IMG/VR virus record: IMGVR_UViG_3300046163_000031
Coordinates: 1,639 to 65,638 of that record
Reading direction: 5' to 3' (one strand)
Source of the DNA: a virus
Taxonomy: Duplodnaviria > Caudoviricetes
DNA length: 64,000 nt
This document shows, piece by piece, positions 1 to 64,000 of the stretch (its first letter is position 1; each line of letters opens with the position of its first letter). Position numbers and translations under genes: made by a program. The notes beneath the pieces are model-generated. The model made no database searches and had not been told where the DNA came from. It saw only the letters and a list, made by a program, of their open reading frames with translations.

Positions 1-326
1 TTCTCATACATTTTAGCTGGATGCTTGTCATAGTCATGAAAAATATTTGATTGATCTCCATGTGAAGAACCTGTACTACCGTGGTAACCTTTGTCTGTTC
101 CTTTGTAGTTTTTATAATCTATATGTTGATCTGATTGATCACCTTTCATTGACCCATGCATTTTAGGTGCGTGATTTCCTGGCCCACACATTTTAGCAGG
201 GTGGTCGTGTTTGTCGTGTTCACTGTTTTCTAAATAGTGTAGTCTAGCCGAAGCTGTCAAGTCTTTGTCGTAAGCTTTTGACGCGTCATATTTTTGCGCG
301 TAATGGTTGTTTCCTGTGTAACCCAT
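1..326 (-). CDS. His-rich hypothetical protein, runs off the window start
   Basis: Own translation from ATG at 326: MGYTGNNHYAQKYDASKAYDKDLTASARLHYLEN..., with HPAKM/HAPKM repeats and no stop before position 1. Confidence 0.7.
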   Translation of the reverse strand, partial: MGYTGNNHYAQKYDASKAYDKDLTASARLHYLENSEHDKHDHPAKMCGPGNHAPKMHGSMKGDQSDQHIDYKNYKGTDKGYHGSTGSSHGDQSNIFHDYDKHPAKMYE

Positions 327-363
327 GATTGTTTTTTTTTATTGTTTTGGTTTGGTTTTTATT

Positions 364-660
364 TTAACATTTCCAGCGTTTTCTAGCTGCTTTACCTCTT
401 TCGCCAGTCCAACCCTTTGATCTAGCGCAGAATGATTTTCTTCTTTTAGCAGCCTTACTTCCTGGTTTTACGTCACCTGTTACAGCTGTTTTTAATTTAC
501 TTCCTGGATTCTTTTTTCTATATTCCTTAACGCCTTTGCTAGTCATACCAGCACCTTCGTCAGTAGTTCTAAAATTTCTTCCTTTACCCTTAGTAGTTTT
601 TCTTATTTTGCCTTTTTTAGGCAAAGCAGAGTTAAATGGATTGTCTGACTGTATATACAT
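364..660 (-). CDS. Small basic phage protein (DUF6321-like)
   Basis: RRKSFCARSKGW...ARKRWKC motif common in marine phages. Confidence 0.65.
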   Translation of the reverse strand: MYIQSDNPFNSALPKKGKIRKTTKGKGRNFRTTDEGAGMTSKGVKEYRKKNPGSKLKTAVTGDVKPGSKAAKRRKSFCARSKGWTGERGKAARKRWKC

Positions 661-665
661 GCTTA

Positions 666-827
666 TTAAGCTTTAACACAGTTGTTAACCATTTTAATTT
701 TCCCTCCTTTAGTTTTTTTACCACTAGGTGATTTCTTTTTACCTTCAGCTTTATAACCTTTCCAGCAAGTTGCTTTTTTAGTTATTGGACTTGTTTTTGC
801 TGAATGTTGAATTTTTCCTATAAACAT
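666..827 (-). CDS. 53-aa basic protein with CWKGY...NCV motif (not in ORF track)
   Basis: Own translation MFIGKIQHSAKTSPITKKATCWKGYKAEGKKKSPSGKKTKGGKIKMVNNCVKA; fills the gap between neighbours. Confidence 0.7.
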   Translation of the reverse strand: MFIGKIQHSAKTSPITKKATCWKGYKAEGKKKSPSGKKTKGGKIKMVNNCVKA

Positions 828-828
828 A

Positions 829-1053
829 TTATCCTATTTTTGCTCTTGTAGTTATTGGTATACTAGAGTCACATGTTCTGCAGGGCGCTTTTAGTATTTG
901 CATACCTTTTATACCTGAGCTTGAACCTTCTCCGTGAGCTCTGCCTTCTTGGTTTAATGGCCCGTCCCAAACATGAGATTCACCCACTATACCTACTTTA
1001 GTTCCAGGTTTTAATTTCTCCATTGAAGGATCATATTTTCCGTGATTTGACAT
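829..1053 (-). CDS. Hypothetical protein
   Basis: ORF packed in minus-strand operon. Confidence 0.7.
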   Translation of the reverse strand: MSNHGKYDPSMEKLKPGTKVGIVGESHVWDGPLNQEGRAHGEGSSSGIKGMQILKAPCRTCDSSIPITTRAKIG

Positions 1054-1089
1054 ATTTTTTTATTTATTATTAATTTTTATTTATAGTTT

Positions 1090-2169
1090 TTATTTAAAAA
1101 TGTTTCCAATACCTTGTAATGCTCTTCCTATAAAACCTTTGCCTCCAGCTTGATAATTTTCAAAGTTTTTAAGTTTTTTATTAAGTCTATCATATTTTCT
1201 TGTTTTACCATCAGCTTTAGCGTCAGCCATTCTAGCTTTAATAGATGGTGCATTTCTTTTGTAAGTACCTAAAAAAGAATTTCTATGTTCTTTGTTTTTT
1301 AAATTAGAACCGTCAAAACCTTCTGAAATACCCATTTTACTTTGAAAATCATATTGAGTACTTGGTGGTGTTGTTGGAGTAGATGTTGATGATGGTGTTG
1401 TTGTGTTTAATGTGTTTTTAGGATTTGAGTAACTTCCTCCTTTTCCTCCACCCATAGAATTAAGATCTGGAAGACCTGGAAGACCTAAAGACTTATTTAC
1501 CGCGTTAGTGTCTTTTACATAATTAGTTTTAGCACCTGAAGCAACAAGATTACCTATATTCATAGCGTTTTTATAAGCATCAACAGCACTGTAAGCGCCT
1601 TTTGAAGGATTTTTCATAGCTACAGGAGATAATGCAGCTGTTTTTTCTAAATTATTACCATAAAGAGAACCTGCAACTTGTTGTGTTATCGGTTTAAAAG
1701 AATTTAATTGACCACTTTCACCTATGTTGGCTGGGTCTATAATACTTGGATCTTGTACGTTGTTCATATCGTTATTTGTTATTTGTGGTTTTCCAGCTGG
1801 TCCATATGTTAATAAATCTTGTTGGCTTTGAATTATATCTCTTTCTCTAGCAGCGTTTTGATAAGCCATGCCAGTTCTATCTCTATCGCTAACAACATTT
1901 TCACTATATCTTAGTTCATCTGGTAATTGAAAGTTTTTATATCTTCCATCAATATTATTTCCTAAACCATTAGCCCATTCTACTTTTTCAATTGGTTTTT
2001 CTGCAACTTCTTGCCCTGTAGCTTTTAAATAAGAATCTCTTTTCCACCATGGTGTTCCATCGTTTATACCACCTGGAGCAAACGCAGCTGCGTCTCTAGC
2101 TTCTTTTGCATCAACCTGCGCTTTTAATTGCGGATTTAATTGGTATGGCATACTTGATTTAAAACTCAT
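1090..2169 (-). CDS. Hypothetical low-complexity protein (possible virion internal protein)
   Basis: 359-aa ORF, S/T/P-rich stretch, basic C-terminus. Confidence 0.7.
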   Translation of the reverse strand: MSFKSSMPYQLNPQLKAQVDAKEARDAAAFAPGGINDGTPWWKRDSYLKATGQEVAEKPIEKVEWANGLGNNIDGRYKNFQLPDELRYSENVVSDRDRTGMAYQNAARERDIIQSQQDLLTYGPAGKPQITNNDMNNVQDPSIIDPANIGESGQLNSFKPITQQVAGSLYGNNLEKTAALSPVAMKNPSKGAYSAVDAYKNAMNIGNLVASGAKTNYVKDTNAVNKSLGLPGLPDLNSMGGGKGGSYSNPKNTLNTTTPSSTSTPTTPPSTQYDFQSKMGISEGFDGSNLKNKEHRNSFLGTYKRNAPSIKARMADAKADGKTRKYDRLNKKLKNFENYQAGGKGFIGRALQGIGNIFK

Positions 2170-2171
2170 GT

Positions 2172-2618
2172 TTATCTGTGTTTATCTTTGTTTACATTAT
2201 AAATAGCTTTTGTCAGTACTTTATCTGTATAACTATTTCCATTTATTATTTTGTTTCTTCTTCTACTAATAGGTAAATCTTCTTCACCTAACATTATTTT
2301 ATAAATTTTGTTTATTAATTGTTTAAATTTAAAAGAAACATTATATATATTGTACTTCTGTGTTGTTCTATTTCTATTTCTCCAAACAACTATCCAGCCC
2401 TGCTTAAGAAGTCTGTTCCATCGGCGATTATCCCAACTATATGAGTAACTACCAGTTTTAAAATCTTGTTTAGTGAAATACTCTATAGATTCTAAGTATA
2501 TTAACAATTCTAAATCAGCGTCATTTAAGTTGTTGTTTTTACAAGCCCACTTTCGGATTATACGGTAGTGTTTTAACAGATTAAGATTTTTTAAATCTAC
2601 TGCATCTAGCTTTCTCAT
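2172..2618 (-). CDS. Putative winged-helix DNA-binding protein
   Basis: Basic 148 aa; DLELLIYL...RLLKQGWI pattern suggests a wHTH. Confidence 0.45.
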   Translation of the reverse strand: MRKLDAVDLKNLNLLKHYRIIRKWACKNNNLNDADLELLIYLESIEYFTKQDFKTGSYSYSWDNRRWNRLLKQGWIVVWRNRNRTTQKYNIYNVSFKFKQLINKIYKIMLGEEDLPISRRRNKIINGNSYTDKVLTKAIYNVNKDKHR

Positions 2619-2875
2619 AAAACAACAACTACATCTTGTAATTTAATGACGTGATAGGTTAAATCACCTATTTCTATTTTGTGACCCGCGTGTCTATCAA
2701 AGAATATAGTATCTGATTGCTTTAAACCTTCGACCTCATTTCCAATAGATATAATCTTAGCCTTTGTATATCTAATGTCTTCTCTATGTGACTCCGCAAG
2801 AATTAAACCACCTTTTGTTTCTGTGGTTACTTGTTTTTCTTTTTCTATTATTAAATTTCTACCTATTGCTTTCAT
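2615..2875 (-). CDS. groES: Co-chaperonin GroES
   Basis: ETKGGLIL mobile loop, cpn10 length, adjacent to groEL. Confidence 0.92.
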   Translation of the reverse strand: MKAIGRNLIIEKEKQVTTETKGGLILAESHREDIRYTKAKIISIGNEVEGLKQSDTIFFDRHAGHKIEIGDLTYHVIKLQDVVVVL

Positions 2876-4415
2876 CTATTCTTATGTTATTTATTACACA
2901 ATCAGTTGAAAGTATTGTAGTAGCTACTGACGCCGCGTTTTTTAAAGCGCTTTTAGTAACTAATAATGGATCAATTATACCATAATCAATCATGTTAACT
3001 GTTTTACCAGTAATAACATCTAAGCCTCTTCCTTTTATCTTAGGTATATCAATGTCTATTATACCAGCATTTTCTAATATAGTCTTAAATGGTGCTCTAA
3101 TTGCCTCTAGCAGTATAGTCTCTCCATCTGACTTAGCTTTTATATTAGAACTAGCGTTTAATAAAGCAATTCCACCACCTGGCACTATACCTTCTTTAAT
3201 AGCGGCTTTAGTAGCACAAACAGCGTCTTCAACTCTATCCATTTTTTCTTTTAATTCGATATCTGAATTAGCACCGACTTTAACAACTGCAATTTTTGCA
3301 GCTAACATGGCTAGTCGCTTTTCTAGTCTTATAGTTTTGTCAGGAATTTTACATACTAACAATTCTTTTTTTATATCTTTTATAATTGTTAAAGACTCTT
3401 GATTTATTTCTTTAAGTTGAATTATAGTTTCTGTTTTATCAGTAACAGACTTTAAACATGATCCTAAATGTTCTATTTGAATCATATCCATATCATCGCC
3501 TAAATCTTCGTTTATTAACGTAGCACCTGTTAAAAGAGCTAAATCATCAAACATCTCTTTTCTGTTAACACCTAGTGTAGGTGCTTCAATTACATTTACT
3601 TTTATATTACCTTTAGTTTTATTCATTGCTAAAGCCGATAAAACTTCTGGACTTAAATCACCTATAACCAGTAAAGGTTTATTGTTTTTTATTACGTACT
3701 CTAAAACACTTTGTATTTGTCTAATACTTTCTACTGGAGATTCTATAAGTAAAACAAGTGGATTAGTTAATTCCGCTGTATTTTTAGCTTTATTAGTAAC
3801 AAAATGAGGACTAGTTAATCCTTTAAAATATTGAGAACCCTCTATTACTTCAAGCTCTGTTTTACCACTTTCTGACTGCTCCATCATTACAACACCTGTA
3901 TTATCTACAGATCTAAACGCATCGGCTATAATTTTACCTAGTTTATTGTCGTTGTTTGTAGATATAGTTGCTATTTGATCAATCATATCATTTTTAACTG
4001 GTAATGATATTGATTCTAAATATTTAATTACTTTATCAGTAGCTTTATTTATACCTTCCTTTATCTCTCTAGAGTTACTAGTGCTTGAAAGCTTATACGC
4101 TTCAATTAAAATAGCATGAGCTAATACCGTTGCAGTAGTAGTTCCATCACCAGCTTCTTTTACTGTTTTTCTTGCGGCTTGTTTTAATAAACTACAACCT
4201 AAATTTTCTATAGGGTTTTTAAGTATTACACTATCCGCAACTGTTACACCATCTTTTGTTATGGTTGGGTTTCCAAAGGAATCTTCTAGCAAAACACACT
4301 TGCCGCTAGCTCCAAGTGTAGAGCTAACAGCTTTTGTGAGTTTTTCTATACCTTTAAATACTTCTTGCTTAGCTTCGTTTCCAAAACTAAGGTTTTTTAC
4401 TATCATGTCTGACAT
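2859..4415 (-). CDS. groEL: Chaperonin GroEL
   Basis: ITKDGVTVA, AGDGTTTAT, RVEDA, GIVPGGG and GIIDP motifs; no GGM tail. Confidence 0.97.
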   Translation of the reverse strand: MSDMIVKNLSFGNEAKQEVFKGIEKLTKAVSSTLGASGKCVLLEDSFGNPTITKDGVTVADSVILKNPIENLGCSLLKQAARKTVKEAGDGTTTATVLAHAILIEAYKLSSTSNSREIKEGINKATDKVIKYLESISLPVKNDMIDQIATISTNNDNKLGKIIADAFRSVDNTGVVMMEQSESGKTELEVIEGSQYFKGLTSPHFVTNKAKNTAELTNPLVLLIESPVESIRQIQSVLEYVIKNNKPLLVIGDLSPEVLSALAMNKTKGNIKVNVIEAPTLGVNRKEMFDDLALLTGATLINEDLGDDMDMIQIEHLGSCLKSVTDKTETIIQLKEINQESLTIIKDIKKELLVCKIPDKTIRLEKRLAMLAAKIAVVKVGANSDIELKEKMDRVEDAVCATKAAIKEGIVPGGGIALLNASSNIKAKSDGETILLEAIRAPFKTILENAGIIDIDIPKIKGRGLDVITGKTVNMIDYGIIDPLLVTKSALKNAASVATTILSTDCVINNIRIDESNR

Positions 4416-4443
4416 AATTTGATTTAATTAAATTTGATTTATT

Positions 4444-4785
4444 TTATTTAAAAGTTTTTACAACCTTAGGTCCATTTGCAAATTCTATTTTTTTAGCATA
4501 ATGAGCAACTGATGAATCAATAGCTTGTTCTGCTCCTTCTAATGTTTCGCGTCTGGTTACATCAATCCAGTTTTCGCAACATGTATCTTTTTCAGGATTA
4601 CATTCACATTTTGGATCTTTGTATTCGGTTTGGTAAAAACCATTTGGTAATTGTACAATACGCCAGTTCTTTTTGTCAGCTACATGCTTCCAAAGGTTTA
4701 AGGTTTCTTGTGTTATTTGTGGTTGACTATTCCACGAACTAGTCTGGTAAAAAAATGTCATTGGTTTCGGTTTTAAATTAGACAT
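4444..4785 (-). CDS. Hypothetical phage protein
   Basis: 113-aa ORF in operon orientation. Confidence 0.7.
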   Translation of the reverse strand: MSNLKPKPMTFFYQTSSWNSQPQITQETLNLWKHVADKKNWRIVQLPNGFYQTEYKDPKCECNPEKDTCCENWIDVTRRETLEGAEQAIDSSVAHYAKKIEFANGPKVVKTFK

Positions 4786-4847
4786 TGGTTATTGCTCTCA
4801 CCGAGCAGGTATATTTCTATTATCACTTGATTTTAGCAGTTTTTACA

Positions 4848-7800
4848 TTAAAAAGTAGTTGCATTAAATATTCTATATTTTAATTTTATAGATATACTTA
4901 TTACACCAGTTGGCAAAGCACCATTTGATGCCTTGTGTAATGTAGTTGCTGTGTTGGTTTTATAAGTTCTTGTCTGTAATGGAACATCTCTTGCACAAAA
5001 CCCATAACTTGGATTTACAGGTGTTCCTTGTGAGGCACTTAATATTTCATTTATTCTTGTTCCAGGTAGTGTAGATATTATAGCGGAGGCATTTGTATTA
5101 CTTGCTTGTCTTACATCATAAGTTTGAGTACCACTCATAGATCCTGTTGCACTATACTTCACCATCCAATCAGATTCTGTAACTATAATTGCTTTGTTTG
5201 TTCCTGGTGCTGCTATTAAAGTTTGGCCTAAAGTTGCGTTTAATTGAGCTCTTGTAAATGTCCATGTTCCTTCTTGTTCACCTCTTACAACATTACCACT
5301 TGGATCAACAGCTAAAGTTGCTAATGTATCTTGAGATGGTGCTTGATTGTTTTGATTAGCATTTAAGCTTCCTGTTGTGGCAACTGATGTAGAAGTATAT
5401 GGATCAAAAGCAATTTTTCCTTCTTTTACAGTAATTTGCTTTGCGCCTTTACTTACAAGACTTACTCCGTTACTGCCATCAAACTCTCCTAAACCTGTGT
5501 CTGTATCATTTGTAGAAGTATACCCAACCGTTGAGACTCCTGTTTTAACGTGATAGCTCTTTTCTGAATACAAAGTTCCAGAAGAAAAAGTAAGCGAACT
5601 ACTTGAGTTTACACTTGAAGTACCGTTCCAAAGAGTTACCCTTCCACTTGAGCCTGTACCTGTTACTGTACCTGTGTTTGTTGTATAACCTGCTCCGTTT
5701 GTTAATTGGTTATTGTTTGTTATGCCGTTATTTATAGTAACAGTAGCCCCACTACGTGATGTTGTAATATTAGTACCACCTGCTATATCTACAGTAGTTC
5801 CTTGACCAATAGACATTGAACCACCACTGTCAGCAGTTAAATTCCAATTACTCATTGTTCCTGTAGCAGTAGTATAACCTGCTCCGTTTGTAAGTTGATT
5901 GTTATTTGTTATGGTGTTAGTAATAGTGAGAGTTCCGCCACTTGAAGTAGAAGTAAGTTCTGTTTGTATTCCTGCACCCTGAGCAAAAGTAACAGTTTCT
6001 CCGTTACTTACTGTACTTGTTTCTACACCATTACCTTCTTTTAAAATCCAGGTAGACATTGAACCTCCTGAAGATGTTACATACCCAGCACCATTAGTTA
6101 ACTGGTTATTGTTAGTAATATAATTTGCATTTGTAGCACCTGTATATCCAAGCGTAGCTAGTGTGGTTGTGGCAGATGTTAGACTTGTAACATGTCCATA
6201 TGTATCTAGTGTTACGTCTTGTATATATTTATTACCTGAATTATTTACAGAACCTTGACTTGACGTATCTGCGTGTGATAGAGTTCCAGTTGAAGTTATT
6301 GTTCCACCCGTAAGTCCACCTCCAGTTGCTACAGATGTTACACCCTGCCCATCATTTGTAGCATTAATAGTTATAGTGTCACCAGATCTAACGGTAGTAA
6401 TATTAGTACCAGCTGCAATCGTTAATGTGTCATTATTGCTATTAGCAGTAGCTGTACCACCTGAGCTTGCTGTAAAATTCTTATATATGTTTTGTGATGA
6501 TCCTCTGTCTGTGTTTGTTAAAGTTCCAGTACTTGTTATTGTACCACCAGATAATCCTGTACTTGTTGCTATAGATGTTACACCTGCGCTTGAACTTGTT
6601 CCTGCACCTATTAAACTTCTAACCTCTGCTGCTGTAATTCCACTATTTAAACTTGGTGTAGCACCATTACTTAATATAGCTGGAGTACCAGTATCATTGA
6701 CAACTCCTAAGTTGCTTCTAGCTGCGGACGCGGATGATGCGCCAGTTCCTCCATTAGCAACTGATAAATCCGTACCTGACCAGTTTCCATTATTAATACT
6801 AACTGATCCACCTAATGTAATAGTACCTGTAGATGTTATTGTACCTCCGGTTAATGTTAAACCATTTACTGATCCTGACGTGGCTACACTTGTAACACCT
6901 GAAACCACTGAGCTCGAAGCTGCTCCTATAAAAGTTCTAATAGCAGAAGCATCACTACAAAAACGTATGTAGTTGTCTGTTGTACTGGTTCTAAATGCTA
7001 TTGCTCCACCTATAGTACTTTGATTTTGATAATTAGATCTAAATAATCTTGCGTTAATATCAGCAGCTGAATCTCTATAAGCAATAGTACTTGCTGTTGC
7101 AGCAGTTGTTGCATTTGAAGTTACTGTAAATGTAGTGTTACCACTTTGATTTGCAGTTGCATCCATAGAACCACTTAAACCAAGACCACTTGTTCTACCG
7201 TCTATTTGACCATTTCCAACTGATGGCACTGAAGATGAAGTTATAAATCCAGCGTCATTACTAAATATACTTAATCCTATTTCGTTAGCTGCCTTTCTAC
7301 GTTCTGCACCAGAGTCCAATACTATAAATTCATCAGTTCCAATCATTGTAGCTGTCATATCAGTAAGTTCTGATAAGTCTAATGTAATTGTGCCTGACGT
7401 TGAAAATGAACCGTCTAACCCAGTTCCAGTTGAAACTTGAGTTACAGTTCCTTGAGGGTTACTAAATGATGTAGTATAAGTACCACCATCATTTTGTGTA
7501 AGTGTTAATGTTATTGTAGAAGAACCTGAGTCACTAAAGCCAGTGATCATGTTATCATACGCGGAGTTAGATTCTGCTGAACTACCACCTGACCAATTTA
7601 CCTGACCACCTATTGTTAAAAGGTTTGTTGAGGTATTAAACGTTAACCCTGTATCACTTGTAATATTTGATGCACTATTCCACACTGCAATTCTACCAGA
7701 TGAACCACTTCCTGTTACGTTACCAACTTGTGTATTATCTATCTTTTGCCAAGCATCTGTAGCTTGATCAGAGAATACAGCCCAATCTCCTACTGCCCAA

Positions 7801-9881
7801 TCTGTGATGCCATCTAAGTTGGTAGATCCAGCTACTGAAACTATGTAGTATTCTCCTACTGTTCCTGATCCACTTGTTAATGTTGGTGAGTTTGTACTTG
7901 CATTCCATACTCCATCATATTTTAATACCCCTGTTACAGCTGTATCAATAGCTGTTTGTATCTGTGCACCAGTTGCTAAGTTAGAAGAAGAAGAACTTAC
8001 TGCACCAGTTTTTGGTGTTAATGTTATTGCTGTTGTTCCGCTAGAAGTTAATGTGTTACTATCTCCAGTTGCAACAGTAACTACTTTACCAGTTGCTCCT
8101 GTTGTTACCGCTGTAACCCTTCCATATGCATCTACTGTAATATTATCTATCTTAGTACTGTTAGAAGTAGAACCGTAAGTTCCAGCTCCAACACCACCAG
8201 TTGCCATGTTAATAGTAATTGTTTCATTAATACCTTGGTTAGTTGTAAAATTACCACCAGTTGTTAAGTTTGTACCTGCAGCTATAGTTATAGTTGCATT
8301 GTTTACTGTAGGTAAAGATGATGATGTTATAAATCCAGAATCATTATTAAATATACTAAGACCTATTTCACCTGCACGTTTTCTTCTTTCAGCACTACTA
8401 TCTAATACTATGAACTCGTCATTAGTATTCATACCTGCTGTCATGTCTGTAAATTCAGATAAATCTAAACTAAGTGAAGTAGCACCAGCATCTAAGCCGG
8501 CACCTAAACTTATTTCAGTTAAATCTAATGTAACAGCAAATGTAGAATTGCCAGATTGATTAGCCGTAAATGAAGCACCACCGTCAAGACCTGTACTTGT
8601 GGTCATTGTGAGGGTTCCGTTACCAATTGATGGTATTGAAGATGAGGTTATAAAACCTGCGTCATTATTAAAAATACTTAAGCCTATATCTGTAAACTGA
8701 ACTTTATTAGTTTCACCTCCACCGCTATCGTCTCCAATAAGAATATAATCGTCACCATCCGCGGATTGTGGGTTTGCTGTTGGAGCATCATTAATTAGAC
8801 CTGTCGAGCTATAGTCAACAGATATAGTCCCTGTACTTGTTATTGTGCCACCTGTTAGTCCACTACCTGTAGCAACACTTGTTACACCTTGGGCGTCACT
8901 ATTAGAATTAATAGCCGTAACGTGCCCTGTAGCATCTACTGTTACAGTAGCTCTTGCATATGAACCTGCAGCCACACCTGAATTTGCATGAGCAATAGTT
9001 ACAGAACCACTTGATCCACCACCTGTTATTGGTGAGGCTGTAGTTACATTTGTAATATCACCTTGAGGTACACCAGCAACAGCATTATCAACGTAAGTCT
9101 TGTTTGCTGCATCTGTTCCAGATGAAACTGTGTCTACACCTTGTATTCTACCTGTTCCTTCTAAAGTTATATCACCGCCTGAAACTGTTATATCGCCTGA
9201 AAAAGTTGTGTCTTTTGCGAAAGTGAATGCGTTTGCTCCTAAACTTACGTGATCTGTAAACGTACTGCCATCTGAAGCATATTGAAGTCTATAACCACCC
9301 GTTTGCACTCTATTTCTCCATCTAGCCGTAACATCTGTTTCATCAAACAATATCGAAGGAACTGTACTTTCTATTTCTATTGCAGTAGCTATAGCTGTTC
9401 CTGTTACAGTAACACCACTACTTGTAGTATTAAACTTTAAAATATTGTTTTGATATAATTGTACAGAGCTATCATCATTAATTACAATACCATTTTCACC
9501 AGATTTTGCCTGTAAATATATATTTTTACCAGTATCATCATCAACATTGTTTCTTATATACAAATGTCCGGCATTGTTATCTATATAACTATTGGTTGCA
9601 TTGTGGTATACTTCTAAATCTGATCCTGTACCGTAAATAGCTTTTACATTGTCACTATGCAAAGTATTACCAGTCATAGTTCCACCAGCTAAAGGTAAGT
9701 AAGCTCCACCTGTTGCGGGAGCTGCTCCAATATCAGAAAGTACTTCCGCTGCGGTTCTGTATTTAACTACCCCATTACTGTCAGGTACTAAAAACTTACC
9801 TGGATTGGTAGTTGCGTTTGATATACTGGATACAGTTAATGTGCCTTTTACATCTTGATCTGCATAATATATTATAGCCAT
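4848..9881 (-). CDS. Large repetitive tail fibre / receptor-binding protein
   Basis: 1677 aa, G/S/T-rich, with internal repeats ITNNNQLTNGAGY, GVTSVATG.GL.GGTITSTGT and TVDAYGRVT. Confidence 0.8.
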   Translation of the reverse strand: MAIIYYADQDVKGTLTVSSISNATTNPGKFLVPDSNGVVKYRTAAEVLSDIGAAPATGGAYLPLAGGTMTGNTLHSDNVKAIYGTGSDLEVYHNATNSYIDNNAGHLYIRNNVDDDTGKNIYLQAKSGENGIVINDDSSVQLYQNNILKFNTTSSGVTVTGTAIATAIEIESTVPSILFDETDVTARWRNRVQTGGYRLQYASDGSTFTDHVSLGANAFTFAKDTTFSGDITVSGGDITLEGTGRIQGVDTVSSGTDAANKTYVDNAVAGVPQGDITNVTTASPITGGGSSGSVTIAHANSGVAAGSYARATVTVDATGHVTAINSNSDAQGVTSVATGSGLTGGTITSTGTISVDYSSTGLINDAPTANPQSADGDDYILIGDDSGGGETNKVQFTDIGLSIFNNDAGFITSSSIPSIGNGTLTMTTSTGLDGGASFTANQSGNSTFAVTLDLTEISLGAGLDAGATSLSLDLSEFTDMTAGMNTNDEFIVLDSSAERRKRAGEIGLSIFNNDSGFITSSSLPTVNNATITIAAGTNLTTGGNFTTNQGINETITINMATGGVGAGTYGSTSNSTKIDNITVDAYGRVTAVTTGATGKVVTVATGDSNTLTSSGTTAITLTPKTGAVSSSSSNLATGAQIQTAIDTAVTGVLKYDGVWNASTNSPTLTSGSGTVGEYYIVSVAGSTNLDGITDWAVGDWAVFSDQATDAWQKIDNTQVGNVTGSGSSGRIAVWNSASNITSDTGLTFNTSTNLLTIGGQVNWSGGSSAESNSAYDNMITGFSDSGSSTITLTLTQNDGGTYTTSFSNPQGTVTQVSTGTGLDGSFSTSGTITLDLSELTDMTATMIGTDEFIVLDSGAERRKAANEIGLSIFSNDAGFITSSSVPSVGNGQIDGRTSGLGLSGSMDATANQSGNTTFTVTSNATTAATASTIAYRDSAADINARLFRSNYQNQSTIGGAIAFRTSTTDNYIRFCSDASAIRTFIGAASSSVVSGVTSVATSGSVNGLTLTGGTITSTGTITLGGSVSINNGNWSGTDLSVANGGTGASSASAARSNLGVVNDTGTPAILSNGATPSLNSGITAAEVRSLIGAGTSSSAGVTSIATSTGLSGGTITSTGTLTNTDRGSSQNIYKNFTASSGGTATANSNNDTLTIAAGTNITTVRSGDTITINATNDGQGVTSVATGGGLTGGTITSTGTLSHADTSSQGSVNNSGNKYIQDVTLDTYGHVTSLTSATTTLATLGYTGATNANYITNNNQLTNGAGYVTSSGGSMSTWILKEGNGVETSTVSNGETVTFAQGAGIQTELTSTSSGGTLTITNTITNNNQLTNGAGYTTATGTMSNWNLTADSGGSMSIGQGTTVDIAGGTNITTSRSGATVTINNGITNNNQLTNGAGYTTNTGTVTGTGSSGRVTLWNGTSSVNSSSSLTFSSGTLYSEKSYHVKTGVSTVGYTSTNDTDTGLGEFDGSNGVSLVSKGAKQITVKEGKIAFDPYTSTSVATTGSLNANQNNQAPSQDTLATLAVDPSGNVVRGEQEGTWTFTRAQLNATLGQTLIAAPGTNKAIIVTESDWMVKYSATGSMSGTQTYDVRQASNTNASAIISTLPGTRINEILSASQGTPVNPSYGFCARDVPLQTRTYKTNTATTLHKASNGALPTGVISISIKLKYRIFNATTF

Positions 9882-9923
9882 TTATATTTAGTTTATTTAT
9901 TAATTAAATTAAATTGAATTTTA

Positions 9924-12053
9924 TTATCCCATTCTACTTACTAATACTATAACTCCACCTGAAGGGAAAGTACCAGTACCACTAATAGTAACTTGATTTA
10001 CTGAATTTCTTTCTACTTCCATGTTTATTGTATCTTTTGTAGTTTCATCATAAATTTGAACCATTACATCAAAACTAGATAAACCGTGTGTTATTGCTCC
10101 ATAAGAAGTAATTGTACCAGATTTAAAAGTATGCTGTTGCAATAAGTCTTCAACAGTTATTTTTTTGTTACCATCATCATCTGTATAAACTGCTACAAAG
10201 TCAGAATCAGTTGTTACAGACGTTATAGTACTAAGACTGTTTATATCTAATCCAACAACTACAGCCCCAGTTGTAGGTGTCACAGACATACCATCTAAAT
10301 TACCAGACGTAGATGCCGAAACAGATGTAACGCTATTTGTATCTGTAGGTGTAACCCAGCTTCCATCACCACGTAAAAAAGTAGTACCTGAACCTCCACT
10401 TGGTACGTGACCAACCTTGGTCGAGCCTGCGTAAGCCATAGATTGTACTTCTACAGCACCTGTTGTTGGTGTTATAACTATAGGTGTTCCTCCTGAAGTA
10501 CCTGGTGAAATAGCCGAAACAGAATCAACTGGTGTTGAATCAGTAGGTGTTACCCATGTACCATCACCTCTTAAGAATGTAGATGCAGAACCACCTGTAG
10601 GAACTATACCTACATTAGTTGCTCCAGAATATATTTTAGATTGTACCCAACCAGTGGCTGATACTGTGAAATGTGCTGAGTTAAAACCAGCAACACCTTT
10701 TTCTGTAGCACTATCTGTTGCTCCTGCTCCAGCAATGTTTGCATCTTGTTTTACTACTGTATAAACTGATATGGCTGGACTAGAACTTGCTGTGATATTT
10801 TGATTAGCATAAATCATATCACCAACTTCTAATGTTTCAGTGTAAAAAGCCGTACCATCAACAGTTACAACAAAGAAATCCCCAAGATCTAACGCGATGT
10901 TTGATGCTCCATCTAAAGAACCGTTGCCAGCTCCTAAATCTACTGTTAATCCAGTATTTGCATCATAACCACCTTTAAACAAACCAACTCCTGCTACTAA
11001 ACCTTGAACTTGAGATAAGTTAACAGCATCGTTAGCAGCTGTACCATTAGCAAGTCCAGATATTTGATTGTTAGCCATTACGATTTCATCGCTCATGGTT
11101 AATATACCACCAATTCCTACAGCGGTGTCAAAAGTAGCAGCGCCACCTACGCCTAAAGTTTGAGCAATAGTGATATCGTCTTGAAAACCTATTTGAATAC
11201 TTGTTGACGAAGATGATCCAACACTTATGTTATTATCAGCTGCATCGTTTATTGAAACTAAAGAATCTGTACCAGCTGATGCGTCTAAATCAATAGCTAC
11301 AGAATTTGCAGCTAAAACTCTTGCATCAATAGAGTAAGTTGTATCATCAGCTAAAGCTAATAAATTAGCTACTGTAACTTTTTTAGTTGGATCACCAGTT
11401 GCACTATCATCTGCAAAAGCTATAAAATCACTAGTTGTTACAGCTGCTGTGGATAGGTTTGCAATATCTAAAGTAAAAAGAACTGTGCCACCTGTTCCAG
11501 AATTGATAGCTTGAGTTTTTATACCTTGTTGAGTTCCACCGTCAAATATTAACGTACCACCGCTATCAACACTTGCTGATCCAGTATCGCCTGAAGCAGT
11601 CCAACCAGTGTATGATCCAGCAGGTGCTGCCCAAACGTTGTCACCTCTTAGGAATTTAGTATTATCAGGTGTTCCAGTAGCAGAAAGATCTGCAGTTAAT
11701 TGAGTATTGTCACCACCACCTTGTTTTGCTAAGTCTATATAAGTACCGTCCAATACAGACACAAGCCCTATATTCCTTACTGTAACATTTCCTGTTGCGC
11801 CACTTACACCTATACCAGTACCAGCTGTTATTGCAGAAACACCGGAACCAGTTCCGTCCATTTCAACCCACGCTGTTCCATTATAGAAATACATGATGTT
11901 TGTGGTAGTATTGAAATACATTTGCCCTTTTACTTCGTTTCCTGTTGCAGGGGCACTAGTTTCATTATCTACTACCGGTAATAATAATTCATTGTAGTTA
12001 AATTCAATATCAGACCCTATAAGTCCAATATTAGCATAATAATTAATTGCCAT
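9924..12053 (-). CDS. Tail fibre protein
   Basis: FLRGD(N/G).W..P x3 and GTAANDAVNLSQ fibre-type motifs. Confidence 0.75.
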   Translation of the reverse strand: MAINYYANIGLIGSDIEFNYNELLLPVVDNETSAPATGNEVKGQMYFNTTTNIMYFYNGTAWVEMDGTGSGVSAITAGTGIGVSGATGNVTVRNIGLVSVLDGTYIDLAKQGGGDNTQLTADLSATGTPDNTKFLRGDNVWAAPAGSYTGWTASGDTGSASVDSGGTLIFDGGTQQGIKTQAINSGTGGTVLFTLDIANLSTAAVTTSDFIAFADDSATGDPTKKVTVANLLALADDTTYSIDARVLAANSVAIDLDASAGTDSLVSINDAADNNISVGSSSSTSIQIGFQDDITIAQTLGVGGAATFDTAVGIGGILTMSDEIVMANNQISGLANGTAANDAVNLSQVQGLVAGVGLFKGGYDANTGLTVDLGAGNGSLDGASNIALDLGDFFVVTVDGTAFYTETLEVGDMIYANQNITASSSPAISVYTVVKQDANIAGAGATDSATEKGVAGFNSAHFTVSATGWVQSKIYSGATNVGIVPTGGSASTFLRGDGTWVTPTDSTPVDSVSAISPGTSGGTPIVITPTTGAVEVQSMAYAGSTKVGHVPSGGSGTTFLRGDGSWVTPTDTNSVTSVSASTSGNLDGMSVTPTTGAVVVGLDINSLSTITSVTTDSDFVAVYTDDDGNKKITVEDLLQQHTFKSGTITSYGAITHGLSSFDVMVQIYDETTKDTINMEVERNSVNQVTISGTGTFPSGGVIVLVSRMG

Positions 12054-12069
12054 AGTTTTTTTTGTTAGT

Positions 12070-12771
12070 TTAGTTTAAGATTGATGACCCTGCTATATTA
12101 GTATTAAAGTCAACTGTTATTGTTGTTGCGGTTGTATATTCAACAGCACCATATATTTCTTCGTCGTTTGTATCTATTAAAGTTACTGAAGGTTCTGGTT
12201 TACCTGTTGTGTTGTTTATCACCCATTGACTGGATGCTGTAAAATTTTGTTTTAAGTTTACATCGGCTCCTGTTATATTAAAATCTATAACTGTATACTG
12301 TGTGCCTTGCTGTGCGATCACGCCATTTCCTCCGATGTATGCTATTTTTGCTATGTAGTAGCTCGATGTGTTTGGATCTACTGCATATGTTTGTAGTTTA
12401 AAGTGACCAAACTGGCTTATTTCATCACCTTGGCCTATTAATATATCAGTACCTACTAGATATTGTAAAAACTCTACAACTCTTTGACCGTTTAATTCTT
12501 TTACAGAAAATCTTAATTGAGTTAAAGTGTCAAAACCAGTTCCAGATCCTCCACCACCTGTTTTAGAAATAGTACCAATACCTCCGTTTTGTGTATCAGA
12601 CCACTTAAAAGACATTTGACCACCTATATTAACTTTAGCATTAATGTTTAGGTAGTTTGCTACTGCTGATGCAGTGAATTGCTTTGTTAATCTGTTTTGT
12701 GACTCAGTACCTATCCAGGCGTCATTGTCAGTAACAGTTGTATCAAATGGATACGTACTTATTCTAGCCAT
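12070..12771 (-). CDS. Putative tail/structural protein
   Basis: MARISTY start, beta-rich, next to the fibre genes. Confidence 0.55.
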   Translation of the reverse strand: MARISTYPFDTTVTDNDAWIGTESQNRLTKQFTASAVANYLNINAKVNIGGQMSFKWSDTQNGGIGTISKTGGGGSGTGFDTLTQLRFSVKELNGQRVVEFLQYLVGTDILIGQGDEISQFGHFKLQTYAVDPNTSSYYIAKIAYIGGNGVIAQQGTQYTVIDFNITGADVNLKQNFTASSQWVINNTTGKPEPSVTLIDTNDEEIYGAVEYTTATTITVDFNTNIAGSSILN

Positions 12772-12774
12772 GTG

Positions 12775-13248
12775 TTATGAGTATATTCTTATTTCTATTG
12801 AAGTTCCAGCTGCCATGCCATCTACGTAGCCGCCGCCGCCTCCGATGTCAATTTGATCAACATTTACAAGAGTAGTGCTAGCTATTGTTCCACCTAAACT
12901 GTTATTTCCATTATTTTCAGAGATAAACATAGCTACTTTATTAGCTGTTAGAATAGCACTTGAAGAAGTTAAAGTGTATCGCCCAGTATTTGTATAACCC
13001 CATGTAAAAGTTGCTCCTGTAGTATTTTGTAATACTGTAGCTACTGGTGGTGTTGCGCCTGATTGAGTAAGAGCTGCTACATATAATGTATAACCTAAAC
13101 TGTATGTATTAGCGAAAGCCGCTACACTACTTACCGTGAAGTTTTGTGTTATATTTTCTTCGTTAGTGTTAGGGGTTGCGGTTTTAGTACCTAATAATAG
13201 GTCTGAAGCTTTAGGCGTACCAGTTCCATATGCTGTTAAATTTGCCAT
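12775..13248 (-). CDS. Putative structural protein
   Basis: YVAALTQSG..P...VLQNT and IEIRIYS C-terminus, beta-rich. Confidence 0.55.
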   Translation of the reverse strand: MANLTAYGTGTPKASDLLLGTKTATPNTNEENITQNFTVSSVAAFANTYSLGYTLYVAALTQSGATPPVATVLQNTTGATFTWGYTNTGRYTLTSSSAILTANKVAMFISENNGNNSLGGTIASTTLVNVDQIDIGGGGGYVDGMAAGTSIEIRIYS

Positions 13249-13251
13249 TTT

Positions 13252-13488
13252 TTATGTATTTTTAGTTCCTTTGCCGTATCCACCCCTATTTTGAGCTACA
13301 CTAACAAATCTTTTTTTAGTATGATCATAATCTTTATTTACAAGCCAATTTTCTCCATGTTTTTTAGCAGCTTCACGTCTTTTTACCTGATTCTCTGCTT
13401 TTTTCTTTTTTCTTGATGATGTCTTTGCGTAGGCAAGGTCTCTTTTTGCCTTAGCTTTAGCAGCTTTTGGACTTAATTTCTGCGCCAT
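13252..13488 (-). CDS. Small basic protein, possible degenerate HNH nuclease
   Basis: KDYDH...S...NRG pattern. Confidence 0.4.
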   Translation of the reverse strand: MAQKLSPKAAKAKAKRDLAYAKTSSRKKKKAENQVKRREAAKKHGENWLVNKDYDHTKKRFVSVAQNRGGYGKGTKNT

Positions 13489-13510
13489 AAATTAAAATTT
13501 TCTTATATAA

Positions 13511-13528
13511 TATATACTTACATGTTTT
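13511..13528 (-). promoter_or_regulatory. Candidate late promoter motif
   Basis: Minus strand AAAACATGTAAGTATATA; similar motifs at 4817, 44079, 51895, 61389 and 62589. Confidence 0.55.
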
Positions 13529-13552
13529 GTTAGTTATTTACCTTGCAAACAC

Positions 13553-13595
13553 TGACAATAGTAGGCTACTATTTATATATAAGTACCTTATGTCA
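13553..13595. promoter_or_regulatory. Inverted binding-site pair TGACAWWAG-N25-CTWWTGTCA, copy 1
   Basis: TGACAATAG...CTTATGTCA. Confidence 0.65.
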
Positions 13596-13782
13596 GTATT
13601 TTTAAAAAAAGTGTCACATATATGGGGGTATGGTGTTACTACTAGTTTTTGAAAAAGTTTTTTGAAATGTAAAATCGTTTTGTTTTAGCGGGGTTGGCCA
13701 ATTTCTAGGTTCTAGAGTTGTAAGCTTTAAGCCATTGTTTGATTTTCGTCCAGCCTTTTAGCTTTTTATTGGACACTACTAG

Positions 13783-13790
13783 TATCTTTG
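13783..13790 (+). promoter_or_regulatory. Possible Bacteroidota housekeeping-sigma -7 element
   Basis: TATCTTTG matches TAnnTTTG upstream of the first early gene; -33 element unclear. Confidence 0.35.
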
Positions 13791-13800
13791 CTCTGTCACT

Positions 13801-13831
13801 CACGGACTTGCGACTATATACTCGTGATACA
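13801..13831 (+). promoter_or_regulatory. Phage promoter motif copy 1 (variant)
   Basis: CACGGAC-N18-GATACA. Confidence 0.55.
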
Positions 13832-13847
13832 TATACTAACTTACTCG

Positions 13848-13878
13848 CACGGACTTGTAATGTTTTCTAAATGATAAT
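13848..13878 (+). promoter_or_regulatory. Phage promoter motif copy 2
   Basis: CACGGAC-N18-GATAAT-N5-TGTAA. Confidence 0.8.
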
Positions 13879-13917
13879 AAAACTGTAAGCAATTAAGCTT
13901 ATACTAAATAAATAACT

Positions 13918-14166
13918 ATGCAAAAACAAGTAAAAGTAAATCAACTAACGACTAAAAGATTTGTCATTCGTAAATCACTAATCGGTAAAAACACAGTAAT
14001 CACATTCACTAACAAAAACAAAGAAGTGTGCAAGTATAATCATGACTTAGTTTATAATCAACTAAAAGATCGCTTCGAAGCAATGCCGTGCTTCCAAAAG
14101 TATAACTCTTATACTAACTCTAATAATCTACCAGTATTTGTTAGATCACTCGATAAGCTAGTATAA
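13918..14166 (+). CDS. Early hypothetical protein
   Basis: First plus-strand ORF after the promoter motifs. Confidence 0.75.
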   Translation: MQKQVKVNQLTTKRFVIRKSLIGKNTVITFTNKNKEVCKYNHDLVYNQLKDRFEAMPCFQKYNSYTNSNNLPVFVRSLDKLV

Positions 14167-14174
14167 CAATTCAC

Positions 14175-14218
14175 TGACATTAGGTAGTTACTACTCTTAG
14201 TATAACTATCTTTTGTCA
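14175..14218. promoter_or_regulatory. Inverted binding-site pair, copy 2 (may also act as a terminator hairpin)
   Basis: TGACATTAG-N26-CTTTTGTCA followed by GT and a T-run. Confidence 0.6.
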
Positions 14219-14245
14219 GTTTTTTATTACCTCTGAATTTTCTTG

Positions 14246-14276
14246 CACGGACTTGTAACAAAATACTACTGATAAT
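14246..14276 (+). promoter_or_regulatory. Phage promoter motif copy 3
   Basis: CACGGAC-N18-GATAAT. Confidence 0.8.
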
Positions 14277-14372
14277 ATTGCTGAGGTTATTATATAACAC
14301 TGCTCATAGCGAGACAGTGCATTAATCCTCAACACTATTTTTATTAACTAAACAATTTAACACCTTTAAACT

Positions 14373-14597
14373 ATGAAGATTAATCCAGAAACTATGGAGC
14401 TTAACACTGTCAAGTTCAAAAACAAAACAACTATTCTATTAAACGGTGTAACTTACAAAGGTTATCCTGTTGGTGAGCTACCTAAACGCTTCGCATTTAT
14501 ATATGATGAAGAGAAAGATAAAGAAGGTATTACAGAATTCTTTAACTACAAAGGTCTTACCTATGTAAAATATGTACCATCACCATTTAATATATAA
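14373..14597 (+). CDS. Early hypothetical protein
   Basis: 74-aa ORF with A-rich start context. Confidence 0.7.
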   Translation: MKINPETMELNTVKFKNKTTILLNGVTYKGYPVGELPKRFAFIYDEEKDKEGITEFFNYKGLTYVKYVPSPFNI

Positions 14598-14599
14598 CT

Positions 14600-14749
14600 A
14601 TGAGTGTAACTAAAACATTAGATATAATGGCGCAAGAGTGGTTTGGCGAGTTTGGCTTCTCAACTTGTAGTCATGAAGAACGAGATATATTAGTCAATGC
14701 TTTGTATAAAGAGCAACAAGATCAAAAATATGATGTCAAGAATACATAA
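14600..14749 (+). CDS. 49-aa hypothetical protein (not in ORF track)
   Basis: Own translation MSVTKTLDIMAQEWFGEFGFSTCSHEERDILVNALYKEQQDQKYDVKNT. Confidence 0.6.
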   Translation: MSVTKTLDIMAQEWFGEFGFSTCSHEERDILVNALYKEQQDQKYDVKNT

Positions 14750-14909
14750 GTTTAAGCAATTAAATGGCAATACTTTTGTTATGAATTTTGGTGATTCAAA
14801 AATACTAACAACAGAAATGATAGAGCAAGTGTATGATTGTAAGTTAATCTACACTGACTTGTCAAATAATACTAATGATAATATAAATGTAAAACAAAAA
14901 AAGCTATGA
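14730..14909 (+). CDS. Hypothetical protein (start moved to ATG 14730)
   Basis: Part of track ORF 14697..14909; the ATG has an A-rich context. Confidence 0.45.
   Translation: MMSRIHKFKQLNGNTFVMNFGDSKILTTEMIEQVYDCKLIYTDLSNNTNDNINVKQKKL
14852..14882 (+). promoter_or_regulatory. Phage promoter motif copy 4
   Basis: CACTGAC-N18-GATAAT-N5-TGTAA. Confidence 0.8.
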
Positions 14910-14928
14910 GAAACGTAGAAAAAGAAAT

Positions 14929-15312
14929 ATGGACTGGCGACAGAGACGTGCAGAACTAGTAGATTTATTCGCTAAAAGAATGTTTATAGAGTATAACATC
15001 AAAGAAATGACTACTGAAAGACAAAAGAAAAACGGTACAAGACAATTTGTATTACCTAACGGTGATCAACTAGCGTCTTATAAATCAGGTTATGTCAGAA
15101 GATGTAACTCAAGCGATAGAATATATCAACTAAACAAGGTATTTAAACGCGAAGAAAGATGGACAGTCATACAAGATGGTAAGTTAAAATCACTTAAAGC
15201 TATGTGTTATGCTAGAGAACTAATAAATGATCCACTTGCAAGACTAATGTATATAGTAGACTTTTGCAAAAGAAATTATAATATGAGAAATATAACAATG
15301 TATTCATTATGA
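14929..15312 (+). CDS. Early hypothetical protein
   Basis: 127-aa ORF. Confidence 0.7.
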   Translation: MDWRQRRAELVDLFAKRMFIEYNIKEMTTERQKKNGTRQFVLPNGDQLASYKSGYVRRCNSSDRIYQLNKVFKREERWTVIQDGKLKSLKAMCYARELINDPLARLMYIVDFCKRNYNMRNITMYSL

Positions 15313-15376
15313 GCAAACAAGATAAACTATTTAATTCTTTAATAAAAATAATATTAATCTATATAATACTTATAAT

Positions 15377-15502
15377 ATGAATTGGTATGACTATAACAAC
15401 TGGGACGAGCATTTACCTACAAAATGTGAAGAATGTGGTAATGCTTTAGACACAAATGGATATTGTAACTCACAAGTATGTTTTGAAGTAGATATGATGT
15501 AA
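15377..15502 (+). CDS. 41-aa C4 zinc-finger peptide (not in ORF track)
   Basis: MNWYDYNNWDEHLPTKCEECGNALDTNGYCNSQVCFEVDMM. Confidence 0.6.
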   Translation: MNWYDYNNWDEHLPTKCEECGNALDTNGYCNSQVCFEVDMM

Positions 15503-15508
15503 TTACTA

Positions 15509-15539
15509 CACAGACTAATTTAAAATTACTATAGATAAT
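15509..15539 (+). promoter_or_regulatory. Phage promoter motif copy 5
   Basis: CACAGAC-N18-GATAAT-N5-TGTAA. Confidence 0.8.
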
Positions 15540-15563
15540 ATATGTGTAACAAAAAAATATAAT

Positions 15564-15758
15564 ATGTACTGTAAATGTAAACCAAATACTAAAGTACCAG
15601 AAGGCAGATTAGCCTTAGGTTATAAGACATGTGTAGATTGTTCAACAACAGAAACATATTCTTATATACCAATAATAAATCATAAGACAGGCAACACAAT
15701 ACAAATTGTAAGCCAGTCACTCTCCGCCAAGGTGCATAGATCGTGGCGGAGAAAGTAA
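15564..15758 (+). CDS. DksA/TraR-like C4 zinc-finger protein
   Basis: CKC....VPEGRLALGYKTCVDC resembles the DksA/TraR finger. Confidence 0.65.
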   Translation: MYCKCKPNTKVPEGRLALGYKTCVDCSTTETYSYIPIINHKTGNTIQIVSQSLSAKVHRSWRRK

Positions 15759-16009
15759 CTAGACGAGTAGCTTAATTAGTGTAACATAAGTCAGGGTACA
15801 TACCGGTAAATGACGTGCAGTTACAACATAAGTGAATCGCTAGTATGCCTAAACCTGAGCACTGGTAGCAAGATAAATTCTACTACAAAGAGGACGGAAG
15901 GCTAAATAACTAGGTATGGACACGAGCTGCGAAATCTATCATACATTGATATATAAGCGAGCTGTGATGACTACCGACGGGTATGAGGTTCGATTCCTCA
16001 CTAGTTACA
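15755..16009 (+). ncRNA. Large structured RNA with tRNA-like acceptor stem and T-arm
   Basis: GTAACTAG (15755-62) pairs with CTAGTTAC (16001-08), directly after TGAGG-TTCGATT-CCTCA; several internal helices; no long ORF. Confidence 0.7.
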
Positions 16010-16012
16010 AAA

Positions 16013-16091
16013 TACCGGTCTAACAGTAAATCGACGCCTTGGCTTCAAGCTTGTATCAGTTGTACAAAGCCAGTCGTAGTGACAACCGGTA
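16013..16091 (+). ncRNA. Candidate 79-nt rod-like small RNA
   Basis: Nested pairs TACCGGT/ACCGGTA, CGAC/GTCG, TGGCT/AGCCA, TTGTA/TACAA. Confidence 0.5.
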
Positions 16092-16097
16092 ACTTAT

Positions 16098-16171
16098 TGC
16101 GCTGTAGAGCAGATGGTCAGCTCGCTAGGCTCATAACCTAGAGGTCGGAGGTTCGAATCCTCCTGGCGCAC
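16098..16171 (+). tRNA. tRNA-Met(CAT), initiator-like
   Basis: Cloverleaf: TGCGCTG/TGGCGCA, D-stem GAGC/GCTC (A11:U24), CTAGG-CTCATAA-CCTAG, GGAGG-TTCGAAT-CCTCC; CCA not encoded. Confidence 0.93.
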
Positions 16172-16192
16172 CTAATTTTAAACTATATAAAT

Positions 16193-16303
16193 ATGAAACT
16201 TAAAGATCTTGTTGAAACACTTAGTGAATACACAGAAAAAGATGTAGTTGTAGAAGTAGAACAACCAAACCCTTTTCAATTAGTAATAACTTTAAATAGA
16301 TAA
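16193..16303 (+). CDS. 36-aa hypothetical peptide
   Basis: MKLKDLVETLSEYTEKDVVVEVEQPNPFQLVITLNR. Confidence 0.45.
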   Translation: MKLKDLVETLSEYTEKDVVVEVEQPNPFQLVITLNR

Positions 16304-16305
16304 AC

Positions 16306-16413
16306 ATGTACAGTAATTGTTGTGGTGCAGAACCTAGTTATTTAAGCGACAGCTTGTGTGGTGAATGTCTTGAGCATGCAGAGTTTAATGACTACACGGA
16401 CGAAACAGATTAA
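16306..16413 (+). CDS. 35-aa zinc-ribbon peptide
   Basis: MYSNCCGAEPSYLSDSLCGECLEH. Confidence 0.6.
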   Translation: MYSNCCGAEPSYLSDSLCGECLEHAEFNDYTDETD

Positions 16414-16425
16414 CCAATAGATAAT
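16395..16425 (+). promoter_or_regulatory. Phage promoter motif copy 6
   Basis: CACGGAC-N18-GATAAT-N5-TGTAA. Confidence 0.8.
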
Positions 16426-16450
16426 ATAAATGTAAAAAAAAATATAAATT

Positions 16451-16678
16451 ATGGAAAGATTAACATTATGGCAACGATTAAAACCAAAACACAAAACAGA
16501 AATAGCTTTCGAATATCGAGGTAGAAGCTTTGCTCACGATCGTATTAAAATAGAATTACAATCAGAGTTCTTTTTTACTGAAGTTAGATACGGTATAGCT
16601 TTCGATATATTGTGTGCTTGTAACAAAGATTTTTTAGGAGATATGTTTAACGATAAAATATTTAAAAATGAAAACTAA
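16451..16678 (+). CDS. Hypothetical protein
   Basis: ORF following a promoter motif. Confidence 0.7.
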   Translation: MERLTLWQRLKPKHKTEIAFEYRGRSFAHDRIKIELQSEFFFTEVRYGIAFDILCACNKDFLGDMFNDKIFKNEN

Positions 16679-17129
16679 TAATAAAGTAATAACAAACGAG
16701 TTAATTAATGAAAAATTAGAAGCTATAGGCTTTGGTGATGAACAAGCTAGTGATCAAGATCTAGCTAAAGAATCAGTGTTAAAACATTTTAATGTAGAGT
16801 TTGTAAATAACTGGAATAATAAGGCAGACTTTTATATATATGAAGAATCAACAGTTGATGGTTATTCAGTTCACGTTGCTACACATGATATGAATAATGT
16901 AAACATAAGCGAAAACGTATATTATTATGATAGTGATTTAGGCGATGCGCTTGAAGAATTTATTAAATATTCTAATGGTGATGAAGACTACCCTGAAATT
17001 ATATATGTAGATGATCTACATCAACAGTATATTGATGATGCTATAAGCCAATTGTTTGAGTATTTATCTGAAAGATTTGAAGAAGATATTATTGATCAAT
17101 TAGAAAGTGAAGGTTATAAACAACAATAA
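16668..17129 (+). CDS. Acidic hypothetical protein
   Basis: 153 aa, very D/E-rich. Confidence 0.75.
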   Translation: MKTNNKVITNELINEKLEAIGFGDEQASDQDLAKESVLKHFNVEFVNNWNNKADFYIYEESTVDGYSVHVATHDMNNVNISENVYYYDSDLGDALEEFIKYSNGDEDYPEIIYVDDLHQQYIDDAISQLFEYLSERFEEDIIDQLESEGYKQQ

Positions 17130-17352
17130 AAAAAATAGAATTATGAGAAGATTTAATAGACACAGACAAAACCTATGTGTAATACATTGGAACGGAGCAG
17201 ATTACGTAATGAGTTATACAACTCGTGTAGCTAAAATAGATTACAGTAATAAAACCCTTGATCAACTAGGTTGGTGGAGTGTAACAACTCAAAGACATAT
17301 TAATTATGCTGCAGACCAACTAGGTCTTACGCTTAATAGAAATGGTCATTAA
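17107..17352 (+). CDS. Hypothetical protein (start probably at ATG 17143)
   Basis: VMSYTTRVA...GWWSVTTQRHINY phage-type motif. Confidence 0.7.
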   Translation: MKVINNNKKNRIMRRFNRHRQNLCVIHWNGADYVMSYTTRVAKIDYSNKTLDQLGWWSVTTQRHINYAADQLGLTLNRNGH

Positions 17353-17382
17353 AAGAAAAATTGACTATGAACGTATAATAGT

Positions 17383-17976
17383 ATGGTTTATATATGTACT
17401 AATAGCATCCACATGCATAGTCTTAAAAATAATGGAAATAAATGGAGTAAGATGGATAATATAAAACTAGAAAAAATATTTAAAGAAAATAAAAATGATA
17501 TTCAAAGATTTATAAACTCAAAAGTTTATGATACGCATTTAGCTAAAGACTTATCACAAGATACTTTTATTAAATTAATAAAAACTTTAAGAAAAGAAAA
17601 CTATAATGAAGAGGGTAAATTTTTATCTTATGCTTTTGCAGTAGCTCATAACGTTGTTAGAGATTACTACAGAAAAAAGAAACCAGTAATGATTAGATCA
17701 GATAACTTTAAAGTTTTTTCTACATTAGAAAGCAAACAATTAAATAAAGAAGAAGAGATAATTAAAAATCAAATAATAGATTTAGTTAAAGATTGTATTG
17801 AAGAACTTCCTTCTAATTTAAAAAAAGTTGTTAAGTTAAGAATATATAGTAAATTAACTTTTAGACAAATAGCTGAACAAACTAATTCTAGTACAAATAC
17901 AGTTTTAGGTAGATTCAGATATGGATTAAATCATTTAAAAAACTCACACAGATTAAAACAAATAACAGATAGATAA
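17383..17976 (+). CDS. ECF-type sigma-70 factor, Bacteroidota-like (start probably near 17451)
   Basis: Region 2 DLSQDTFIK..YNEEGKF..AHN..DYYRK; region 4 LP..LTFRQIAEQT..STNTVLGRFRYGL. Confidence 0.88.
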   Translation: MVYICTNSIHMHSLKNNGNKWSKMDNIKLEKIFKENKNDIQRFINSKVYDTHLAKDLSQDTFIKLIKTLRKENYNEEGKFLSYAFAVAHNVVRDYYRKKKPVMIRSDNFKVFSTLESKQLNKEEEIIKNQIIDLVKDCIEELPSNLKKVVKLRIYSKLTFRQIAEQTNSSTNTVLGRFRYGLNHLKNSHRLKQITDR

Positions 17977-17977
17977 A
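17947..17977 (+). promoter_or_regulatory. Phage promoter motif copy 7 (variant)
   Basis: CACAGAT-N18-GATAAA. Confidence 0.55.
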
Positions 17978-17983
17978 TATAAT

Positions 17984-18262
17984 ATGACAGAAAAACAAAT
18001 GAATAAATTAGCAGATCTTATTGTAGATAAGATAATTGCTCAACAACAAATTGCAGATGATCAGTTTAAAGCAGACTTAGAAGATCTAGCTAATTCAAAT
18101 CCTGATATGATTGTTGGTACTAAATCACAAACCGAATTAGTGTATGAAGAGTTAGATAACTTAAGAGCAGATCTTAAAATAGCGGAAGAAGCAGAGGATT
18201 ACGCATATGCCTCAGCCTTGTTAATTAAAATAGAAAAATATAAAAAGAAATATAAACTATAA
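17984..18262 (+). CDS. Hypothetical protein with UVR-like C-terminal helix pair
   Basis: LKIAEEAEDYAYASAL. Confidence 0.55.
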   Translation: MTEKQMNKLADLIVDKIIAQQQIADDQFKADLEDLANSNPDMIVGTKSQTELVYEELDNLRADLKIAEEAEDYAYASALLIKIEKYKKKYKL

Positions 18263-18296
18263 CTATGCTATACACACTTGCGTGTGTATGTATATA
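18260..18296 (+). repeat. 37-bp hairpin-containing intergenic repeat, copy 1
   Basis: TAACTATGCT-ATACACAC-TTGC-GTGTGTAT-GTATATA; 35/37 identical to 22011-22047. Confidence 0.85.
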
Positions 18297-18309
18297 TTAA
18301 GATAAAACT

Positions 18310-18810
18310 ATGAATATATTTTATTTAGATTCTGACCCTGTAAAAGCTGCGAAGGTACAATACAATAAGCATGTGGTTAAAATGATCTTAGAATCAGCCC
18401 AGATGCTTTGTACTGCGCATCATCATTATGGTTCCGGTGATAATGTTCCTTATAAAAAAGCACATTACAACCACCCATCAACTATATGGTGTAGACAAAA
18501 CAGTAAACAATACTATTGGTTGTTTCATCATATGTTAGCGTTAGGAGCAGAGTATACTAAAAGATACGGCAAAAAACATATGTCAATAGACAAATGCTTT
18601 GGTCCGTTATCTTTTTTACCTCCTAATATACCTACAGATCAAGAATTTACAGAGCCTCCACAGTGTATGCCTGATCAATACAAAGTTCCAGGTTGTAGTA
18701 TTACAGCTTATTGGAATTATTATGAACAAGAAAAGCACATAGTTGCTGCAAAAGACGAACAATTAATATTTAGACCAGATGAGAAGAAAATTATACAAAC
18801 ATTTAGTTGA
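18310..18810 (+). CDS. Pyrimidine-dimer DNA glycosylase (DenV/endonuclease V-like family)
   Basis: MNIFYLD, KHVVKMILESAQML, HYNHPSTIW, PPQCMPD motifs. Confidence 0.75.
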   Translation: MNIFYLDSDPVKAAKVQYNKHVVKMILESAQMLCTAHHHYGSGDNVPYKKAHYNHPSTIWCRQNSKQYYWLFHHMLALGAEYTKRYGKKHMSIDKCFGPLSFLPPNIPTDQEFTEPPQCMPDQYKVPGCSITAYWNYYEQEKHIVAAKDEQLIFRPDEKKIIQTFS

Positions 18811-18879
18811 TACAGACGTTTTCAACACCAGAACAAAAATTAAAAATTTTACAAAATCAAATAAACCAAAAAAAAAGGC

Positions 18880-18922
18880 TGACAAAAGCCTATTATAATA
18901 TAATAATAAAAAGCTAATGTCA
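18880..18922. promoter_or_regulatory. Inverted binding-site pair, copy 3, overlapping the ATG of the HTH gene
   Basis: TGACAAAAG-N25-CTAATGTCA. Confidence 0.65.
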
Positions 18923-19540
18923 TTATTAGAACGTAATACAAAGTATTTAATAAGCAAGCAAGTAATATGGCGTCAAAACCCATGGAGCGACATACCTACA
19001 AAAAATTATGAGTGGGGTTGGTATTATGAAAATGGTACACATCAATGTTATTCTTTATTTGCATCTAAAGCTAAAATAAATACATTTAAATCTTTAAAAT
19101 GGCACATGTATGTTTTATGGTACTTAAACCCTCAATTAAATCCAAGTGACTTTGAAATGATAGTTAAACATATTTGTGATATCAAAAAAGGTTTTATTAC
19201 GTTTAAAGTTTCTAACCATATAAGACAAAGCATGATATTAGATGTTAGTTTACAAGACTTAGAAAGACCACCACCAAATAGATTACGTAAAGTAATTTTT
19301 AGAGATTTTTGCGGATTAAACAGATCACAAAAAATGTCTATTGTTGGTCAACTTGTAGGAAGATCTAAAAAAATCAATGCTGATGACGTATATCAATGCA
19401 TGATAGATTTAAATGATCTTGGTGAAAAAATAACGTGGTCTAAGATTTCGAAGTCTTTAGATTGCTCAGAAAGAACAATAATTAGAAATATAAATAATGA
19501 ACTTAAAAAAGAAAAAATACTACTTAACAAACAATTATGA
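18917..19540 (+). CDS. DNA-binding protein with C-terminal HTH (possible replication initiator)
   Basis: KITWSKISKSLDCSERTIIRNI helix-turn-helix. Confidence 0.6.
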   Translation: MSLLERNTKYLISKQVIWRQNPWSDIPTKNYEWGWYYENGTHQCYSLFASKAKINTFKSLKWHMYVLWYLNPQLNPSDFEMIVKHICDIKKGFITFKVSNHIRQSMILDVSLQDLERPPPNRLRKVIFRDFCGLNRSQKMSIVGQLVGRSKKINADDVYQCMIDLNDLGEKITWSKISKSLDCSERTIIRNINNELKKEKILLNKQL

Positions 19541-20301
19541 AAAAATATAATATAAGCAACTACGTAAGGTATAAAGAAGATATAAAAAAATCAATGCCTG
19601 TAGAAAAATTTTATGATTACTATACTAGAGATGAAATGGTTATTAAGTTTTTACCATTAGTAGAAAATATGGCTAGAAAATTTGCAACAAGTCAACAAGC
19701 ATCTGGGGTATTGAGTATACTAGATCTACTTCAAGTTGGAGGTGAGGCATTAACTAAAGCTGTTGATAAACTTGATTGGGAATTATTAGTTGATTCAGAA
19801 GATATTGAAAAAACATTAAAATCGTTTTTTTCTAAAAGAATAAAAGGTGCTATTAGAAGACGAATTGATATGATGAGAGGAGATATGAGAATACCAGAGT
19901 ATAAATTAAACGAAATAAGATCTAACCCAAAAGATAAAAAAATGGTAGCTATGTTTTTTAACTCTATGTTTTTAAGTATAGACGCTAATTTTTCAACAAG
20001 TGATGATGAAGAAAACATAATGCATCAGATACAAGATAAGTCTGAACCTTATAATATACAGTTATTAAATTTATATTTAATAGGTTTAATGAAAACACAT
20101 TTAACTGAAGGTTCTAAAGAATATGATACACTTAGATTAAGCTATGGTTTAGACTGTGAAAAACATACAGCAAAAGAAATAGCAGCTTTATTAAATATAG
20201 AAGGTGTTAGTGATTATGTTCGTGTATCTGAAATAAAAAAACAAGCTGTACAGAAATTAATAGACAGCGTTGATCACTCGCAAGTGATTGATTATCTGTA
20301 G
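19537..20301 (+). CDS. Phage sigma-70-family factor
   Basis: FLPLVENMARK, DLLQVG..ALTKAVDK, RIKGAIRR, MRIP, and region-4 LRLSYGL..TAKEIA..RVSEIKKQAVQKL. Confidence 0.85.
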   Translation: MKKYNISNYVRYKEDIKKSMPVEKFYDYYTRDEMVIKFLPLVENMARKFATSQQASGVLSILDLLQVGGEALTKAVDKLDWELLVDSEDIEKTLKSFFSKRIKGAIRRRIDMMRGDMRIPEYKLNEIRSNPKDKKMVAMFFNSMFLSIDANFSTSDDEENIMHQIQDKSEPYNIQLLNLYLIGLMKTHLTEGSKEYDTLRLSYGLDCEKHTAKEIAALLNIEGVSDYVRVSEIKKQAVQKLIDSVDHSQVIDYL

Positions 20302-20311
20302 TTTAAAACAA

Positions 20312-20342
20312 CACGGAATAAAATAAAATCGTAAATGATAAT
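20312..20342 (+). promoter_or_regulatory. Phage promoter motif copy 8
   Basis: CACGGAA-N18-GATAAT. Confidence 0.75.
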
Positions 20343-20385
20343 AATAACATGTAATAATAATAATAAGCAATTTAAATAAGAACGA

Positions 20386-20949
20386 ATGAACATAAACGAA
20401 AAATTAGCGACAATCCAAACAAAGTTTAAATCGAAAAAAAGTAGATTTAATTCTTTCGGCAAGTACAACTTCAGATCAGCCGAAGACATTCTCGAAGCAA
20501 CAAAACCCTTTCTATTAGAATTAGGAGTTACAGTAACAATCAACGAAAGACTTGATGAAGTAGTAGGTTTACCTATTATGACATCAACAGCTACCATTAC
20601 AGATGGTGAGTCTTTAATAGAAGCTACGTCTGTAGTTGGTGTAGACTTAAATCAAAAAGGCATGAACACACCTCAGCAATTTGGCTCAGCATCTTCGTAT
20701 GCTAAGAAATATGCGTTAGGTAATTTATTCTTAATTGATGACACTGCTGATAGTGACGCAACAAATAATCACGGTAAAGCATCTGTTAAAAAACAACCTA
20801 AAAATACTTTAACATCAACTAAAGATCCTGCGTATAAAAAAGCAATAGACTATATTAAGTCAGGTGGCAAAATAGAAACCATCAAAGGTAAATATAATAT
20901 TTCTAAAGAAATAGAAGATGAATTAGTATTAACAGCAAACACATTATAA
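20386..20949 (+). CDS. erf: ERF-family ssDNA annealing protein
   Basis: YNFRSAEDIL, QFGSASSYAKKYALGNLFLIDD..DSD. Confidence 0.9.
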   Translation: MNINEKLATIQTKFKSKKSRFNSFGKYNFRSAEDILEATKPFLLELGVTVTINERLDEVVGLPIMTSTATITDGESLIEATSVVGVDLNQKGMNTPQQFGSASSYAKKYALGNLFLIDDTADSDATNNHGKASVKKQPKNTLTSTKDPAYKKAIDYIKSGGKIETIKGKYNISKEIEDELVLTANTL

Positions 20950-21684
20950 ATGAAAAACAACAAAGCGGCTTTAAAAAAGCTAGAAGATGATAAACATTAC
21001 TATGGTGATTTTGGTAAACAATATTTAAGCAATTCAGACATAGGTAAGTTATTAACAAACCCTCTAAGTCTTAGAGACGAGCAAAAACAAATACCAGCTT
21101 TTTTAGTTGGTGGTTATTTTCACACAGCTATATTAGAGCCTGATAAACTTAAAAAGTTTAAAATAATAGAGGCGAGTACTAGAAACACTAAAGTATACAA
21201 AGAAATATCTGGAGGTGAAATGTGTTTGTTACAGTCAGAAGTAGATCAATTAGAGTTAATGATAGACAAAATGATGAGTAATCAAGCTTGTGTAGATTTA
21301 ATTAGAGGTATTAATGTAGACTATGAAGTTCCTGGTATAACTGAGCTTGAAGGTCAATTATGGAAGGGTAAAGCAGATATTGTAAACCATGACGAAAAGC
21401 TTATTATTGATTTAAAGACAACAGCTGATTTACAGAAATTTAGATATTCAGCTTCTAAATATAATTACGATAGTCAAGCTTACATTTATCAAAAATTATT
21501 TGGCTATGAATTAATATTTATAGCTATAGACAAGGCTAATCACCAAATAGGTATATTTGATTGCTCGCCTGAATTTTTAGCTCGAGGAGCTGATAAAGTA
21601 CAAAGAGCAGTAGAACAATACAAATTATTTTATGAATCAGAGGATTTTGATCCTCAACAATATTTTATTAATCAAACATTATAA
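20950..21684 (+). CDS. PD-(D/E)XK exonuclease (DUF3799/RecE-like)
   Basis: LSNS, FHTAILEP, KGKADI, IIDLKTT, YDSQAYIY. Confidence 0.85.
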   Translation: MKNNKAALKKLEDDKHYYGDFGKQYLSNSDIGKLLTNPLSLRDEQKQIPAFLVGGYFHTAILEPDKLKKFKIIEASTRNTKVYKEISGGEMCLLQSEVDQLELMIDKMMSNQACVDLIRGINVDYEVPGITELEGQLWKGKADIVNHDEKLIIDLKTTADLQKFRYSASKYNYDSQAYIYQKLFGYELIFIAIDKANHQIGIFDCSPEFLARGADKVQRAVEQYKLFYESEDFDPQQYFINQTL

Positions 21685-21686
21685 TT

Positions 21687-21995
21687 ATGGCAAGTATTAT
21701 TAAAGCAAGTATCAATTTAAATGAAGTACCAAAAGATAAGATAATCATTGGTAAAAAAGGTAAATACCTACCTATAACTATTACATTAAACGACGAGCTA
21801 GATCAGTTTGGAAACCAAGGTCCTGTTATTGTAGATCAGTCTAAAGAAGAGCGAGAAGCTAAAACACAAAAGACTTATTTAGGAAATGTAAAAGTGGTAT
21901 GGACTAATGGTGAAAATGTAGCAGCGGCTCCACGTGATGGTCAACATCAACAAGCTGCGCCTGTTAAAACAGTTGATGATGATTTACCGTTTTAA
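21687..21995 (+). CDS. Single-stranded DNA-binding protein
   Basis: Acidic DDDLPF tail; follows ERF and exonuclease. Confidence 0.75.
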   Translation: MASIIKASINLNEVPKDKIIIGKKGKYLPITITLNDELDQFGNQGPVIVDQSKEEREAKTQKTYLGNVKVVWTNGENVAAAPRDGQHQQAAPVKTVDDDLPF

Positions 21996-22010
21996 TATGC
22001 GGTAACAAAG

Positions 22011-22047
22011 TAACTATGCTATACACACCTGCGTGTGTATGCATATA
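22011..22047 (+). repeat. 37-bp hairpin-containing intergenic repeat, copy 2
   Basis: TAACTATGCT-ATACACAC-CTGC-GTGTGTAT-GCATATA. Confidence 0.85.
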
Positions 22048-22069
22048 ATATTAATTCTAATTAAATTAA

Positions 22070-23788
22070 ATGCAGACAACAGAGATCAATGGATTTTTGA
22101 TTGACGAATTCAATCAACATAAGCTTGAAGAGGGAAAAAAGCAAGGTACATGCCCGCTTTGTTCTCACGATAGAAAACCCAAGAATCAAAAGGCTAAATG
22201 TGCGTCTTATGATTGGGAACGGGGTCTCGGTACTTGTCACAACTGTAATACATCATTTCAATTACATACTTATCAGCGTAAAGGCGCTAGTGAAAAAGAA
22301 TATGTTAGACCAACGCTACAAGTTAATGTTGATCAGCCTGAGTTTTTAAGTGATAAAGTAATTGATTGGTTTAAAACAAGAGGCATAGGAACTCAAACCC
22401 TTTTTGATTTAGAGATCAGCGAAGGTGATGAGTATATGCCACAAACCGGTAAGTCCGAGAACACAATAAAGTTCAATTATTTCATGGGCGATCAACTTAT
22501 TAACGTTAAGTATCGCGATGGTAGAAAGAACTTTAAATTATATAAGGGTGCTGAAAAAGTATTTTATAATATAAATAGTATAGTAGGTTATGACACTTGT
22601 GTTATAACAGAAGGTGAAATGGATGTGTTAGCTTTTCACGAAGCTGGTATACCAAATGCTATATCAGTTCCTAACGGAGCTACATTAAATAGCAATAACC
22701 TTGATTACTTAGATAATTGTATAGATTACTTTGAAGATAAAGAAAAAATAATATTAGCAGTTGACTCAGATGAAGCAGGTCAAGCATTACAATCAGAATT
22801 AGTCCGTAGACTTGGAGCTGAAGTTTGTTACCTAGCGTCATTTGATGATTGTAAAGACGCTAATGAATATCTACAAAAATATGGCAAAGAAAAATTACAA
22901 GAGCGTATTACAAAAGCAAGACCAGTACCACTTGAAAACGTTACAACATTTAAAGATATTGAAGACGAGGTCACGGATTTTGTGCGCAATGGTTTTAAGA
23001 AAGGATATCAAATTGGCTTGGAAAACTTTGATGATATTTTTTCTACATATACCGGGCAGTTTATTACTGTTACTGGGATACCTAGTAGTGGTAAGTCTGA
23101 TTTTGTTGACCAGATGGTTGTAGGTTACAATCGTAACTATGGTTGGAAAACAGCATTTGCATCACCAGAGAATGCACCGACCTATTTACACGCTCACAAA
23201 TTGATGCGTAAAACATGGGAAGGCATGCCAACAGCTGCTGATATACATACTGATAAATGGAATAAAATAGCCGATCATTGCAATGCTAATTACTTTCATA
23301 TTGATATGGAGCGTTATACATTAGAATCCGTTTTACGTAAAGGAGCTGAATTAGTTAAACGTAAAGGTATTAAATGCTTAGTTATAGATCCATTTAATAA
23401 AATAAGAGATGTTGATTCTAAAACAGAAGACATTAATCGTTACACAATGGAGTACTTAACTAAGATTGAAGTTTTTGCTAAAAAGTTTGATGTATTAGTA
23501 TTTGTAGTTGCTCACCCAACTAAAATGTATAAAGATAAAGATGGTAAAATGGAAGAACCTACTATGTATAACATAAAAGGTGGTGGCGAATGGTATGATG
23601 CTAGTTATCACGGTATATTAGTTCACAGAAACTATGAAGAAAAAACCGTTAAAGCAAAAATACTAAAAGTTAAGTTTCAAAACCTAGGAGAAAACGGCGC
23701 TGAGTGTCATTTTAAATGGGAACACAAGTCTGGTTGTTTTATTCCTCATGAACCTATATCAAATAATGAACCTATGCCATGGGAGTAA
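22070..23788 (+). CDS. Primase-helicase (T7 gp4/Twinkle-like)
   Basis: CPLC...CHNC zinc finger, TOPRIM EGEMD/DSDEAG/KDANE, Walker A GIPSSGKS, VIDP, VAHP. Confidence 0.95.
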   Translation: MQTTEINGFLIDEFNQHKLEEGKKQGTCPLCSHDRKPKNQKAKCASYDWERGLGTCHNCNTSFQLHTYQRKGASEKEYVRPTLQVNVDQPEFLSDKVIDWFKTRGIGTQTLFDLEISEGDEYMPQTGKSENTIKFNYFMGDQLINVKYRDGRKNFKLYKGAEKVFYNINSIVGYDTCVITEGEMDVLAFHEAGIPNAISVPNGATLNSNNLDYLDNCIDYFEDKEKIILAVDSDEAGQALQSELVRRLGAEVCYLASFDDCKDANEYLQKYGKEKLQERITKARPVPLENVTTFKDIEDEVTDFVRNGFKKGYQIGLENFDDIFSTYTGQFITVTGIPSSGKSDFVDQMVVGYNRNYGWKTAFASPENAPTYLHAHKLMRKTWEGMPTAADIHTDKWNKIADHCNANYFHIDMERYTLESVLRKGAELVKRKGIKCLVIDPFNKIRDVDSKTEDINRYTMEYLTKIEVFAKKFDVLVFVVAHPTKMYKDKDGKMEEPTMYNIKGGGEWYDASYHGILVHRNYEEKTVKAKILKVKFQNLGENGAECHFKWEHKSGCFIPHEPISNNEPMPWE

Positions 23789-24030
23789 AAAAGAAATCAG
23801 TAGGATACCAATTTAATCCTGATGAGTTCAAGGCATATCACTGGTGTATAAACAATGGAATTTATATATCACCGTTTTGTAAAGAAAACTTTACATTTTG
23901 GCATATAGACATAGAAATAAATAAAAAAATAAATAGATCACCACAGGTTTTTAATCCAAGAGAACTATGGGAAACAATATTTAAATATTATAAATATTAT
24001 TATGACAAGTATAACAAAAACAAAATTTAA
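23779..24030 (+). CDS. Hypothetical protein
   Basis: Overlapping ORF in operon. Confidence 0.65.
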   Translation: MGVKKKSVGYQFNPDEFKAYHWCINNGIYISPFCKENFTFWHIDIEINKKINRSPQVFNPRELWETIFKYYKYYYDKYNKNKI

Positions 24031-24655
24031 AAATGCTAATGAGGCTTATGAATATCTTTTAGACGCTGCTATAGTTAAAGGTGTTAAATTTGATGACACT
24101 GTTGCTATGTTTAATATAGGTTTTTATATTGAAGATCCTCAAGACAATCACATAACAAATAAACAACGAAAATGGAGCTTAGAATATGCAGAGGCAGAAT
24201 GGCAATGGTATTTATCTGGTGATCCTAATATTAAAAAGCTTGGTGAATTATATGGTAAAATACCACCTATATGGGAGCGAATGGCTGATAAGTATGGTAA
24301 TGTTAATTCAAACTATGGTTATCAATGGAAACGTAAAGCTCAGATAGATTATGTTTGCAATAAACTTAAAGAAAACAATAATACTAGACATGCAGCTATA
24401 AGTATATATGATGCAAAAGAATACGATAAATATAGTAAAGACACACCGTGTACATATGCTGTTCAATTTACAATCATAAATAAACAATTATGTATGTCTG
24501 TTTATATGCGTTCTAATGACATCTGGTACGGTTTCTGTAATGATCAATATCAATTTTCATCATTACAAAAAATGATTGCAGACAGACTGTCTATTGACAC
24601 AGGTTGGTATTATCACCACGCACATAACATGCATTTGTATAACAATAAACTTTAA
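24002..24655 (+). CDS. Thymidylate-synthase-fold enzyme of the dCMP (hydroxy)methylase type (T4 gp42-like)
   Basis: PPIW...GNVNSNYG, DTPCT, MRSNDIWYGFCND with Asp at the nucleotide-specificity position, MHLY. Confidence 0.8.
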   Translation: MTSITKTKFKNANEAYEYLLDAAIVKGVKFDDTVAMFNIGFYIEDPQDNHITNKQRKWSLEYAEAEWQWYLSGDPNIKKLGELYGKIPPIWERMADKYGNVNSNYGYQWKRKAQIDYVCNKLKENNNTRHAAISIYDAKEYDKYSKDTPCTYAVQFTIINKQLCMSVYMRSNDIWYGFCNDQYQFSSLQKMIADRLSIDTGWYYHHAHNMHLYNNKL

Positions 24656-24660
24656 AAAAT

Positions 24661-25434
24661 ATGTATTATTTATATCACATACCAGGTAAAAAAATAGGAG
24701 TTACACGTAATCTTAATACTAGAGTAACCCTTATACAAGGATATAAGGAGAATGAATATGAGGTTCTTGAACAGTCAGAAGATATAGATTATATATCAGA
24801 CCGTGAAATAGAACTTCAAAAGTCTTACGGCTATAAACAAGATCTTCATAAATATAATAAATTAAAACCAATATTAAATCAAATGAAAATAAACGCAACA
24901 GAACAAACATCAACATTTGACTGCCCAGTGAATAAACTAAAAGGACGTCTTATGGATAATATAGGTATAACTTGGGAAACAACACATGGCAAATTCCATA
25001 TAGGTAGGGATCACATAAATTGGATAATGGCAAATGTAAAAACATCTATGTTTGATAATGAAAGATGCTTTATATATAATAAAGCTTTTTATGAATCTTT
25101 TTTTAATCCTGAACACACTCCTTGTTCTGATCCAGAAATATCAAGGTTTAATTTAATAAGAGATTGGGCTAAACAAAGAGGTATAGTAGATAAAGGAAAC
25201 TCACATACTCAATACGTTAAGTTAATTGAAGAAGCTGGGGAACTAGCAGAGGCTTTATTAAAAAAAGACAGAAAAGAAATATACGATGCTATTGGAGATA
25301 TGATAGTTGTTTTAACAAATTTAGCAACTTTAGAAGATATGAAAATAGAAGATTGTATTGATTATGCTTATAATGAAATAGCTAAAAGAAAAGGTAAAAT
25401 GATTAATGGAACTTTTGTAAAAAACACATTATAA
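24661..25434 (+). CDS. Fusion: N-terminal GIY-YIG-like/unknown domains plus C-terminal MazG-like NTP pyrophosphatase
   Basis: MYYLYHIPGKKIGVT; C-terminal WAKQRGI..KLIEEAGEL..DAIGD..AYNEIAKRKG. Confidence 0.75.
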   Translation: MYYLYHIPGKKIGVTRNLNTRVTLIQGYKENEYEVLEQSEDIDYISDREIELQKSYGYKQDLHKYNKLKPILNQMKINATEQTSTFDCPVNKLKGRLMDNIGITWETTHGKFHIGRDHINWIMANVKTSMFDNERCFIYNKAFYESFFNPEHTPCSDPEISRFNLIRDWAKQRGIVDKGNSHTQYVKLIEEAGELAEALLKKDRKEIYDAIGDMIVVLTNLATLEDMKIEDCIDYAYNEIAKRKGKMINGTFVKNTL

Positions 25435-25727
25435 TGAAAATAAAAACAGAAGATAAAATAGTTCAACAAGTATTAAGAAAAATGGACGAACGTAGTTTAA
25501 TAGGCCAAAAAAAATATGGTGCAACTATGATGAAAGAAATAGAAGGTAGAGAAAAAGATCTTGATACTTTTTTAATTGACGTACAAGAAGAATTAATGGA
25601 TGCTTTGTTATATATTGAAGCGGCTAGAAGATGTTTAACTGATGAAATAGAAGAATCTATGATAAATAGAATTAATGTAATCGGTCAAAACGGTAACACA
25701 GGAGAACATTATGAAAAAATTTTTTAA
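25434..25727 (+). CDS. Small all-alpha protein, probable NTP-pyrophosphatase superfamily
   Basis: RS..GQKKYG...QEELMDALLY. Confidence 0.5.
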   Translation: MKIKTEDKIVQQVLRKMDERSLIGQKKYGATMMKEIEGREKDLDTFLIDVQEELMDALLYIEAARRCLTDEIEESMINRINVIGQNGNTGEHYEKIF

Positions 25728-26169
25728 AAAGAAAAGCAGCAAAAGAGGTCCTGTAAGAGCAAAAAAAGTATTACATGATGGTATTAATTTTGCTTCTGGA
25801 TTAGAAAAATATATGTATTGCGCTTTAAAAAAAGCTAAAATAAAAAATAAATATGAAGGTGAAACATTTGTTTTGTTAGCTGGTTTTCATTTTGAAAACG
25901 AAGTATATGAAAGATGTTCAAATGGAAAAGGTGATTATAAAAATAGAGGCTGTAAAAGAATATTACCTATAAAATATACACCAGATTTTATTGGAGATGA
26001 TTTTATAATAGAAACAAAAGGAAGAGCTAATGAGTCTTTTCCAATGAGATGGAAATTATTTAAAAGACTTGTTATGAGTCAATTTCCAAATGTAACATTG
26101 TATAAACCACAAAATCAAAAAGAATGCGACGAAACAATAAGCGTAATCCTTTCGAAGAGAAAAGAATAG
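25711..26169 (+). CDS. T7 endonuclease I-like Holliday junction resolvase
   Basis: FASGLE, YTPDF, IIETKG. Confidence 0.8.
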   Translation: MKKFFKKKSSKRGPVRAKKVLHDGINFASGLEKYMYCALKKAKIKNKYEGETFVLLAGFHFENEVYERCSNGKGDYKNRGCKRILPIKYTPDFIGDDFIIETKGRANESFPMRWKLFKRLVMSQFPNVTLYKPQNQKECDETISVILSKRKE

Positions 26170-26297
26170 CAAGAAAAATGTATGCAGAGCGCCAAATTGA
26201 TAAATGGTGCAAATGGAGTTGGGAGATAAGGGGTAAAATAAAATACAGAGAATTAGTAGAACAACAAGAAAAATATAACTTTAAAATTTATGGATAA
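26124..26297 (+). CDS. 57-aa hypothetical protein (not in ORF track)
   Basis: MRRNNKRNPFEEKRIARKMYAERQIDKWCKWSWEIRG...; fills the gap. Confidence 0.45.
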   Translation: MRRNNKRNPFEEKRIARKMYAERQIDKWCKWSWEIRGKIKYRELVEQQEKYNFKIYG

Positions 26298-26439
26298 AAA
26301 AGAAAAAAGAAACTGGTCATTGTCAATAGGTACTTATCCTGGTTTATTAATTGGTGCTAGAACGTATGAAGAACCTGAACAAACAACACACGTATTATAC
26401 ATACCTTTTGTAGACATTGCGTTAGAAATATATAAATAA
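26290..26439 (+). CDS. 49-aa hypothetical protein (not in ORF track)
   Basis: MDKKEKRNWSLSIGTYPGLLIGARTY...HVLYIPFVDIALEIYK; its stop overlaps the nrdB ATG. Confidence 0.6.
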   Translation: MDKKEKRNWSLSIGTYPGLLIGARTYEEPEQTTHVLYIPFVDIALEIYK

Positions 26440-27407
26440 TGGGATTATTTGATGAGCGCATAGCGTACAAACCGTTTGAATATCCTGAATATTACACAGA
26501 AGGTTGGTTAAAACAAGCACAAGCATTTTGGTTACACACTGAAATCTCAATGCAAAGCGATATAAAAGATTGGAATGAAAAACTTAACGAAAAAGAAAAA
26601 CACCTTGTCGGGAACATACTTCTTGGCTTCGCACAAACGGAATGCGCGGTATCAGACTATTGGACCCAGAACGTCGTATCGTGGTTTCCTAAACACGAAA
26701 TAAGACAAATGGCTATGATGTTTGGATCACAAGAAACTGTGCATGCTGTAGCATATAGTTATTTAAATGAAACACTAAAACTAGAAGATTATGAAGCATT
26801 TCTTCACGAACCAGCAACGTCTGCTAGATTTGATAATTTGGTTGCTTATGACGGGAATAATCCTGTGGGTATTGCAAAAAGCTTGGCTGTATTTTCAGCC
26901 TTCGCTGAAGGAGTTAGCCTGTATAGTGCTTTTGCAGTTTTGTATAGTTTTCAGCTTCGAAATCTACTTAAGGGTATCGGGCAACAAATGAAATGGTCAG
27001 TAAGAGATGAATCATTACATAGTAAAATGGGTTGTAAACTATTTAGAGATATGTGTAAAGAAAACGATCAATTACTACATTTATGCAGAGAAGACATAGT
27101 TAATGCCGCTGAAACAATGGTAAAACTTGAAAGTAGTTATATTGACAAAATGTTTGAAGCTGGTGACATTGAGGGTATATCAGCTAATAATTTAAAACAA
27201 TTTATAAAAAAGAGAGCAAATGAAAAACTTGTGGAACTTGGTTATATCGACCTGGGATCGTATTTCGCTTATGACAAAAAAGCAGCGTCTAATCTTGATT
27301 GGTTTTACCATCTTACCGGGGGCATCACTCATACTGATTTTTTTGCTATTAGGCCAACTGATTACTCAAAAGCTAACGAAGGTGAAGACTTTGAAGATAT
27401 CTGGTAA
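26439..27407 (+). CDS. nrdB: Class I ribonucleotide reductase beta subunit
   Basis: YKPFEYP, E.VH...Y, AEG, RDESLH, C-terminal DFF..RPTDY. Confidence 0.95.
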   Translation: MGLFDERIAYKPFEYPEYYTEGWLKQAQAFWLHTEISMQSDIKDWNEKLNEKEKHLVGNILLGFAQTECAVSDYWTQNVVSWFPKHEIRQMAMMFGSQETVHAVAYSYLNETLKLEDYEAFLHEPATSARFDNLVAYDGNNPVGIAKSLAVFSAFAEGVSLYSAFAVLYSFQLRNLLKGIGQQMKWSVRDESLHSKMGCKLFRDMCKENDQLLHLCREDIVNAAETMVKLESSYIDKMFEAGDIEGISANNLKQFIKKRANEKLVELGYIDLGSYFAYDKKAASNLDWFYHLTGGITHTDFFAIRPTDYSKANEGEDFEDIW

Positions 27408-27484
27408 AATAAATATAACGGAAGAAGATATATATAAAGATCTTAACTATAATGGTATGTATAAATTTGTAAAAAAAAAATAAA

Positions 27485-28069
27485 ATGATTTATATAAAAG
27501 ATGATTTTTTACCTCACAATTTATTAAACGCTATATTAAAAGATAAAGAAAAATATAAAGAACATAAAACTCCTGGTAAATCTTTTTGGGTAAAAGAACC
27601 TAGCTTAATGTTTATTGATTATATAAGTAATAGAATATCAGAAATAGAAGGTTACAAAATAAACAATATACTTTGTTTTTTTAGAGAAGCAAAAAAAGGT
27701 CAAGACGATAAATGGAGAATACATAACGATACTATTATTCAAAATCAAAAACCAGAAAGAGCAATAGTTTTATTTTTGTCTGAAGATAGTTATCAAGGTT
27801 TAAATGGAACTGCATTTTGGTCACATAATGTTCATGGAGATACATACACAGATGGCTCAGTAGATGATTTTAACGATCTTTTAATTAATGATAGCAATGA
27901 TATATCTAAATGGAATTTAAAAACAATTATAGGCCATAAAAAAAATAGACTTATTTCTTATCCGTGTAATTATTTTCACAGCAAGTATCCAAATGAGTTT
28001 AAAAACAGTAGACAAGTAATGGTAATGTTTTATAATAAAAATAAAAATGAAATCACAAAAACAAAGTAA
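27485..28069 (+). CDS. 2OG-Fe(II) oxygenase-like protein (DUF6445-like)
   Basis: DDFL start, IHND, GTAFW, NRLISY, FHS, R..MVMF. Confidence 0.7.
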   Translation: MIYIKDDFLPHNLLNAILKDKEKYKEHKTPGKSFWVKEPSLMFIDYISNRISEIEGYKINNILCFFREAKKGQDDKWRIHNDTIIQNQKPERAIVLFLSEDSYQGLNGTAFWSHNVHGDTYTDGSVDDFNDLLINDSNDISKWNLKTIIGHKKNRLISYPCNYFHSKYPNEFKNSRQVMVMFYNKNKNEITKTK

Positions 28070-28292
28070 AATAAATTTAATACAAAAAAAACTTGAAGCT
28101 CAAAACAGAGTTTTAGAGCACATTTTAAAAGAGTTAACTAATGTTACAGATTTAGCTATAGGAACTTTAGAAACTTTAAAAATCATGGACAAAAAAGGTT
28201 ATGAGAAAGCAATTGAAACGATTAAACAGAATATTATTAAAGAATCTAGTAAGACAGAAAAGACTAAGTCCTTGGAAAAGACTAGCGACTAG
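28047..28292 (+). CDS. Hypothetical helical protein
   Basis: ORF in operon. Confidence 0.55.
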   Translation: MKSQKQSKINLIQKKLEAQNRVLEHILKELTNVTDLAIGTLETLKIMDKKGYEKAIETIKQNIIKESSKTEKTKSLEKTSD

Positions 28293-28467
28293 AGCTGGGT
28301 ACATGGGTGCTGGTTTTTTAATAGCAGCACAATGGACTTTAGAGCCAAGACTATATATACTTGGTTTTATTTGTGTAATGATACAAACAGCTTCAAGAAA
28401 ACAATGGAATTTAGTAGCTTTAAATTTAAACGGTTTAATAGCTTGGACAAAACATTTTATAGGATAA
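28201..28467 (+). CDS. Small 3-TM membrane protein (PnuC half-like)
   Basis: Three hydrophobic segments. Confidence 0.5.
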   Translation: MRKQLKRLNRILLKNLVRQKRLSPWKRLATRAGYMGAGFLIAAQWTLEPRLYILGFICVMIQTASRKQWNLVALNLNGLIAWTKHFIG

Positions 28468-28471
28468 AAAT

Positions 28472-30190
28472 ATGTGGAATAATGAATGGATTAAAGGAGA
28501 AGATTACCCAAAATGGGGAGATACAGAAGTTTATAAAAAAACAATATCTGGTGGATATTTACTACAAGGCGAAACTCCTCGTGATGCTTACTTGCGTGTA
28601 TCTAAAACTGTTGCTAGAAGATTATACAAACCAGAAATGGCTGAAAAATTTTTTGAATACATCTGGAATGGCTGGCTTTGCCTTGCTAGTCCGGTTCTTA
28701 GTAATACTGGTACTGACCGCGGTCTTCCTATATCATGCTTTGGTATTGATGTGGCAGATAGCATACAGGATATAGGACAGAAAAATCTAGAGATGATGCT
28801 ACTCGCTAAGCATGGCGGTGGAGTTGGTATCGGTATAAATCAAATAAGACCCGCCGGCGCTAAAATAACAGGTAATGGAACAAGTGATGGAGTTGTGCCG
28901 TTTTGTAAAATATACGACTCAACTATACTTGCCACTAATCAAGGATCTGTCAGACGAGGAGCAGCATCGGTTAATATTAATATTGATCATGCCGATTTCG
29001 AAGAGTGGCTTGAAATACGTGAACCCAAAGGAGACATCAATCGTCAATCGCTCAACTTGCACCAATGTGCTATTGTCGGCGATAAATTTATGCGAAGACT
29101 TGAAGCTGGAGATAAACAAGCAAGAAAACGTTGGGGAAAACTTCTTCAAAAACGTAAAGCTACTGGAGAACCTTATATCCTATTTAAAGGGAATACAAAT
29201 AAAAATAACCCCAAAGCGTACAAAGACAATGGTCTAAAAGTGCACATGACAAACATATGCTCAGAGATTACGTTACACACTGATGAAAACCACAGTTTTG
29301 TATGTTGTTTATCATCATTAAATCTAGCAAAATATGAAGAGTGGAAAGGTACAAACCTTATTTACGACAGTATATGGTTCCTTGATGGAGTCATGGAAGA
29401 GTTTATACAACGAGCTAAAGGCTTACGAGGCTTTGAAAACGCGGTTAGGTCAGCTACGAAAGGAAGAGCGCTTGGCTTGGGAGTTTTGGGCTGGCACACG
29501 TACTTACAAGAAAAAGGTATATCGTTCGAAGGTTTACTTGCTCAGTTTGAAACTAGGAAAATATTTAGTCAAATTAAAATTGAAAGTGAAAGGGCTAGTA
29601 TGGCACTTGCAGAAACTTATGGAGAACCTTTGTGGTGTTCTGGAACTGGCATGCGTAATACTCATTTACGCGCTGTGGCTCCCACTGTTTCTAATAGCAA
29701 GCTTAGTGGCAATGTTTCGCCGGGTATAGAGCCTTGGGCTGCAAATGTATTTACAGAGCAGACAGCTAAAGGAACCTTTATACGTAAGAACCCTACTTTA
29801 TTAAAACTATTAAGAAAACTTAAAATAAATAACAATGAAACGTGGGATAAGATCATGGCTGACGGTGGTAGTGTGCAAAATATTATTGAGCTTGATGATG
29901 TTGTGTTGGCACACGAAACACCCGCAAAGGAGGTATTTAAAACTTTTAAGGAGATTAATCAATTAGAATTAGTTAATCAAGCTGGACTAAGACAGCAATA
30001 TGTAGATCAGTCGGTTAGTTTAAACTTAGCTTTTCCTAGTGTAGCAACACCAAAGTGGATTAATAAAGTTCATTTTGATGCTTGGAAAAAAGGTATTAAA
30101 ACGTTGTATTACACTAGAACAGAATCTGTTTTAAGAGGTGATATTGCACAGCAAGCAATGAGTGAAGATTGTTTAGCTTGTGATGGTTAA
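28472..30190 (+). CDS. nrdA: Class I ribonucleotide reductase alpha subunit, compact, no ATP cone
   Basis: ASPVLSN, PISCF, GGGVG, RRGA, TNICSEI, CCLSS, APT, KTLYY, C-terminal CLACDG. Confidence 0.95.
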   Translation: MWNNEWIKGEDYPKWGDTEVYKKTISGGYLLQGETPRDAYLRVSKTVARRLYKPEMAEKFFEYIWNGWLCLASPVLSNTGTDRGLPISCFGIDVADSIQDIGQKNLEMMLLAKHGGGVGIGINQIRPAGAKITGNGTSDGVVPFCKIYDSTILATNQGSVRRGAASVNINIDHADFEEWLEIREPKGDINRQSLNLHQCAIVGDKFMRRLEAGDKQARKRWGKLLQKRKATGEPYILFKGNTNKNNPKAYKDNGLKVHMTNICSEITLHTDENHSFVCCLSSLNLAKYEEWKGTNLIYDSIWFLDGVMEEFIQRAKGLRGFENAVRSATKGRALGLGVLGWHTYLQEKGISFEGLLAQFETRKIFSQIKIESERASMALAETYGEPLWCSGTGMRNTHLRAVAPTVSNSKLSGNVSPGIEPWAANVFTEQTAKGTFIRKNPTLLKLLRKLKINNNETWDKIMADGGSVQNIIELDDVVLAHETPAKEVFKTFKEINQLELVNQAGLRQQYVDQSVSLNLAFPSVATPKWINKVHFDAWKKGIKTLYYTRTESVLRGDIAQQAMSEDCLACDG

Positions 30191-30217
30191 AAAGTTATAA
30201 CTATTAGTTATTGTAAT

Positions 30218-30254
30218 AAAAAAAGGGCTCTCGTAATGAGGGCCCTTCTTTTTT
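30218..30254. terminator. Bidirectional intrinsic terminator at the convergent strand switch
   Basis: A-run, AAGGGCTCTC-GTAAT-GAGGGCCCTT, then CTTTTTT. Confidence 0.85.
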
Positions 30255-30299
30255 AGGAACTTTAGGTATGGTACGCCTATTTTATTTTGTTCCTTGTTT

Positions 30300-30659
30300 T
30301 TATCTAAGAAAATTGTCAATTTCTTTTACAATACCTTTTTTGCCAATATTTTTAGCTAGAAATTTACCCATATTATAAAGACTTTTAGCTCCTCCTCCTA
30401 GTATTAATCCTAAACTACCTGAGCTTCCTAATCTTTGCTCCATCATCTCTTTAGGAATATCTTTTAATAAACCTTGCTTATGTTGTTCTTCCGGTGTAAT
30501 AGGAACACTTTCGTTATTCATTCTATTTCTAGTTAATTCAATTTCAGCTAATCTTTCATTTGTGCTGTTATCAGATACAAGATTAGATACTTTGTTTAAA
30601 ATACCATTGCTTTCATCAACCGGGCCTGTTCTTCTTGTTATTAATTCTTCGTCTTCCAT
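30300..30659 (-). CDS. Hypothetical protein
   Basis: 119-aa ORF. Confidence 0.65.
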   Translation of the reverse strand: MEDEELITRRTGPVDESNGILNKVSNLVSDNSTNERLAEIELTRNRMNNESVPITPEEQHKQGLLKDIPKEMMEQRLGSSGSLGLILGGGAKSLYNMGKFLAKNIGKKGIVKEIDNFLR

Positions 30660-30663
30660 TTTT

Positions 30664-31149
30664 TTAAAGTTTTGATTTATATTTTCCGTCTGGAAGATAT
30701 TTTATTATTTTATCTATTGTTTTATTTTTACTATTATCCATATTTGAGTTTCCAAAAGCGCCAACTACTGAACCTGCAAAATTATTAGTTAAATCTTCAA
30801 CGCCTTCTAAAAAAGTATCTTTAACACTAGATTTGCCTTTTTTTACAGATGAATAACCAGCTTTAGCTTCGTGAGCAGCGCCTAAAACATTTGCCCCAAA
30901 AGCAGCTAAACCTCTACCCATTATAGAATTACCTAAGCCAAATGGAAGTTTATTTCTTAAACTTTCAGTAGTGTATTGAGCAGTTGTAACATGTCTAGGC
31001 GCATCGTTATTATCGTTAGCGCCATCGTATCTATTTTTTATGTTAGTTACTGCTTTTTTCTTAGGGTTACCTAATTCATACGCTAATTTAGACTCTATAG
31101 TGCCTGGCGAATTTTTAATCTTTTTAAGTAATTTATAAGGATCTGGCAT
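30664..31149 (-). CDS. Hypothetical protein, possible metal-dependent hydrolase (DUF6973-like)
   Basis: DAPRH...AHE...DL.NN..G pattern. Confidence 0.45.
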   Translation of the reverse strand: MPDPYKLLKKIKNSPGTIESKLAYELGNPKKKAVTNIKNRYDGANDNNDAPRHVTTAQYTTESLRNKLPFGLGNSIMGRGLAAFGANVLGAAHEAKAGYSSVKKGKSSVKDTFLEGVEDLTNNFAGSVVGAFGNSNMDNSKNKTIDKIIKYLPDGKYKSKL

Positions 31150-31151
31150 AA

Positions 31152-31385
31152 TTATTTTTTTGTTTTTCTACCTGCTCTAGCTTTTCCTTTTATAGCATCT
31201 GGTATATCACCAATTTGATCTCCAACTTCTTTTATAGCTTTAGCAACATCTTGAAGTTCTTTTGCAGTAAGTTTGTATCTTTTTTTAATTTCTTTTACAG
31301 TAGCTATAGCTTTTTCATCTATATTAGTTTTGCTCCAAAGTAAATTCCATACGTCAATCCAATATTGTTTAGTTAATTTCCACAT
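31152..31385 (-). CDS. Hypothetical protein in lysis region
   Basis: 77-aa amphipathic ORF. Confidence 0.6.
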   Translation of the reverse strand: MWKLTKQYWIDVWNLLWSKTNIDEKAIATVKEIKKRYKLTAKELQDVAKAIKEVGDQIGDIPDAIKGKARAGRKTKK

Positions 31386-31386
31386 A

Positions 31387-31542
31387 TTATTTATTTTTTT
31401 TTAATTTAATCCATTTGTCTATAGTATAACCTATTGTTACTAATAATAATAATACTTTTAATCCCATTTCTATATTAGTAAATGTTGTTACTCCTAATGT
31501 TGATGCGTTTATAATGTAAAGTTTTATTTGTTGAATATCCAT
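31387..31542 (-). CDS. Holin-like 51-aa membrane protein (not in ORF track)
   Basis: MDIQQIKLYIINASTLGVTTFTNIEMGLKVLLLLVTIGYTIDKWIKLKKNK, directly after the amidase. Confidence 0.65.
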   Translation of the reverse strand: MDIQQIKLYIINASTLGVTTFTNIEMGLKVLLLLVTIGYTIDKWIKLKKNK

Positions 31543-31546
31543 TTTT

Positions 31547-31987
31547 TTATATTGAGGCGTTAGTTATATTACAGTATTCTTTATTGGCATCAAAGCAAGG
31601 GCAAGATTTCGATGAAAACTCGTTGTGTCCATGTATTGTAGCATTTGGATGCAGTTTTATTAATGTTTTAAGCAATAGTAATAAGCTTTCTTTTTGTTCA
31701 GATGTTCTAGTATCTTTAGCTATCCATTTTCCATTAGAACCACGTTCTGATTCAACGCCTCCAATATAACAAATTCCTATTGATCCTTTATTGTGGTTTT
31801 TAACATGAGCTCCTTGTTCATATATATTTCTACCATACTCAATTGTACCGTCTAATAATACAACATAGTGATAACCTATACCTTTCCAGCCTCTTTTTAA
31901 ATGCCACCGGTTTATTTCAGCTGCATCTAAATTTCTGCCTTCTTGTGTAGCAGAGCAATGTACTATTATTTTGTTTATTTCTCTCAT
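31547..31987 (-). CDS. Endolysin, N-acetylmuramoyl-L-alanine amidase (T7 lysozyme-like)
   Basis: IIVHCSAT, IGYHYV, GAHV, GICYIGG, GH...KSCPCF. Confidence 0.93.
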   Translation of the reverse strand: MREINKIIVHCSATQEGRNLDAAEINRWHLKRGWKGIGYHYVVLLDGTIEYGRNIYEQGAHVKNHNKGSIGICYIGGVESERGSNGKWIAKDTRTSEQKESLLLLLKTLIKLHPNATIHGHNEFSSKSCPCFDANKEYCNITNASI

Positions 31988-31988
31988 T

Positions 31989-34900
31989 TTAAAATTCTAT
32001 TTTATCAAACTTTAATGAATCACCAAAATTTATTGTGTCAAAATTAAGGCCATCACTAGATTTTTTGTTATTGCCATCTTCTATACCTAAGTTCCATTTA
32101 CTATAACCAGCTAGCATAGCTAGTCTTTGCCAAGTTTCGTATTGAGTATTCATAGCGTCTTTTAGGTTTTCTGATTTTATATATAATCTATCTAAAGGTA
32201 AATTTATAGCCGCCGAGGTAATAGATGCTCCTGCTTGAAGATAATATTTGTTATCTAAACTCCAACCTAAATATTCTGCCTCTTGTTTATTGTATTGAAT
32301 AGATTCCCAGCCTTTCATTAATTTTCTTGCTTTTATACCAACCGGAGGTGAAACGTTTAAAGCTTCAACAAGTAGTTTTCCACTTTTATATCTACCTTTA
32401 GGATCAGCGTTTAATTCTATAGCTTTAGATACAACATTTTTAACTGCTGCAACAAATGCTCCTTTTAAACCAGAACCTCTAAGAAGAGTATCCATAGCTC
32501 CATTTACAGCTCTATACTTACCTGTATCATATTTTCCTTTCTCATCTGCATACTCATCATCATCTAGCCACATTCCAAACAACGCATTTTGTAAAAAGTT
32601 AAACACCATGTTTTGCAAAGCAGCATAATAAGTTATTTTAGCTATATTATTTCTCCAGTCACCTCTTCCTTTTGCTAAATCAACAACTGAATTTTTTATT
32701 ATTCTTCCATATTGAAGCGGCGTGTTTTGAAAAGCCAAAATTAATCTACCTTGTATTGAGGCTTGAGTTTGAGATATTTTAGAAGGATCAGCAGATTGTT
32801 GACTTATTTCAGCTGCTTCGTAAAATTCTCTCATTGCTTGTGATTCAGCAGCGTCAATTTCTACACCTTGTTTAACTAAAGATTTTATTCTATTTCTATA
32901 AAAACTAGAACCACCAAGTGCTATTGCAAAACTATCAGCAAATCTAGTAGGCATAAAACCTTTCTTTAAAACCCAAGCTATAGCAGCTTTTGTTTTACCT
33001 GCAAATGTTTTGTTTCTAGGATCATTAACAACATCAATAAGTTCTGCTTCTTGAATATCACTAAGCATTCCTTCTCTTCTATTTGACAAGTAAGCTGATT
33101 TCCAAAGGGTAGTAAAATCACTCCAAAACTGTTTTTGATTAATAAAAGTTTTAGCAGCTGCAAACACATTGTTATCTGTAGTATTTATAAAGTTAGTTGC
33201 AGAGATTGTTTGTAATAAAGCAGATCTCATATTAAAGAACATTGTAACACCAACAGATCCATTTAACCAATTAACAAAAGCGCTCTGTTCTTTTGGTTTG
33301 TTTTTACCAGTTTGCATTCTTTTTGTAATATCTTTAAGAGCTGTAACAAAATCCGCACCTAAAGCAGCTTCTAGTTTATATAAGTTTTCTTTATCAAATA
33401 TTAATTCCTTGTTTTGAATCCATCTTGATAAAAACTTTTCTCTATTAGAAAAATTAAGTATATCTTGTATATCACTTAATACATTTCCTGAACTCCAACC
33501 TTTACTTGGTTCTATCCAGTTATTTTTCATTTTAGATATTTTTTCAAGATCTAGCGCGAAGCTTTTTAGTTTTGAGTTTTTTCTAATTATGTTACTTAAA
33601 AACATTATATCTTTACTATCTAAACCTGGTATTTCAATTCTATTTCTTTTCCAAAGATAAACTCTTAAAGCAGTGTCTAATGAAAAACCACTGTACCCAG
33701 AATCTTCTGCTAATAGTTTTTTTATTCCTTTGTTTTTCTTTAATAGGTTTTTAAAATCTCTATGTGCAACATTTTTAGCTTCAACCATATTCAACATACC
33801 CTCAGAATAAGGTTTTATTAAGTTATCGTTTAACCATTTTAATTGTTTTTCTCCTTTTTTACCTTTACCAGAGGCTATCATATACATAAGACCTAAAAAA
33901 TCTGAATCACCAGGTGGAAGCCACACGTTATTACCCCCAACAAGTTTACCTAAAATTCTACCTCTTTCTTCAGAAAAAACCTCGTCTACATTTATATTGT
34001 AGTTTTCTTCAATTATTTCATTTAACCCTTTTGAAAGGTTATTACTGTATTCGTTTCTTTCGTTATTTAAACTAAATTTAATATCACCTGTTTCTATAAC
34101 ATTTCTAGACATTTTACCTTTCCAATTAGCGTTGTTTTTAAAGTAAAAATCATTATAACCTTGAGATATTTTATCTATTAAATAATAAGAAATAGCTTTG
34201 TCATTCATGTTACCTAAATCAGGAACATTAAATTTAATAGCTTTTTTATTAAACTTTATAGTTTTTCTAGTTGCATCATCTATAGTTTCAGCCATAAACA
34301 ATTGATCATTAACATCAGCTGTAGAAGATAAGTAATCAGATCCTTTAGCGTTATTCAAAGAGCCGTTATCTAAAGTAAATCTTTCTCTAAATTCTTTGTT
34401 AGAGTTTCTTTTTATATCTTTTATAGACTGCTTAAACTGCTTGTTTGTTAAAGTAAATTCATCAAAAACAATTCCTTGTTCATTTGCTTCATTAACTTCG
34501 TAATTAAATCTTGATCTAAACATGTTAGCTAATCTTCCATACAATCTAGTTCTAGACTTAGCTTCAGAATCAAAAGTTATATTTTTTATATTAAACTTAT
34601 TTACAGCTTCTAATAATCCATTAGCTACAATACTCATTACTTTAAAAGAATCACCAGTTCCTGATATTTCTGTTGATGGTATTGTTCCTGTAATAGTTTC
34701 TCCAAACCTATCAAAAGTTACATCTTTCATTAACGCAAATTGAAACTCATAATTGTCTTTTCCTTTAGGCATTAAGTTAAGTAAATAAGTTTTACCGTTA
34801 ACAACAAAAGAAGCGTTATACATTTGATCTGAGTTTGGATCTCCAGGTATCATACTACTATCAGACCATTTTAAATCTGCTTTAGTATTTAAACTAAATT

Positions 34901-37900
34901 TAACACTAGGTGATTTACCTCTAGCTAAGTTGTTTAAAACTTTGTTTCTTATATTTGTGTTTTTAAGATCTCGGTATAAATCAACATTTCTTTTAGATAA
35001 TTGTTCTAAAAAAGCATCATCTCTTATTGCGTTTCTAGCTTCTTGCAAAACAAGAACATCTCCAAACAATTCCATCAAAGCTGTTCTTCTGTCAAAATAA
35101 GCAGTAGCCCATAGTGTTTTACCTGTTCTACCTTGCTCCACAGGGTCAAAGCTATTTAATAGTTTTTGCTTATTGTTTTTAGCTAGCTTGTCTATTATTC
35201 TAGTGGCTTCATCTAAACCAAAATAGTTTTGTAAAAAACTAGCAACATTTAAGTTTTTAATTTTTCTAGGTTTTCCCTGATTATCAGAATCTTTAAGTCT
35301 TGGTGGTAATTTTTTTATTGCGTAAGTAGACTCACCTGTTACTGGATCAATAGGATTGTTTATAACATCAAATATTAATTTCCAATTATCAAACATAAAA
35401 CTTTCTAATGAAGAAGAATTTTTAAAAGTCATTCTTCTTGTTAGTGTTTGTGATAATATAGCTAATTTTTCTTTAAAGTTTTTAAAGTCTAGATTTTCAA
35501 TGTTACGAGAGTTTAATATTTCTCTTTTAACTTCAGCTACTATAATTTTAGCAGGACTAACTAACTCAGAATAAGCTTCATATGTTTTAACCATTCCGCC
35601 AGACCCTAGACTGTATGTTTTAAAAGACTTTAATTCTTTTAATTCTTTAGCTTCAGCGTTTGTTAAGCTTTGCTTGTTTTCTAGTTCTAAACCTCTTTTT
35701 AAATCTCTTTTTTGTCTTTCTAGTTCAGCTCTTTCTTTAGGGTCAGAAACCGTTGCTAGTCTTCTGTTAACAGCTATACCAGGGTCATTTGCATCTAGAG
35801 CAAAATCACCACCAACTGGTATACCTTGTATCTCTATAGGTTTTCCATCTACATCTGTAAAGCCAAAATTAGGATCTTTAAGCAGTTCAATTAATTGATC
35901 TTGATCTTTTTCATAAGATTGTTTTTCCTGCTCTAAAACATCATTATCTACGTCTAAAATAGATGCTGTTATTCTGTCATCTATATCAGTTGTGTATTTT
36001 TGTGAAGTAACGCTACCTGTTTTAAGCGCTGCTTTCATTTTATTTCTAAGTTGAGAATTTATCCAACCATTTAAATTGTCATTTTGAGTTATAAGTTCTC
36101 CTTTTTTGTTTTTATAACCTTTTTCGTCTAATTTATTTAAAGTGTTGTTTATTTCATTAGAACTTAAGTTATCATCTTGTAACTCTTTTCTTTTGTTTTC
36201 TCTAAGATTTAAAAATTCTTTATTAAAATTTCTTATATGAGGTAATAAAGCTATTTGAGTTTCTTGCAACATGTCTTCAGCACTGTAATCAGGTAGAGAT
36301 CCGTATAATGTTTGAGCTTTAGAAAGTATTGGTGTTTCATATTGCTCTAATATTTCATAGAAAACTATATCATCAGGTGCTATGTTTGCCCATTTGTTTT
36401 TATTATATTTAGAGTTTATAGTATTTTTAAACTCATCAGCATTAGACCTAGAAGTTGTTTTTAATGCAAATTTTTCATCAAAAGTATAATTATCTTGACT
36501 AACAGGTTCTTTAACCGGCTTTGGTTTTGAAACTTTCTTTTCATCAAGAAGTTCATTAGTTTCTTTTTTTAAAGCTTTTTTATCTACTTTAGCACCTTTT
36601 GTTCCTAATTTTTTAAATGCCTTATTTTTATCTAAAGACATAACTCTATTGTTCATAGATTTATTGTAGTCTTTTATAAAATTATAAACATCTCTACCTG
36701 AACCAAATTTAACATCTCTAACACCTAGAAATTGTAAAACCTGTCTAAATACATCTGCTAATTTAGTAAAAACATCTTCATTATATGTAACAGCGCCAAC
36801 ATCTATAGCTTCAGAATAAAGAGTTAAAACTTCTTCCCACTGTTTACCTAGTTCTGTTGATACTTTATTATTATATTCGGACTTTGTTATTGTTCCAGCT
36901 TTTAAATCTGCTTCAATTCCAGCAATACTATTTTTATAATAATTTATATAACCAGTAAAGTCTTTTAAAAACTTAGCAGGCAAAGCGGTTAATTTAGAAT
37001 CATTAGCAGAAAGTCTTTCTTGTATTTTAAGTATTTCACCTAATAAAGATTTACCTAATAATATAGCGGCTTCAGGATCATTTTTTATTGTCTCATAAAT
37101 TAAGCCATGTAAAAACTCGTGTTGTTTAACCCCTATTCTTCCACCTTTAGCGGCTTTGTCATTGTTTATTAAAACAATTTTTTTACCATCAAAATCTATT
37201 ATACTTCCGTATTGTTGTGAAGTAAAATCTGCTTTTTCAGGAGTGTAGTTTAATTCGTTTATTAAAAAATCTTTAGCTTCTTGAACAGAGTTAACTTCTT
37301 TCCATTCAGTATTAGTTATAATACCTTTTTTTATCGCAGCAGTTATTATTCCTGATTTTCTAGCAGTTAAGTCATTATAATATACTCTTTGTATTTTCTC
37401 ATCTAAAGCTTTTATTCTTTCGTCTGTAGCTGCATTAAAAGATTTGTCCTCTGTTTTACGTTGATTTCTTAGTTTACCAACTTCGTTAAGATCACCTAGT
37501 ATTTCTTCAGCAGCTTGAGCGCTTATGTCGGTAGGCATTCTATTTATGTTGTTATTAAAAGCCTCTATTTCTTGTAAAACCTGATCTGCTTCTTCTTGAG
37601 TATATATACCCTGATTAACTTGATCTGCTAATATTTTTTTAACTTTCTTTTTCTTATAAGATAACAAACTTAAGTTGTTAAATCTATCTACAGCACCCAT
37701 ACCTAGTAATTGCCTAGCTGATTTTTTAGCACCTTTTACAGCTACCCCAGCGCCAGGCATTATTGCACCAGCAAAAAACGAAAGCACAGTAGTGTCTATA
37801 AAATCTTGCATAGACATAGTATCTTTCATTATTTTTTTACCAGCGGATTCATTTACTTGTTTATTAACAACAAATGTTTCACCTGACTGCTGTATGTTTT

Positions 37901-39920
37901 CTTGAAAAACTTCTTTAATACCTTCACCACTTAAATTAAAAAGAGTTTTAGCGCCTGACGCTAACTTTTGCCCAAAGCTTCTAAAACCACCTTTAACGTA
38001 TGCTTCTAAAGATTCTTTTATGTATTCGTTTTTTATTTTACCAAAAATAGCATCCGTTGCTTTTGTTTGAGGCGATATAGGAGCTGTTAAAGCATATAAT
38101 ATACCTGTTTGTATAGAAGCTATAGAAGCTAATTGACTAGCCTCTTGATCATTTATACCAGCTTGTCTAGCTTGCTTTAATGTTTCTTCATATCCTCTAG
38201 AAAAACCTAAAGTACTTTGACCTATTATAGCATCAGCCATATTTTTTTTAATAGGCACTGATTTTAAAAAACTTCTTGTTTTTCCTAAAACACCTAATCC
38301 TTTAGTAAAACCACCAACTGCCCTTATACCATTACCCATTCCTCTTGTTAAGGCTATTTGAAAAAACAAATCACCTATAACGTTAGCACCAGCGTCAAAA
38401 GCACCTAGTACACTAAAAGAAGATACTTTTCTATTTCCTTTTCTAGCTTTAGTTCTTATATTATCTTGTTGTTCTTGTGTTAAAAAAGGAGTTGCATTTA
38501 ATTTATTAGTTGTGTCTATTATTTGGTTATTAGAATCTATAACATATTCAATGTTAGTTTCGGGATCTAAATATCCATAACCTATAGCACTGACGTATCT
38601 ACCAAAAGTATTGTATTTAGTACCAACAACACCTATTTCTTCTAGAGCTAATTCCGTTCTTATACTTTCTGAAACACCTTCAAAAAAGTCACCAGGCAAT
38701 AAACCATATGCACTTGCGCTAAAACTTTCTATAGCGCCACTCAGCCCGTTCCAACCTTCACCTGCTAGATTTAATAAAAATTTACCAGCACCAATATTAC
38801 CGCCATCTTCCAGTAGTTTTTGATACTCTATTTGGTTTTTTTCGTCTTGTTCTTCTAGTTTTACAGATATTAATGGAAATTCTTGTTTTATTAAGTTTTC
38901 ATAATCTTGTAATAAAACATTTTCATTGGAAATATTAAACTTTTTATTTATAGTCTTTGGATCAATACCAGTTTGTTTTTCATACATCAACTGTTGTTGC
39001 TTTATATCTCTCTGAAGTTGATCGTTAACATATAAGTTTAAGTACTGTAGTTTTTTTGCTTCAAGAGCTAGTTCTGGTTTATAATAATTACCATAATTTC
39101 TCTTATCCATGTCTAACTCTAGAAATCTTTTTAAATCTTTATCATAACCTTTAGCTTGTAAAAAACCTCCAAAATCTCTAGTGTTTATATTTCTACTTGA
39201 AAGAGCATCATTGTCGTACATTTCATCAACAAAAGAAGTTCCTTGACCTAGCATTTCAGCTAGTTCTGGAGAATACATTTTCATTCCTTCGTTTACCTGC
39301 TCGTTTTCAGCAACATATGAGTCTTCATATATATAAGGTTGATTTAATTTTCTTAAATCAATGTAACTGTCTATCTCGCTATCACTTTTAGACTGAAAAG
39401 CACTTATTTTTCTTCTAGCTCTGTTTTTTTCATCATCACTTACTAGTTGCAATACCGATATAGCTTCAGGACTTTCTTTATAACCAGCTATAATTAAATC
39501 ATCTTCAGTTATAAAATTATTATCTACAGCTGCCTGTATGTTGTCATCATCAAAAAAAGGTTGAGAAGTCACGCTGTCTCCATATCTTTCAGTAGGTAAT
39601 AAATCTTTTTCATTATACTTACCAAACTGATTCTGTAAAGCGCCTCTAATATTGCTACTTTGTTGTGTTATACTTTCTGGTAAACCATATAGATCTTCTT
39701 GACTACCTGTTGGTGAGTCCAAAGAAATAGTTTCCGAAACTAATTCCGTATCTTCTTGAGGTGCGAACATGTTGTTCTGAGGCGTTGCATTTGCACCCGC
39801 TGCATTGCCCCCAGCTTTTTTTGTAGCTCCAGGATTATTTGATAACCACATTACTATTTGATTTTCAGGATATCCAGTAAGATCTACTTCTTCTCCGCTT
39901 GGTAAGATATATATTTCCAT
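31989..39920 (-). CDS. Giant internal virion/ejection polyvalent protein with a zincin motif
   Basis: 2643 aa; HEFLH at 37107-37121; KFSL/KFAL linkers; located after the ejection genes. Confidence 0.7.
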   Translation of the reverse strand: MEIYILPSGEEVDLTGYPENQIVMWLSNNPGATKKAGGNAAGANATPQNNMFAPQEDTELVSETISLDSPTGSQEDLYGLPESITQQSSNIRGALQNQFGKYNEKDLLPTERYGDSVTSQPFFDDDNIQAAVDNNFITEDDLIIAGYKESPEAISVLQLVSDDEKNRARRKISAFQSKSDSEIDSYIDLRKLNQPYIYEDSYVAENEQVNEGMKMYSPELAEMLGQGTSFVDEMYDNDALSSRNINTRDFGGFLQAKGYDKDLKRFLELDMDKRNYGNYYKPELALEAKKLQYLNLYVNDQLQRDIKQQQLMYEKQTGIDPKTINKKFNISNENVLLQDYENLIKQEFPLISVKLEEQDEKNQIEYQKLLEDGGNIGAGKFLLNLAGEGWNGLSGAIESFSASAYGLLPGDFFEGVSESIRTELALEEIGVVGTKYNTFGRYVSAIGYGYLDPETNIEYVIDSNNQIIDTTNKLNATPFLTQEQQDNIRTKARKGNRKVSSFSVLGAFDAGANVIGDLFFQIALTRGMGNGIRAVGGFTKGLGVLGKTRSFLKSVPIKKNMADAIIGQSTLGFSRGYEETLKQARQAGINDQEASQLASIASIQTGILYALTAPISPQTKATDAIFGKIKNEYIKESLEAYVKGGFRSFGQKLASGAKTLFNLSGEGIKEVFQENIQQSGETFVVNKQVNESAGKKIMKDTMSMQDFIDTTVLSFFAGAIMPGAGVAVKGAKKSARQLLGMGAVDRFNNLSLLSYKKKKVKKILADQVNQGIYTQEEADQVLQEIEAFNNNINRMPTDISAQAAEEILGDLNEVGKLRNQRKTEDKSFNAATDERIKALDEKIQRVYYNDLTARKSGIITAAIKKGIITNTEWKEVNSVQEAKDFLINELNYTPEKADFTSQQYGSIIDFDGKKIVLINNDKAAKGGRIGVKQHEFLHGLIYETIKNDPEAAILLGKSLLGEILKIQERLSANDSKLTALPAKFLKDFTGYINYYKNSIAGIEADLKAGTITKSEYNNKVSTELGKQWEEVLTLYSEAIDVGAVTYNEDVFTKLADVFRQVLQFLGVRDVKFGSGRDVYNFIKDYNKSMNNRVMSLDKNKAFKKLGTKGAKVDKKALKKETNELLDEKKVSKPKPVKEPVSQDNYTFDEKFALKTTSRSNADEFKNTINSKYNKNKWANIAPDDIVFYEILEQYETPILSKAQTLYGSLPDYSAEDMLQETQIALLPHIRNFNKEFLNLRENKRKELQDDNLSSNEINNTLNKLDEKGYKNKKGELITQNDNLNGWINSQLRNKMKAALKTGSVTSQKYTTDIDDRITASILDVDNDVLEQEKQSYEKDQDQLIELLKDPNFGFTDVDGKPIEIQGIPVGGDFALDANDPGIAVNRRLATVSDPKERAELERQKRDLKRGLELENKQSLTNAEAKELKELKSFKTYSLGSGGMVKTYEAYSELVSPAKIIVAEVKREILNSRNIENLDFKNFKEKLAILSQTLTRRMTFKNSSSLESFMFDNWKLIFDVINNPIDPVTGESTYAIKKLPPRLKDSDNQGKPRKIKNLNVASFLQNYFGLDEATRIIDKLAKNNKQKLLNSFDPVEQGRTGKTLWATAYFDRRTALMELFGDVLVLQEARNAIRDDAFLEQLSKRNVDLYRDLKNTNIRNKVLNNLARGKSPSVKFSLNTKADLKWSDSSMIPGDPNSDQMYNASFVVNGKTYLLNLMPKGKDNYEFQFALMKDVTFDRFGETITGTIPSTEISGTGDSFKVMSIVANGLLEAVNKFNIKNITFDSEAKSRTRLYGRLANMFRSRFNYEVNEANEQGIVFDEFTLTNKQFKQSIKDIKRNSNKEFRERFTLDNGSLNNAKGSDYLSSTADVNDQLFMAETIDDATRKTIKFNKKAIKFNVPDLGNMNDKAISYYLIDKISQGYNDFYFKNNANWKGKMSRNVIETGDIKFSLNNERNEYSNNLSKGLNEIIEENYNINVDEVFSEERGRILGKLVGGNNVWLPPGDSDFLGLMYMIASGKGKKGEKQLKWLNDNLIKPYSEGMLNMVEAKNVAHRDFKNLLKKNKGIKKLLAEDSGYSGFSLDTALRVYLWKRNRIEIPGLDSKDIMFLSNIIRKNSKLKSFALDLEKISKMKNNWIEPSKGWSSGNVLSDIQDILNFSNREKFLSRWIQNKELIFDKENLYKLEAALGADFVTALKDITKRMQTGKNKPKEQSAFVNWLNGSVGVTMFFNMRSALLQTISATNFINTTDNNVFAAAKTFINQKQFWSDFTTLWKSAYLSNRREGMLSDIQEAELIDVVNDPRNKTFAGKTKAAIAWVLKKGFMPTRFADSFAIALGGSSFYRNRIKSLVKQGVEIDAAESQAMREFYEAAEISQQSADPSKISQTQASIQGRLILAFQNTPLQYGRIIKNSVVDLAKGRGDWRNNIAKITYYAALQNMVFNFLQNALFGMWLDDDEYADEKGKYDTGKYRAVNGAMDTLLRGSGLKGAFVAAVKNVVSKAIELNADPKGRYKSGKLLVEALNVSPPVGIKARKLMKGWESIQYNKQEAEYLGWSLDNKYYLQAGASITSAAINLPLDRLYIKSENLKDAMNTQYETWQRLAMLAGYSKWNLGIEDGNNKKSSDGLNFDTINFGDSLKFDKIEF

Positions 39921-39926
39921 GTTTTA

Positions 39927-41660
39927 TTATTTAATTGCTTTATCCATTCGCTCAGCATATTCAACTAAAGTTTCGTCTGTTCTTTTAGGATTTGCACTCA
40001 TCCAATCTACTTGTCTAGCTCTTTTGAATAACACTGTTTCATTTTGAATAGCTTTTCTTTCACTTGCTGTGGTATTATCTAAAGCAAACTTAAGTCTTTC
40101 TTCAGCGCTGTCAAAATCATAATCACCTGCAAACACTGGTTTGTTACTTATTATTTTATATAAACCTTTTCTAGGAACTAATTTATCAAACGCACTTTGA
40201 GCACTTTCACCTTCATTTTCATAATGCTCTCTATTTGTTGGTGATCCTTCAAAATCAGCATAAGGTGTATTTAACCAAACGTCAAAAGTTTGATCTTTTG
40301 TCATATATCTATCACTTGGTCCTGTAATTTTCATTAAATTATCAAGAGTTACATCAGTGTTACTTTGATTGCTATCTCCAGCACCTAATACAATATTGTT
40401 ATAATATGTGGTTCTATAACCTATATTTGGAGTTTTAGGTGTAGTTACTTTAGGTTGAATTATAGATCTACCACTAGAAATATAATATCTACCTTGCTCG
40501 TCTACTTCTAAACCAGAAACTCTAGCTTTTAGTATTTGATCAAACAACACTTGCTCAAACTGTTCGTCTGTAGGTTGAACATTTTGATATTCATTTTCTA
40601 TACCCTCATTTAATTGTTTTAAATCTATATTCCAAGCATTAGCTGCTTGTTGAACGTTTCCATTAACACCTTGAACTTTAGATTTTAATATACTAAGCAT
40701 GTCGTTTCTGACAGCATCAACATCTAGGTATCTTCTAATTTCTTCTGTTCTTCTAGAACCACCTGTACTAGTATTAATTCTGTCTTTATATATTTCTTCT
40801 CCAGTCCAATATTTGTCAGCAAACTGCCCATTTGCTTTTATTATACCTAGCCCATCATTATTAGGCGTTCTGTCTGCCGGCTTCATTCTTTCTAAACTTT
40901 CATCAACTATTTGAGGTACATTAGATACAAATTCAAATTCTTTTCCTTCTGCTGTTTGAGCGTTCCAAGCTCTAGCACTAATATATTTTTCTCTGTAATC
41001 GCCTTCAATTAATTCACCGTTTTCTGTTCTAGTAGGTTCGTTTCCAGAAACCTTAATCATTATATCATTTTTTTCTTCATCATAAACCATTTCAAAATCC
41101 GCCTCATAAACGCTACCTATTGCATTAACAAAAAATTGATTATTAGCTATTTCTTCTGGTGTACTTCCAATAATAGTTATATCTTTACCTATTTTAGCAG
41201 CGTTTTCTCTCCAATATTTTCCGGTTGCAGCAAAGTTTGCTGTTGCTGTTTTAGTTAAGTTTAATAAATCGTAGTAATCAGTTATAGCCTTTTGCGCAGA
41301 TACTCTTGCTTCCTCGTCACCAAATTGAGTTTTTAAATAAATCTGAGCATCTGTAGCAACTCCTATTCTATCATTTAAAGTTTTCATTAACTCATCTTGA
41401 ATAGCGCTTGTTCTAGGAGCTGTAGCAAGTTTATTCATTTGCTCTAAATTCCAAATATCAGCATTAGATTGAGCACGTTGCATGCTCTCTATAATTCTAC
41501 GTTGTTCGTTTTCTTTTTTTTCCTGAGCTCTTCTTGCTTCCTGCTCGTTTATTTGTGCTCTTTGAGATGCTGCAGCATTGTTGTTTGCTATCTGCTTAGT
41601 AAATGCACTAGCGTATGTATCTCCTGTTATTCTTTGTGGATTTTCGTATGCTCCAGCCAT
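39927..41660 (-). CDS. Putative internal virion protein
   Basis: 577 aa, coiled N-terminus, upstream of the giant protein. Confidence 0.55.
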   Translation of the reverse strand: MAGAYENPQRITGDTYASAFTKQIANNNAAASQRAQINEQEARRAQEKKENEQRRIIESMQRAQSNADIWNLEQMNKLATAPRTSAIQDELMKTLNDRIGVATDAQIYLKTQFGDEEARVSAQKAITDYYDLLNLTKTATANFAATGKYWRENAAKIGKDITIIGSTPEEIANNQFFVNAIGSVYEADFEMVYDEEKNDIMIKVSGNEPTRTENGELIEGDYREKYISARAWNAQTAEGKEFEFVSNVPQIVDESLERMKPADRTPNNDGLGIIKANGQFADKYWTGEEIYKDRINTSTGGSRRTEEIRRYLDVDAVRNDMLSILKSKVQGVNGNVQQAANAWNIDLKQLNEGIENEYQNVQPTDEQFEQVLFDQILKARVSGLEVDEQGRYYISSGRSIIQPKVTTPKTPNIGYRTTYYNNIVLGAGDSNQSNTDVTLDNLMKITGPSDRYMTKDQTFDVWLNTPYADFEGSPTNREHYENEGESAQSAFDKLVPRKGLYKIISNKPVFAGDYDFDSAEERLKFALDNTTASERKAIQNETVLFKRARQVDWMSANPKRTDETLVEYAERMDKAIK

Positions 41661-41682
41661 AATTTATTTTTTTAGGTTGTCA

Positions 41683-42366
41683 TTATTTCATGAAGAGTCC
41701 AGGAAGTGAACCTATCATATTTTGTGCAGCGCCAAATTTAGCTCCTTGCGCTTGACCATAAGCAGCTTCCGCAGATCTTTGATCAGCAGTTGCATTGTCT
41801 AACATACCTGCAGCTCTGTTTAATTTTTGATTTTCTCTATTGTCTCTAGCGCCAAACATAAACTGTTTACCCATTACATCTGCATTTTGTAACCTCTGTT
41901 GTTCAGACATTACTAACTGTTGTAGTTTTTCATCACCTTGTGCGACTAATCTTTGGTTAGAGGCTTCTTGCATTTCAAGACTTGCTGATATTTGTTTTTT
42001 ACTAGCTAAAGCAGCTTGAGCTAATGCCGTAGCTCCACCTGCGCTCGCACCTGTTGCTCTTAATGTATCTAAAGTATTAGATAAACCAATTTCAGCTTGC
42101 TCTGCTTGAAACTCAGCAGCTTGTGTAGCCACCCCTAAATTTGCATAAGGATTACTAAGATTTCCACTAAGATCCTTAACGTTGGCATACGGATTTATTA
42201 TAGGTTGTCTAGAATCTTCTAAAGCCCTTAACTCGTCTTCAAGACGTTTTTTCTCTGCTCTTGCTCTGTTTCTTTCACCTTTTGCTGATTTTTCTGCTTG
42301 ATTAGCGCCTACCATTCCTAAGCCAGCTGATACTACACCGCCGACTGCTGCTGCTACTGCTGCCAT
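41683..42366 (-). CDS. Putative DNA-ejection/pilot protein
   Basis: Gly/Ala-rich hydrophobic N-terminus plus A/Q-rich coiled coil. Confidence 0.65.
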   Translation of the reverse strand: MAAVAAAVGGVVSAGLGMVGANQAEKSAKGERNRARAEKKRLEDELRALEDSRQPIINPYANVKDLSGNLSNPYANLGVATQAAEFQAEQAEIGLSNTLDTLRATGASAGGATALAQAALASKKQISASLEMQEASNQRLVAQGDEKLQQLVMSEQQRLQNADVMGKQFMFGARDNRENQKLNRAAGMLDNATADQRSAEAAYGQAQGAKFGAAQNMIGSLPGLFMK

Positions 42367-42376
42367 ATTATTATTT

Positions 42377-42784
42377 TTAAATTATTCTTTTTATCATTTC
42401 GTGTGATGGAGTTTTGTCAATTGTCCACCCTAATTTTTTATGTATTTTTAACAAGCTATTGCTTCTGCTTATTGACATTATACATTTTTTACCAGCGTCT
42501 TTAACCATTTTTTCTACAGTTTCTATTAAAAACTTAACAGCAAAGGGTCTTGCTCTTTTATTTCCTTTTGGATCTGATATAACCCAATCAAACCAGCACA
42601 TACCAGAGTTACTCCAATATATAAAACCAGCTACTATAGGTTTACCTTCATGTTCAATCATTACTCCACCAGTACCGTTGTCTGGTAGTATGTCTTTACT
42701 AACCACAGGCCAACCCCAACCAAGCCACCATTTTTCTAACATGTTGTAATCTTGTTCTAGCAAAGTTCTTGCTTTTAATTTCAT
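42377..42784 (-). CDS. GNAT-fold protein
   Basis: ...SLLKIHKKLGW acetyltransferase-like end; sits between tail and ejection genes. Confidence 0.55.
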   Translation of the reverse strand: MKLKARTLLEQDYNMLEKWWLGWGWPVVSKDILPDNGTGGVMIEHEGKPIVAGFIYWSNSGMCWFDWVISDPKGNKRARPFAVKFLIETVEKMVKDAGKKCIMSISRSNSLLKIHKKLGWTIDKTPSHEMIKRII

Positions 42785-42794
42785 TTAATTTTAT

Positions 42795-44072
42795 TTAATA
42801 TGATGATTCTTTAAATTCTGTAGATATTGCAAACAATTCATTGTTTCCATTATCTTTAGTATTTGTTGCTGTAAATTTAACCTCAGCAGTGTATCCTTTT
42901 ATTCCAGATATAGAAGCGCCATAAACAACTTCACCAGAACTATCTGCGCTTGTGTTAACTAAATTAGCAAAGTATTTATCTTCTTTCTTTTTAAATTCAT
43001 TACTAAACAATGAGTTTTCAAGATCAGCTAGTGTTAAAGGCATTGTATATGCGTTTATAAATCTAGCAGTGTCTCCAGAGTCTGTAGATATAGAGGTCAT
43101 TGCCCAGTTTATACCTCCCTCATAATTTATAGTTTTAAAACTTTTAATAGCAGATGGCTGTTTGTTAAATATACTAGTAACAGTTGAATCATATGTATTA
43201 CCATAAAAAGTTGCTCTAAGCACCGATTCATTATAATGTATATATATCCCACCAGAATTAGTAGAATAAAAATTACTTTGAAGGCTTATTAAGTTATAAG
43301 GAACATAACTATATCTACTAGTCCAACCTTGAGTTTGTTCATCAAAACTAAGTGTCTCAGGTGTAACGCTTAATGTCTTATCTTTTAAAGAAATAGTATA
43401 ACACTTGTTGTGAATATCCCAACCACCAATAGCTAAAGGATCAGGTAGTGTATTAAATTTATCTCTAAAAAAATCATACATACCATAGCTTGATATTTCT
43501 GTTATACCATCTTGAGACAGTCTTAAAACAGCTCCTTGATTAGCATCAGTAAAATATTTTCTATATCCATATACAGCAAAGCTTTCAGGATTTTTGCTTA
43601 TACCCCACTCCCCAGCGTAAGGAACTATAGCGCCTATAACAACATTTGATGTTGTCTGCATAGGTACTCCTTCTTGAGTATAAACAGCATCTTTATCTAT
43701 TAAAGCTCTATTTACTTTGTTTTCTTGAAATATTATTAAATTAGTATCTTCAGCGTAAAGCTTTTGTATAGTACCTTTTGTTGGATCTACAGATCTTGTT
43801 ATGTCTTCACCTGAAGGAAACTGATTAGACTGATTTACGCCAGTTCTAGAGTTTAATATACCTGAATATATAATAGAGTTTCCTAAAGACTGCTGAGAAC
43901 TATCATCAGATCTTAAAAATGCTCTAGGAGATAAACCCGTTTGCACGTTGTTATAACCACCTCTTATTCTAGCTTCTTCTACAAACCAATTGTAAGAAGC
44001 TGAAATAGGTCCTTGAACTAATTTCTTAAGAACGTATGTGTTATAGTATTTTACCGGGGTTACAATTGCCAT
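42795..44072 (-). CDS. Tail stabilization/nozzle protein (P22 gp10-like)
   Basis: GISKNPESFA.YG...YFTD...GAVLRLSQDGITEIS; KSFKTINYEG. Confidence 0.75.
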   Translation of the reverse strand: MAIVTPVKYYNTYVLKKLVQGPISASYNWFVEEARIRGGYNNVQTGLSPRAFLRSDDSSQQSLGNSIIYSGILNSRTGVNQSNQFPSGEDITRSVDPTKGTIQKLYAEDTNLIIFQENKVNRALIDKDAVYTQEGVPMQTTSNVVIGAIVPYAGEWGISKNPESFAVYGYRKYFTDANQGAVLRLSQDGITEISSYGMYDFFRDKFNTLPDPLAIGGWDIHNKCYTISLKDKTLSVTPETLSFDEQTQGWTSRYSYVPYNLISLQSNFYSTNSGGIYIHYNESVLRATFYGNTYDSTVTSIFNKQPSAIKSFKTINYEGGINWAMTSISTDSGDTARFINAYTMPLTLADLENSLFSNEFKKKEDKYFANLVNTSADSSGEVVYGASISGIKGYTAEVKFTATNTKDNGNNELFAISTEFKESSY

Positions 44073-44108
44073 ATTATATTATAATTACTTATTTTTTATA
44101 TTAATTAC

Positions 44109-47100
44109 CTATGTAGTTACTGGAACAGGTGTTATAGTTGGGTTTATACTAGGATCATTAGATCCGCTAGGCTCATACCAAGGAGGTGATATAGGACCTT
44201 CATAAACAATACCAAAAGAGTTAGCTAATATAGTTGCGTTTCCAGCTGACTGTGGCGATGTACTAGCTATAATAGCGGCATATACATTATTTGCATATGA
44301 TCCACCTTGAGTTGTTAGTTTTACACCACCACCAATCATAGCAGATCCAGAGCAATCAGGTAATCCATAATTACTAGCTTTTCCACCAGGTCTCATACCA
44401 GCAGTCACAGCGTCATCAAAATCAGTTTGAGAAACTCCAGCAGAACTAGCTGTAAAAGGAGATAACATCGCAAATTGGTTTAGTGTACTTGAATTACCTT
44501 GAGTACCATTTGAGATCACAACTGATTGAACAGCTCCATCAAGATTCAACCCATAAGAAGCACCTGTATCATCTGTAAAAGTCGTGGATCCATCTCCATA
44601 TACACCTCTTACGTTTATAGCTTGAGCTTGACCTGTTTGTTGTGATGCACTACCTATTGTAACTTGTACGTATAAATATACTGTGTTTGATGTCCAGTTT
44701 TGTATTTGGCCAGTCCATCTTGGCGCTCCACCTTGTGATGGGTTTTGAAGCGTATTATTTGAAACATCACTTCCATTACCATTAGTAACTCTTCCTGTTG
44801 CATCAATTCCACTTAAGTATGGCGTAGCAATAACTTGACCAAAAAATAAAGACGCACCAACATTATAACTTATTGTTGCTGAAGTATTAGTAAGTCCTAA
44901 AGTGTCTGTTAGTCTTAAGTTTATAAGATAACCTTTATTAGCAGTGTTCATTGGCCCATTTGATTGACCACCAGTACTATTTAAAGCGCCTTTTAAAACA
45001 AAAGTTAACCAATCTGTATTTGGTATAACAAGTTGTTGTGTTACCGATTTTTGGGTACCAGCTGCCACCTGTATGTAATCACTTATTAATTCACCATTAT
45101 CAGGAATTACTGTTGTTCCTGCTGTTGTTAAATCTGTTATTGTTATTTTATCTACTTCCCATGCGTTTCCATTTGGTGGGGTTAATTCAAAAGTAGATCC
45201 AGTTAAACTAGTTGTATCACCTAAACTATATGCTTTTGCAGAGCCGTTTCTACCTTTGTTAGACTGTTGAGTTGTGCTTGTTGATGTGCTAGGTTGAACA
45301 ATGTCTACATCATAGTTAACAACTGTTGCATTGACATTTATTCTATCTATAACAGGAGCTACATTTTCTAAATCTATTTCTAAAGTTTGAGTAGATGTTA
45401 TTCCATCTTCTTGAACAAATGTTAAATTAAATTGATATTTACCTCTCCAGTCTACAAAGAAACCAACCTCAGCTGATGAACCAGCATAAAACCTATCTGC
45501 TGTAACTATTCTAAAACTACCAACTGAAGATCCAGCTTCAATATTAAATTTTGAATTTTGTAAAACAGTTGTATCTAAGGTTCCAGTATCTGGTAATTGA
45601 TCAAAATAATTATAAACAGTGTATGAAGATAAACTAGCAGTAACAACATTAACACCACCAGCTGTTGGAAAAAAGTCGGTTGTTATTATTGTACCTACTT
45701 GAGCTGATTCAGGAAAATTAGAAGTAAAACTAGATATTCCTGTTATGTTAGTATTTTCATTAACTAAAGATTCATTTAAATCAGACACTAACTCCGAAGT
45801 AGAAGACTCGTAAAATATTTCTAAAGGAGAAACATAAGGTGCGGTTTCATAAACAGCTAAATACATGTCTTCTGGATATGGAAAGTTTCCATTACCAAGA
45901 ACAGGTAATGTGTATTGATCTTCTGTTAGTCCTATTGCTTTTTGTGTTGATACTTGAAACAACACAGGTTTAGTATTGTAATTGTAAATAGCTTCTGGAT
46001 TTACATCTCCTGGCTGAGGAGTAGAAGTCGCGATTAAACCAGGGAATAAATCACTTACAGTACCCACTAAATCAACTTGGTCAGCCGAGGGCACAGGATC
46101 AAACTGTCTATTACCCGTTTTATAAACGCCAGAAGCATCTTCTATAGTATTAATATTTGTTACTCTACCAAATAAAGAAACATCACTAGTGAATTGATTC
46201 TGCAGAGGTCCTACATCTTCTAAGTTTCTAGGTATTTTATTTATATTATCTGTTATAAGCGTAGAATAAGCTGTGTCTCCCTGTTCTTTTGTTTCACCTT
46301 TAATTGGATATCCATTTATTATTCCCGGTAGATATACATTATAGTAGTCTTGTTGCTGTTGTTTAGTAGCAAACTTATAACCATAAAAACCATTTACATT
46401 TATATCATAAGTTACAAATGTTTTTTCTTGACCAAATATACTAGGCTCGGGTCTGGTATTAGGTGTATCGTCAAATAAATAATTAGTAGCAACTTCTTCT
46501 TGTGTAAAAAACTCTACTGCTCTAACTCCTCCTGAATCACTTATTGGCGTTACGCTTGTTATCTCTGTATAGTCTATGTATAAACCTCTTAATTTTTTTC
46601 CAACAGCATAATAAGTGGCATATTCTGTTGGCCACGTTGGAAACAAAGGTCTATTTGTGCTAGAAGCAGTTCCTGTCGTATACTTGTATAAATTTGCAGC
46701 TGTATATAAAACTTCAAATTTAACAGTACTATTTAAAGTAACACCTGAATTAAAACTTAATGTAACTCCATTTGACAAGTTTGAAGAAAGGTTAAATGTT
46801 ACAATTCCTGTTGAAGAATCATAAGAAGTTACAGTTGTTCCAGTGGCTATACCTGTTCCTGTAACTGTAGAACCTATAGATGGCTCATCAGAAGAAGGTG
46901 TTAAGTTTATAATACTGTAACTTGTACTTGGATTACCAGTTACATTTGTAGTTTCTCCTGTTAGTGTTGGATAAAAATCTACATCAGTGTATTGACCGTC
47001 TTGAGAAATAGTATATGAACTAGGGCTTTGTAACACCCAACCATTTCCATTATCTATAAGAACATTAAAAGTATTAGCTGCATTAGTTGCGTCGGCATAT

Positions 47101-49274
47101 AATATTATTGTATCAAAATTAACTTGTGCTAAAGTTGCAATAATACACTGTGTTCCTATGCTATTAAAATAAGGATATAATGCACTAGGCGCACTTCCTG
47201 TTTTAATATCAACTGTATAATAATTTCCTTTTGCATAAGCACCTGGATAACCAGCAACGCCATTAGCGTTTACGTCTTCAGGTATTTGTTGTAAATAATA
47301 TAAAGCTAAATTATCACCTTTCCAAGGTTGAACATCATTACTGAAACTAGCTGCTTTATAATCATAAAAATAATTAGAACCAGGCTGAGGATCTCCATTA
47401 GCGTCTAATAATCCATCATAGTTAGATAGTATTATATCTGTTTGTCTACCATATTTATCTGCTAATATAACACCAACTTGATAGTTTCTGTTTTGTTTTA
47501 CGGAATGTTGAGGATATTCAACAAATTGTTGTGCGCTTTTTTCAGTAACATCTACGTAGTAATCTAAACCAACAGGTGCACTATAACCTTCTAAGTAATT
47601 AGAATACATTATTCTATTGCCTGATGTTTCTTGAGCTAATGCTCTAACAGGTACTTTATCATAAACTCTTACTGATTGAGAAGCAGGTAGCGTTCTAATA
47701 GCATGCCTAGATTCGTAAGAATATTGATATATATTTGTATATTTTAAATTAGTTATAAAATTAGCATCAACTTTTATAGTTTCTATAACTTGATAAGCCT
47801 GCATATCAGACTGTTTAAATATTATATCTAAAGATTTTATTTTATATTTATTAATTATATCTACACAAGGTAATTCTATATTCAACACAGCATTGTTTAT
47901 AGAGTTTTGCATAAACTCTACAACAGTAGTTATAAACGCTAGATTTTCATCATCATTAACAAATTGACCATCTTGGTATGGTATAAAAACATCTTGACTA
48001 AAAGGTGAAACAACAGAATACTCGTTGTCATCAAATTTAAATCTATATGCAAACTTGACAAATTTATCTTTAATATAATCAGGATCACCTGTCCAACCAG
48101 TATAACCAGCATCTTTTATAACTCTTACAGAGTAACCATCTATTGTATTTCCATTTGTTTCAACGGTAACATTGTTGCCAGAAGGTGGAACTCTAAAATA
48201 CGAATTGCTACTAGTGTCAGATGCCCAAAACCTAGCTTCAGTTGTTAAGTTTGTAAAACCTAAAGCTGTACTAATAGTTGAATTTCTATATCCACCTGGT
48301 AATGCGCTAAATCCATTTAAATCATTTCCAGGGTTATCCCATAAAAATTGACTTTTATATGGTGAAGATAAAGTACCAGCAATACCAATTATTTGACTAT
48401 ATTCAGTAGCTGTTGGTATTCTATGACCAATTGGTGCTAAACCCCTAGCGTCAAGAACAGCCCATTTATTATATAATAAACCATACGTAACTCCATTACC
48501 ATTGTAGTTAGCGTAGTAACACCATCTACCTTCTTGATTTGTATCAGCATCAGCCCAAGCTGTTTGTGATGTAGCCTCTGGTATAGCGTCACCGTTCTTA
48601 TATCTTTTTACAGCTAGATTAGAACTACTTATAGAATATATACCTAATTCAACCACAGCTGGATCAGCCGCATCAGACATTGTAGAGGGTAATAACACAT
48701 CTATAAAAGGTGGCGCTTGCTCTGAAGCGTTAGCCCTTAAATTTAAAAATTCAGGTGGATTAAGCGGAGCATATTTAGCAACAGATATTTGATCTTCGTT
48801 AAAATAATAACCCAGCGGTTGGTCTACATTTATTTTTCTTGGTTGATTTCTATTATCAGTAAAGAATAATTGGTTTTCAATTAAACTAATACCTTCCATT
48901 CTACTTCCAGAGCAAAAATTTAAAAAACTACCTGATACTAAAACGTTGTTAGTGTTTGTTCTAGTTTGAAGAAAACCAATAGTACAAGTTGCGGTTAAAG
49001 GAGCTTTTATAGCGCAGTTAGTATGGTTTGTTCTAAAATAATAAAGTCTATTATTAGACTCATCAGCATAGGTTCCTATAATACTAAAACCAGTTGTTTC
49101 TCCAACAGCTGTAATATTATTACCTAATATAGATTCAACAGCGCCAACATCACTAGATTCTGATCTAGAAACAGCTATGTTTAAAGCGTCTCTATACTCG
49201 TTATTTGGAATTAATCTTTCATCTAAGTCTTTATTCATTTTAGACTTAATGAAATTATTTTTAGCTTCTGCCAT
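44109..49274 (-). CDS. Large tail stabilization protein with an inserted Fib_succ_major-like domain
   Basis: KMNKDLDERL..NEYRDALN, FFTDNRNQPRKIN, FAYRFKFDDNEYS, GNRIMYSNY, DKYGR. Confidence 0.8.
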   Translation of the reverse strand: MAEAKNNFIKSKMNKDLDERLIPNNEYRDALNIAVSRSESSDVGAVESILGNNITAVGETTGFSIIGTYADESNNRLYYFRTNHTNCAIKAPLTATCTIGFLQTRTNTNNVLVSGSFLNFCSGSRMEGISLIENQLFFTDNRNQPRKINVDQPLGYYFNEDQISVAKYAPLNPPEFLNLRANASEQAPPFIDVLLPSTMSDAADPAVVELGIYSISSSNLAVKRYKNGDAIPEATSQTAWADADTNQEGRWCYYANYNGNGVTYGLLYNKWAVLDARGLAPIGHRIPTATEYSQIIGIAGTLSSPYKSQFLWDNPGNDLNGFSALPGGYRNSTISTALGFTNLTTEARFWASDTSSNSYFRVPPSGNNVTVETNGNTIDGYSVRVIKDAGYTGWTGDPDYIKDKFVKFAYRFKFDDNEYSVVSPFSQDVFIPYQDGQFVNDDENLAFITTVVEFMQNSINNAVLNIELPCVDIINKYKIKSLDIIFKQSDMQAYQVIETIKVDANFITNLKYTNIYQYSYESRHAIRTLPASQSVRVYDKVPVRALAQETSGNRIMYSNYLEGYSAPVGLDYYVDVTEKSAQQFVEYPQHSVKQNRNYQVGVILADKYGRQTDIILSNYDGLLDANGDPQPGSNYFYDYKAASFSNDVQPWKGDNLALYYLQQIPEDVNANGVAGYPGAYAKGNYYTVDIKTGSAPSALYPYFNSIGTQCIIATLAQVNFDTIILYADATNAANTFNVLIDNGNGWVLQSPSSYTISQDGQYTDVDFYPTLTGETTNVTGNPSTSYSIINLTPSSDEPSIGSTVTGTGIATGTTVTSYDSSTGIVTFNLSSNLSNGVTLSFNSGVTLNSTVKFEVLYTAANLYKYTTGTASSTNRPLFPTWPTEYATYYAVGKKLRGLYIDYTEITSVTPISDSGGVRAVEFFTQEEVATNYLFDDTPNTRPEPSIFGQEKTFVTYDINVNGFYGYKFATKQQQQDYYNVYLPGIINGYPIKGETKEQGDTAYSTLITDNINKIPRNLEDVGPLQNQFTSDVSLFGRVTNINTIEDASGVYKTGNRQFDPVPSADQVDLVGTVSDLFPGLIATSTPQPGDVNPEAIYNYNTKPVLFQVSTQKAIGLTEDQYTLPVLGNGNFPYPEDMYLAVYETAPYVSPLEIFYESSTSELVSDLNESLVNENTNITGISSFTSNFPESAQVGTIITTDFFPTAGGVNVVTASLSSYTVYNYFDQLPDTGTLDTTVLQNSKFNIEAGSSVGSFRIVTADRFYAGSSAEVGFFVDWRGKYQFNLTFVQEDGITSTQTLEIDLENVAPVIDRINVNATVVNYDVDIVQPSTSTSTTQQSNKGRNGSAKAYSLGDTTSLTGSTFELTPPNGNAWEVDKITITDLTTAGTTVIPDNGELISDYIQVAAGTQKSVTQQLVIPNTDWLTFVLKGALNSTGGQSNGPMNTANKGYLINLRLTDTLGLTNTSATISYNVGASLFFGQVIATPYLSGIDATGRVTNGNGSDVSNNTLQNPSQGGAPRWTGQIQNWTSNTVYLYVQVTIGSASQQTGQAQAINVRGVYGDGSTTFTDDTGASYGLNLDGAVQSVVISNGTQGNSSTLNQFAMLSPFTASSAGVSQTDFDDAVTAGMRPGGKASNYGLPDCSGSAMIGGGVKLTTQGGSYANNVYAAIIASTSPQSAGNATILANSFGIVYEGPISPPWYEPSGSNDPSINPTITPVPVTT

Positions 49275-49285
49275 TTGTTAATTTT

Positions 49286-49612
49286 TTATTTTTTCCAATT
49301 ACCTTTTCTAGCAAATTCAATCATTTTATTTCTAGCATTTTTACCTTTAAAACTATAAACTTCTTTTCTTTCAACAGCTTGATCGTAAGTTTGGTTAGAC
49401 CAACCACCACTTTCATCTCTATATATAGATGCCCAAGCGCTGTTTTTATTGTCATCAGCCATTAAATGACTAGATGGTTTATGGTTTTTAAATTGAGGCT
49501 TGTCATGAAATTTATAATTACCTTGTTCACCTGTAGTATAAATAGTGTTTCCTCCTCTAGACTTTCTAGCGTGGGCTTTTGGAAATAATTTAGGAAAATT
49601 ATGATGATGCAT
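49286..49612 (-). CDS. Hypothetical basic protein
   Basis: 108-aa ORF. Confidence 0.6.
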   Translation of the reverse strand: MHHHNFPKLFPKAHARKSRGGNTIYTTGEQGNYKFHDKPQFKNHKPSSHLMADDNKNSAWASIYRDESGGWSNQTYDQAVERKEVYSFKGKNARNKMIEFARKGNWKK

Positions 49613-49616
49613 TATT

Positions 49617-50891
49617 TTAGTGTTTAATCCATTTAGATTTACCTCTCATTACTTGTGATATTTCATCAAGTTTTATATTTGACAACCTTATTTTAGTATT
49701 TCTTAATTTAGATATTTTATCTTTTCTTAATCTTTGTACTACATATTCTGGTTGATTTATTCTAGTAGATATTAAAGAATATAGTATAGAAGCATACATA
49801 GCTTCTTCTGCCATTTTAGGAACTCTACTATCTAGATCATAAGCTAATCCATCTGAAATATATTCAAAAACAATTAATCTACCAGCTAAATTGCTTGAAA
49901 AAGAAAGTTTGTTTTCTCTTTCGTTTATATTAAACCAACCATTTCCCTGCGCTGTTTGTGGATCAAGACCATATAGTCTTCCATATCCAAAGCCAAAAAG
50001 ACCTTCCCAGCCATAACCATATTCGGACTGATCAGCTGAATTAGGTATAGCGTTACCATCTAAATCTGTTAAAAGTCTAGAACTAGCAGTGTGCCATCTT
50101 TCTTGAGTTATAGAAGTTCCTTCTAAATCATTTCCAAAATTATCCTGTGTTGGAATACCCTCTGAATCTTGAGCTTGTGTATAATAAGGACTTATAGTTA
50201 AGTTATTTGTTGGGTAAATAATATGTTTAACACCTAAAGCATCAATCCAAGAGCATCTTACATAATTAACATAATCTTGAGGTATAACTAACGTTAAAGA
50301 ATCTGGTATAGTTAGTTCAGCTGATTTAATGCTCTTTAAGGTATCATAACTAAATTCTTGCATAGCTCTTTTTGCAAAAAATATAATATCACTTCTTTTT
50401 GTATTAGGTAGTAATTTGTCTTGACCAACATATCCAACTGAAAAATTGTTTATAATATCATTTAGTTTTATATATTGATAACTACCGTAATTATCTTCTA
50501 CGGTTTGACCATAAGCTTTTTCAGCTTCTGTTTGACCATATTTACCACCGGTTAATATAGTTAACTGCACAACAATATATGCATTGTTGCCTGGGTCAGC
50601 TGTTAATGTTATTGTCTTATTGTTATTACTAAGAACAATTTCTGTAATCCATTCAGACCACGAACCAGCCATGCCGCTAGCACTAGTATATACCTTAAAA
50701 TTATTTAAAGCATAATCAGGACTTGTAGGATTCCAACTTGTAGCACTACCTAAAAACAGTGGTGTGTCAAAGTCTGTTATAAATTGTTGACCACCCACTC
50801 CTACAGCAGCCCCTCTAAAACCTTGAGATCCAGCATAGTATTGCTGGTTATTCTCAGTTATTAGTCCATTATTTTGTGGTTGTATAGCCAT
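49617..50891 (-). CDS. Tail tubular/ring protein
   Basis: AKRAMQEFSYD, PQDYVNYV, EYISDGL; position in tail module. Confidence 0.65.
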   Translation of the reverse strand: MAIQPQNNGLITENNQQYYAGSQGFRGAAVGVGGQQFITDFDTPLFLGSATSWNPTSPDYALNNFKVYTSASGMAGSWSEWITEIVLSNNNKTITLTADPGNNAYIVVQLTILTGGKYGQTEAEKAYGQTVEDNYGSYQYIKLNDIINNFSVGYVGQDKLLPNTKRSDIIFFAKRAMQEFSYDTLKSIKSAELTIPDSLTLVIPQDYVNYVRCSWIDALGVKHIIYPTNNLTISPYYTQAQDSEGIPTQDNFGNDLEGTSITQERWHTASSRLLTDLDGNAIPNSADQSEYGYGWEGLFGFGYGRLYGLDPQTAQGNGWFNINERENKLSFSSNLAGRLIVFEYISDGLAYDLDSRVPKMAEEAMYASILYSLISTRINQPEYVVQRLRKDKISKLRNTKIRLSNIKLDEISQVMRGKSKWIKH

Positions 50892-50897
50892 GTTATG

Positions 50898-51848
50898 TTA
50901 GTTTCTTTCGTTTTGTTTTTCTTGTTGTATTTCAGCTGATGCAGCTTGAATAATCATTGGATCCTTAATAACAACACCCGCATAAAGTAATATTTGAAGT
51001 ATAACATTTGATTGTTCTGTTATGTTTAATTCAAAGTCAACAGATGTATTTGGATCCCAAACATAAGAAAAGCTAGGTCCTGTTGCTGTAAAATTCCATA
51101 CAACGTCAGCAGGTTTTCTTACATATGTAGCTTGAATGTTTCCATTTATTGTTTGAGGATATATTATTATTTGATTATTATTAAATATATAAACAGGAAA
51201 ATAATCACTAGGTTTTGTTATTGTAGATAAATTAAGTAAAGCTAATTCATTTCTTTGAACAGGCTCAACAGCTTTATCATCTTTATATAAAACAGTACCT
51301 AGTTTATAAAAGTTCTGTGGATATAAAGTAATTCTTATAGTACTACCTGTGGCGATTGCGCCAGCAGTTAGTTGTAATGCTCCACCAGTTATAGTAAAGT
51401 TAGTGTAAGGTAAACCAGCCGCACCTGTTGGTGTTTCTAGTGTAACAACTACAGTACTGTCTTCTACTTGAGCTTGTGTTATTGTTGTTAGTGTATATGA
51501 TGTTGCATTTAAAACTGTTGCGAAAACTTGTGTTCCGCTTGCCGCACCTGAAGAAGATGGTGGGCTAAAAAAAGCTGGATTACTACCAACTGGTGCTGTA
51601 TAGGCGCACGTACCTATTTCTTTAAAAGCGTCTAATTTTTCTTGCACGCTTTTATATCTATCAGCGTATTCGCTATCATTTTGTGGCACACGCATTTGTT
51701 GATTTATTGTTTCAAAATAACCATCAACAATTTCTAATTGAACTTGAGTTGCTAATTTGTTAAACTCGTTTGGAGTTAAATAGCCTCTTTGTTCTTTGTT
51801 AATTATTAACAAGACTGTTTTATAGACTTGATCTACGTTTATTGCCAT
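50898..51848 (-). CDS. Head-tail adaptor/ring protein
   Basis: NKEQRGYLTPNEFN...AQ, YVRKP..V.W; position. Confidence 0.6.
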   Translation of the reverse strand: MAINVDQVYKTVLLIINKEQRGYLTPNEFNKLATQVQLEIVDGYFETINQQMRVPQNDSEYADRYKSVQEKLDAFKEIGTCAYTAPVGSNPAFFSPPSSSGAASGTQVFATVLNATSYTLTTITQAQVEDSTVVVTLETPTGAAGLPYTNFTITGGALQLTAGAIATGSTIRITLYPQNFYKLGTVLYKDDKAVEPVQRNELALLNLSTITKPSDYFPVYIFNNNQIIIYPQTINGNIQATYVRKPADVVWNFTATGPSFSYVWDPNTSVDFELNITEQSNVILQILLYAGVVIKDPMIIQAASAEIQQEKQNERN

Positions 51849-51870
51849 TTTTTATTTTTATTATAATATT

Positions 51871-51890
51871 GGGCCCGAGTAAACGAGCCC
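51871..51890 (-). other. GC-rich intergenic hairpin downstream of a late motif
   Basis: Minus strand GGGCTCG-TTTACT-CGGGCCC. Confidence 0.55.
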
Positions 51891-51907
51891 TATATTAGTA
51901 TTACATG

Positions 51908-52662
51908 TTATTTAAACTTTTTCTCGATAGATTTAAATATTTCTACACCTTCGTCTGTTTTGAAGAAAGCAGCCATAGCTGAATAAGGATTTTCATCAAA
52001 AGGAACAGTCATTAGTTTCTTTTTATTACTAGCCCACGTAAAAAATCTTTGATCTGGAGATAAACTAATTATACCAGCCTCTGAAGCTTTTATAGCAAAG
52101 TTTCTTAATTGTACATTTTCATCATTAACTAGCTCTATAAAGAGTTGTGGATTTGATCTAGCAAATATTAACAAATCTCTTTTAAGTTCTTAGAACCCAT
52201 CGTAGATACCTTAGATCCAATTTCAACCCTTAGTATAGCCTCTGCCTGATCTATATCTATATCTTTAGCGTAAGTCATTGCAGCTACTTGTAATTCAAGT
52301 AAACCTAATTCGTCAGTTGCTTCTTGTACAGCGTTAAACTCGTCATAAGACTTTAATCTTGAAGGGTGATATAATGATAATAGTTTTTGTAAATTTTGTT
52401 TTTCTTTTGGAACAAATAAAACACCGTCTTGAAAGACAATGTGACCCAATGTTACCTCACCTTTTTGATCTTCTACAAAAGGAGAATCTTGGTTTGTTGC
52501 GTATCTTAATTCTTTTTGTTTACCTGATTCTTCATCAAAATAAAGAAGCGAGTGCTTTCTTGTGTGTTTAGAAGGAATTGTAAACGTTAATGGTTCCATG
52601 TTATTTCTTAGAGTATATCTTCTATCTCTAATTTCCCAATTACTTGATGTTTCTTTTTTCAT
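51908..52662 (-). CDS. Capsid-associated protein of about 250 aa, split by a 1-nt frameshift
   Basis: Adding one base near 52190 joins MGSK to ELKRDLLIFARSNP and fuses the two track ORFs. Confidence 0.65.
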
Positions 52663-52698
52663 AATATAATATAATTAAATAATTTATAAAAGTAATAA

Positions 52699-52725
52699 TT
52701 ACCCCCGTTAATATAACGAGGGTAA
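52699..52725 (-). terminator. Hairpin terminator after the major capsid gene
   Basis: Minus strand TTACCCTCGTTA-TAT-TAACGGGGGTAA then TTATTACTTTT. Confidence 0.7.
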
Positions 52726-52747
52726 GAATTACATTAATTTTGGATTT

Positions 52748-54187
52748 TTATAATCCTTTGAACAATACAAAGTTGTTAGCAGCTTGTACAACTAAACATC
52801 TTTCAGATAGGAAGTTAACTTCCATAGCATCAAGATCAGATGTAAATGCACCACCAGCAGAACCAGTTAACCAAGACTTCATACGTCTGTCATCTCCTTG
52901 AGATGCTCTGTAACGCACGTGTAAGAATGGTCTTCTAATGTTTGTTCCTAAGATTTGATCATAAACTGTAGAAGTTCCAGCAGGAATTAATACACCTTCA
53001 ATAGAAGAAGGTCCTACCATAGCACCTCTTGTAGAAGCATCATTTAGGTATTTCCAATCAGTCTTATAAAAGTCGTAAGATCCTCTACGGAATCCGCTAA
53101 ACCCTAAGTTTAAAGCCATTTCTTCAGAATTTTCAAATAGTCCAAAAGCAGTACCTCCAGCGTATCCACCAGAAATAGAAGCTAACATATCATCAAAATC
53201 CAAAGCTGTTTGTCTTTGTAAGAATAACATGTTTTCTTCAATTGCTCCTTGAGTATCTAAATTTTTCAAAATAGCATCAAATGCATCAATTCCAGCAGCA
53301 GCAGTAAATCCTGTTTGCACATTACCTCTTGCAGTAACAGCAGCAAAAAGACCTTGCGTACCATTTGCAGCAGCAATTGCTCCAGATCCAGCAGCAGCGA
53401 TCTCACCTTCTACTAATGACATTTCTAAGTAATCTTCGAAACGTAATCTAGTTTCAGACTCAGCTTTTAAATACCATAAGTATCCAGAAGTTCCGTCTTC
53501 AGTAGCAACTTCAACCCAACCGATTTGTGCCATATCAGATCCATTTACAACGTATTTGTTTCTGATAATGATAGGTGAGTTAGAAAATTGAGTAAATTGT
53601 GGGTCAACACTGATATAACCAGTTGGTTGAGTAGCAGCATTAAAGTTTGGAGTACTAGATCCTTTTGCATATTCAGAACCGTATACAAATACTTTAACTT
53701 GACCTACTAATCCAGCAGCAGCAATTGTAGCAGCCGTGTAAGGTAAAGCAGTAATTGATCCGACACCAGCAGCGCCTGGAGTAGAAGCACTAACGTAGCA
53801 CTTTACTTCAGCTCCAAAGTCGTCCATTACCACAACAGTAGCTCCAACTGATATAACATTTGTTACGCTAGCAGGAGTTCCTATCCAGTTAATAACATTA
53901 GCACCAGCTAAAGTAAGATTGTCATAAGCAATGTGTAATCTATTTTGTTCAGACCAAATTACTTGATCAGAAGTCATTGGCATTTCAGCGCCAACCATTC
54001 TTAAAAAGCCAGATAACGTTCTGTTTCCATAACGCTCTACTTCTTGTTCGTATACTTCAGGTAGATATTGTTGTGCAAAATCTACGAAGTTAGCACCTGC
54101 AGCATCGTTCCATTGTAGGTAGTTGCTGTTTAATACTTCCTGTGCTTGAGATGGGACTAAATTCCCAAATTGAGGTTGTAAACTCAT
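52748..54187 (-). CDS. Major capsid protein
   Basis: 479 aa after portal and scaffold, biased codon usage, downstream hairpin; E...EMSL..GE...GT.GLF pattern. Confidence 0.8.
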   Translation of the reverse strand: MSLQPQFGNLVPSQAQEVLNSNYLQWNDAAGANFVDFAQQYLPEVYEQEVERYGNRTLSGFLRMVGAEMPMTSDQVIWSEQNRLHIAYDNLTLAGANVINWIGTPASVTNVISVGATVVVMDDFGAEVKCYVSASTPGAAGVGSITALPYTAATIAAAGLVGQVKVFVYGSEYAKGSSTPNFNAATQPTGYISVDPQFTQFSNSPIIIRNKYVVNGSDMAQIGWVEVATEDGTSGYLWYLKAESETRLRFEDYLEMSLVEGEIAAAGSGAIAAANGTQGLFAAVTARGNVQTGFTAAAGIDAFDAILKNLDTQGAIEENMLFLQRQTALDFDDMLASISGGYAGGTAFGLFENSEEMALNLGFSGFRRGSYDFYKTDWKYLNDASTRGAMVGPSSIEGVLIPAGTSTVYDQILGTNIRRPFLHVRYRASQGDDRRMKSWLTGSAGGAFTSDLDAMEVNFLSERCLVVQAANNFVLFKGL

Positions 54188-54202
54188 AATTTTTAAATTG
54201 TT

Positions 54203-55405
54203 TTAGTTAAATTTTTTTGTTTTAATTTTTAGTTTTGAAGAATCAGCACCACTTATTGCTTTAATTTTCATACCATTAACAAAAACACTTCCACTGTTAT
54301 TACCACCTTCTTTTCTTGTTTCTGTAGTAATATTTTTAGACTTAGCTACAACGTCTTTAACAGCGTCTGCTTTGCCTTGTTCATAAAAGTGTTGAGCTAT
54401 AGTATCTGCATTTCTAGCAGCATACATGGCTTTGTGATAACCTTTTGGATCTTTTAAACTACCGTCATCTGCTAAGAACTTCGTAACAAAATTTGTTAAG
54501 TCTAATTGATTTTCAACTACTTCGTTAGGGTTTTTAACACCGTATCTAAAGCTTTTTTCTCCTAAATTAAAATCGAAACCTTCGAATTCTTTATTAAAAG
54601 TATCTTTAGTTATGCGCTCAAACTCTTCACGTTGTTTAAGTCTCACTTTTTCATCTTCATTATATCGGTTAAAAAAATCTACAGCTTTTTGTTGGTCTGG
54701 AGTAGAAGATGATTTCAACTTGATTTCATCATAATATTTATCTTTAAGACCATTTAAAAAAGTTTTAGCTTTTCCAACTTCTTCTTTATACGCAAGTTTC
54801 TTTTTTCTAATCTCGCGTTCTTCGTCCACTTGTTCGTCATATTTAAAATTATCTTCTAAAAGAAAATTAACTTCATCATACTCTAAATGTGGACGTGTAT
54901 TTTTATAATATTCTCTAAGTAAAGTGGCATTATCAACATTTGAATAGTCAGCGTTTAACCTAACATAATCTTCAATAGTTGAACCAGGTACTTCTTGCAT
55001 GAAGGAAACTAGCTTCTCAATGTTTTCAGGTAGTTTTTTACCTAACACTTCTTGATCTCTAATAGCTTCTTTTACCTCTGTTTTTACTTTTTTTATTTCT
55101 TCTTCGGATCTTGGTATTTCTTTAATAACATTTTCAGTGGCCCCTTTGTCTCCTTGTCCCACATCTTGCAGTTCCACCTTGGATCCCTCTTCGCGTAACA
55201 CGCTTTCCTCTGAGCTTTGCTTTTGAATGGCATCTTCTTTGTTTTTTTGTGTTAAATCTACTTTAATAGGTTCTTCTTTTTTAATTGCAGCAAGATCCAT
55301 TTTAATAGTTTCTTCTGGTACAATTAATTTTTTAGGCACTTTCTTTTTAACTTTAAAGTCACCTTCCTGTTTAACAGGTTTTTTTACTTCTGTTTCTTTT
55401 GACAT
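54203..55405 (-). CDS. Capsid scaffolding protein
   Basis: E/K-rich, between portal and capsid, YEQGKADAVK. Confidence 0.65.
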   Translation of the reverse strand: MSKETEVKKPVKQEGDFKVKKKVPKKLIVPEETIKMDLAAIKKEEPIKVDLTQKNKEDAIQKQSSEESVLREEGSKVELQDVGQGDKGATENVIKEIPRSEEEIKKVKTEVKEAIRDQEVLGKKLPENIEKLVSFMQEVPGSTIEDYVRLNADYSNVDNATLLREYYKNTRPHLEYDEVNFLLEDNFKYDEQVDEEREIRKKKLAYKEEVGKAKTFLNGLKDKYYDEIKLKSSSTPDQQKAVDFFNRYNEDEKVRLKQREEFERITKDTFNKEFEGFDFNLGEKSFRYGVKNPNEVVENQLDLTNFVTKFLADDGSLKDPKGYHKAMYAARNADTIAQHFYEQGKADAVKDVVAKSKNITTETRKEGGNNSGSVFVNGMKIKAISGADSSKLKIKTKKFN

Positions 55406-55435
55406 AATATAATATAATTAAAAATTTATAATTCT

Positions 55436-57850
55436 TTATCTAGGATCAAACTGTTCTAATCCAAACCCTCCCAGTCCATCAAATCCTGCTGATTCAAAAC
55501 TTTGAGGTAAAGTGTTGTTTTGTCTTTGGTTTATTAACTCAGACTCTTGTGTTCCTTGTTTTTCTATTCGATTATCTTTTCTATCTTCTATTTCTTGTTC
55601 TTTTTGTGTTTCTGCTTGTGCTTTTATTTGAGCTAATTTCATATTATAGCTAAATTCTTCAGCCATAAGCTCTTTTTTAACTTTAGCCTCTTGAAGCATT
55701 TTATTTATTTCAAACTGTATTTTTGCTTGCTCAATTTGTATTGTTGTTTCAGCTAAAGCCTGTTGCTTTTGCATTTCAGCTTCTATAGCTTGTTGAGCTG
55801 CTTGTGAGTTTGCCTGCGCTTGAGCCTGTATGTTCGCTTGTTGATTAGCCTGATCTCTCGCAGCTTTCTTTTTACGACTTTGTTTTAATAAAGCGTTTGC
55901 TAATTTTATATTTTTAACTTGACGAATATCAATAGCATCATCTAAATCAATACCACCAGATGCTAATGCGGTTTGAATATTTTGCTCTAATTGAGCTTTC
56001 ATTTCATCGTCTGGTTCTAATTCTAAATATATACCAAAGTCTTGTAATGTTTTTTCCTGTAATTCCTCTAAAGTACCAGTGTTATAAGATGATATAGAGT
56101 CTATTAATGCAGCTCTAGTTAAAGGATAATCTAAGGCATCTGCTATTCTCAACGCTATGTTTTCGCATGTTCTTAATGTTAGGTATAAACCACCTTGCAT
56201 TACATGTCTTAACGCTGTATTTGAGTTTGCAGCTGCCATTTTTTGTAAACCAACTAAAGCATGTGCGTCAGGAGTACTAGCGTCAGTAGCTTCGTTTAAC
56301 CCGGTTACATCTCTAATCATTTGTAAGTAATACTGATAAGTTTGTATTAAAGATCCTATTTTAGCATTACCAGAAGAAGTTTGAAGTTCTTGAATAGGAA
56401 CTTTACCTCTATTTAAATCACCATCTTGTGTCATGGATCTACCTACTATACTACCAGTTTGAAAATACATGTTAAGTGCTTCCTGCGCATTATAGTTTGT
56501 GCCATTACCTAAATCAACTTCAGCTAAACCATCTACGTCAACAAAAACACCATCAGGAACCATTCTAGATAAAACTTGTTGTAGTTTTAAATGTGTTAAT
56601 TGGATCATATCAGCAAAACCAGTTATTCTACTAACTGTTGATTCTATCATGCCCTTATACATTCTAGGAGCACATATAGAGTAATTCATGTTAACTTTTG
56701 TTACGTTAGAATTTGGCCTTGTCATATTTTCTGACATCTTCCACTCTAACATCATCTCATGACCTAATATTTTAGCGCCAGTATATAAAACCTCTATAGC
56801 TCTTCCAACTCTTTCAAAGTTATCACTTTCAGGCGGATTAAACGTATCGGGTTTTTCTAATGCTTTTTCTAATCCTTGATCTGTTTGTTTTATTTTAAAT
56901 ACTTGATTAGTATATGTTTTGTATTCAAAATATAAAACTTGAACTTGATTATAAGAATCTTGTTGTGCATAGAAGTTTCTAGTATAATTTGCATCACCAG
57001 GAAACTTTTCTATTTGTTTTAATTCATCATTTGTTAAACCAGGAAACTGTTTTTTTAATTCTACTAAACTAATAGATTTTACTTCTCCAGCATAATATAT
57101 GTCTTCAAAGTTTGGATCTTCTGTATATGAATAAACTAAATTAGCAGGATCTACATAATTTAATGTAACACCATTTGATAAGTTAAAATCTGTTTTTACA
57201 GCACCTATACCTATTATAGTTAAATCAGATATTAATCTTCTTTTTATTAATTCATATTTATTAGCCGCTAAAACATTTTCTATAGCTTCTTCTTCTGCAA
57301 TTTCTATAGATTGTTTGTAAGACAATTGCATGTGAAGATCTAATTCGTCTTGAGATTCAGGTATGTTATTAGGATCGTTGCTATTAAAAAAATCCATACC
57401 AGTAGCTTCATTTGTAGCTTGAATTATTTCTTTAGCATACATATCTTTCATTATAGCATCAGCATACTTTGTTCTTTGTTTTAAAGACTCAGGATCTTGC
57501 GCGTAAGCTTTTATATCAAAAATTTTTTGAGACATACCGTTTACTATTATATCTACAAATTTAGGTATAATAGGAACTGGTTTCCAGTCTAAATTTAAAT
57601 AAGATAAATCACCATTAATAGATAATTCATCTTTATATTTTTGAACAGATTGTTCACCTCTAGCGTATAATCTTAGTCTATGAAAATTTAACCAACTATT
57701 TTGGTATCTATTTCCCATGCCACCTCTGTCTCCAGAAAACCATTCGCCTTCTATTGCGCGACCTACGGCGTAACCGTATTCGTAACCTTGCTTCTCTTCG
57801 TCTGATACTACTTGACTTGGAAATGAACCTACGTAATTAGTATATGTCAT
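55436..57850 (-). CDS. Portal protein
   Basis: 804 aa; PIIPKFVDI.V, IRDVTGLNE, Q-rich C-terminal coiled coil; follows the terminase. Confidence 0.85.
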   Translation of the reverse strand: MTYTNYVGSFPSQVVSDEEKQGYEYGYAVGRAIEGEWFSGDRGGMGNRYQNSWLNFHRLRLYARGEQSVQKYKDELSINGDLSYLNLDWKPVPIIPKFVDIIVNGMSQKIFDIKAYAQDPESLKQRTKYADAIMKDMYAKEIIQATNEATGMDFFNSNDPNNIPESQDELDLHMQLSYKQSIEIAEEEAIENVLAANKYELIKRRLISDLTIIGIGAVKTDFNLSNGVTLNYVDPANLVYSYTEDPNFEDIYYAGEVKSISLVELKKQFPGLTNDELKQIEKFPGDANYTRNFYAQQDSYNQVQVLYFEYKTYTNQVFKIKQTDQGLEKALEKPDTFNPPESDNFERVGRAIEVLYTGAKILGHEMMLEWKMSENMTRPNSNVTKVNMNYSICAPRMYKGMIESTVSRITGFADMIQLTHLKLQQVLSRMVPDGVFVDVDGLAEVDLGNGTNYNAQEALNMYFQTGSIVGRSMTQDGDLNRGKVPIQELQTSSGNAKIGSLIQTYQYYLQMIRDVTGLNEATDASTPDAHALVGLQKMAAANSNTALRHVMQGGLYLTLRTCENIALRIADALDYPLTRAALIDSISSYNTGTLEELQEKTLQDFGIYLELEPDDEMKAQLEQNIQTALASGGIDLDDAIDIRQVKNIKLANALLKQSRKKKAARDQANQQANIQAQAQANSQAAQQAIEAEMQKQQALAETTIQIEQAKIQFEINKMLQEAKVKKELMAEEFSYNMKLAQIKAQAETQKEQEIEDRKDNRIEKQGTQESELINQRQNNTLPQSFESAGFDGLGGFGLEQFDPR

Positions 57851-60067
57851 TTATTGTATTATTTGTGAACTATATCCTTCGTTATTATATTTTTTAAAAC
57901 CTAATGGTTTTACTTCTAATTTTCTTTTAAAAACAGGATTATATTTGTTTTTATTACAAGCCATTACTGCTAACCCAGAACTAATAGAGGCATCATGTTT
58001 TGTTCTATTATTAATATCAAACCTAGCCCAATCATTTAGTGTTCTTTGAAAGTACATATTTCCATAAGATTCACCTAAATTACCAACATGTGTTTCTATG
58101 TATGACTCTATAGCGGCAGCGTGTGCTTGTTTTATATCTTCGCTTGAATTAGGTATTCCACCTATTTCTCTTTCTGTAACAGACAATTTAGCAATAGATT
58201 TATCTGGTCTATTCATTGAATACCCTCTATAACCTCTACGTTTAAAATAATAAAGCAGTCTAGGTTTATTGTTTTCGGCTAATATTGGCATACCATAAAA
58301 TATACATGCCATAAGCACATCTTCAAAAAACATTTCTGCCGTCTGTGGTCTAGCTATATATTCTAAAAAAAACATATTAGGTGGTGCGTTTTCCATAGAA
58401 AACTTAGTTAAACCGTGTAGTGAACCATTTGATCCACGAGAATCAACAGTACCTGATATATCATAACTATCACAACCAAAAGCACCCATGTGATCGTTTG
58501 CTGGGTACTTTAATCCATTTTTCATTATTAAACGGTTCTGAAGATTTAACTCAGGTACCCAAGAAATTTTAAATCTACCATTTTCATTTGGTACAAATAA
58601 AACGCCATTTGGATTATCTTTTACACCACCGTGCCAATTAAAAGAACCTGTTGTTATTAACGATTCACTTTTGCAGTCTTCATTAAAATCAACTTGTTCA
58701 TATATTTTTGTTAAATTAAATATTGATTGTTTTGCTTCGTCTCTAAAAGCGTGTTGTTCAGTTCTTGGAAATTGTCTATAAAATTCATTTAAACCGTCTT
58801 GATCTTTTTTTAAACCATTAACTTCATTTTGCCAATATTCAATTACTCCTATTTTTATCTCTTGCCCGTGAGGTCCAAAGGTTTTTTTATTTGGAGTTTC
58901 GAAGACAGGTAATCCATGAGAATCAATGTATCCTTCGTAGTTCCATTCCATAGGTATGAACAAAGAATAGAGTCCTGAGCGAGTCTGTCCATTGGCGTTT
59001 CTTTCTTTAATATCTGAATCATAGTATAATTTTTTAAAATTATCACCACCTTTATCTAAAGCGTTTGATGTTGAACCCATCATACATTTACCTATTATCT
59101 TACTACCTAATCTAAGTGTTGTTTTTGTAACGCGCCAATTATTTAATATATTGTTTGGTCTTTCCCATTTACCCGATTCATCATGAACGAGGAGTTTGAG
59201 CTTTTCACCATCGTAGGAGTTATCACCGGTGTTTTTCCAGTCGATTGTGGTATCCAAACCGGTAATTTCTTTAAGGGTTTGATTGGCGTCAAGTTTTCTA
59301 CGGGTAAACTTGGATGCTGGTACTCTGTAGGCAAGTTCGGTTTTTGGACGGTCCATACCGTCTTGGATCGGTTTAAAGAAAAATGGATAGTTAACGGATA
59401 TTGGTACAACCTTATCTGTGAACATCTTTTTAGCATCGGGGCCAGATTTGGACAAAATCCCAAACCGTGAATCCGTTGAAATGGTCGCCATGTTGACGGT
59501 TTCGCCAGAGGCCATGAATGAAAATCCGGAACGCCTGTTTTTGAGATAGCACATACCATAACACCTGTAGTCTGCCCTGCAAGCTTCCCAGAAAATATAG
59601 AATAATCTATTTGATTCCCTAAAGTCTGGTTGCCCAACATCAATTTTGGACCACTGCAAGTACATATAGTGAGTACCAGTAATGTAAGTAGCCACGTTTT
59701 TATTATAGAACCAAAAGCCTTGTTCTCTTCTATTAAATTCTTTATCAATGTAATCATACCATTCTTCTTTAAATTCTATTGGATATTCTTCCCAATCAAA
59801 AACAGATTTGATTTTTTTTAATTGCTTAGGATACTCTGTGTGACTCCATTTATTTTCTTTAAACTCTACTATATCATTTTGTTTAGGTAAAGCTATTTTT
59901 AAGTTTTGTATTTCATATACATCGCCTATCTCACCCGTTTTGCTTATAATTATAACATCATGTTCTTCATTATAACCATATTCCCATTTTTTATACCTAT
60001 TGTTTCTTTTTAAAACTTTAGGTTTAATATGGTTTTTTAATATTTTATATAAACTTTGCTCGTACAT
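57851..60067 (-). CDS. terL: Terminase large subunit
   Basis: LKNRRSGFS Walker A-like, LLVHDESGK Walker B, FGCDSYD nuclease, AENN, HD..ISSG. Confidence 0.92.
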   Translation of the reverse strand: MYEQSLYKILKNHIKPKVLKRNNRYKKWEYGYNEEHDVIIISKTGEIGDVYEIQNLKIALPKQNDIVEFKENKWSHTEYPKQLKKIKSVFDWEEYPIEFKEEWYDYIDKEFNRREQGFWFYNKNVATYITGTHYMYLQWSKIDVGQPDFRESNRLFYIFWEACRADYRCYGMCYLKNRRSGFSFMASGETVNMATISTDSRFGILSKSGPDAKKMFTDKVVPISVNYPFFFKPIQDGMDRPKTELAYRVPASKFTRRKLDANQTLKEITGLDTTIDWKNTGDNSYDGEKLKLLVHDESGKWERPNNILNNWRVTKTTLRLGSKIIGKCMMGSTSNALDKGGDNFKKLYYDSDIKERNANGQTRSGLYSLFIPMEWNYEGYIDSHGLPVFETPNKKTFGPHGQEIKIGVIEYWQNEVNGLKKDQDGLNEFYRQFPRTEQHAFRDEAKQSIFNLTKIYEQVDFNEDCKSESLITTGSFNWHGGVKDNPNGVLFVPNENGRFKISWVPELNLQNRLIMKNGLKYPANDHMGAFGCDSYDISGTVDSRGSNGSLHGLTKFSMENAPPNMFFLEYIARPQTAEMFFEDVLMACIFYGMPILAENNKPRLLYYFKRRGYRGYSMNRPDKSIAKLSVTEREIGGIPNSSEDIKQAHAAAIESYIETHVGNLGESYGNMYFQRTLNDWARFDINNRTKHDASISSGLAVMACNKNKYNPVFKRKLEVKPLGFKKYNNEGYSSQIIQ

Positions 60068-60342
60068 TACTTAGATCTTCCTTCAGCAAAACCTTTAAAA
60101 GACTTTTCTTCTTTTATTTCTTTAGGTTTTTCGTTTAACAAATCTTCTTCAGCTTGTATTCTAGTTAGTATTTCAAATGCATCAAATATGCATAGTTTTT
60201 TAGTTGCAGCGGCGTTTTTAAGTCTATCTGCTGTTATATCATCTCCAGAATCAACAATAGCCTCTTTAGCGACTTTAATCAGTTCTTCAACTGCTACTTG
60301 CCCAGCTAGGATTATATTCTTCTTCGTTTCCTTTATGTTCAT
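60067..60342 (-). CDS. Hypothetical helical protein, possible terminase small subunit
   Basis: 91 aa, stop overlaps the terL start. Confidence 0.4.
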   Translation of the reverse strand: MNIKETKKNIILAGQVAVEELIKVAKEAIVDSGDDITADRLKNAAATKKLCIFDAFEILTRIQAEEDLLNEKPKEIKEEKSFKGFAEGRSK

Positions 60343-60892
60343 ATTTAATTACAATATCATTTGATTTCATACAATATAGTCTTTCTTTATCTATTAAGAA
60401 TTCCCATTCACCATTAGGTGTGTAACCAACTAGGTCCCCTATGTTTATATCTAGCTGTTCTAAGACGTTATTTCCATACTTTAATATACCAACAAGACTT
60501 TTTTCTTTGTCGTTGACTAAAGTGTCTTTATTAACTATAGGTTTTATAAAACATCTATTGTTTATAGAGTTCCAACCCTTTTTATTTTTATACAAATAAA
60601 TTTGATCTAAAGCACAAAAATATAGATTTTCTTTAAAAAAAGATCTACTTTTTTTCTTTTTACCTCTTGAGTCATAAAAAGTTCTAAAAACGTTTTGATG
60701 TATAATTAATATATCTCCAATTTTTATATTTGTTTTAAAGGCTAAAGGTATAGCTTTAACTATAGCATGCCTATTTACAAATTTAAAACTTTCTATTTTG
60801 CTGTTTAATACTAAACTTTTGTTGTTTATTTTTATTTCGTTATTGTATTTATCACCTAGCGGTTCTACAATAAAGTCATATAAGCTATTCAT
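60287..60892 (-). CDS. Tandem GroES-like protein
   Basis: Two cpn10-like units: FIVEP..AIVKAIP..IKIGDILI and FIKP..GILKYG..INIGDLVGY..LYCMKSNDI. Confidence 0.6.
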   Translation of the reverse strand: MNSLYDFIVEPLGDKYNNEIKINNKSLVLNSKIESFKFVNRHAIVKAIPLAFKTNIKIGDILIIHQNVFRTFYDSRGKKKKSRSFFKENLYFCALDQIYLYKNKKGWNSINNRCFIKPIVNKDTLVNDKEKSLVGILKYGNNVLEQLDINIGDLVGYTPNGEWEFLIDKERLYCMKSNDIVIKYEHKGNEEEYNPSWASSS

Positions 60893-61119
60893 TAATATTC
60901 TAAATCATACTCAACTGATATTGCCATGTTAGAATTAAACTTCTTCCACGGCAATATTTCGTTGTTTTTCTTTATGTGTATATTATAAGAGTTGTCTGAA
61001 TCATCTAGTAGAATGTGAGATATTTCGTGACCACCGTAAACCTGTTGTCCAACAGCGTAATGCATGGCGTCATTCTTATAATCAGATCCAATACTAATCT
61101 TTCTAATATTATTTGTCAT
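60892..61119 (-). CDS. Hypothetical protein (start set at ATG 61119)
   Basis: MTNNIRKISIGSDYKNDAMHY...WKKFNSNMAISVEYDLEY. Confidence 0.65.
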   Translation of the reverse strand: MTNNIRKISIGSDYKNDAMHYAVGQQVYGGHEISHILLDDSDNSYNIHIKKNNEILPWKKFNSNMAISVEYDLEY

Positions 61120-61360
61120 CTTCTTTTTCAATATCAGTATAAGAACCATCTTGAAGATCAATATTAACTTGACCGTACTCGTCTTCTAGTTCTTTTTTAG
61201 TAGAGTCTATTTCTTCAGATACTTTTTTTACTTCAACACGTATGTTTTCTTTTTGTAAATCTAAAACACCTAAAGATCTTAATAATCCATTTAATTTACC
61301 TTGTTGATCTTTTACAGTTTTTAACTGTTCTTCTGTAATTTGTTTTTTTGCTTTTGCCAT
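61109..61360 (-). CDS. Small coiled-coil protein
   Basis: LEDEYGQVNIDLQDG end. Confidence 0.65.
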   Translation of the reverse strand: MAKAKKQITEEQLKTVKDQQGKLNGLLRSLGVLDLQKENIRVEVKKVSEEIDSTKKELEDEYGQVNIDLQDGSYTDIEKEDDK

Positions 61361-61410
61361 TATTTGATTTTATTTAATTGTTTATAATTATATAGTTACT
61401 TGTTTTTTTA

Positions 61411-61761
61411 TTATTTACACACTATAAAGTCACCTACCGCTACACCAGCACCTGCTACAGCTGTAACATAATCTACAGCTACTGGAAGTATTGATCCAGA
61501 CTGTAAACCTTCAAAAGTTATAGCCTGTCCAGCTACTGGTGGTCCACCTCCAACCGCAGTAACACCCGATAGTATAACACTAATAGTTGCGTCTGCTGGC
61601 ATTACACCACAATATATTACAGATGAATTAAGGTTAGTACCTAATGTCCCACTTTGGTTTTCAAATAACCAAGCCGGTCTAACGTCTATACTAGCTATCA
61701 TAGCTGCTGTTAAGGGCATAGCTTGTCCTATTATGCCGTCATTTGTTGGAAATTGTCCCAT
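61411..61761 (-). CDS. Putative structural protein
   Basis: TF.GLQSGSILPVAVDYV, beta-rich. Confidence 0.55.
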   Translation of the reverse strand: MGQFPTNDGIIGQAMPLTAAMIASIDVRPAWLFENQSGTLGTNLNSSVIYCGVMPADATISVILSGVTAVGGGPPVAGQAITFEGLQSGSILPVAVDYVTAVAGAGVAVGDFIVCK

Positions 61762-61771
61762 TTTTTTTTAT

Positions 61772-62170
61772 TTATTTGTTACTTATTGATTTATACTTTT
61801 CAAAACCACGTGAGCCAAAATAAGCTACATACACGGTTGTTAATAATTGCTTTAATAATTCTATCCATTCTTGCTCAACTGTAAAAGATATTTCATGGTG
61901 ACTATCAACCCATATAAAAGCTATAGCCATAAACGATAAAAATATAAGAGCTAATGGGCGCGTGTTTTTACTAAGCCAAGAGTCTGACGTCATATCTGAC
62001 TCCCAACGTCTTGTTATTTGGTCTTCAGCTGTTGCGGCCGCTTTTTCCACTATAACTTGAATTTCTTTTTTAATTTCAAGTTTTTCTTCCTCTGTAGTTG
62101 TTAGTTTATCAATAACATCACCAACATCTTTGATGACATTACCGCTTAACCATTGCCAAATTTTTTTCAT
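61772..62170 (-). CDS. 3TM holin family protein
   Basis: RW..DM.SDSWLSKNTRP, two TM segments, AYFGSRG.EK. Confidence 0.75.
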   Translation of the reverse strand: MKKIWQWLSGNVIKDVGDVIDKLTTTEEEKLEIKKEIQVIVEKAAATAEDQITRRWESDMTSDSWLSKNTRPLALIFLSFMAIAFIWVDSHHEISFTVEQEWIELLKQLLTTVYVAYFGSRGFEKYKSISNK

Positions 62171-62174
62171 ATAA

Positions 62175-62564
62175 TTATTTTATTCTTTCATAATACATAG
62201 TTGAGTTTCTATCTCCTGACATAATAACTTTTATTCTATTTTTGTTTATTATTTCATACACTAAATCGGCATAAAAACCACCAAAACTTTCCCAAGAAAC
62301 AAAAGTGTATAATTTATTTTTTTTAATTTTAACAAATTCTTCAGGTGAATACACGAACTCCATGTACAAACAACCTTTTTCGTCTTCTTTTTTTACAGCT
62401 TTGTAATTTAAGAATTTAAAATGATCTGTTTTCTTGTGTTTTGAGATAACTAAAGTATAATCAGTTTTTTCACTTTCCCAAGTTCCTACGAAGTTTTGTA
62501 AATTTTCTTGTGACGATATTGTATTGATAAAAACAAAACAAAACGCTAATAATAAGTTTTTCAT
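62175..62564 (-). CDS. Exported beta-barrel (lipocalin-like) protein
   Basis: Signal peptide MKNLLLAFCFVF; FVGTWES. Confidence 0.55.
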   Translation of the reverse strand: MKNLLLAFCFVFINTISSQENLQNFVGTWESEKTDYTLVISKHKKTDHFKFLNYKAVKKEDEKGCLYMEFVYSPEEFVKIKKNKLYTFVSWESFGGFYADLVYEIINKNRIKVIMSGDRNSTMYYERIK

Positions 62565-62614
62565 ATAATTAAATTTAAATGTTATATTTATATAATTACA
62601 TGTTTTACAATTAT

Positions 62615-64000
62615 TTACGCATTCATTTCATAATTATTGTTTTGACCCTGTGATTTTAAAACATCAAACTTTATTTTTCCATTATCATTTTTATCGACAT
62701 CAGCAACTTTATTTAAAGCTTCTATTAAAGATTCTTCCGTAAAATTATTTAAAAAATTTGATTGATCAATGCTACCTCTTTCTTCCAGTCTTTTGTTTAG
62801 TTTCTCTGAATCCCATTGTTCTCCAGGTTCCATGCCTAAATGAAGCCTAAGTTCATGAAAATTAGCATATAATTCACCAGGAGAAGTGTTATAATTTCTA
62901 ACTCTATCTTTATTTTTAGGATTTATTTCTAATATACTTCTCAAATAAGGATCCCCTGCCATATCAAAACCTGTAGAATGCGTTAATTCATGACCACCAA
63001 CTGCTTTAGAAAAATTTTGTCTTGAAGGTGATTCTGATCCATGCATCGCTGCTTGAAAATTTGTTATACCTCCAGATGCCATTATATCTCTAATATCATC
63101 TTGAGATAAAAAAGTATCAAAATCTTGACGATCATAAGATTCGTTAAATCTTCTTTGATCATTTATTGGTCTAAACGAAGCATTAACCATTTCAGGATTT
63201 ATATAAATATCATCATTAACAGACATTACAGCATCTATATCTGAGTGTCTACCAGAAAACAGCTTGTTTAAATCTGGTGCATTAGTACTGATTTTTTTTC
63301 CATTATTATCGTAACCAAACCTTGGATAATCTTTTTCTTGATTAAAATAGCTTATTTCGTTTTTAGGGCGAAAACGTTTTAGATTTTGACTACTTATGTA
63401 ACCGCCAGAACTCGAGTCACCATAGTGAAAACTTTTGTCTTTAAGACTAGATAACACATTATCTATATCTGCTTCGCTATAAAGACTTCCAGCTACGTTT
63501 TCTTGTCCAGGTTTAGCAAGTGGATTATCTTTTAGTGTGTTAAAAGTGGAATTGCCGTCTTTATCTTTACCACTTTGAGAGCTTAAGAAATTAGATTGTC
63601 TTATATTACCACTGTGTTGAAATTGTTCTAACATTCTTTTTCTAGTTATATCATTATTAAACCAATCAGCAAATTTATTTAAACTTTGATATTGATAGTT
63701 TTCTAAAGGATCTCTAGTATCTAATTCCAGGTTTTCAATAGAATCTGATATTGCTTTTCGTTTTTCTTCGTTGTTTAATCCAAACAAAAAATTACCGCTG
63801 TCCCTAGGGTCATGTATGTGACCAGCGTATGCGTCAGCAGTATAACCAGTTTTTGCAGTAGCGTCTGATGGAAAATTTGGATTAGTTAAGTTAGTATCAA
63901 ATAAAGATTCATCTTGTCCATAATTTGCATTAGTAAATCCAAAGTTTTTACTAGAAGCATCTGGTGCAAGACCTGGTTTGTTAGAAAATAAATAAGCTTC
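62615..64000 (-). CDS. Zincin-like metallopeptidase domain protein, start beyond the window
   Basis: GHELTH...ELYA; the frame stays open to position 64000. Confidence 0.65.
   Translation of the reverse strand, partial: EAYLFSNKPGLAPDASSKNFGFTNANYGQDESLFDTNLTNPNFPSDATAKTGYTADAYAGHIHDPRDSGNFLFGLNNEEKRKAISDSIENLELDTRDPLENYQYQSLNKFADWFNNDITRKRMLEQFQHSGNIRQSNFLSSQSGKDKDGNSTFNTLKDNPLAKPGQENVAGSLYSEADIDNVLSSLKDKSFHYGDSSSGGYISSQNLKRFRPKNEISYFNQEKDYPRFGYDNNGKKISTNAPDLNKLFSGRHSDIDAVMSVNDDIYINPEMVNASFRPINDQRRFNESYDRQDFDTFLSQDDIRDIMASGGITNFQAAMHGSESPSRQNFSKAVGGHELTHSTGFDMAGDPYLRSILEINPKNKDRVRNYNTSPGELYANFHELRLHLGMEPGEQWDSEKLNKRLEERGSIDQSNFLNNFTEESLIEALNKVADVDKNDNGKIKFDVLKSQGQNNNYEMNA

Follow-up and report, generated by a model that had tools for sequence, protein, structure and literature searches.

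The question raised by this locus is whether a thymidylate synthase (TS) homologue and an adjoining pyrophosphatase could give a phage modified cytosine in its DNA. The window (the whole stretch of 64,000 nucleotides analysed here) belongs to a 65.6-kb genome. The initial annotation had read the locus as a cytosine-modification module, comprising a dCMP-type TS homologue and two NTP pyrophosphatases, and as a whole this reading was partly supported. The principle, cytosine replacement by a TS homologue and a dCTPase, is long established for T4; the interest of this locus would lie in its setting and form. The features of the locus are as follows.

23779..24030, plus strand: p83, a small conserved ORF that bounds the swappable slot on the left and whose last 29 nt overlap the beginning of the TS gene.
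24002..24655, plus strand: short TS-fold enzyme of 217 aa, predicted dCMP 5-hydroxymethylase (5hm-dCMP synthase).
24661..24858, plus strand: residues 1-66 of MazG257, a small alpha/beta domain, possibly T5orf172/GIY-YIG-like (weak).
24883..25110, plus strand: residues 75-150 of MazG257, a conserved middle alpha/beta domain (29-sequence alignment A2; AF2 pLDDT 77-91).
25138..25434, plus strand: residues 160-257 of MazG257, an all-alpha MazG-type NTP pyrophosphohydrolase domain, proposed dCTPase.
25434..25727, plus strand: p97, a conserved helical protein (alignment A3); its start overlaps the MazG stop codon.
25711..26169, plus strand: DUF1064/resolvase-like nuclease (PF06356 E 2.9e-8; phrog_190 Holliday junction resolvase E 7.6e-12).
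26439-27407, plus strand: ribonucleotide reductase small subunit, dNDP supply (PF00268 E 8e-57).
27485-28069, plus strand: 2OG-oxygenase-like accessory ORF between the reductase subunits.
28472-30190, plus strand: ribonucleotide reductase large subunit, dNDP supply (PF02867 E 9e-92).
30223..30247, plus strand: terminator-like hairpin with 11 pairs, 6 of them G-C, followed by a T run (consensus match only).

The gene string is tight, with a 6-nt gap between the TS homologue and MazG257 followed by overlapping start and stop codons. Among 80 loci selected by the TS gene, the TS-MazG adjacency was found in all 80, p97 in 76, the DUF1064 gene in 75 and p83 in 60 (by tblastn). p83 matched no Pfam family, and its best match was phrog_5945 (E 1e-4), itself without an assigned function. 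The DUF1064 gene, whose start overlaps the end of p97, is a mere neighbour, and nothing links it to modification. The hairpin at 30223..30247 was the strongest of four terminator-like sites in 21900-30400 (shuffle mean 3.1) and closes the plus-strand block of replication and nucleotide-metabolism genes.

The TS fold of the 217-aa enzyme was recovered by PF00303 (E=8e-27), with the match ending at position 214-218 of the 266-position profile. The ORF reads ...YMRSNDIWYGFCND..., and the 13-residue motif lies at 24506-24544 exactly as had been claimed. Alignment to solved structures and to E. coli ThyA confirmed that its final Asp (D181, 24542-24544) stands at the position of ThyA N177 and T4 D179, the feature of a dCMP substrate; MilA also has Asp there. 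T4 gp42 reads mrsndvvfgfrnd at this motif, as the initial annotation had stated. The segments PPIW...GNVNSNYG (residues 88-106) and DTPCT (147-151) are present and, as previously described, follow T4 gp42 (IW...GEINSNYG; SDFMCT) and differ from their ThyA counterparts (GPVYG; LAPCH). The key residues, with those of E. coli ThyA in brackets, are E66 (E58), W91 (W80), S103-x-Y105 (V93/Y94), R129 (R126), D147 (L143), C150 (C146), T151 (H147), D173 (D169) and D181 (N177), and further R170, S171, H211 and Y213.

Conservation in the enzyme family was high. D181, D147, C150, T151 and Y105 were identical in 189/189 sequences, D173 was kept in 188 of them and S103 in >98%. This near-invariance and the PF00303 match indicate that the TS-homologue motif is not due to chance. 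Homologues number in the thousands, and the best 120 were all 213-240 aa long. The best 150 representatives included 117 full-length entries, and 116 of these had Asp at each of positions 143, 169 and 177.

In the available text of PMC13326640, N177D is given as the change that makes dCMP the substrate, L143D/E as favouring hydroxymethyl over methyl, and D169N as the mark of a 5-hydroxy-dCMP synthase. The available parts of PMC6400193 describe Asp at Cys-3 with Ser-x-Tyr as the hydroxymethylation signature, and report for T4 dCH that D145N abolishes activity and that the site-sealing TS tail is absent. The 217-aa enzyme has the catalytic Cys (C150, E. coli C146; 189/189), the acidic, water-activating residue at Cys-3 (D147 in KDTPC, at the Leu143 position; 189/189), and the Ser/Thr-x-Tyr motif (S103-N-Y105 in NSNYG, identical to T4 with Ser94/Tyr96). 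The sealing tail is missing, with 4 residues after Y213 compared with 28 in T4 gp42 and 55 in E. coli ThyA. By structure alignment, S171 and R129 are dCMP-type rather than CMP-type determinants under the rule in the available text of PMC6400193. The nearest solved structures were MilA CMP hydroxymethylase (1.5e-16) and T4 gp42 (7e-16). Across 15 active-site positions the enzyme reads EWYRHDCTRSNDDHY and T4 gp42 EWYRRDCTRSNDDHY, a 14/15 match; the same positions read EWYRRLCHRSCDNHY in E. coli ThyA, EVYRRECTRSQNDHF in RB69 gp48 and EAYRQDCNRSQDNHY in a ViI-like dUMP hydroxymethylase. Read from its residues, the 217-aa enzyme bears every published hallmark of a T4-type dCMP hydroxymethylase. The active-site alignment and the conservation in 189 sequences thus support the dCMP-type, gp42-pattern homologue of the initial annotation. 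Among the three products offered there, the published residue rules pick 5-hydroxymethyl-dC.

Other identities for the enzyme were considered. A dCMP methylase, which would give the phage 5-methylcytosine DNA like that of Xanthomonas phage Xp12, seems very improbable. Asp at 177 would fit, since N177D mutants of canonical TS make 5-methyl-dCMP (available text of PMC8670742, quoting 1992 studies). However, such a methylase combines Asp177 with Leu143 and an intact tail, whereas the window gene has Asp at 143, a Ser-x-Tyr motif and no sealing tail, and a separate ThyA-like allele (Leu143, His147, full tail) fills the methylase role in siblings. A flavin-dependent 5-hydroxy-dCMP synthase of the RB69 type, or a dUMP-directed enzyme (thymidylate synthase or dUMP hydroxymethylase), is barely credible. 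The TS fold is shared, RB69 gp48 and DLP3 gp80 also have N177D and an acidic residue at 143 (available text of PMC13326640), and dUMP hydroxymethylases likewise have Asp at 143. RB69 gp48 and DLP3 gp80 carry the diagnostic D169N and bind flavin (same source), but the window enzyme keeps Asp169 (D173 in 188/189), and the Asn177 needed by dUMP enzymes is replaced by Asp in 189/189. Canonical ThyA was rejected on Asp, Asp and Thr at 177, 143 and 147, the absent tail, and a best NCBIfam equivalog score of 75 bits against cut-offs of at least 327. Because the C-terminus is missing and the next ORF begins in a GIY-YIG-like manner, a split or intron-interrupted TS gene was also considered. It was rejected, as the only match in a six-frame PF00303 scan of the whole genome stops at profile position 218, a C-terminal piece was absent, and the best 120 homologues are equally short (213-240 aa).

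The enzyme resembles T4 gp42 (PDB 1b49/1b5e, 6a9a, 6l18) in TS fold, active-site positions and absence of the C-terminal tail, and differs in that identity is only ~27%, the window enzyme is shorter still after H-x-Y, and R127 is replaced by His. The closest cultured-phage homologue is in Bacteroides phage BF486P2 (OP172667), a 226-aa protein with 44% identity over 99% of the length, whose gene is annotated as deoxycytidylate 5-hydroxymethyltransferase. It shares the GFCND motif with the window enzyme and the 15-position signature with T4 gp42, and its host is also a member of Bacteroidota. Unlike in the window, a further TS homologue and a dUTPase are encoded close by in BF486P2, and no MazG is annotated beside the gene. 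The literature searched held nothing on the DNA chemistry of BF486P2, and nothing relevant on Bacteroides phage DNA chemistry or on flavobacterial or marine phages with this short TS enzyme. Megablast of 22000-28000 against known phages gave zero matches.

The phylogeny proposed in the initial annotation was run as a quick tree of 53 rows, in which branches were long and 25 of the 50 forks stayed open. It took the first 45 of 117 representatives of at least 190 aa, leaving out the 72 others, 33 sequences under 190 aa, and P0168, which has no catalytic Cys. The 217-aa enzyme did not fall beside T4 gp42 but in its own group, which is weakly supported and consists mostly of short forms, and the tree does not fix its placement relative to gp42. 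The hydroxymethylase assignment therefore rests on the active-site signature, not on orthology.

The adjoining protein, MazG257 (ORF 24661-25434), has three domains. The earlier recognition of a MazG-like domain was correct, and the two domains before it had been missed. Judged by profiles and modelled fold, residues 160-257 are a true MazG domain of the all-alpha NTP pyrophosphohydrolase type. The domain matched PF03819 with 30 bits (cut-off 22), PF01503 with 23.9 bits (cut-off 21.3) and the PHROG MazG families with E 1e-31, and its acidic residues E190, E191, E194, D209 and D213 were invariant in 29 sequences. VIA-align gave Z 9.7 to 1vmg (rmsd 2.3, 81 residues) and 9.3 to S-2L MazZ (7ody), and Foldseek also gave mouse dCTPase 6sqw (TMt 0.59). 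The fold is thus shared with MazZ and mammalian DCTPP1, but sequence identity is 16-18% and the fold does not reveal the substrate. DCTPP1 is reported to prefer 5-modified dCTP, the opposite of what this pathway would need. MazZ, according to the available text of PMC8342488, is a precedent for a MazG-type enzyme feeding a monophosphate into a base-replacement pathway.

T4 likewise has an NTP pyrophosphatase gene in its genome (gp56 dCTPase/dUTPase). In contrast to T4, the window pyrophosphatase is a MazG-domain fusion without meaningful gp56 similarity: the 20-residue match to gp56 had E 0.006 in a single comparison. The MazG domain shared ~50% identity with small MazG proteins from temperate Firmicutes phages, which are not known to have modified DNA.

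The block of residues 1-66 (AF2 pLDDT 83-93) has a strand-strand-helix-strand-helix order compatible with the secondary structure of the GIY-YIG clan. Its Pfam matches, MUG113 (E 0.064) and T5orf172 (E 0.11), were both below cut-off, and its Atlas feature neighbours were clusters where 11-48% of the members have T5orf172. Comparison with T4 SegF and SegA by hhalign gave no match. The middle domain (75-150) had zero family matches in Pfam. Whole-model fold searches of MazG257 were filled by the MazG domain.

The 97-aa product of ORF 25434-25727 had been called a second all-alpha protein and the second NTP pyrophosphatase. The ORF exists and its AF2 model (pLDDT 66, two long helices) is all-helical, but the pyrophosphatase identity is unsupported, with an hhalign probability of 0.6% against the MazG257 alignment. 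R20, S21, G24, K27, Y28, G29, E35, Q51, E52, E53, D56 and Y60 are invariant in p97. Pfam searches with 29 members gave scattered weak matches, the PDB sequence search nothing credible and Foldseek none. Genome scans did not pick up p97, as PF04447 matched nothing anywhere and PF12643 matched only the MazG257 domain. Its Atlas relatives were viral hypothetical proteins only.

The contents of the slot between p83 and MazG257 were compared in 75 sibling loci chosen by the upstream primase/helicase and not by the TS gene. The short enzyme occupied the slot in 49 loci and a full-length ThyA-like protein in 26; the slot was empty in none, and MazG and p97 were present in 75/75. In the 26 loci with a ThyA-like gene, this gene is preceded by an ORF of 81-92 aa equivalent to p83. 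A p97 paralogue lies upstream of the ThyA-like gene in three of the loci (L148, L157, L158), and the L157 copy gave 98.7% hhalign probability against the p97 alignment. The ThyA-like proteins comprised 25 intact and one split allele. The 25 intact proteins were distinct, 65-99% identical to each other, and all had Leu143, His147, Asp177 and the full tail. This allele is predicted to be a dCMP methylase giving 5-methylcytosine. It answers to the description of N177D ThyA (the E. coli N177D and L. casei N229D mutants, and the Xp12 enzyme), with catalytic residues kept, whereas the window gene has Asp143, Thr151 and no tail. The Xp12 likeness is set by description, not by sequence, in the available text of PMC8670742 and PMC13326640. 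Among cultured relatives the best matches of the ThyA-like allele were ordinary actinophage ThyA proteins (~46% identity). The allele scores above curated thymidylate-synthase thresholds and would thus be mis-annotated as thymidylate synthase.

On the neighbour-gene tree, at least 9 switches between the short and ThyA types were counted, 7 of them forced by starred branches, and 0/500 shuffles were as low. Homology at the DNA level (94% and 91%) ends precisely at the boundaries of the slot gene. The never-empty slot, the repeated switches and the boundary breakpoints point to a swappable cytosine-modification slot. That predicted dCMP methylases occur in the same slot, and never without this MazG gene, makes a cytosine-modification module more plausible. 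Both alternative enzymes would use dCMP, which fits a shared partner converting dCTP to dCMP. A conserved genomic slot in which different phages obtain different cytosine derivatives is also described for RB69 gp48 and DLP3 gp80 in the available text of PMC13326640. MazG itself was unchanged between short-type and ThyA-type siblings, without co-variation with the enzyme type, and because it is present in every member of the lineage, its co-occurrence with the TS enzyme cannot show functional coupling.

The initial annotation had recognised no dNMP kinase, glycosyltransferase or polymerase in the module. This holds for the whole 65.6-kb genome, in which no dNMP kinase, glucosyltransferase or DNA polymerase was detectable. 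No Walker-A kinase was found in window ORFs of at least 50 codons and no transferase fold or family in the genome, and the 1638 bases before the window hold small ORFs only. The genome differs in this from T4, which has a gp1-type kinase, a glucosyltransferase and its own polymerase; T4 needs its own dNMP kinase, gp1. With none of these encoded by the phage, the modification pathway would depend on the host.

A T4-type enzyme relative adjoining a MazG pyrophosphatase makes modified cytosine in the phage DNA probable. In metaviromes, according to the available text of PMC8670742, a TS domain with Asp177 and an altered residue 147 is the domain most associated with cytosine-modified contigs, and it co-occurs with PRA-PH/MazG-type domains. 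The fold, residue signatures, gene order, allele swap and missing pathway genes lead us to favour, with some confidence, a minimal T4-type dCMP 5-hydroxymethylase and a MazG dCTPase in a swappable slot, which would give 5-hydroxymethylcytosine (5hmC) DNA via host enzymes. Cys150 would attack C6 of dCMP, selected by Asp181, and the one-carbon unit would come from methylene-tetrahydrofolate. A water activated by Asp147 and placed by Ser103 and Tyr105 would then hydrate the exocyclic methylene to yield 5-hydroxymethyl-dCMP. As no C-terminal tail would seal the site, methyl-forming hydride transfer would be unlikely. The MazG-domain protein would most likely convert dCTP to dCMP and pyrophosphate, both feeding the enzyme and depleting the competing canonical nucleotide; in T4 this depletion is the role of gp56. 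Host kinases and the host replicative polymerase, required because the phage encodes none, would carry 5hm-dCMP into the phage DNA. The outcome would be restriction-resistant 5hmC DNA.

It is also conceivable, though unlikely, that 5hm-dCMP is made while little or none of it, or only part of the cytosines, is modified in the DNA, MazG257 being a general house-cleaning or pool-balancing enzyme and the pair mere neighbours in a nucleotide-metabolism block. The genome lacks a detectable dNMP kinase, polymerase and transferase, and TS homologues expressed alone in E. coli gave only a trace of modified base (available text of PMC13326640), so that, if no host kinase accepts 5hm-dCMP, cytosine may be replaced only in part or not at all. 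Similar MazG domains occur in many phages without a TS homologue, and MazG is the same in both sibling types. A few C-containing 6-mer palindromes were somewhat under-represented (GGTACC 2 versus 12.1 expected, GAATTC 4 versus 12.6), a signal that was not significant across 42 words and would not be expected of a fully protected genome. Against this, the slot is empty in none of the siblings and always holds a dCMP-type Asp177 enzyme, the active site is strongly conserved across 189 sequences, and the repeated enzyme swaps would make little sense if the product were unimportant, its simplest place of action being DNA.

We think it rather improbable that 5hmC is an intermediate, to which p97, the N-terminal domains of MazG257, family-less ORFs or host enzymes add glycosyl, carbamoyl or other groups, or for which they supply a kinase step. 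p97 and the N-terminal and middle domains of MazG257 are conserved, tightly linked to the slot and without assigned function, three loci have a p97 paralogue across the slot, and known phages usually decorate 5hmC further (available text of PMC13326640 and PMC8670742). However, the genome yielded no transferase fold or family, and p97 and MazG257 are equally present beside the predicted methylase, whose product offers no hydroxyl for decoration.

If 5hmC DNA is formed as favoured here, the toolkit would be minimal, as a 217-aa enzyme and a MazG fusion apparently suffice without a kinase, polymerase or transferase of the phage. We speculate, tentatively, that a marine flavobacterial phage lineage hot-swaps a single cytosine-modification cartridge. 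Near-identical phages would alternate between 5hmC and 5mC genomes by gene-for-gene recombination, driven by modification-dependent and classical restriction, on a fixed chassis of a T5orf172-like/MazG fusion and p97 that replaces the separate kinase, dCTPase and exclusion functions of T4. If true, full base replacement would be possible on host polymerase and host kinases alone. The siblings, which differ by a predicted hydroxymethylase or methylase in one slot, form a natural experiment, and such a pair could show how phages exchange one type of DNA modification for another under pressure from restriction and modification-dependent defence. If the DNA is modified, it would behave abnormally in methylation assays of the enzymatic or bisulfite type and when marine viromes are base-called from nanopore reads.

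The phage group is abundant, marine and uncultured. Near-identical DNA was found in 14 marine, seawater or virome DNA runs, and the 20 runs that contained such DNA, all of it as contigs, came from 14 studies. Near-identical contigs across the TS gene, for which DNA carry-over is possible, were also observed in two metatranscriptome runs of one study (X15, X16).

The IMG/VR virus record is 65,638 bp long and 100% complete according to CheckV; the window covers its bases 1639–65638 and has a G+C content of ~31%. Early, replication and nucleotide-metabolism genes form a block on the + strand (~13.9–30.2 kb), and the − strand carries the structural, packaging and lysis genes. The slot is the place between p83 and MazG257.

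~13.9–30.2 kb block, +, two sigma-factor-like proteins, Erf annealing protein, PDDEXK exonuclease
22070–23788, +, primase/helicase
23779–24030, +, p83
24002–24655, +, short TS homologue (217 aa)
24661–25434, +, MazG257, a MazG-domain fusion
25434–25727, +, p97
+ strand block, along with the slot genes, both subunits of ribonucleotide reductase

The short TS homologue has a thymidylate synthase fold (PF00303, E 8e-27). Its best solved relatives were MilA CMP hydroxymethylase (E 1.5e-16) and T4 gp42 (7e-16), with ordinary TS slightly behind. The motif MRSNDIWYGFCND, which the initial annotation had read at 24506–24544, is present in this ORF. Its final Asp (D181) falls on E. coli Asn177, as had been claimed, both when the protein is aligned to the solved structures and when MAFFT aligns it to E. 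coli ThyA. The T4 gp42 motif given in that annotation was also right: gp42 reads mrsndvvfgfrnd there.

PMC13326640 gives N177D as the mark of a dCMP substrate, Leu143 to Asp/Glu as accompanying hydroxymethylated and not methylated products, and D169N as the mark of flavin-dependent 5-hydroxy-dCMP synthases such as those of RB69 and DLP3. According to PMC6400193, the substrate water in the T4 enzyme is activated by Asp145, which lies three positions ahead of the catalytic Cys; the D145N mutant has no activity. The same paper includes Ser94-x-Tyr96 of T4 in the hydroxymethylation signature, notes that T4 dCH has no counterpart of the C-terminal tail with which TS closes its active site for hydride transfer, and attributes the preference of MilA for CMP over dCMP to Ala176 and Lys133. 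Fifteen active-site positions were compared.

Active-site signature at E. coli positions 58, 80, 94, 126, 127, 143, 146, 147, 166, 167, 168, 169, 177, 207 and 209
Query: EWYRHDCTRSNDDHY
T4 gp42: EWYRRDCTRSNDDHY
E. coli ThyA: EWYRRLCHRSCDNHY
RB69 gp48: EVYRRECTRSQNDHF
ViI-like dUMP hydroxymethylase: EAYRQDCNRSQDNHY

The query has S103-N-Y105 within NSNYG, the same as T4 gp42. The residues at the two CMP-determining positions of MilA are Ser171 and Arg129 in the query, as expected for the dCMP type. Only 4 residues follow its H-x-Y motif, compared with 28 in gp42 and 55 in ThyA. This shortness is not a truncation artefact: the best 120 homologues have 213–240 aa, and a six-frame scan found no further TS piece in the genome.

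Conservation was assessed in a family set of 189 sequences, made up of 69 distinct ORFs of related loci and 120 database matches. D181, D147, C150, T151 and Y105 were each present in 189/189, D173 in 188/189, and S103 in >98%. Searched exhaustively, 1.84 billion cluster representatives yielded 7203 matches at E ≤ 0.001. From the best 150, 117 representatives of at least 190 aa were kept and 33 fragments were dropped; 116 of these 117 had D/D/D at positions 143/169/177, and a tail as short as that of the query was found in 21. Judged by the residue signature, the S-x-Y motif, the missing tail and the conservation, the short gene agrees with a T4-type 5hm-dCMP synthase in every sequence feature that marks this class and is predicted to encode one. 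The assignment rests on the signature and not on orthology. The ThyA equivalog models scored the short enzyme at 75 bits (cut-offs at least 327), and the sequence also disagrees with a dCMP methylase under the Leu143 rule and with a 5-hydroxy-dCMP synthase under the D169N rule.

Among 80 related loci found with the TS protein, MazG257 followed the TS gene in 80/80 and p97 was present in 76/80. This set is circular, as it was chosen by the TS gene itself, so relatives were re-collected through the upstream primase/helicase. This gave 80 loci with 74–99% identity, of which the 75 with at least 2.2 kb of downstream DNA were used. MazG257 and p97 were present in all 75, and the slot was never empty (0/75). 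The short TS homologue occupied it in 49 loci. In the remaining 26 the slot held a protein of 270–315 aa, 39–47% identical to E. coli ThyA. This ThyA-type protein keeps Arg21, Glu58, Trp80, Tyr94, Arg126/127, Leu143, Cys146, His147, Arg166, Ser167, Asp169, His207 and Tyr209 and a full C-terminal tail, but has Asp at position 177. Intact and distinct ThyA-type proteins (25/26) were 65–99% identical to each other and 22–25% identical to the query; in locus L152 the gene is split into two ORFs. These proteins exceed the curated thymidylate synthase threshold (TIGR03284, 275–287 bits, cut-off 108). Under the N177D and Leu143 rules, and from the classic N177D/N229D TS mutants quoted in PMC8670742, they are predicted dCMP methylases.

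On a FastTree phylogeny of the primase/helicase, the distribution of the slot types requires a minimum of 9 changes, and well-supported branches force 7 of these. With shuffled labels the average was 21.8 changes, and none of 500 shuffles was as low as observed. In near-identical pairs, DNA homology reaches the start of the TS-like gene and returns at the start of MazG. Loci L122 and L121, for instance, are 93.7% identical over 6.9 kb upstream and 91.4% identical downstream of the slot gene, and L139/L133 and L108/L107 showed the same break pattern.

Loci L120 and L152 are on one IMG/VR contig of 129,537 bp (positions 18510–30228 and 80779–92485), about twice the genome length. It carries two copies of the replication block, one with the short hydroxymethylase-type gene and the other with the split ThyA(D177)-type gene. 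The assembly has probably joined two co-occurring strains, as a chimera or a concatenation.

MazG257 starts 6 nt past the TS stop codon, and its AF2 model shows three domains (mean pLDDT 85.6). The MazG-like domain noticed in the initial annotation is a genuine MazG-type all-alpha pyrophosphohydrolase domain at residues 160–257. PF03819 and PF01503 are both over cut-off there, the acidic residues are invariant, and the fold gave Z scores of 9.7 (1vmg) and 9.3 (S-2L MazZ structure), with mouse dCTPase also among the Foldseek matches. The domain shares ~50% identity with the small MazG proteins of several phages, including those of Paenibacillus and Staphylococcus, and showed no real similarity to T4 gp56. 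Residues 1–66 gave only sub-threshold hints of a T5orf172/GIY-YIG-clan domain and no match to T4 Seg endonucleases, and residues 75–150 matched nothing in the searches.

The neighboring p97 is conserved and helical in a low-confidence model. It had been taken for a second pyrophosphatase, a reading that the comparisons do not support: none of the tests for relatedness to NTP pyrophosphatases gave a positive result, some being negative and others ambiguous. Three divergent loci have an extra p97 paralogue of 70–90 aa upstream of the slot, just before the ThyA(D177)-type gene (L148:5464–5679, L157:6954–7166 and L158:6948–7220; hhalign probability 98.7% for the L157 paralogue against p97). The p97 family thus flanks the slot on either side.

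The simplest account of these sequences would be a cytosine-modification slot whose occupant, in every case a dCMP-directed C5 enzyme, has repeatedly been exchanged between hydroxymethylase and methylase types beside a fixed MazG fusion and p97. Both slot enzymes would consume dCMP, which fits a common dCTP-to-dCMP pyrophosphatase partner, the role of gp56 in T4. Metaviromes, including coastal seawater, give independent support in the same direction: in PMC8670742, no domain was more strongly associated with cytosine-modified contigs than the TS domain carrying Asp177 and an altered residue 147, and PRA-PH/MazG-type domains accompanied it in those contigs. Against cytosine modification, a kinase is absent from the phage, and the MazG domain of MazG257 is generic and does not co-vary with the enzyme type. 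The co-occurrence of TS and MazG is itself uninformative, since every lineage member has both. The phylogeny proposed in the initial annotation, run as a quick maximum-likelihood tree with 53 rows, separated the query from T4 gp42 and RB69 gp48, which fell in another group with long branches. The query was grouped, with weak support, with mostly short forms, including the Bacteroides phage homologue. For cytosine modification as the preferred reading, we infer the enzyme product, the MazG substrate, phosphorylation by a host kinase, use by a host polymerase and the degree of replacement.

The minimal pathway first proposed for the module holds for the whole genome in six-frame HMM, Pfam/PHROG and Walker-A scans. 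Six-frame HMM scans of the whole genome gave no match to Pol A, Pol B, the thymidylate kinase family or T4 glucosyltransferase, and Pfam and PHROG scans of the ORFs found no polymerase, thymidylate kinase or glucosyltransferase families. Among plausible enzymes, only the helicase has a Walker-A motif. Several 6-mer palindromes were below Markov expectation in the whole window (GGCGCC 0 vs. 5.5, GGTACC 2 vs. 12.1, GAATTC 4 vs. 12.6, GATATC 7 vs. 17.8) and GATC was slightly above it (211 vs. 173); none of these deviations is significant allowing for the 42 words tested, and they are ambiguous as evidence of protection.

The proposed mechanism follows the strategy of T4 gp42/gp56 and is to that extent known. 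In contrast to T4, the enzyme has fewer residues even than gp42, a MazG fusion unrelated to gp56 takes the place of the pyrophosphatase, the kinase, transferases and polymerase are absent, and the gene alternates at the population level, gene for gene, with a ThyA-derived predicted methylase. Our literature searches found no paper on this phage lineage or on the hydroxymethylase/methylase alternation in its slot. The nearest cultured handle on the short enzyme type is the gut Bacteroides phage BF486P2 (OP172667). It has two TS homologues (19770–20531 and 22603–23283), both with Asp at 143 and 177, one without a Glu58 equivalent, and a dUTPase gene between them. In Enterococcus phage VPE25 (LT615366: 31028–33386), a TS homologue with the full T4-type signature adjoins dUTPase-like and annotated beta-glucosyltransferase genes, which suggests glucosyl-hmC DNA in this phage group.

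The closest match of the large terminase is in an uncultured spring-water phage (62%). Among cultured phages, those of Flavobacterium, Cellulophaga, Tenacibaculum and Maribacter are nearest (about 45%; 89 matching records), so the host is probably a member of Flavobacteriia. Near-identical DNA (at least 0.85 of sampled words) was found in 14 marine, seawater or virome DNA runs, and DNA and RNA runs combined came to 20, from 14 studies. Metatranscriptome contigs span the short TS gene, such contigs being no proof of transcription.

For three very large ORFs on the − strand (31989–39920, 44109–49274 and 4848–9881; 2643, 1721 and 1677 aa), the scans gave hardly any family matches and no polymerase domain; two of them are related to PHROG 'virion structural protein' families. 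The − strand also carries a GroEL-like gene (2859–4415; phrog_5725, E 2e-132) and a GroES-like gene (60287–60892; phrog_13932), likewise a chaperonin gene. A 194-aa ORF between the two ribonucleotide reductase genes (27485–28069, +) has an H-x-D...H pattern and weak matches to DUF6445 (E 0.0026, below cut-off) and phrog_1644, and is possibly a 2OG-Fe(II) oxygenase. This ORF is accessory, occurring in 5/80 TS-selected loci and at least one ThyA-type locus (L134). A 166-aa protein (18310–18810, +) has matches to PF03013, the family of pyrimidine-dimer DNA glycosylases (25.6 bits, cut-off 23), and to phrog_624. The two sigma-factor-like genes of the early region (17383–17976 and 19537–20301, +), with Sigma70 regions 2 and 4 and matches to PHROG sigma factor families, suggest that the phage redirects the host RNA polymerase.
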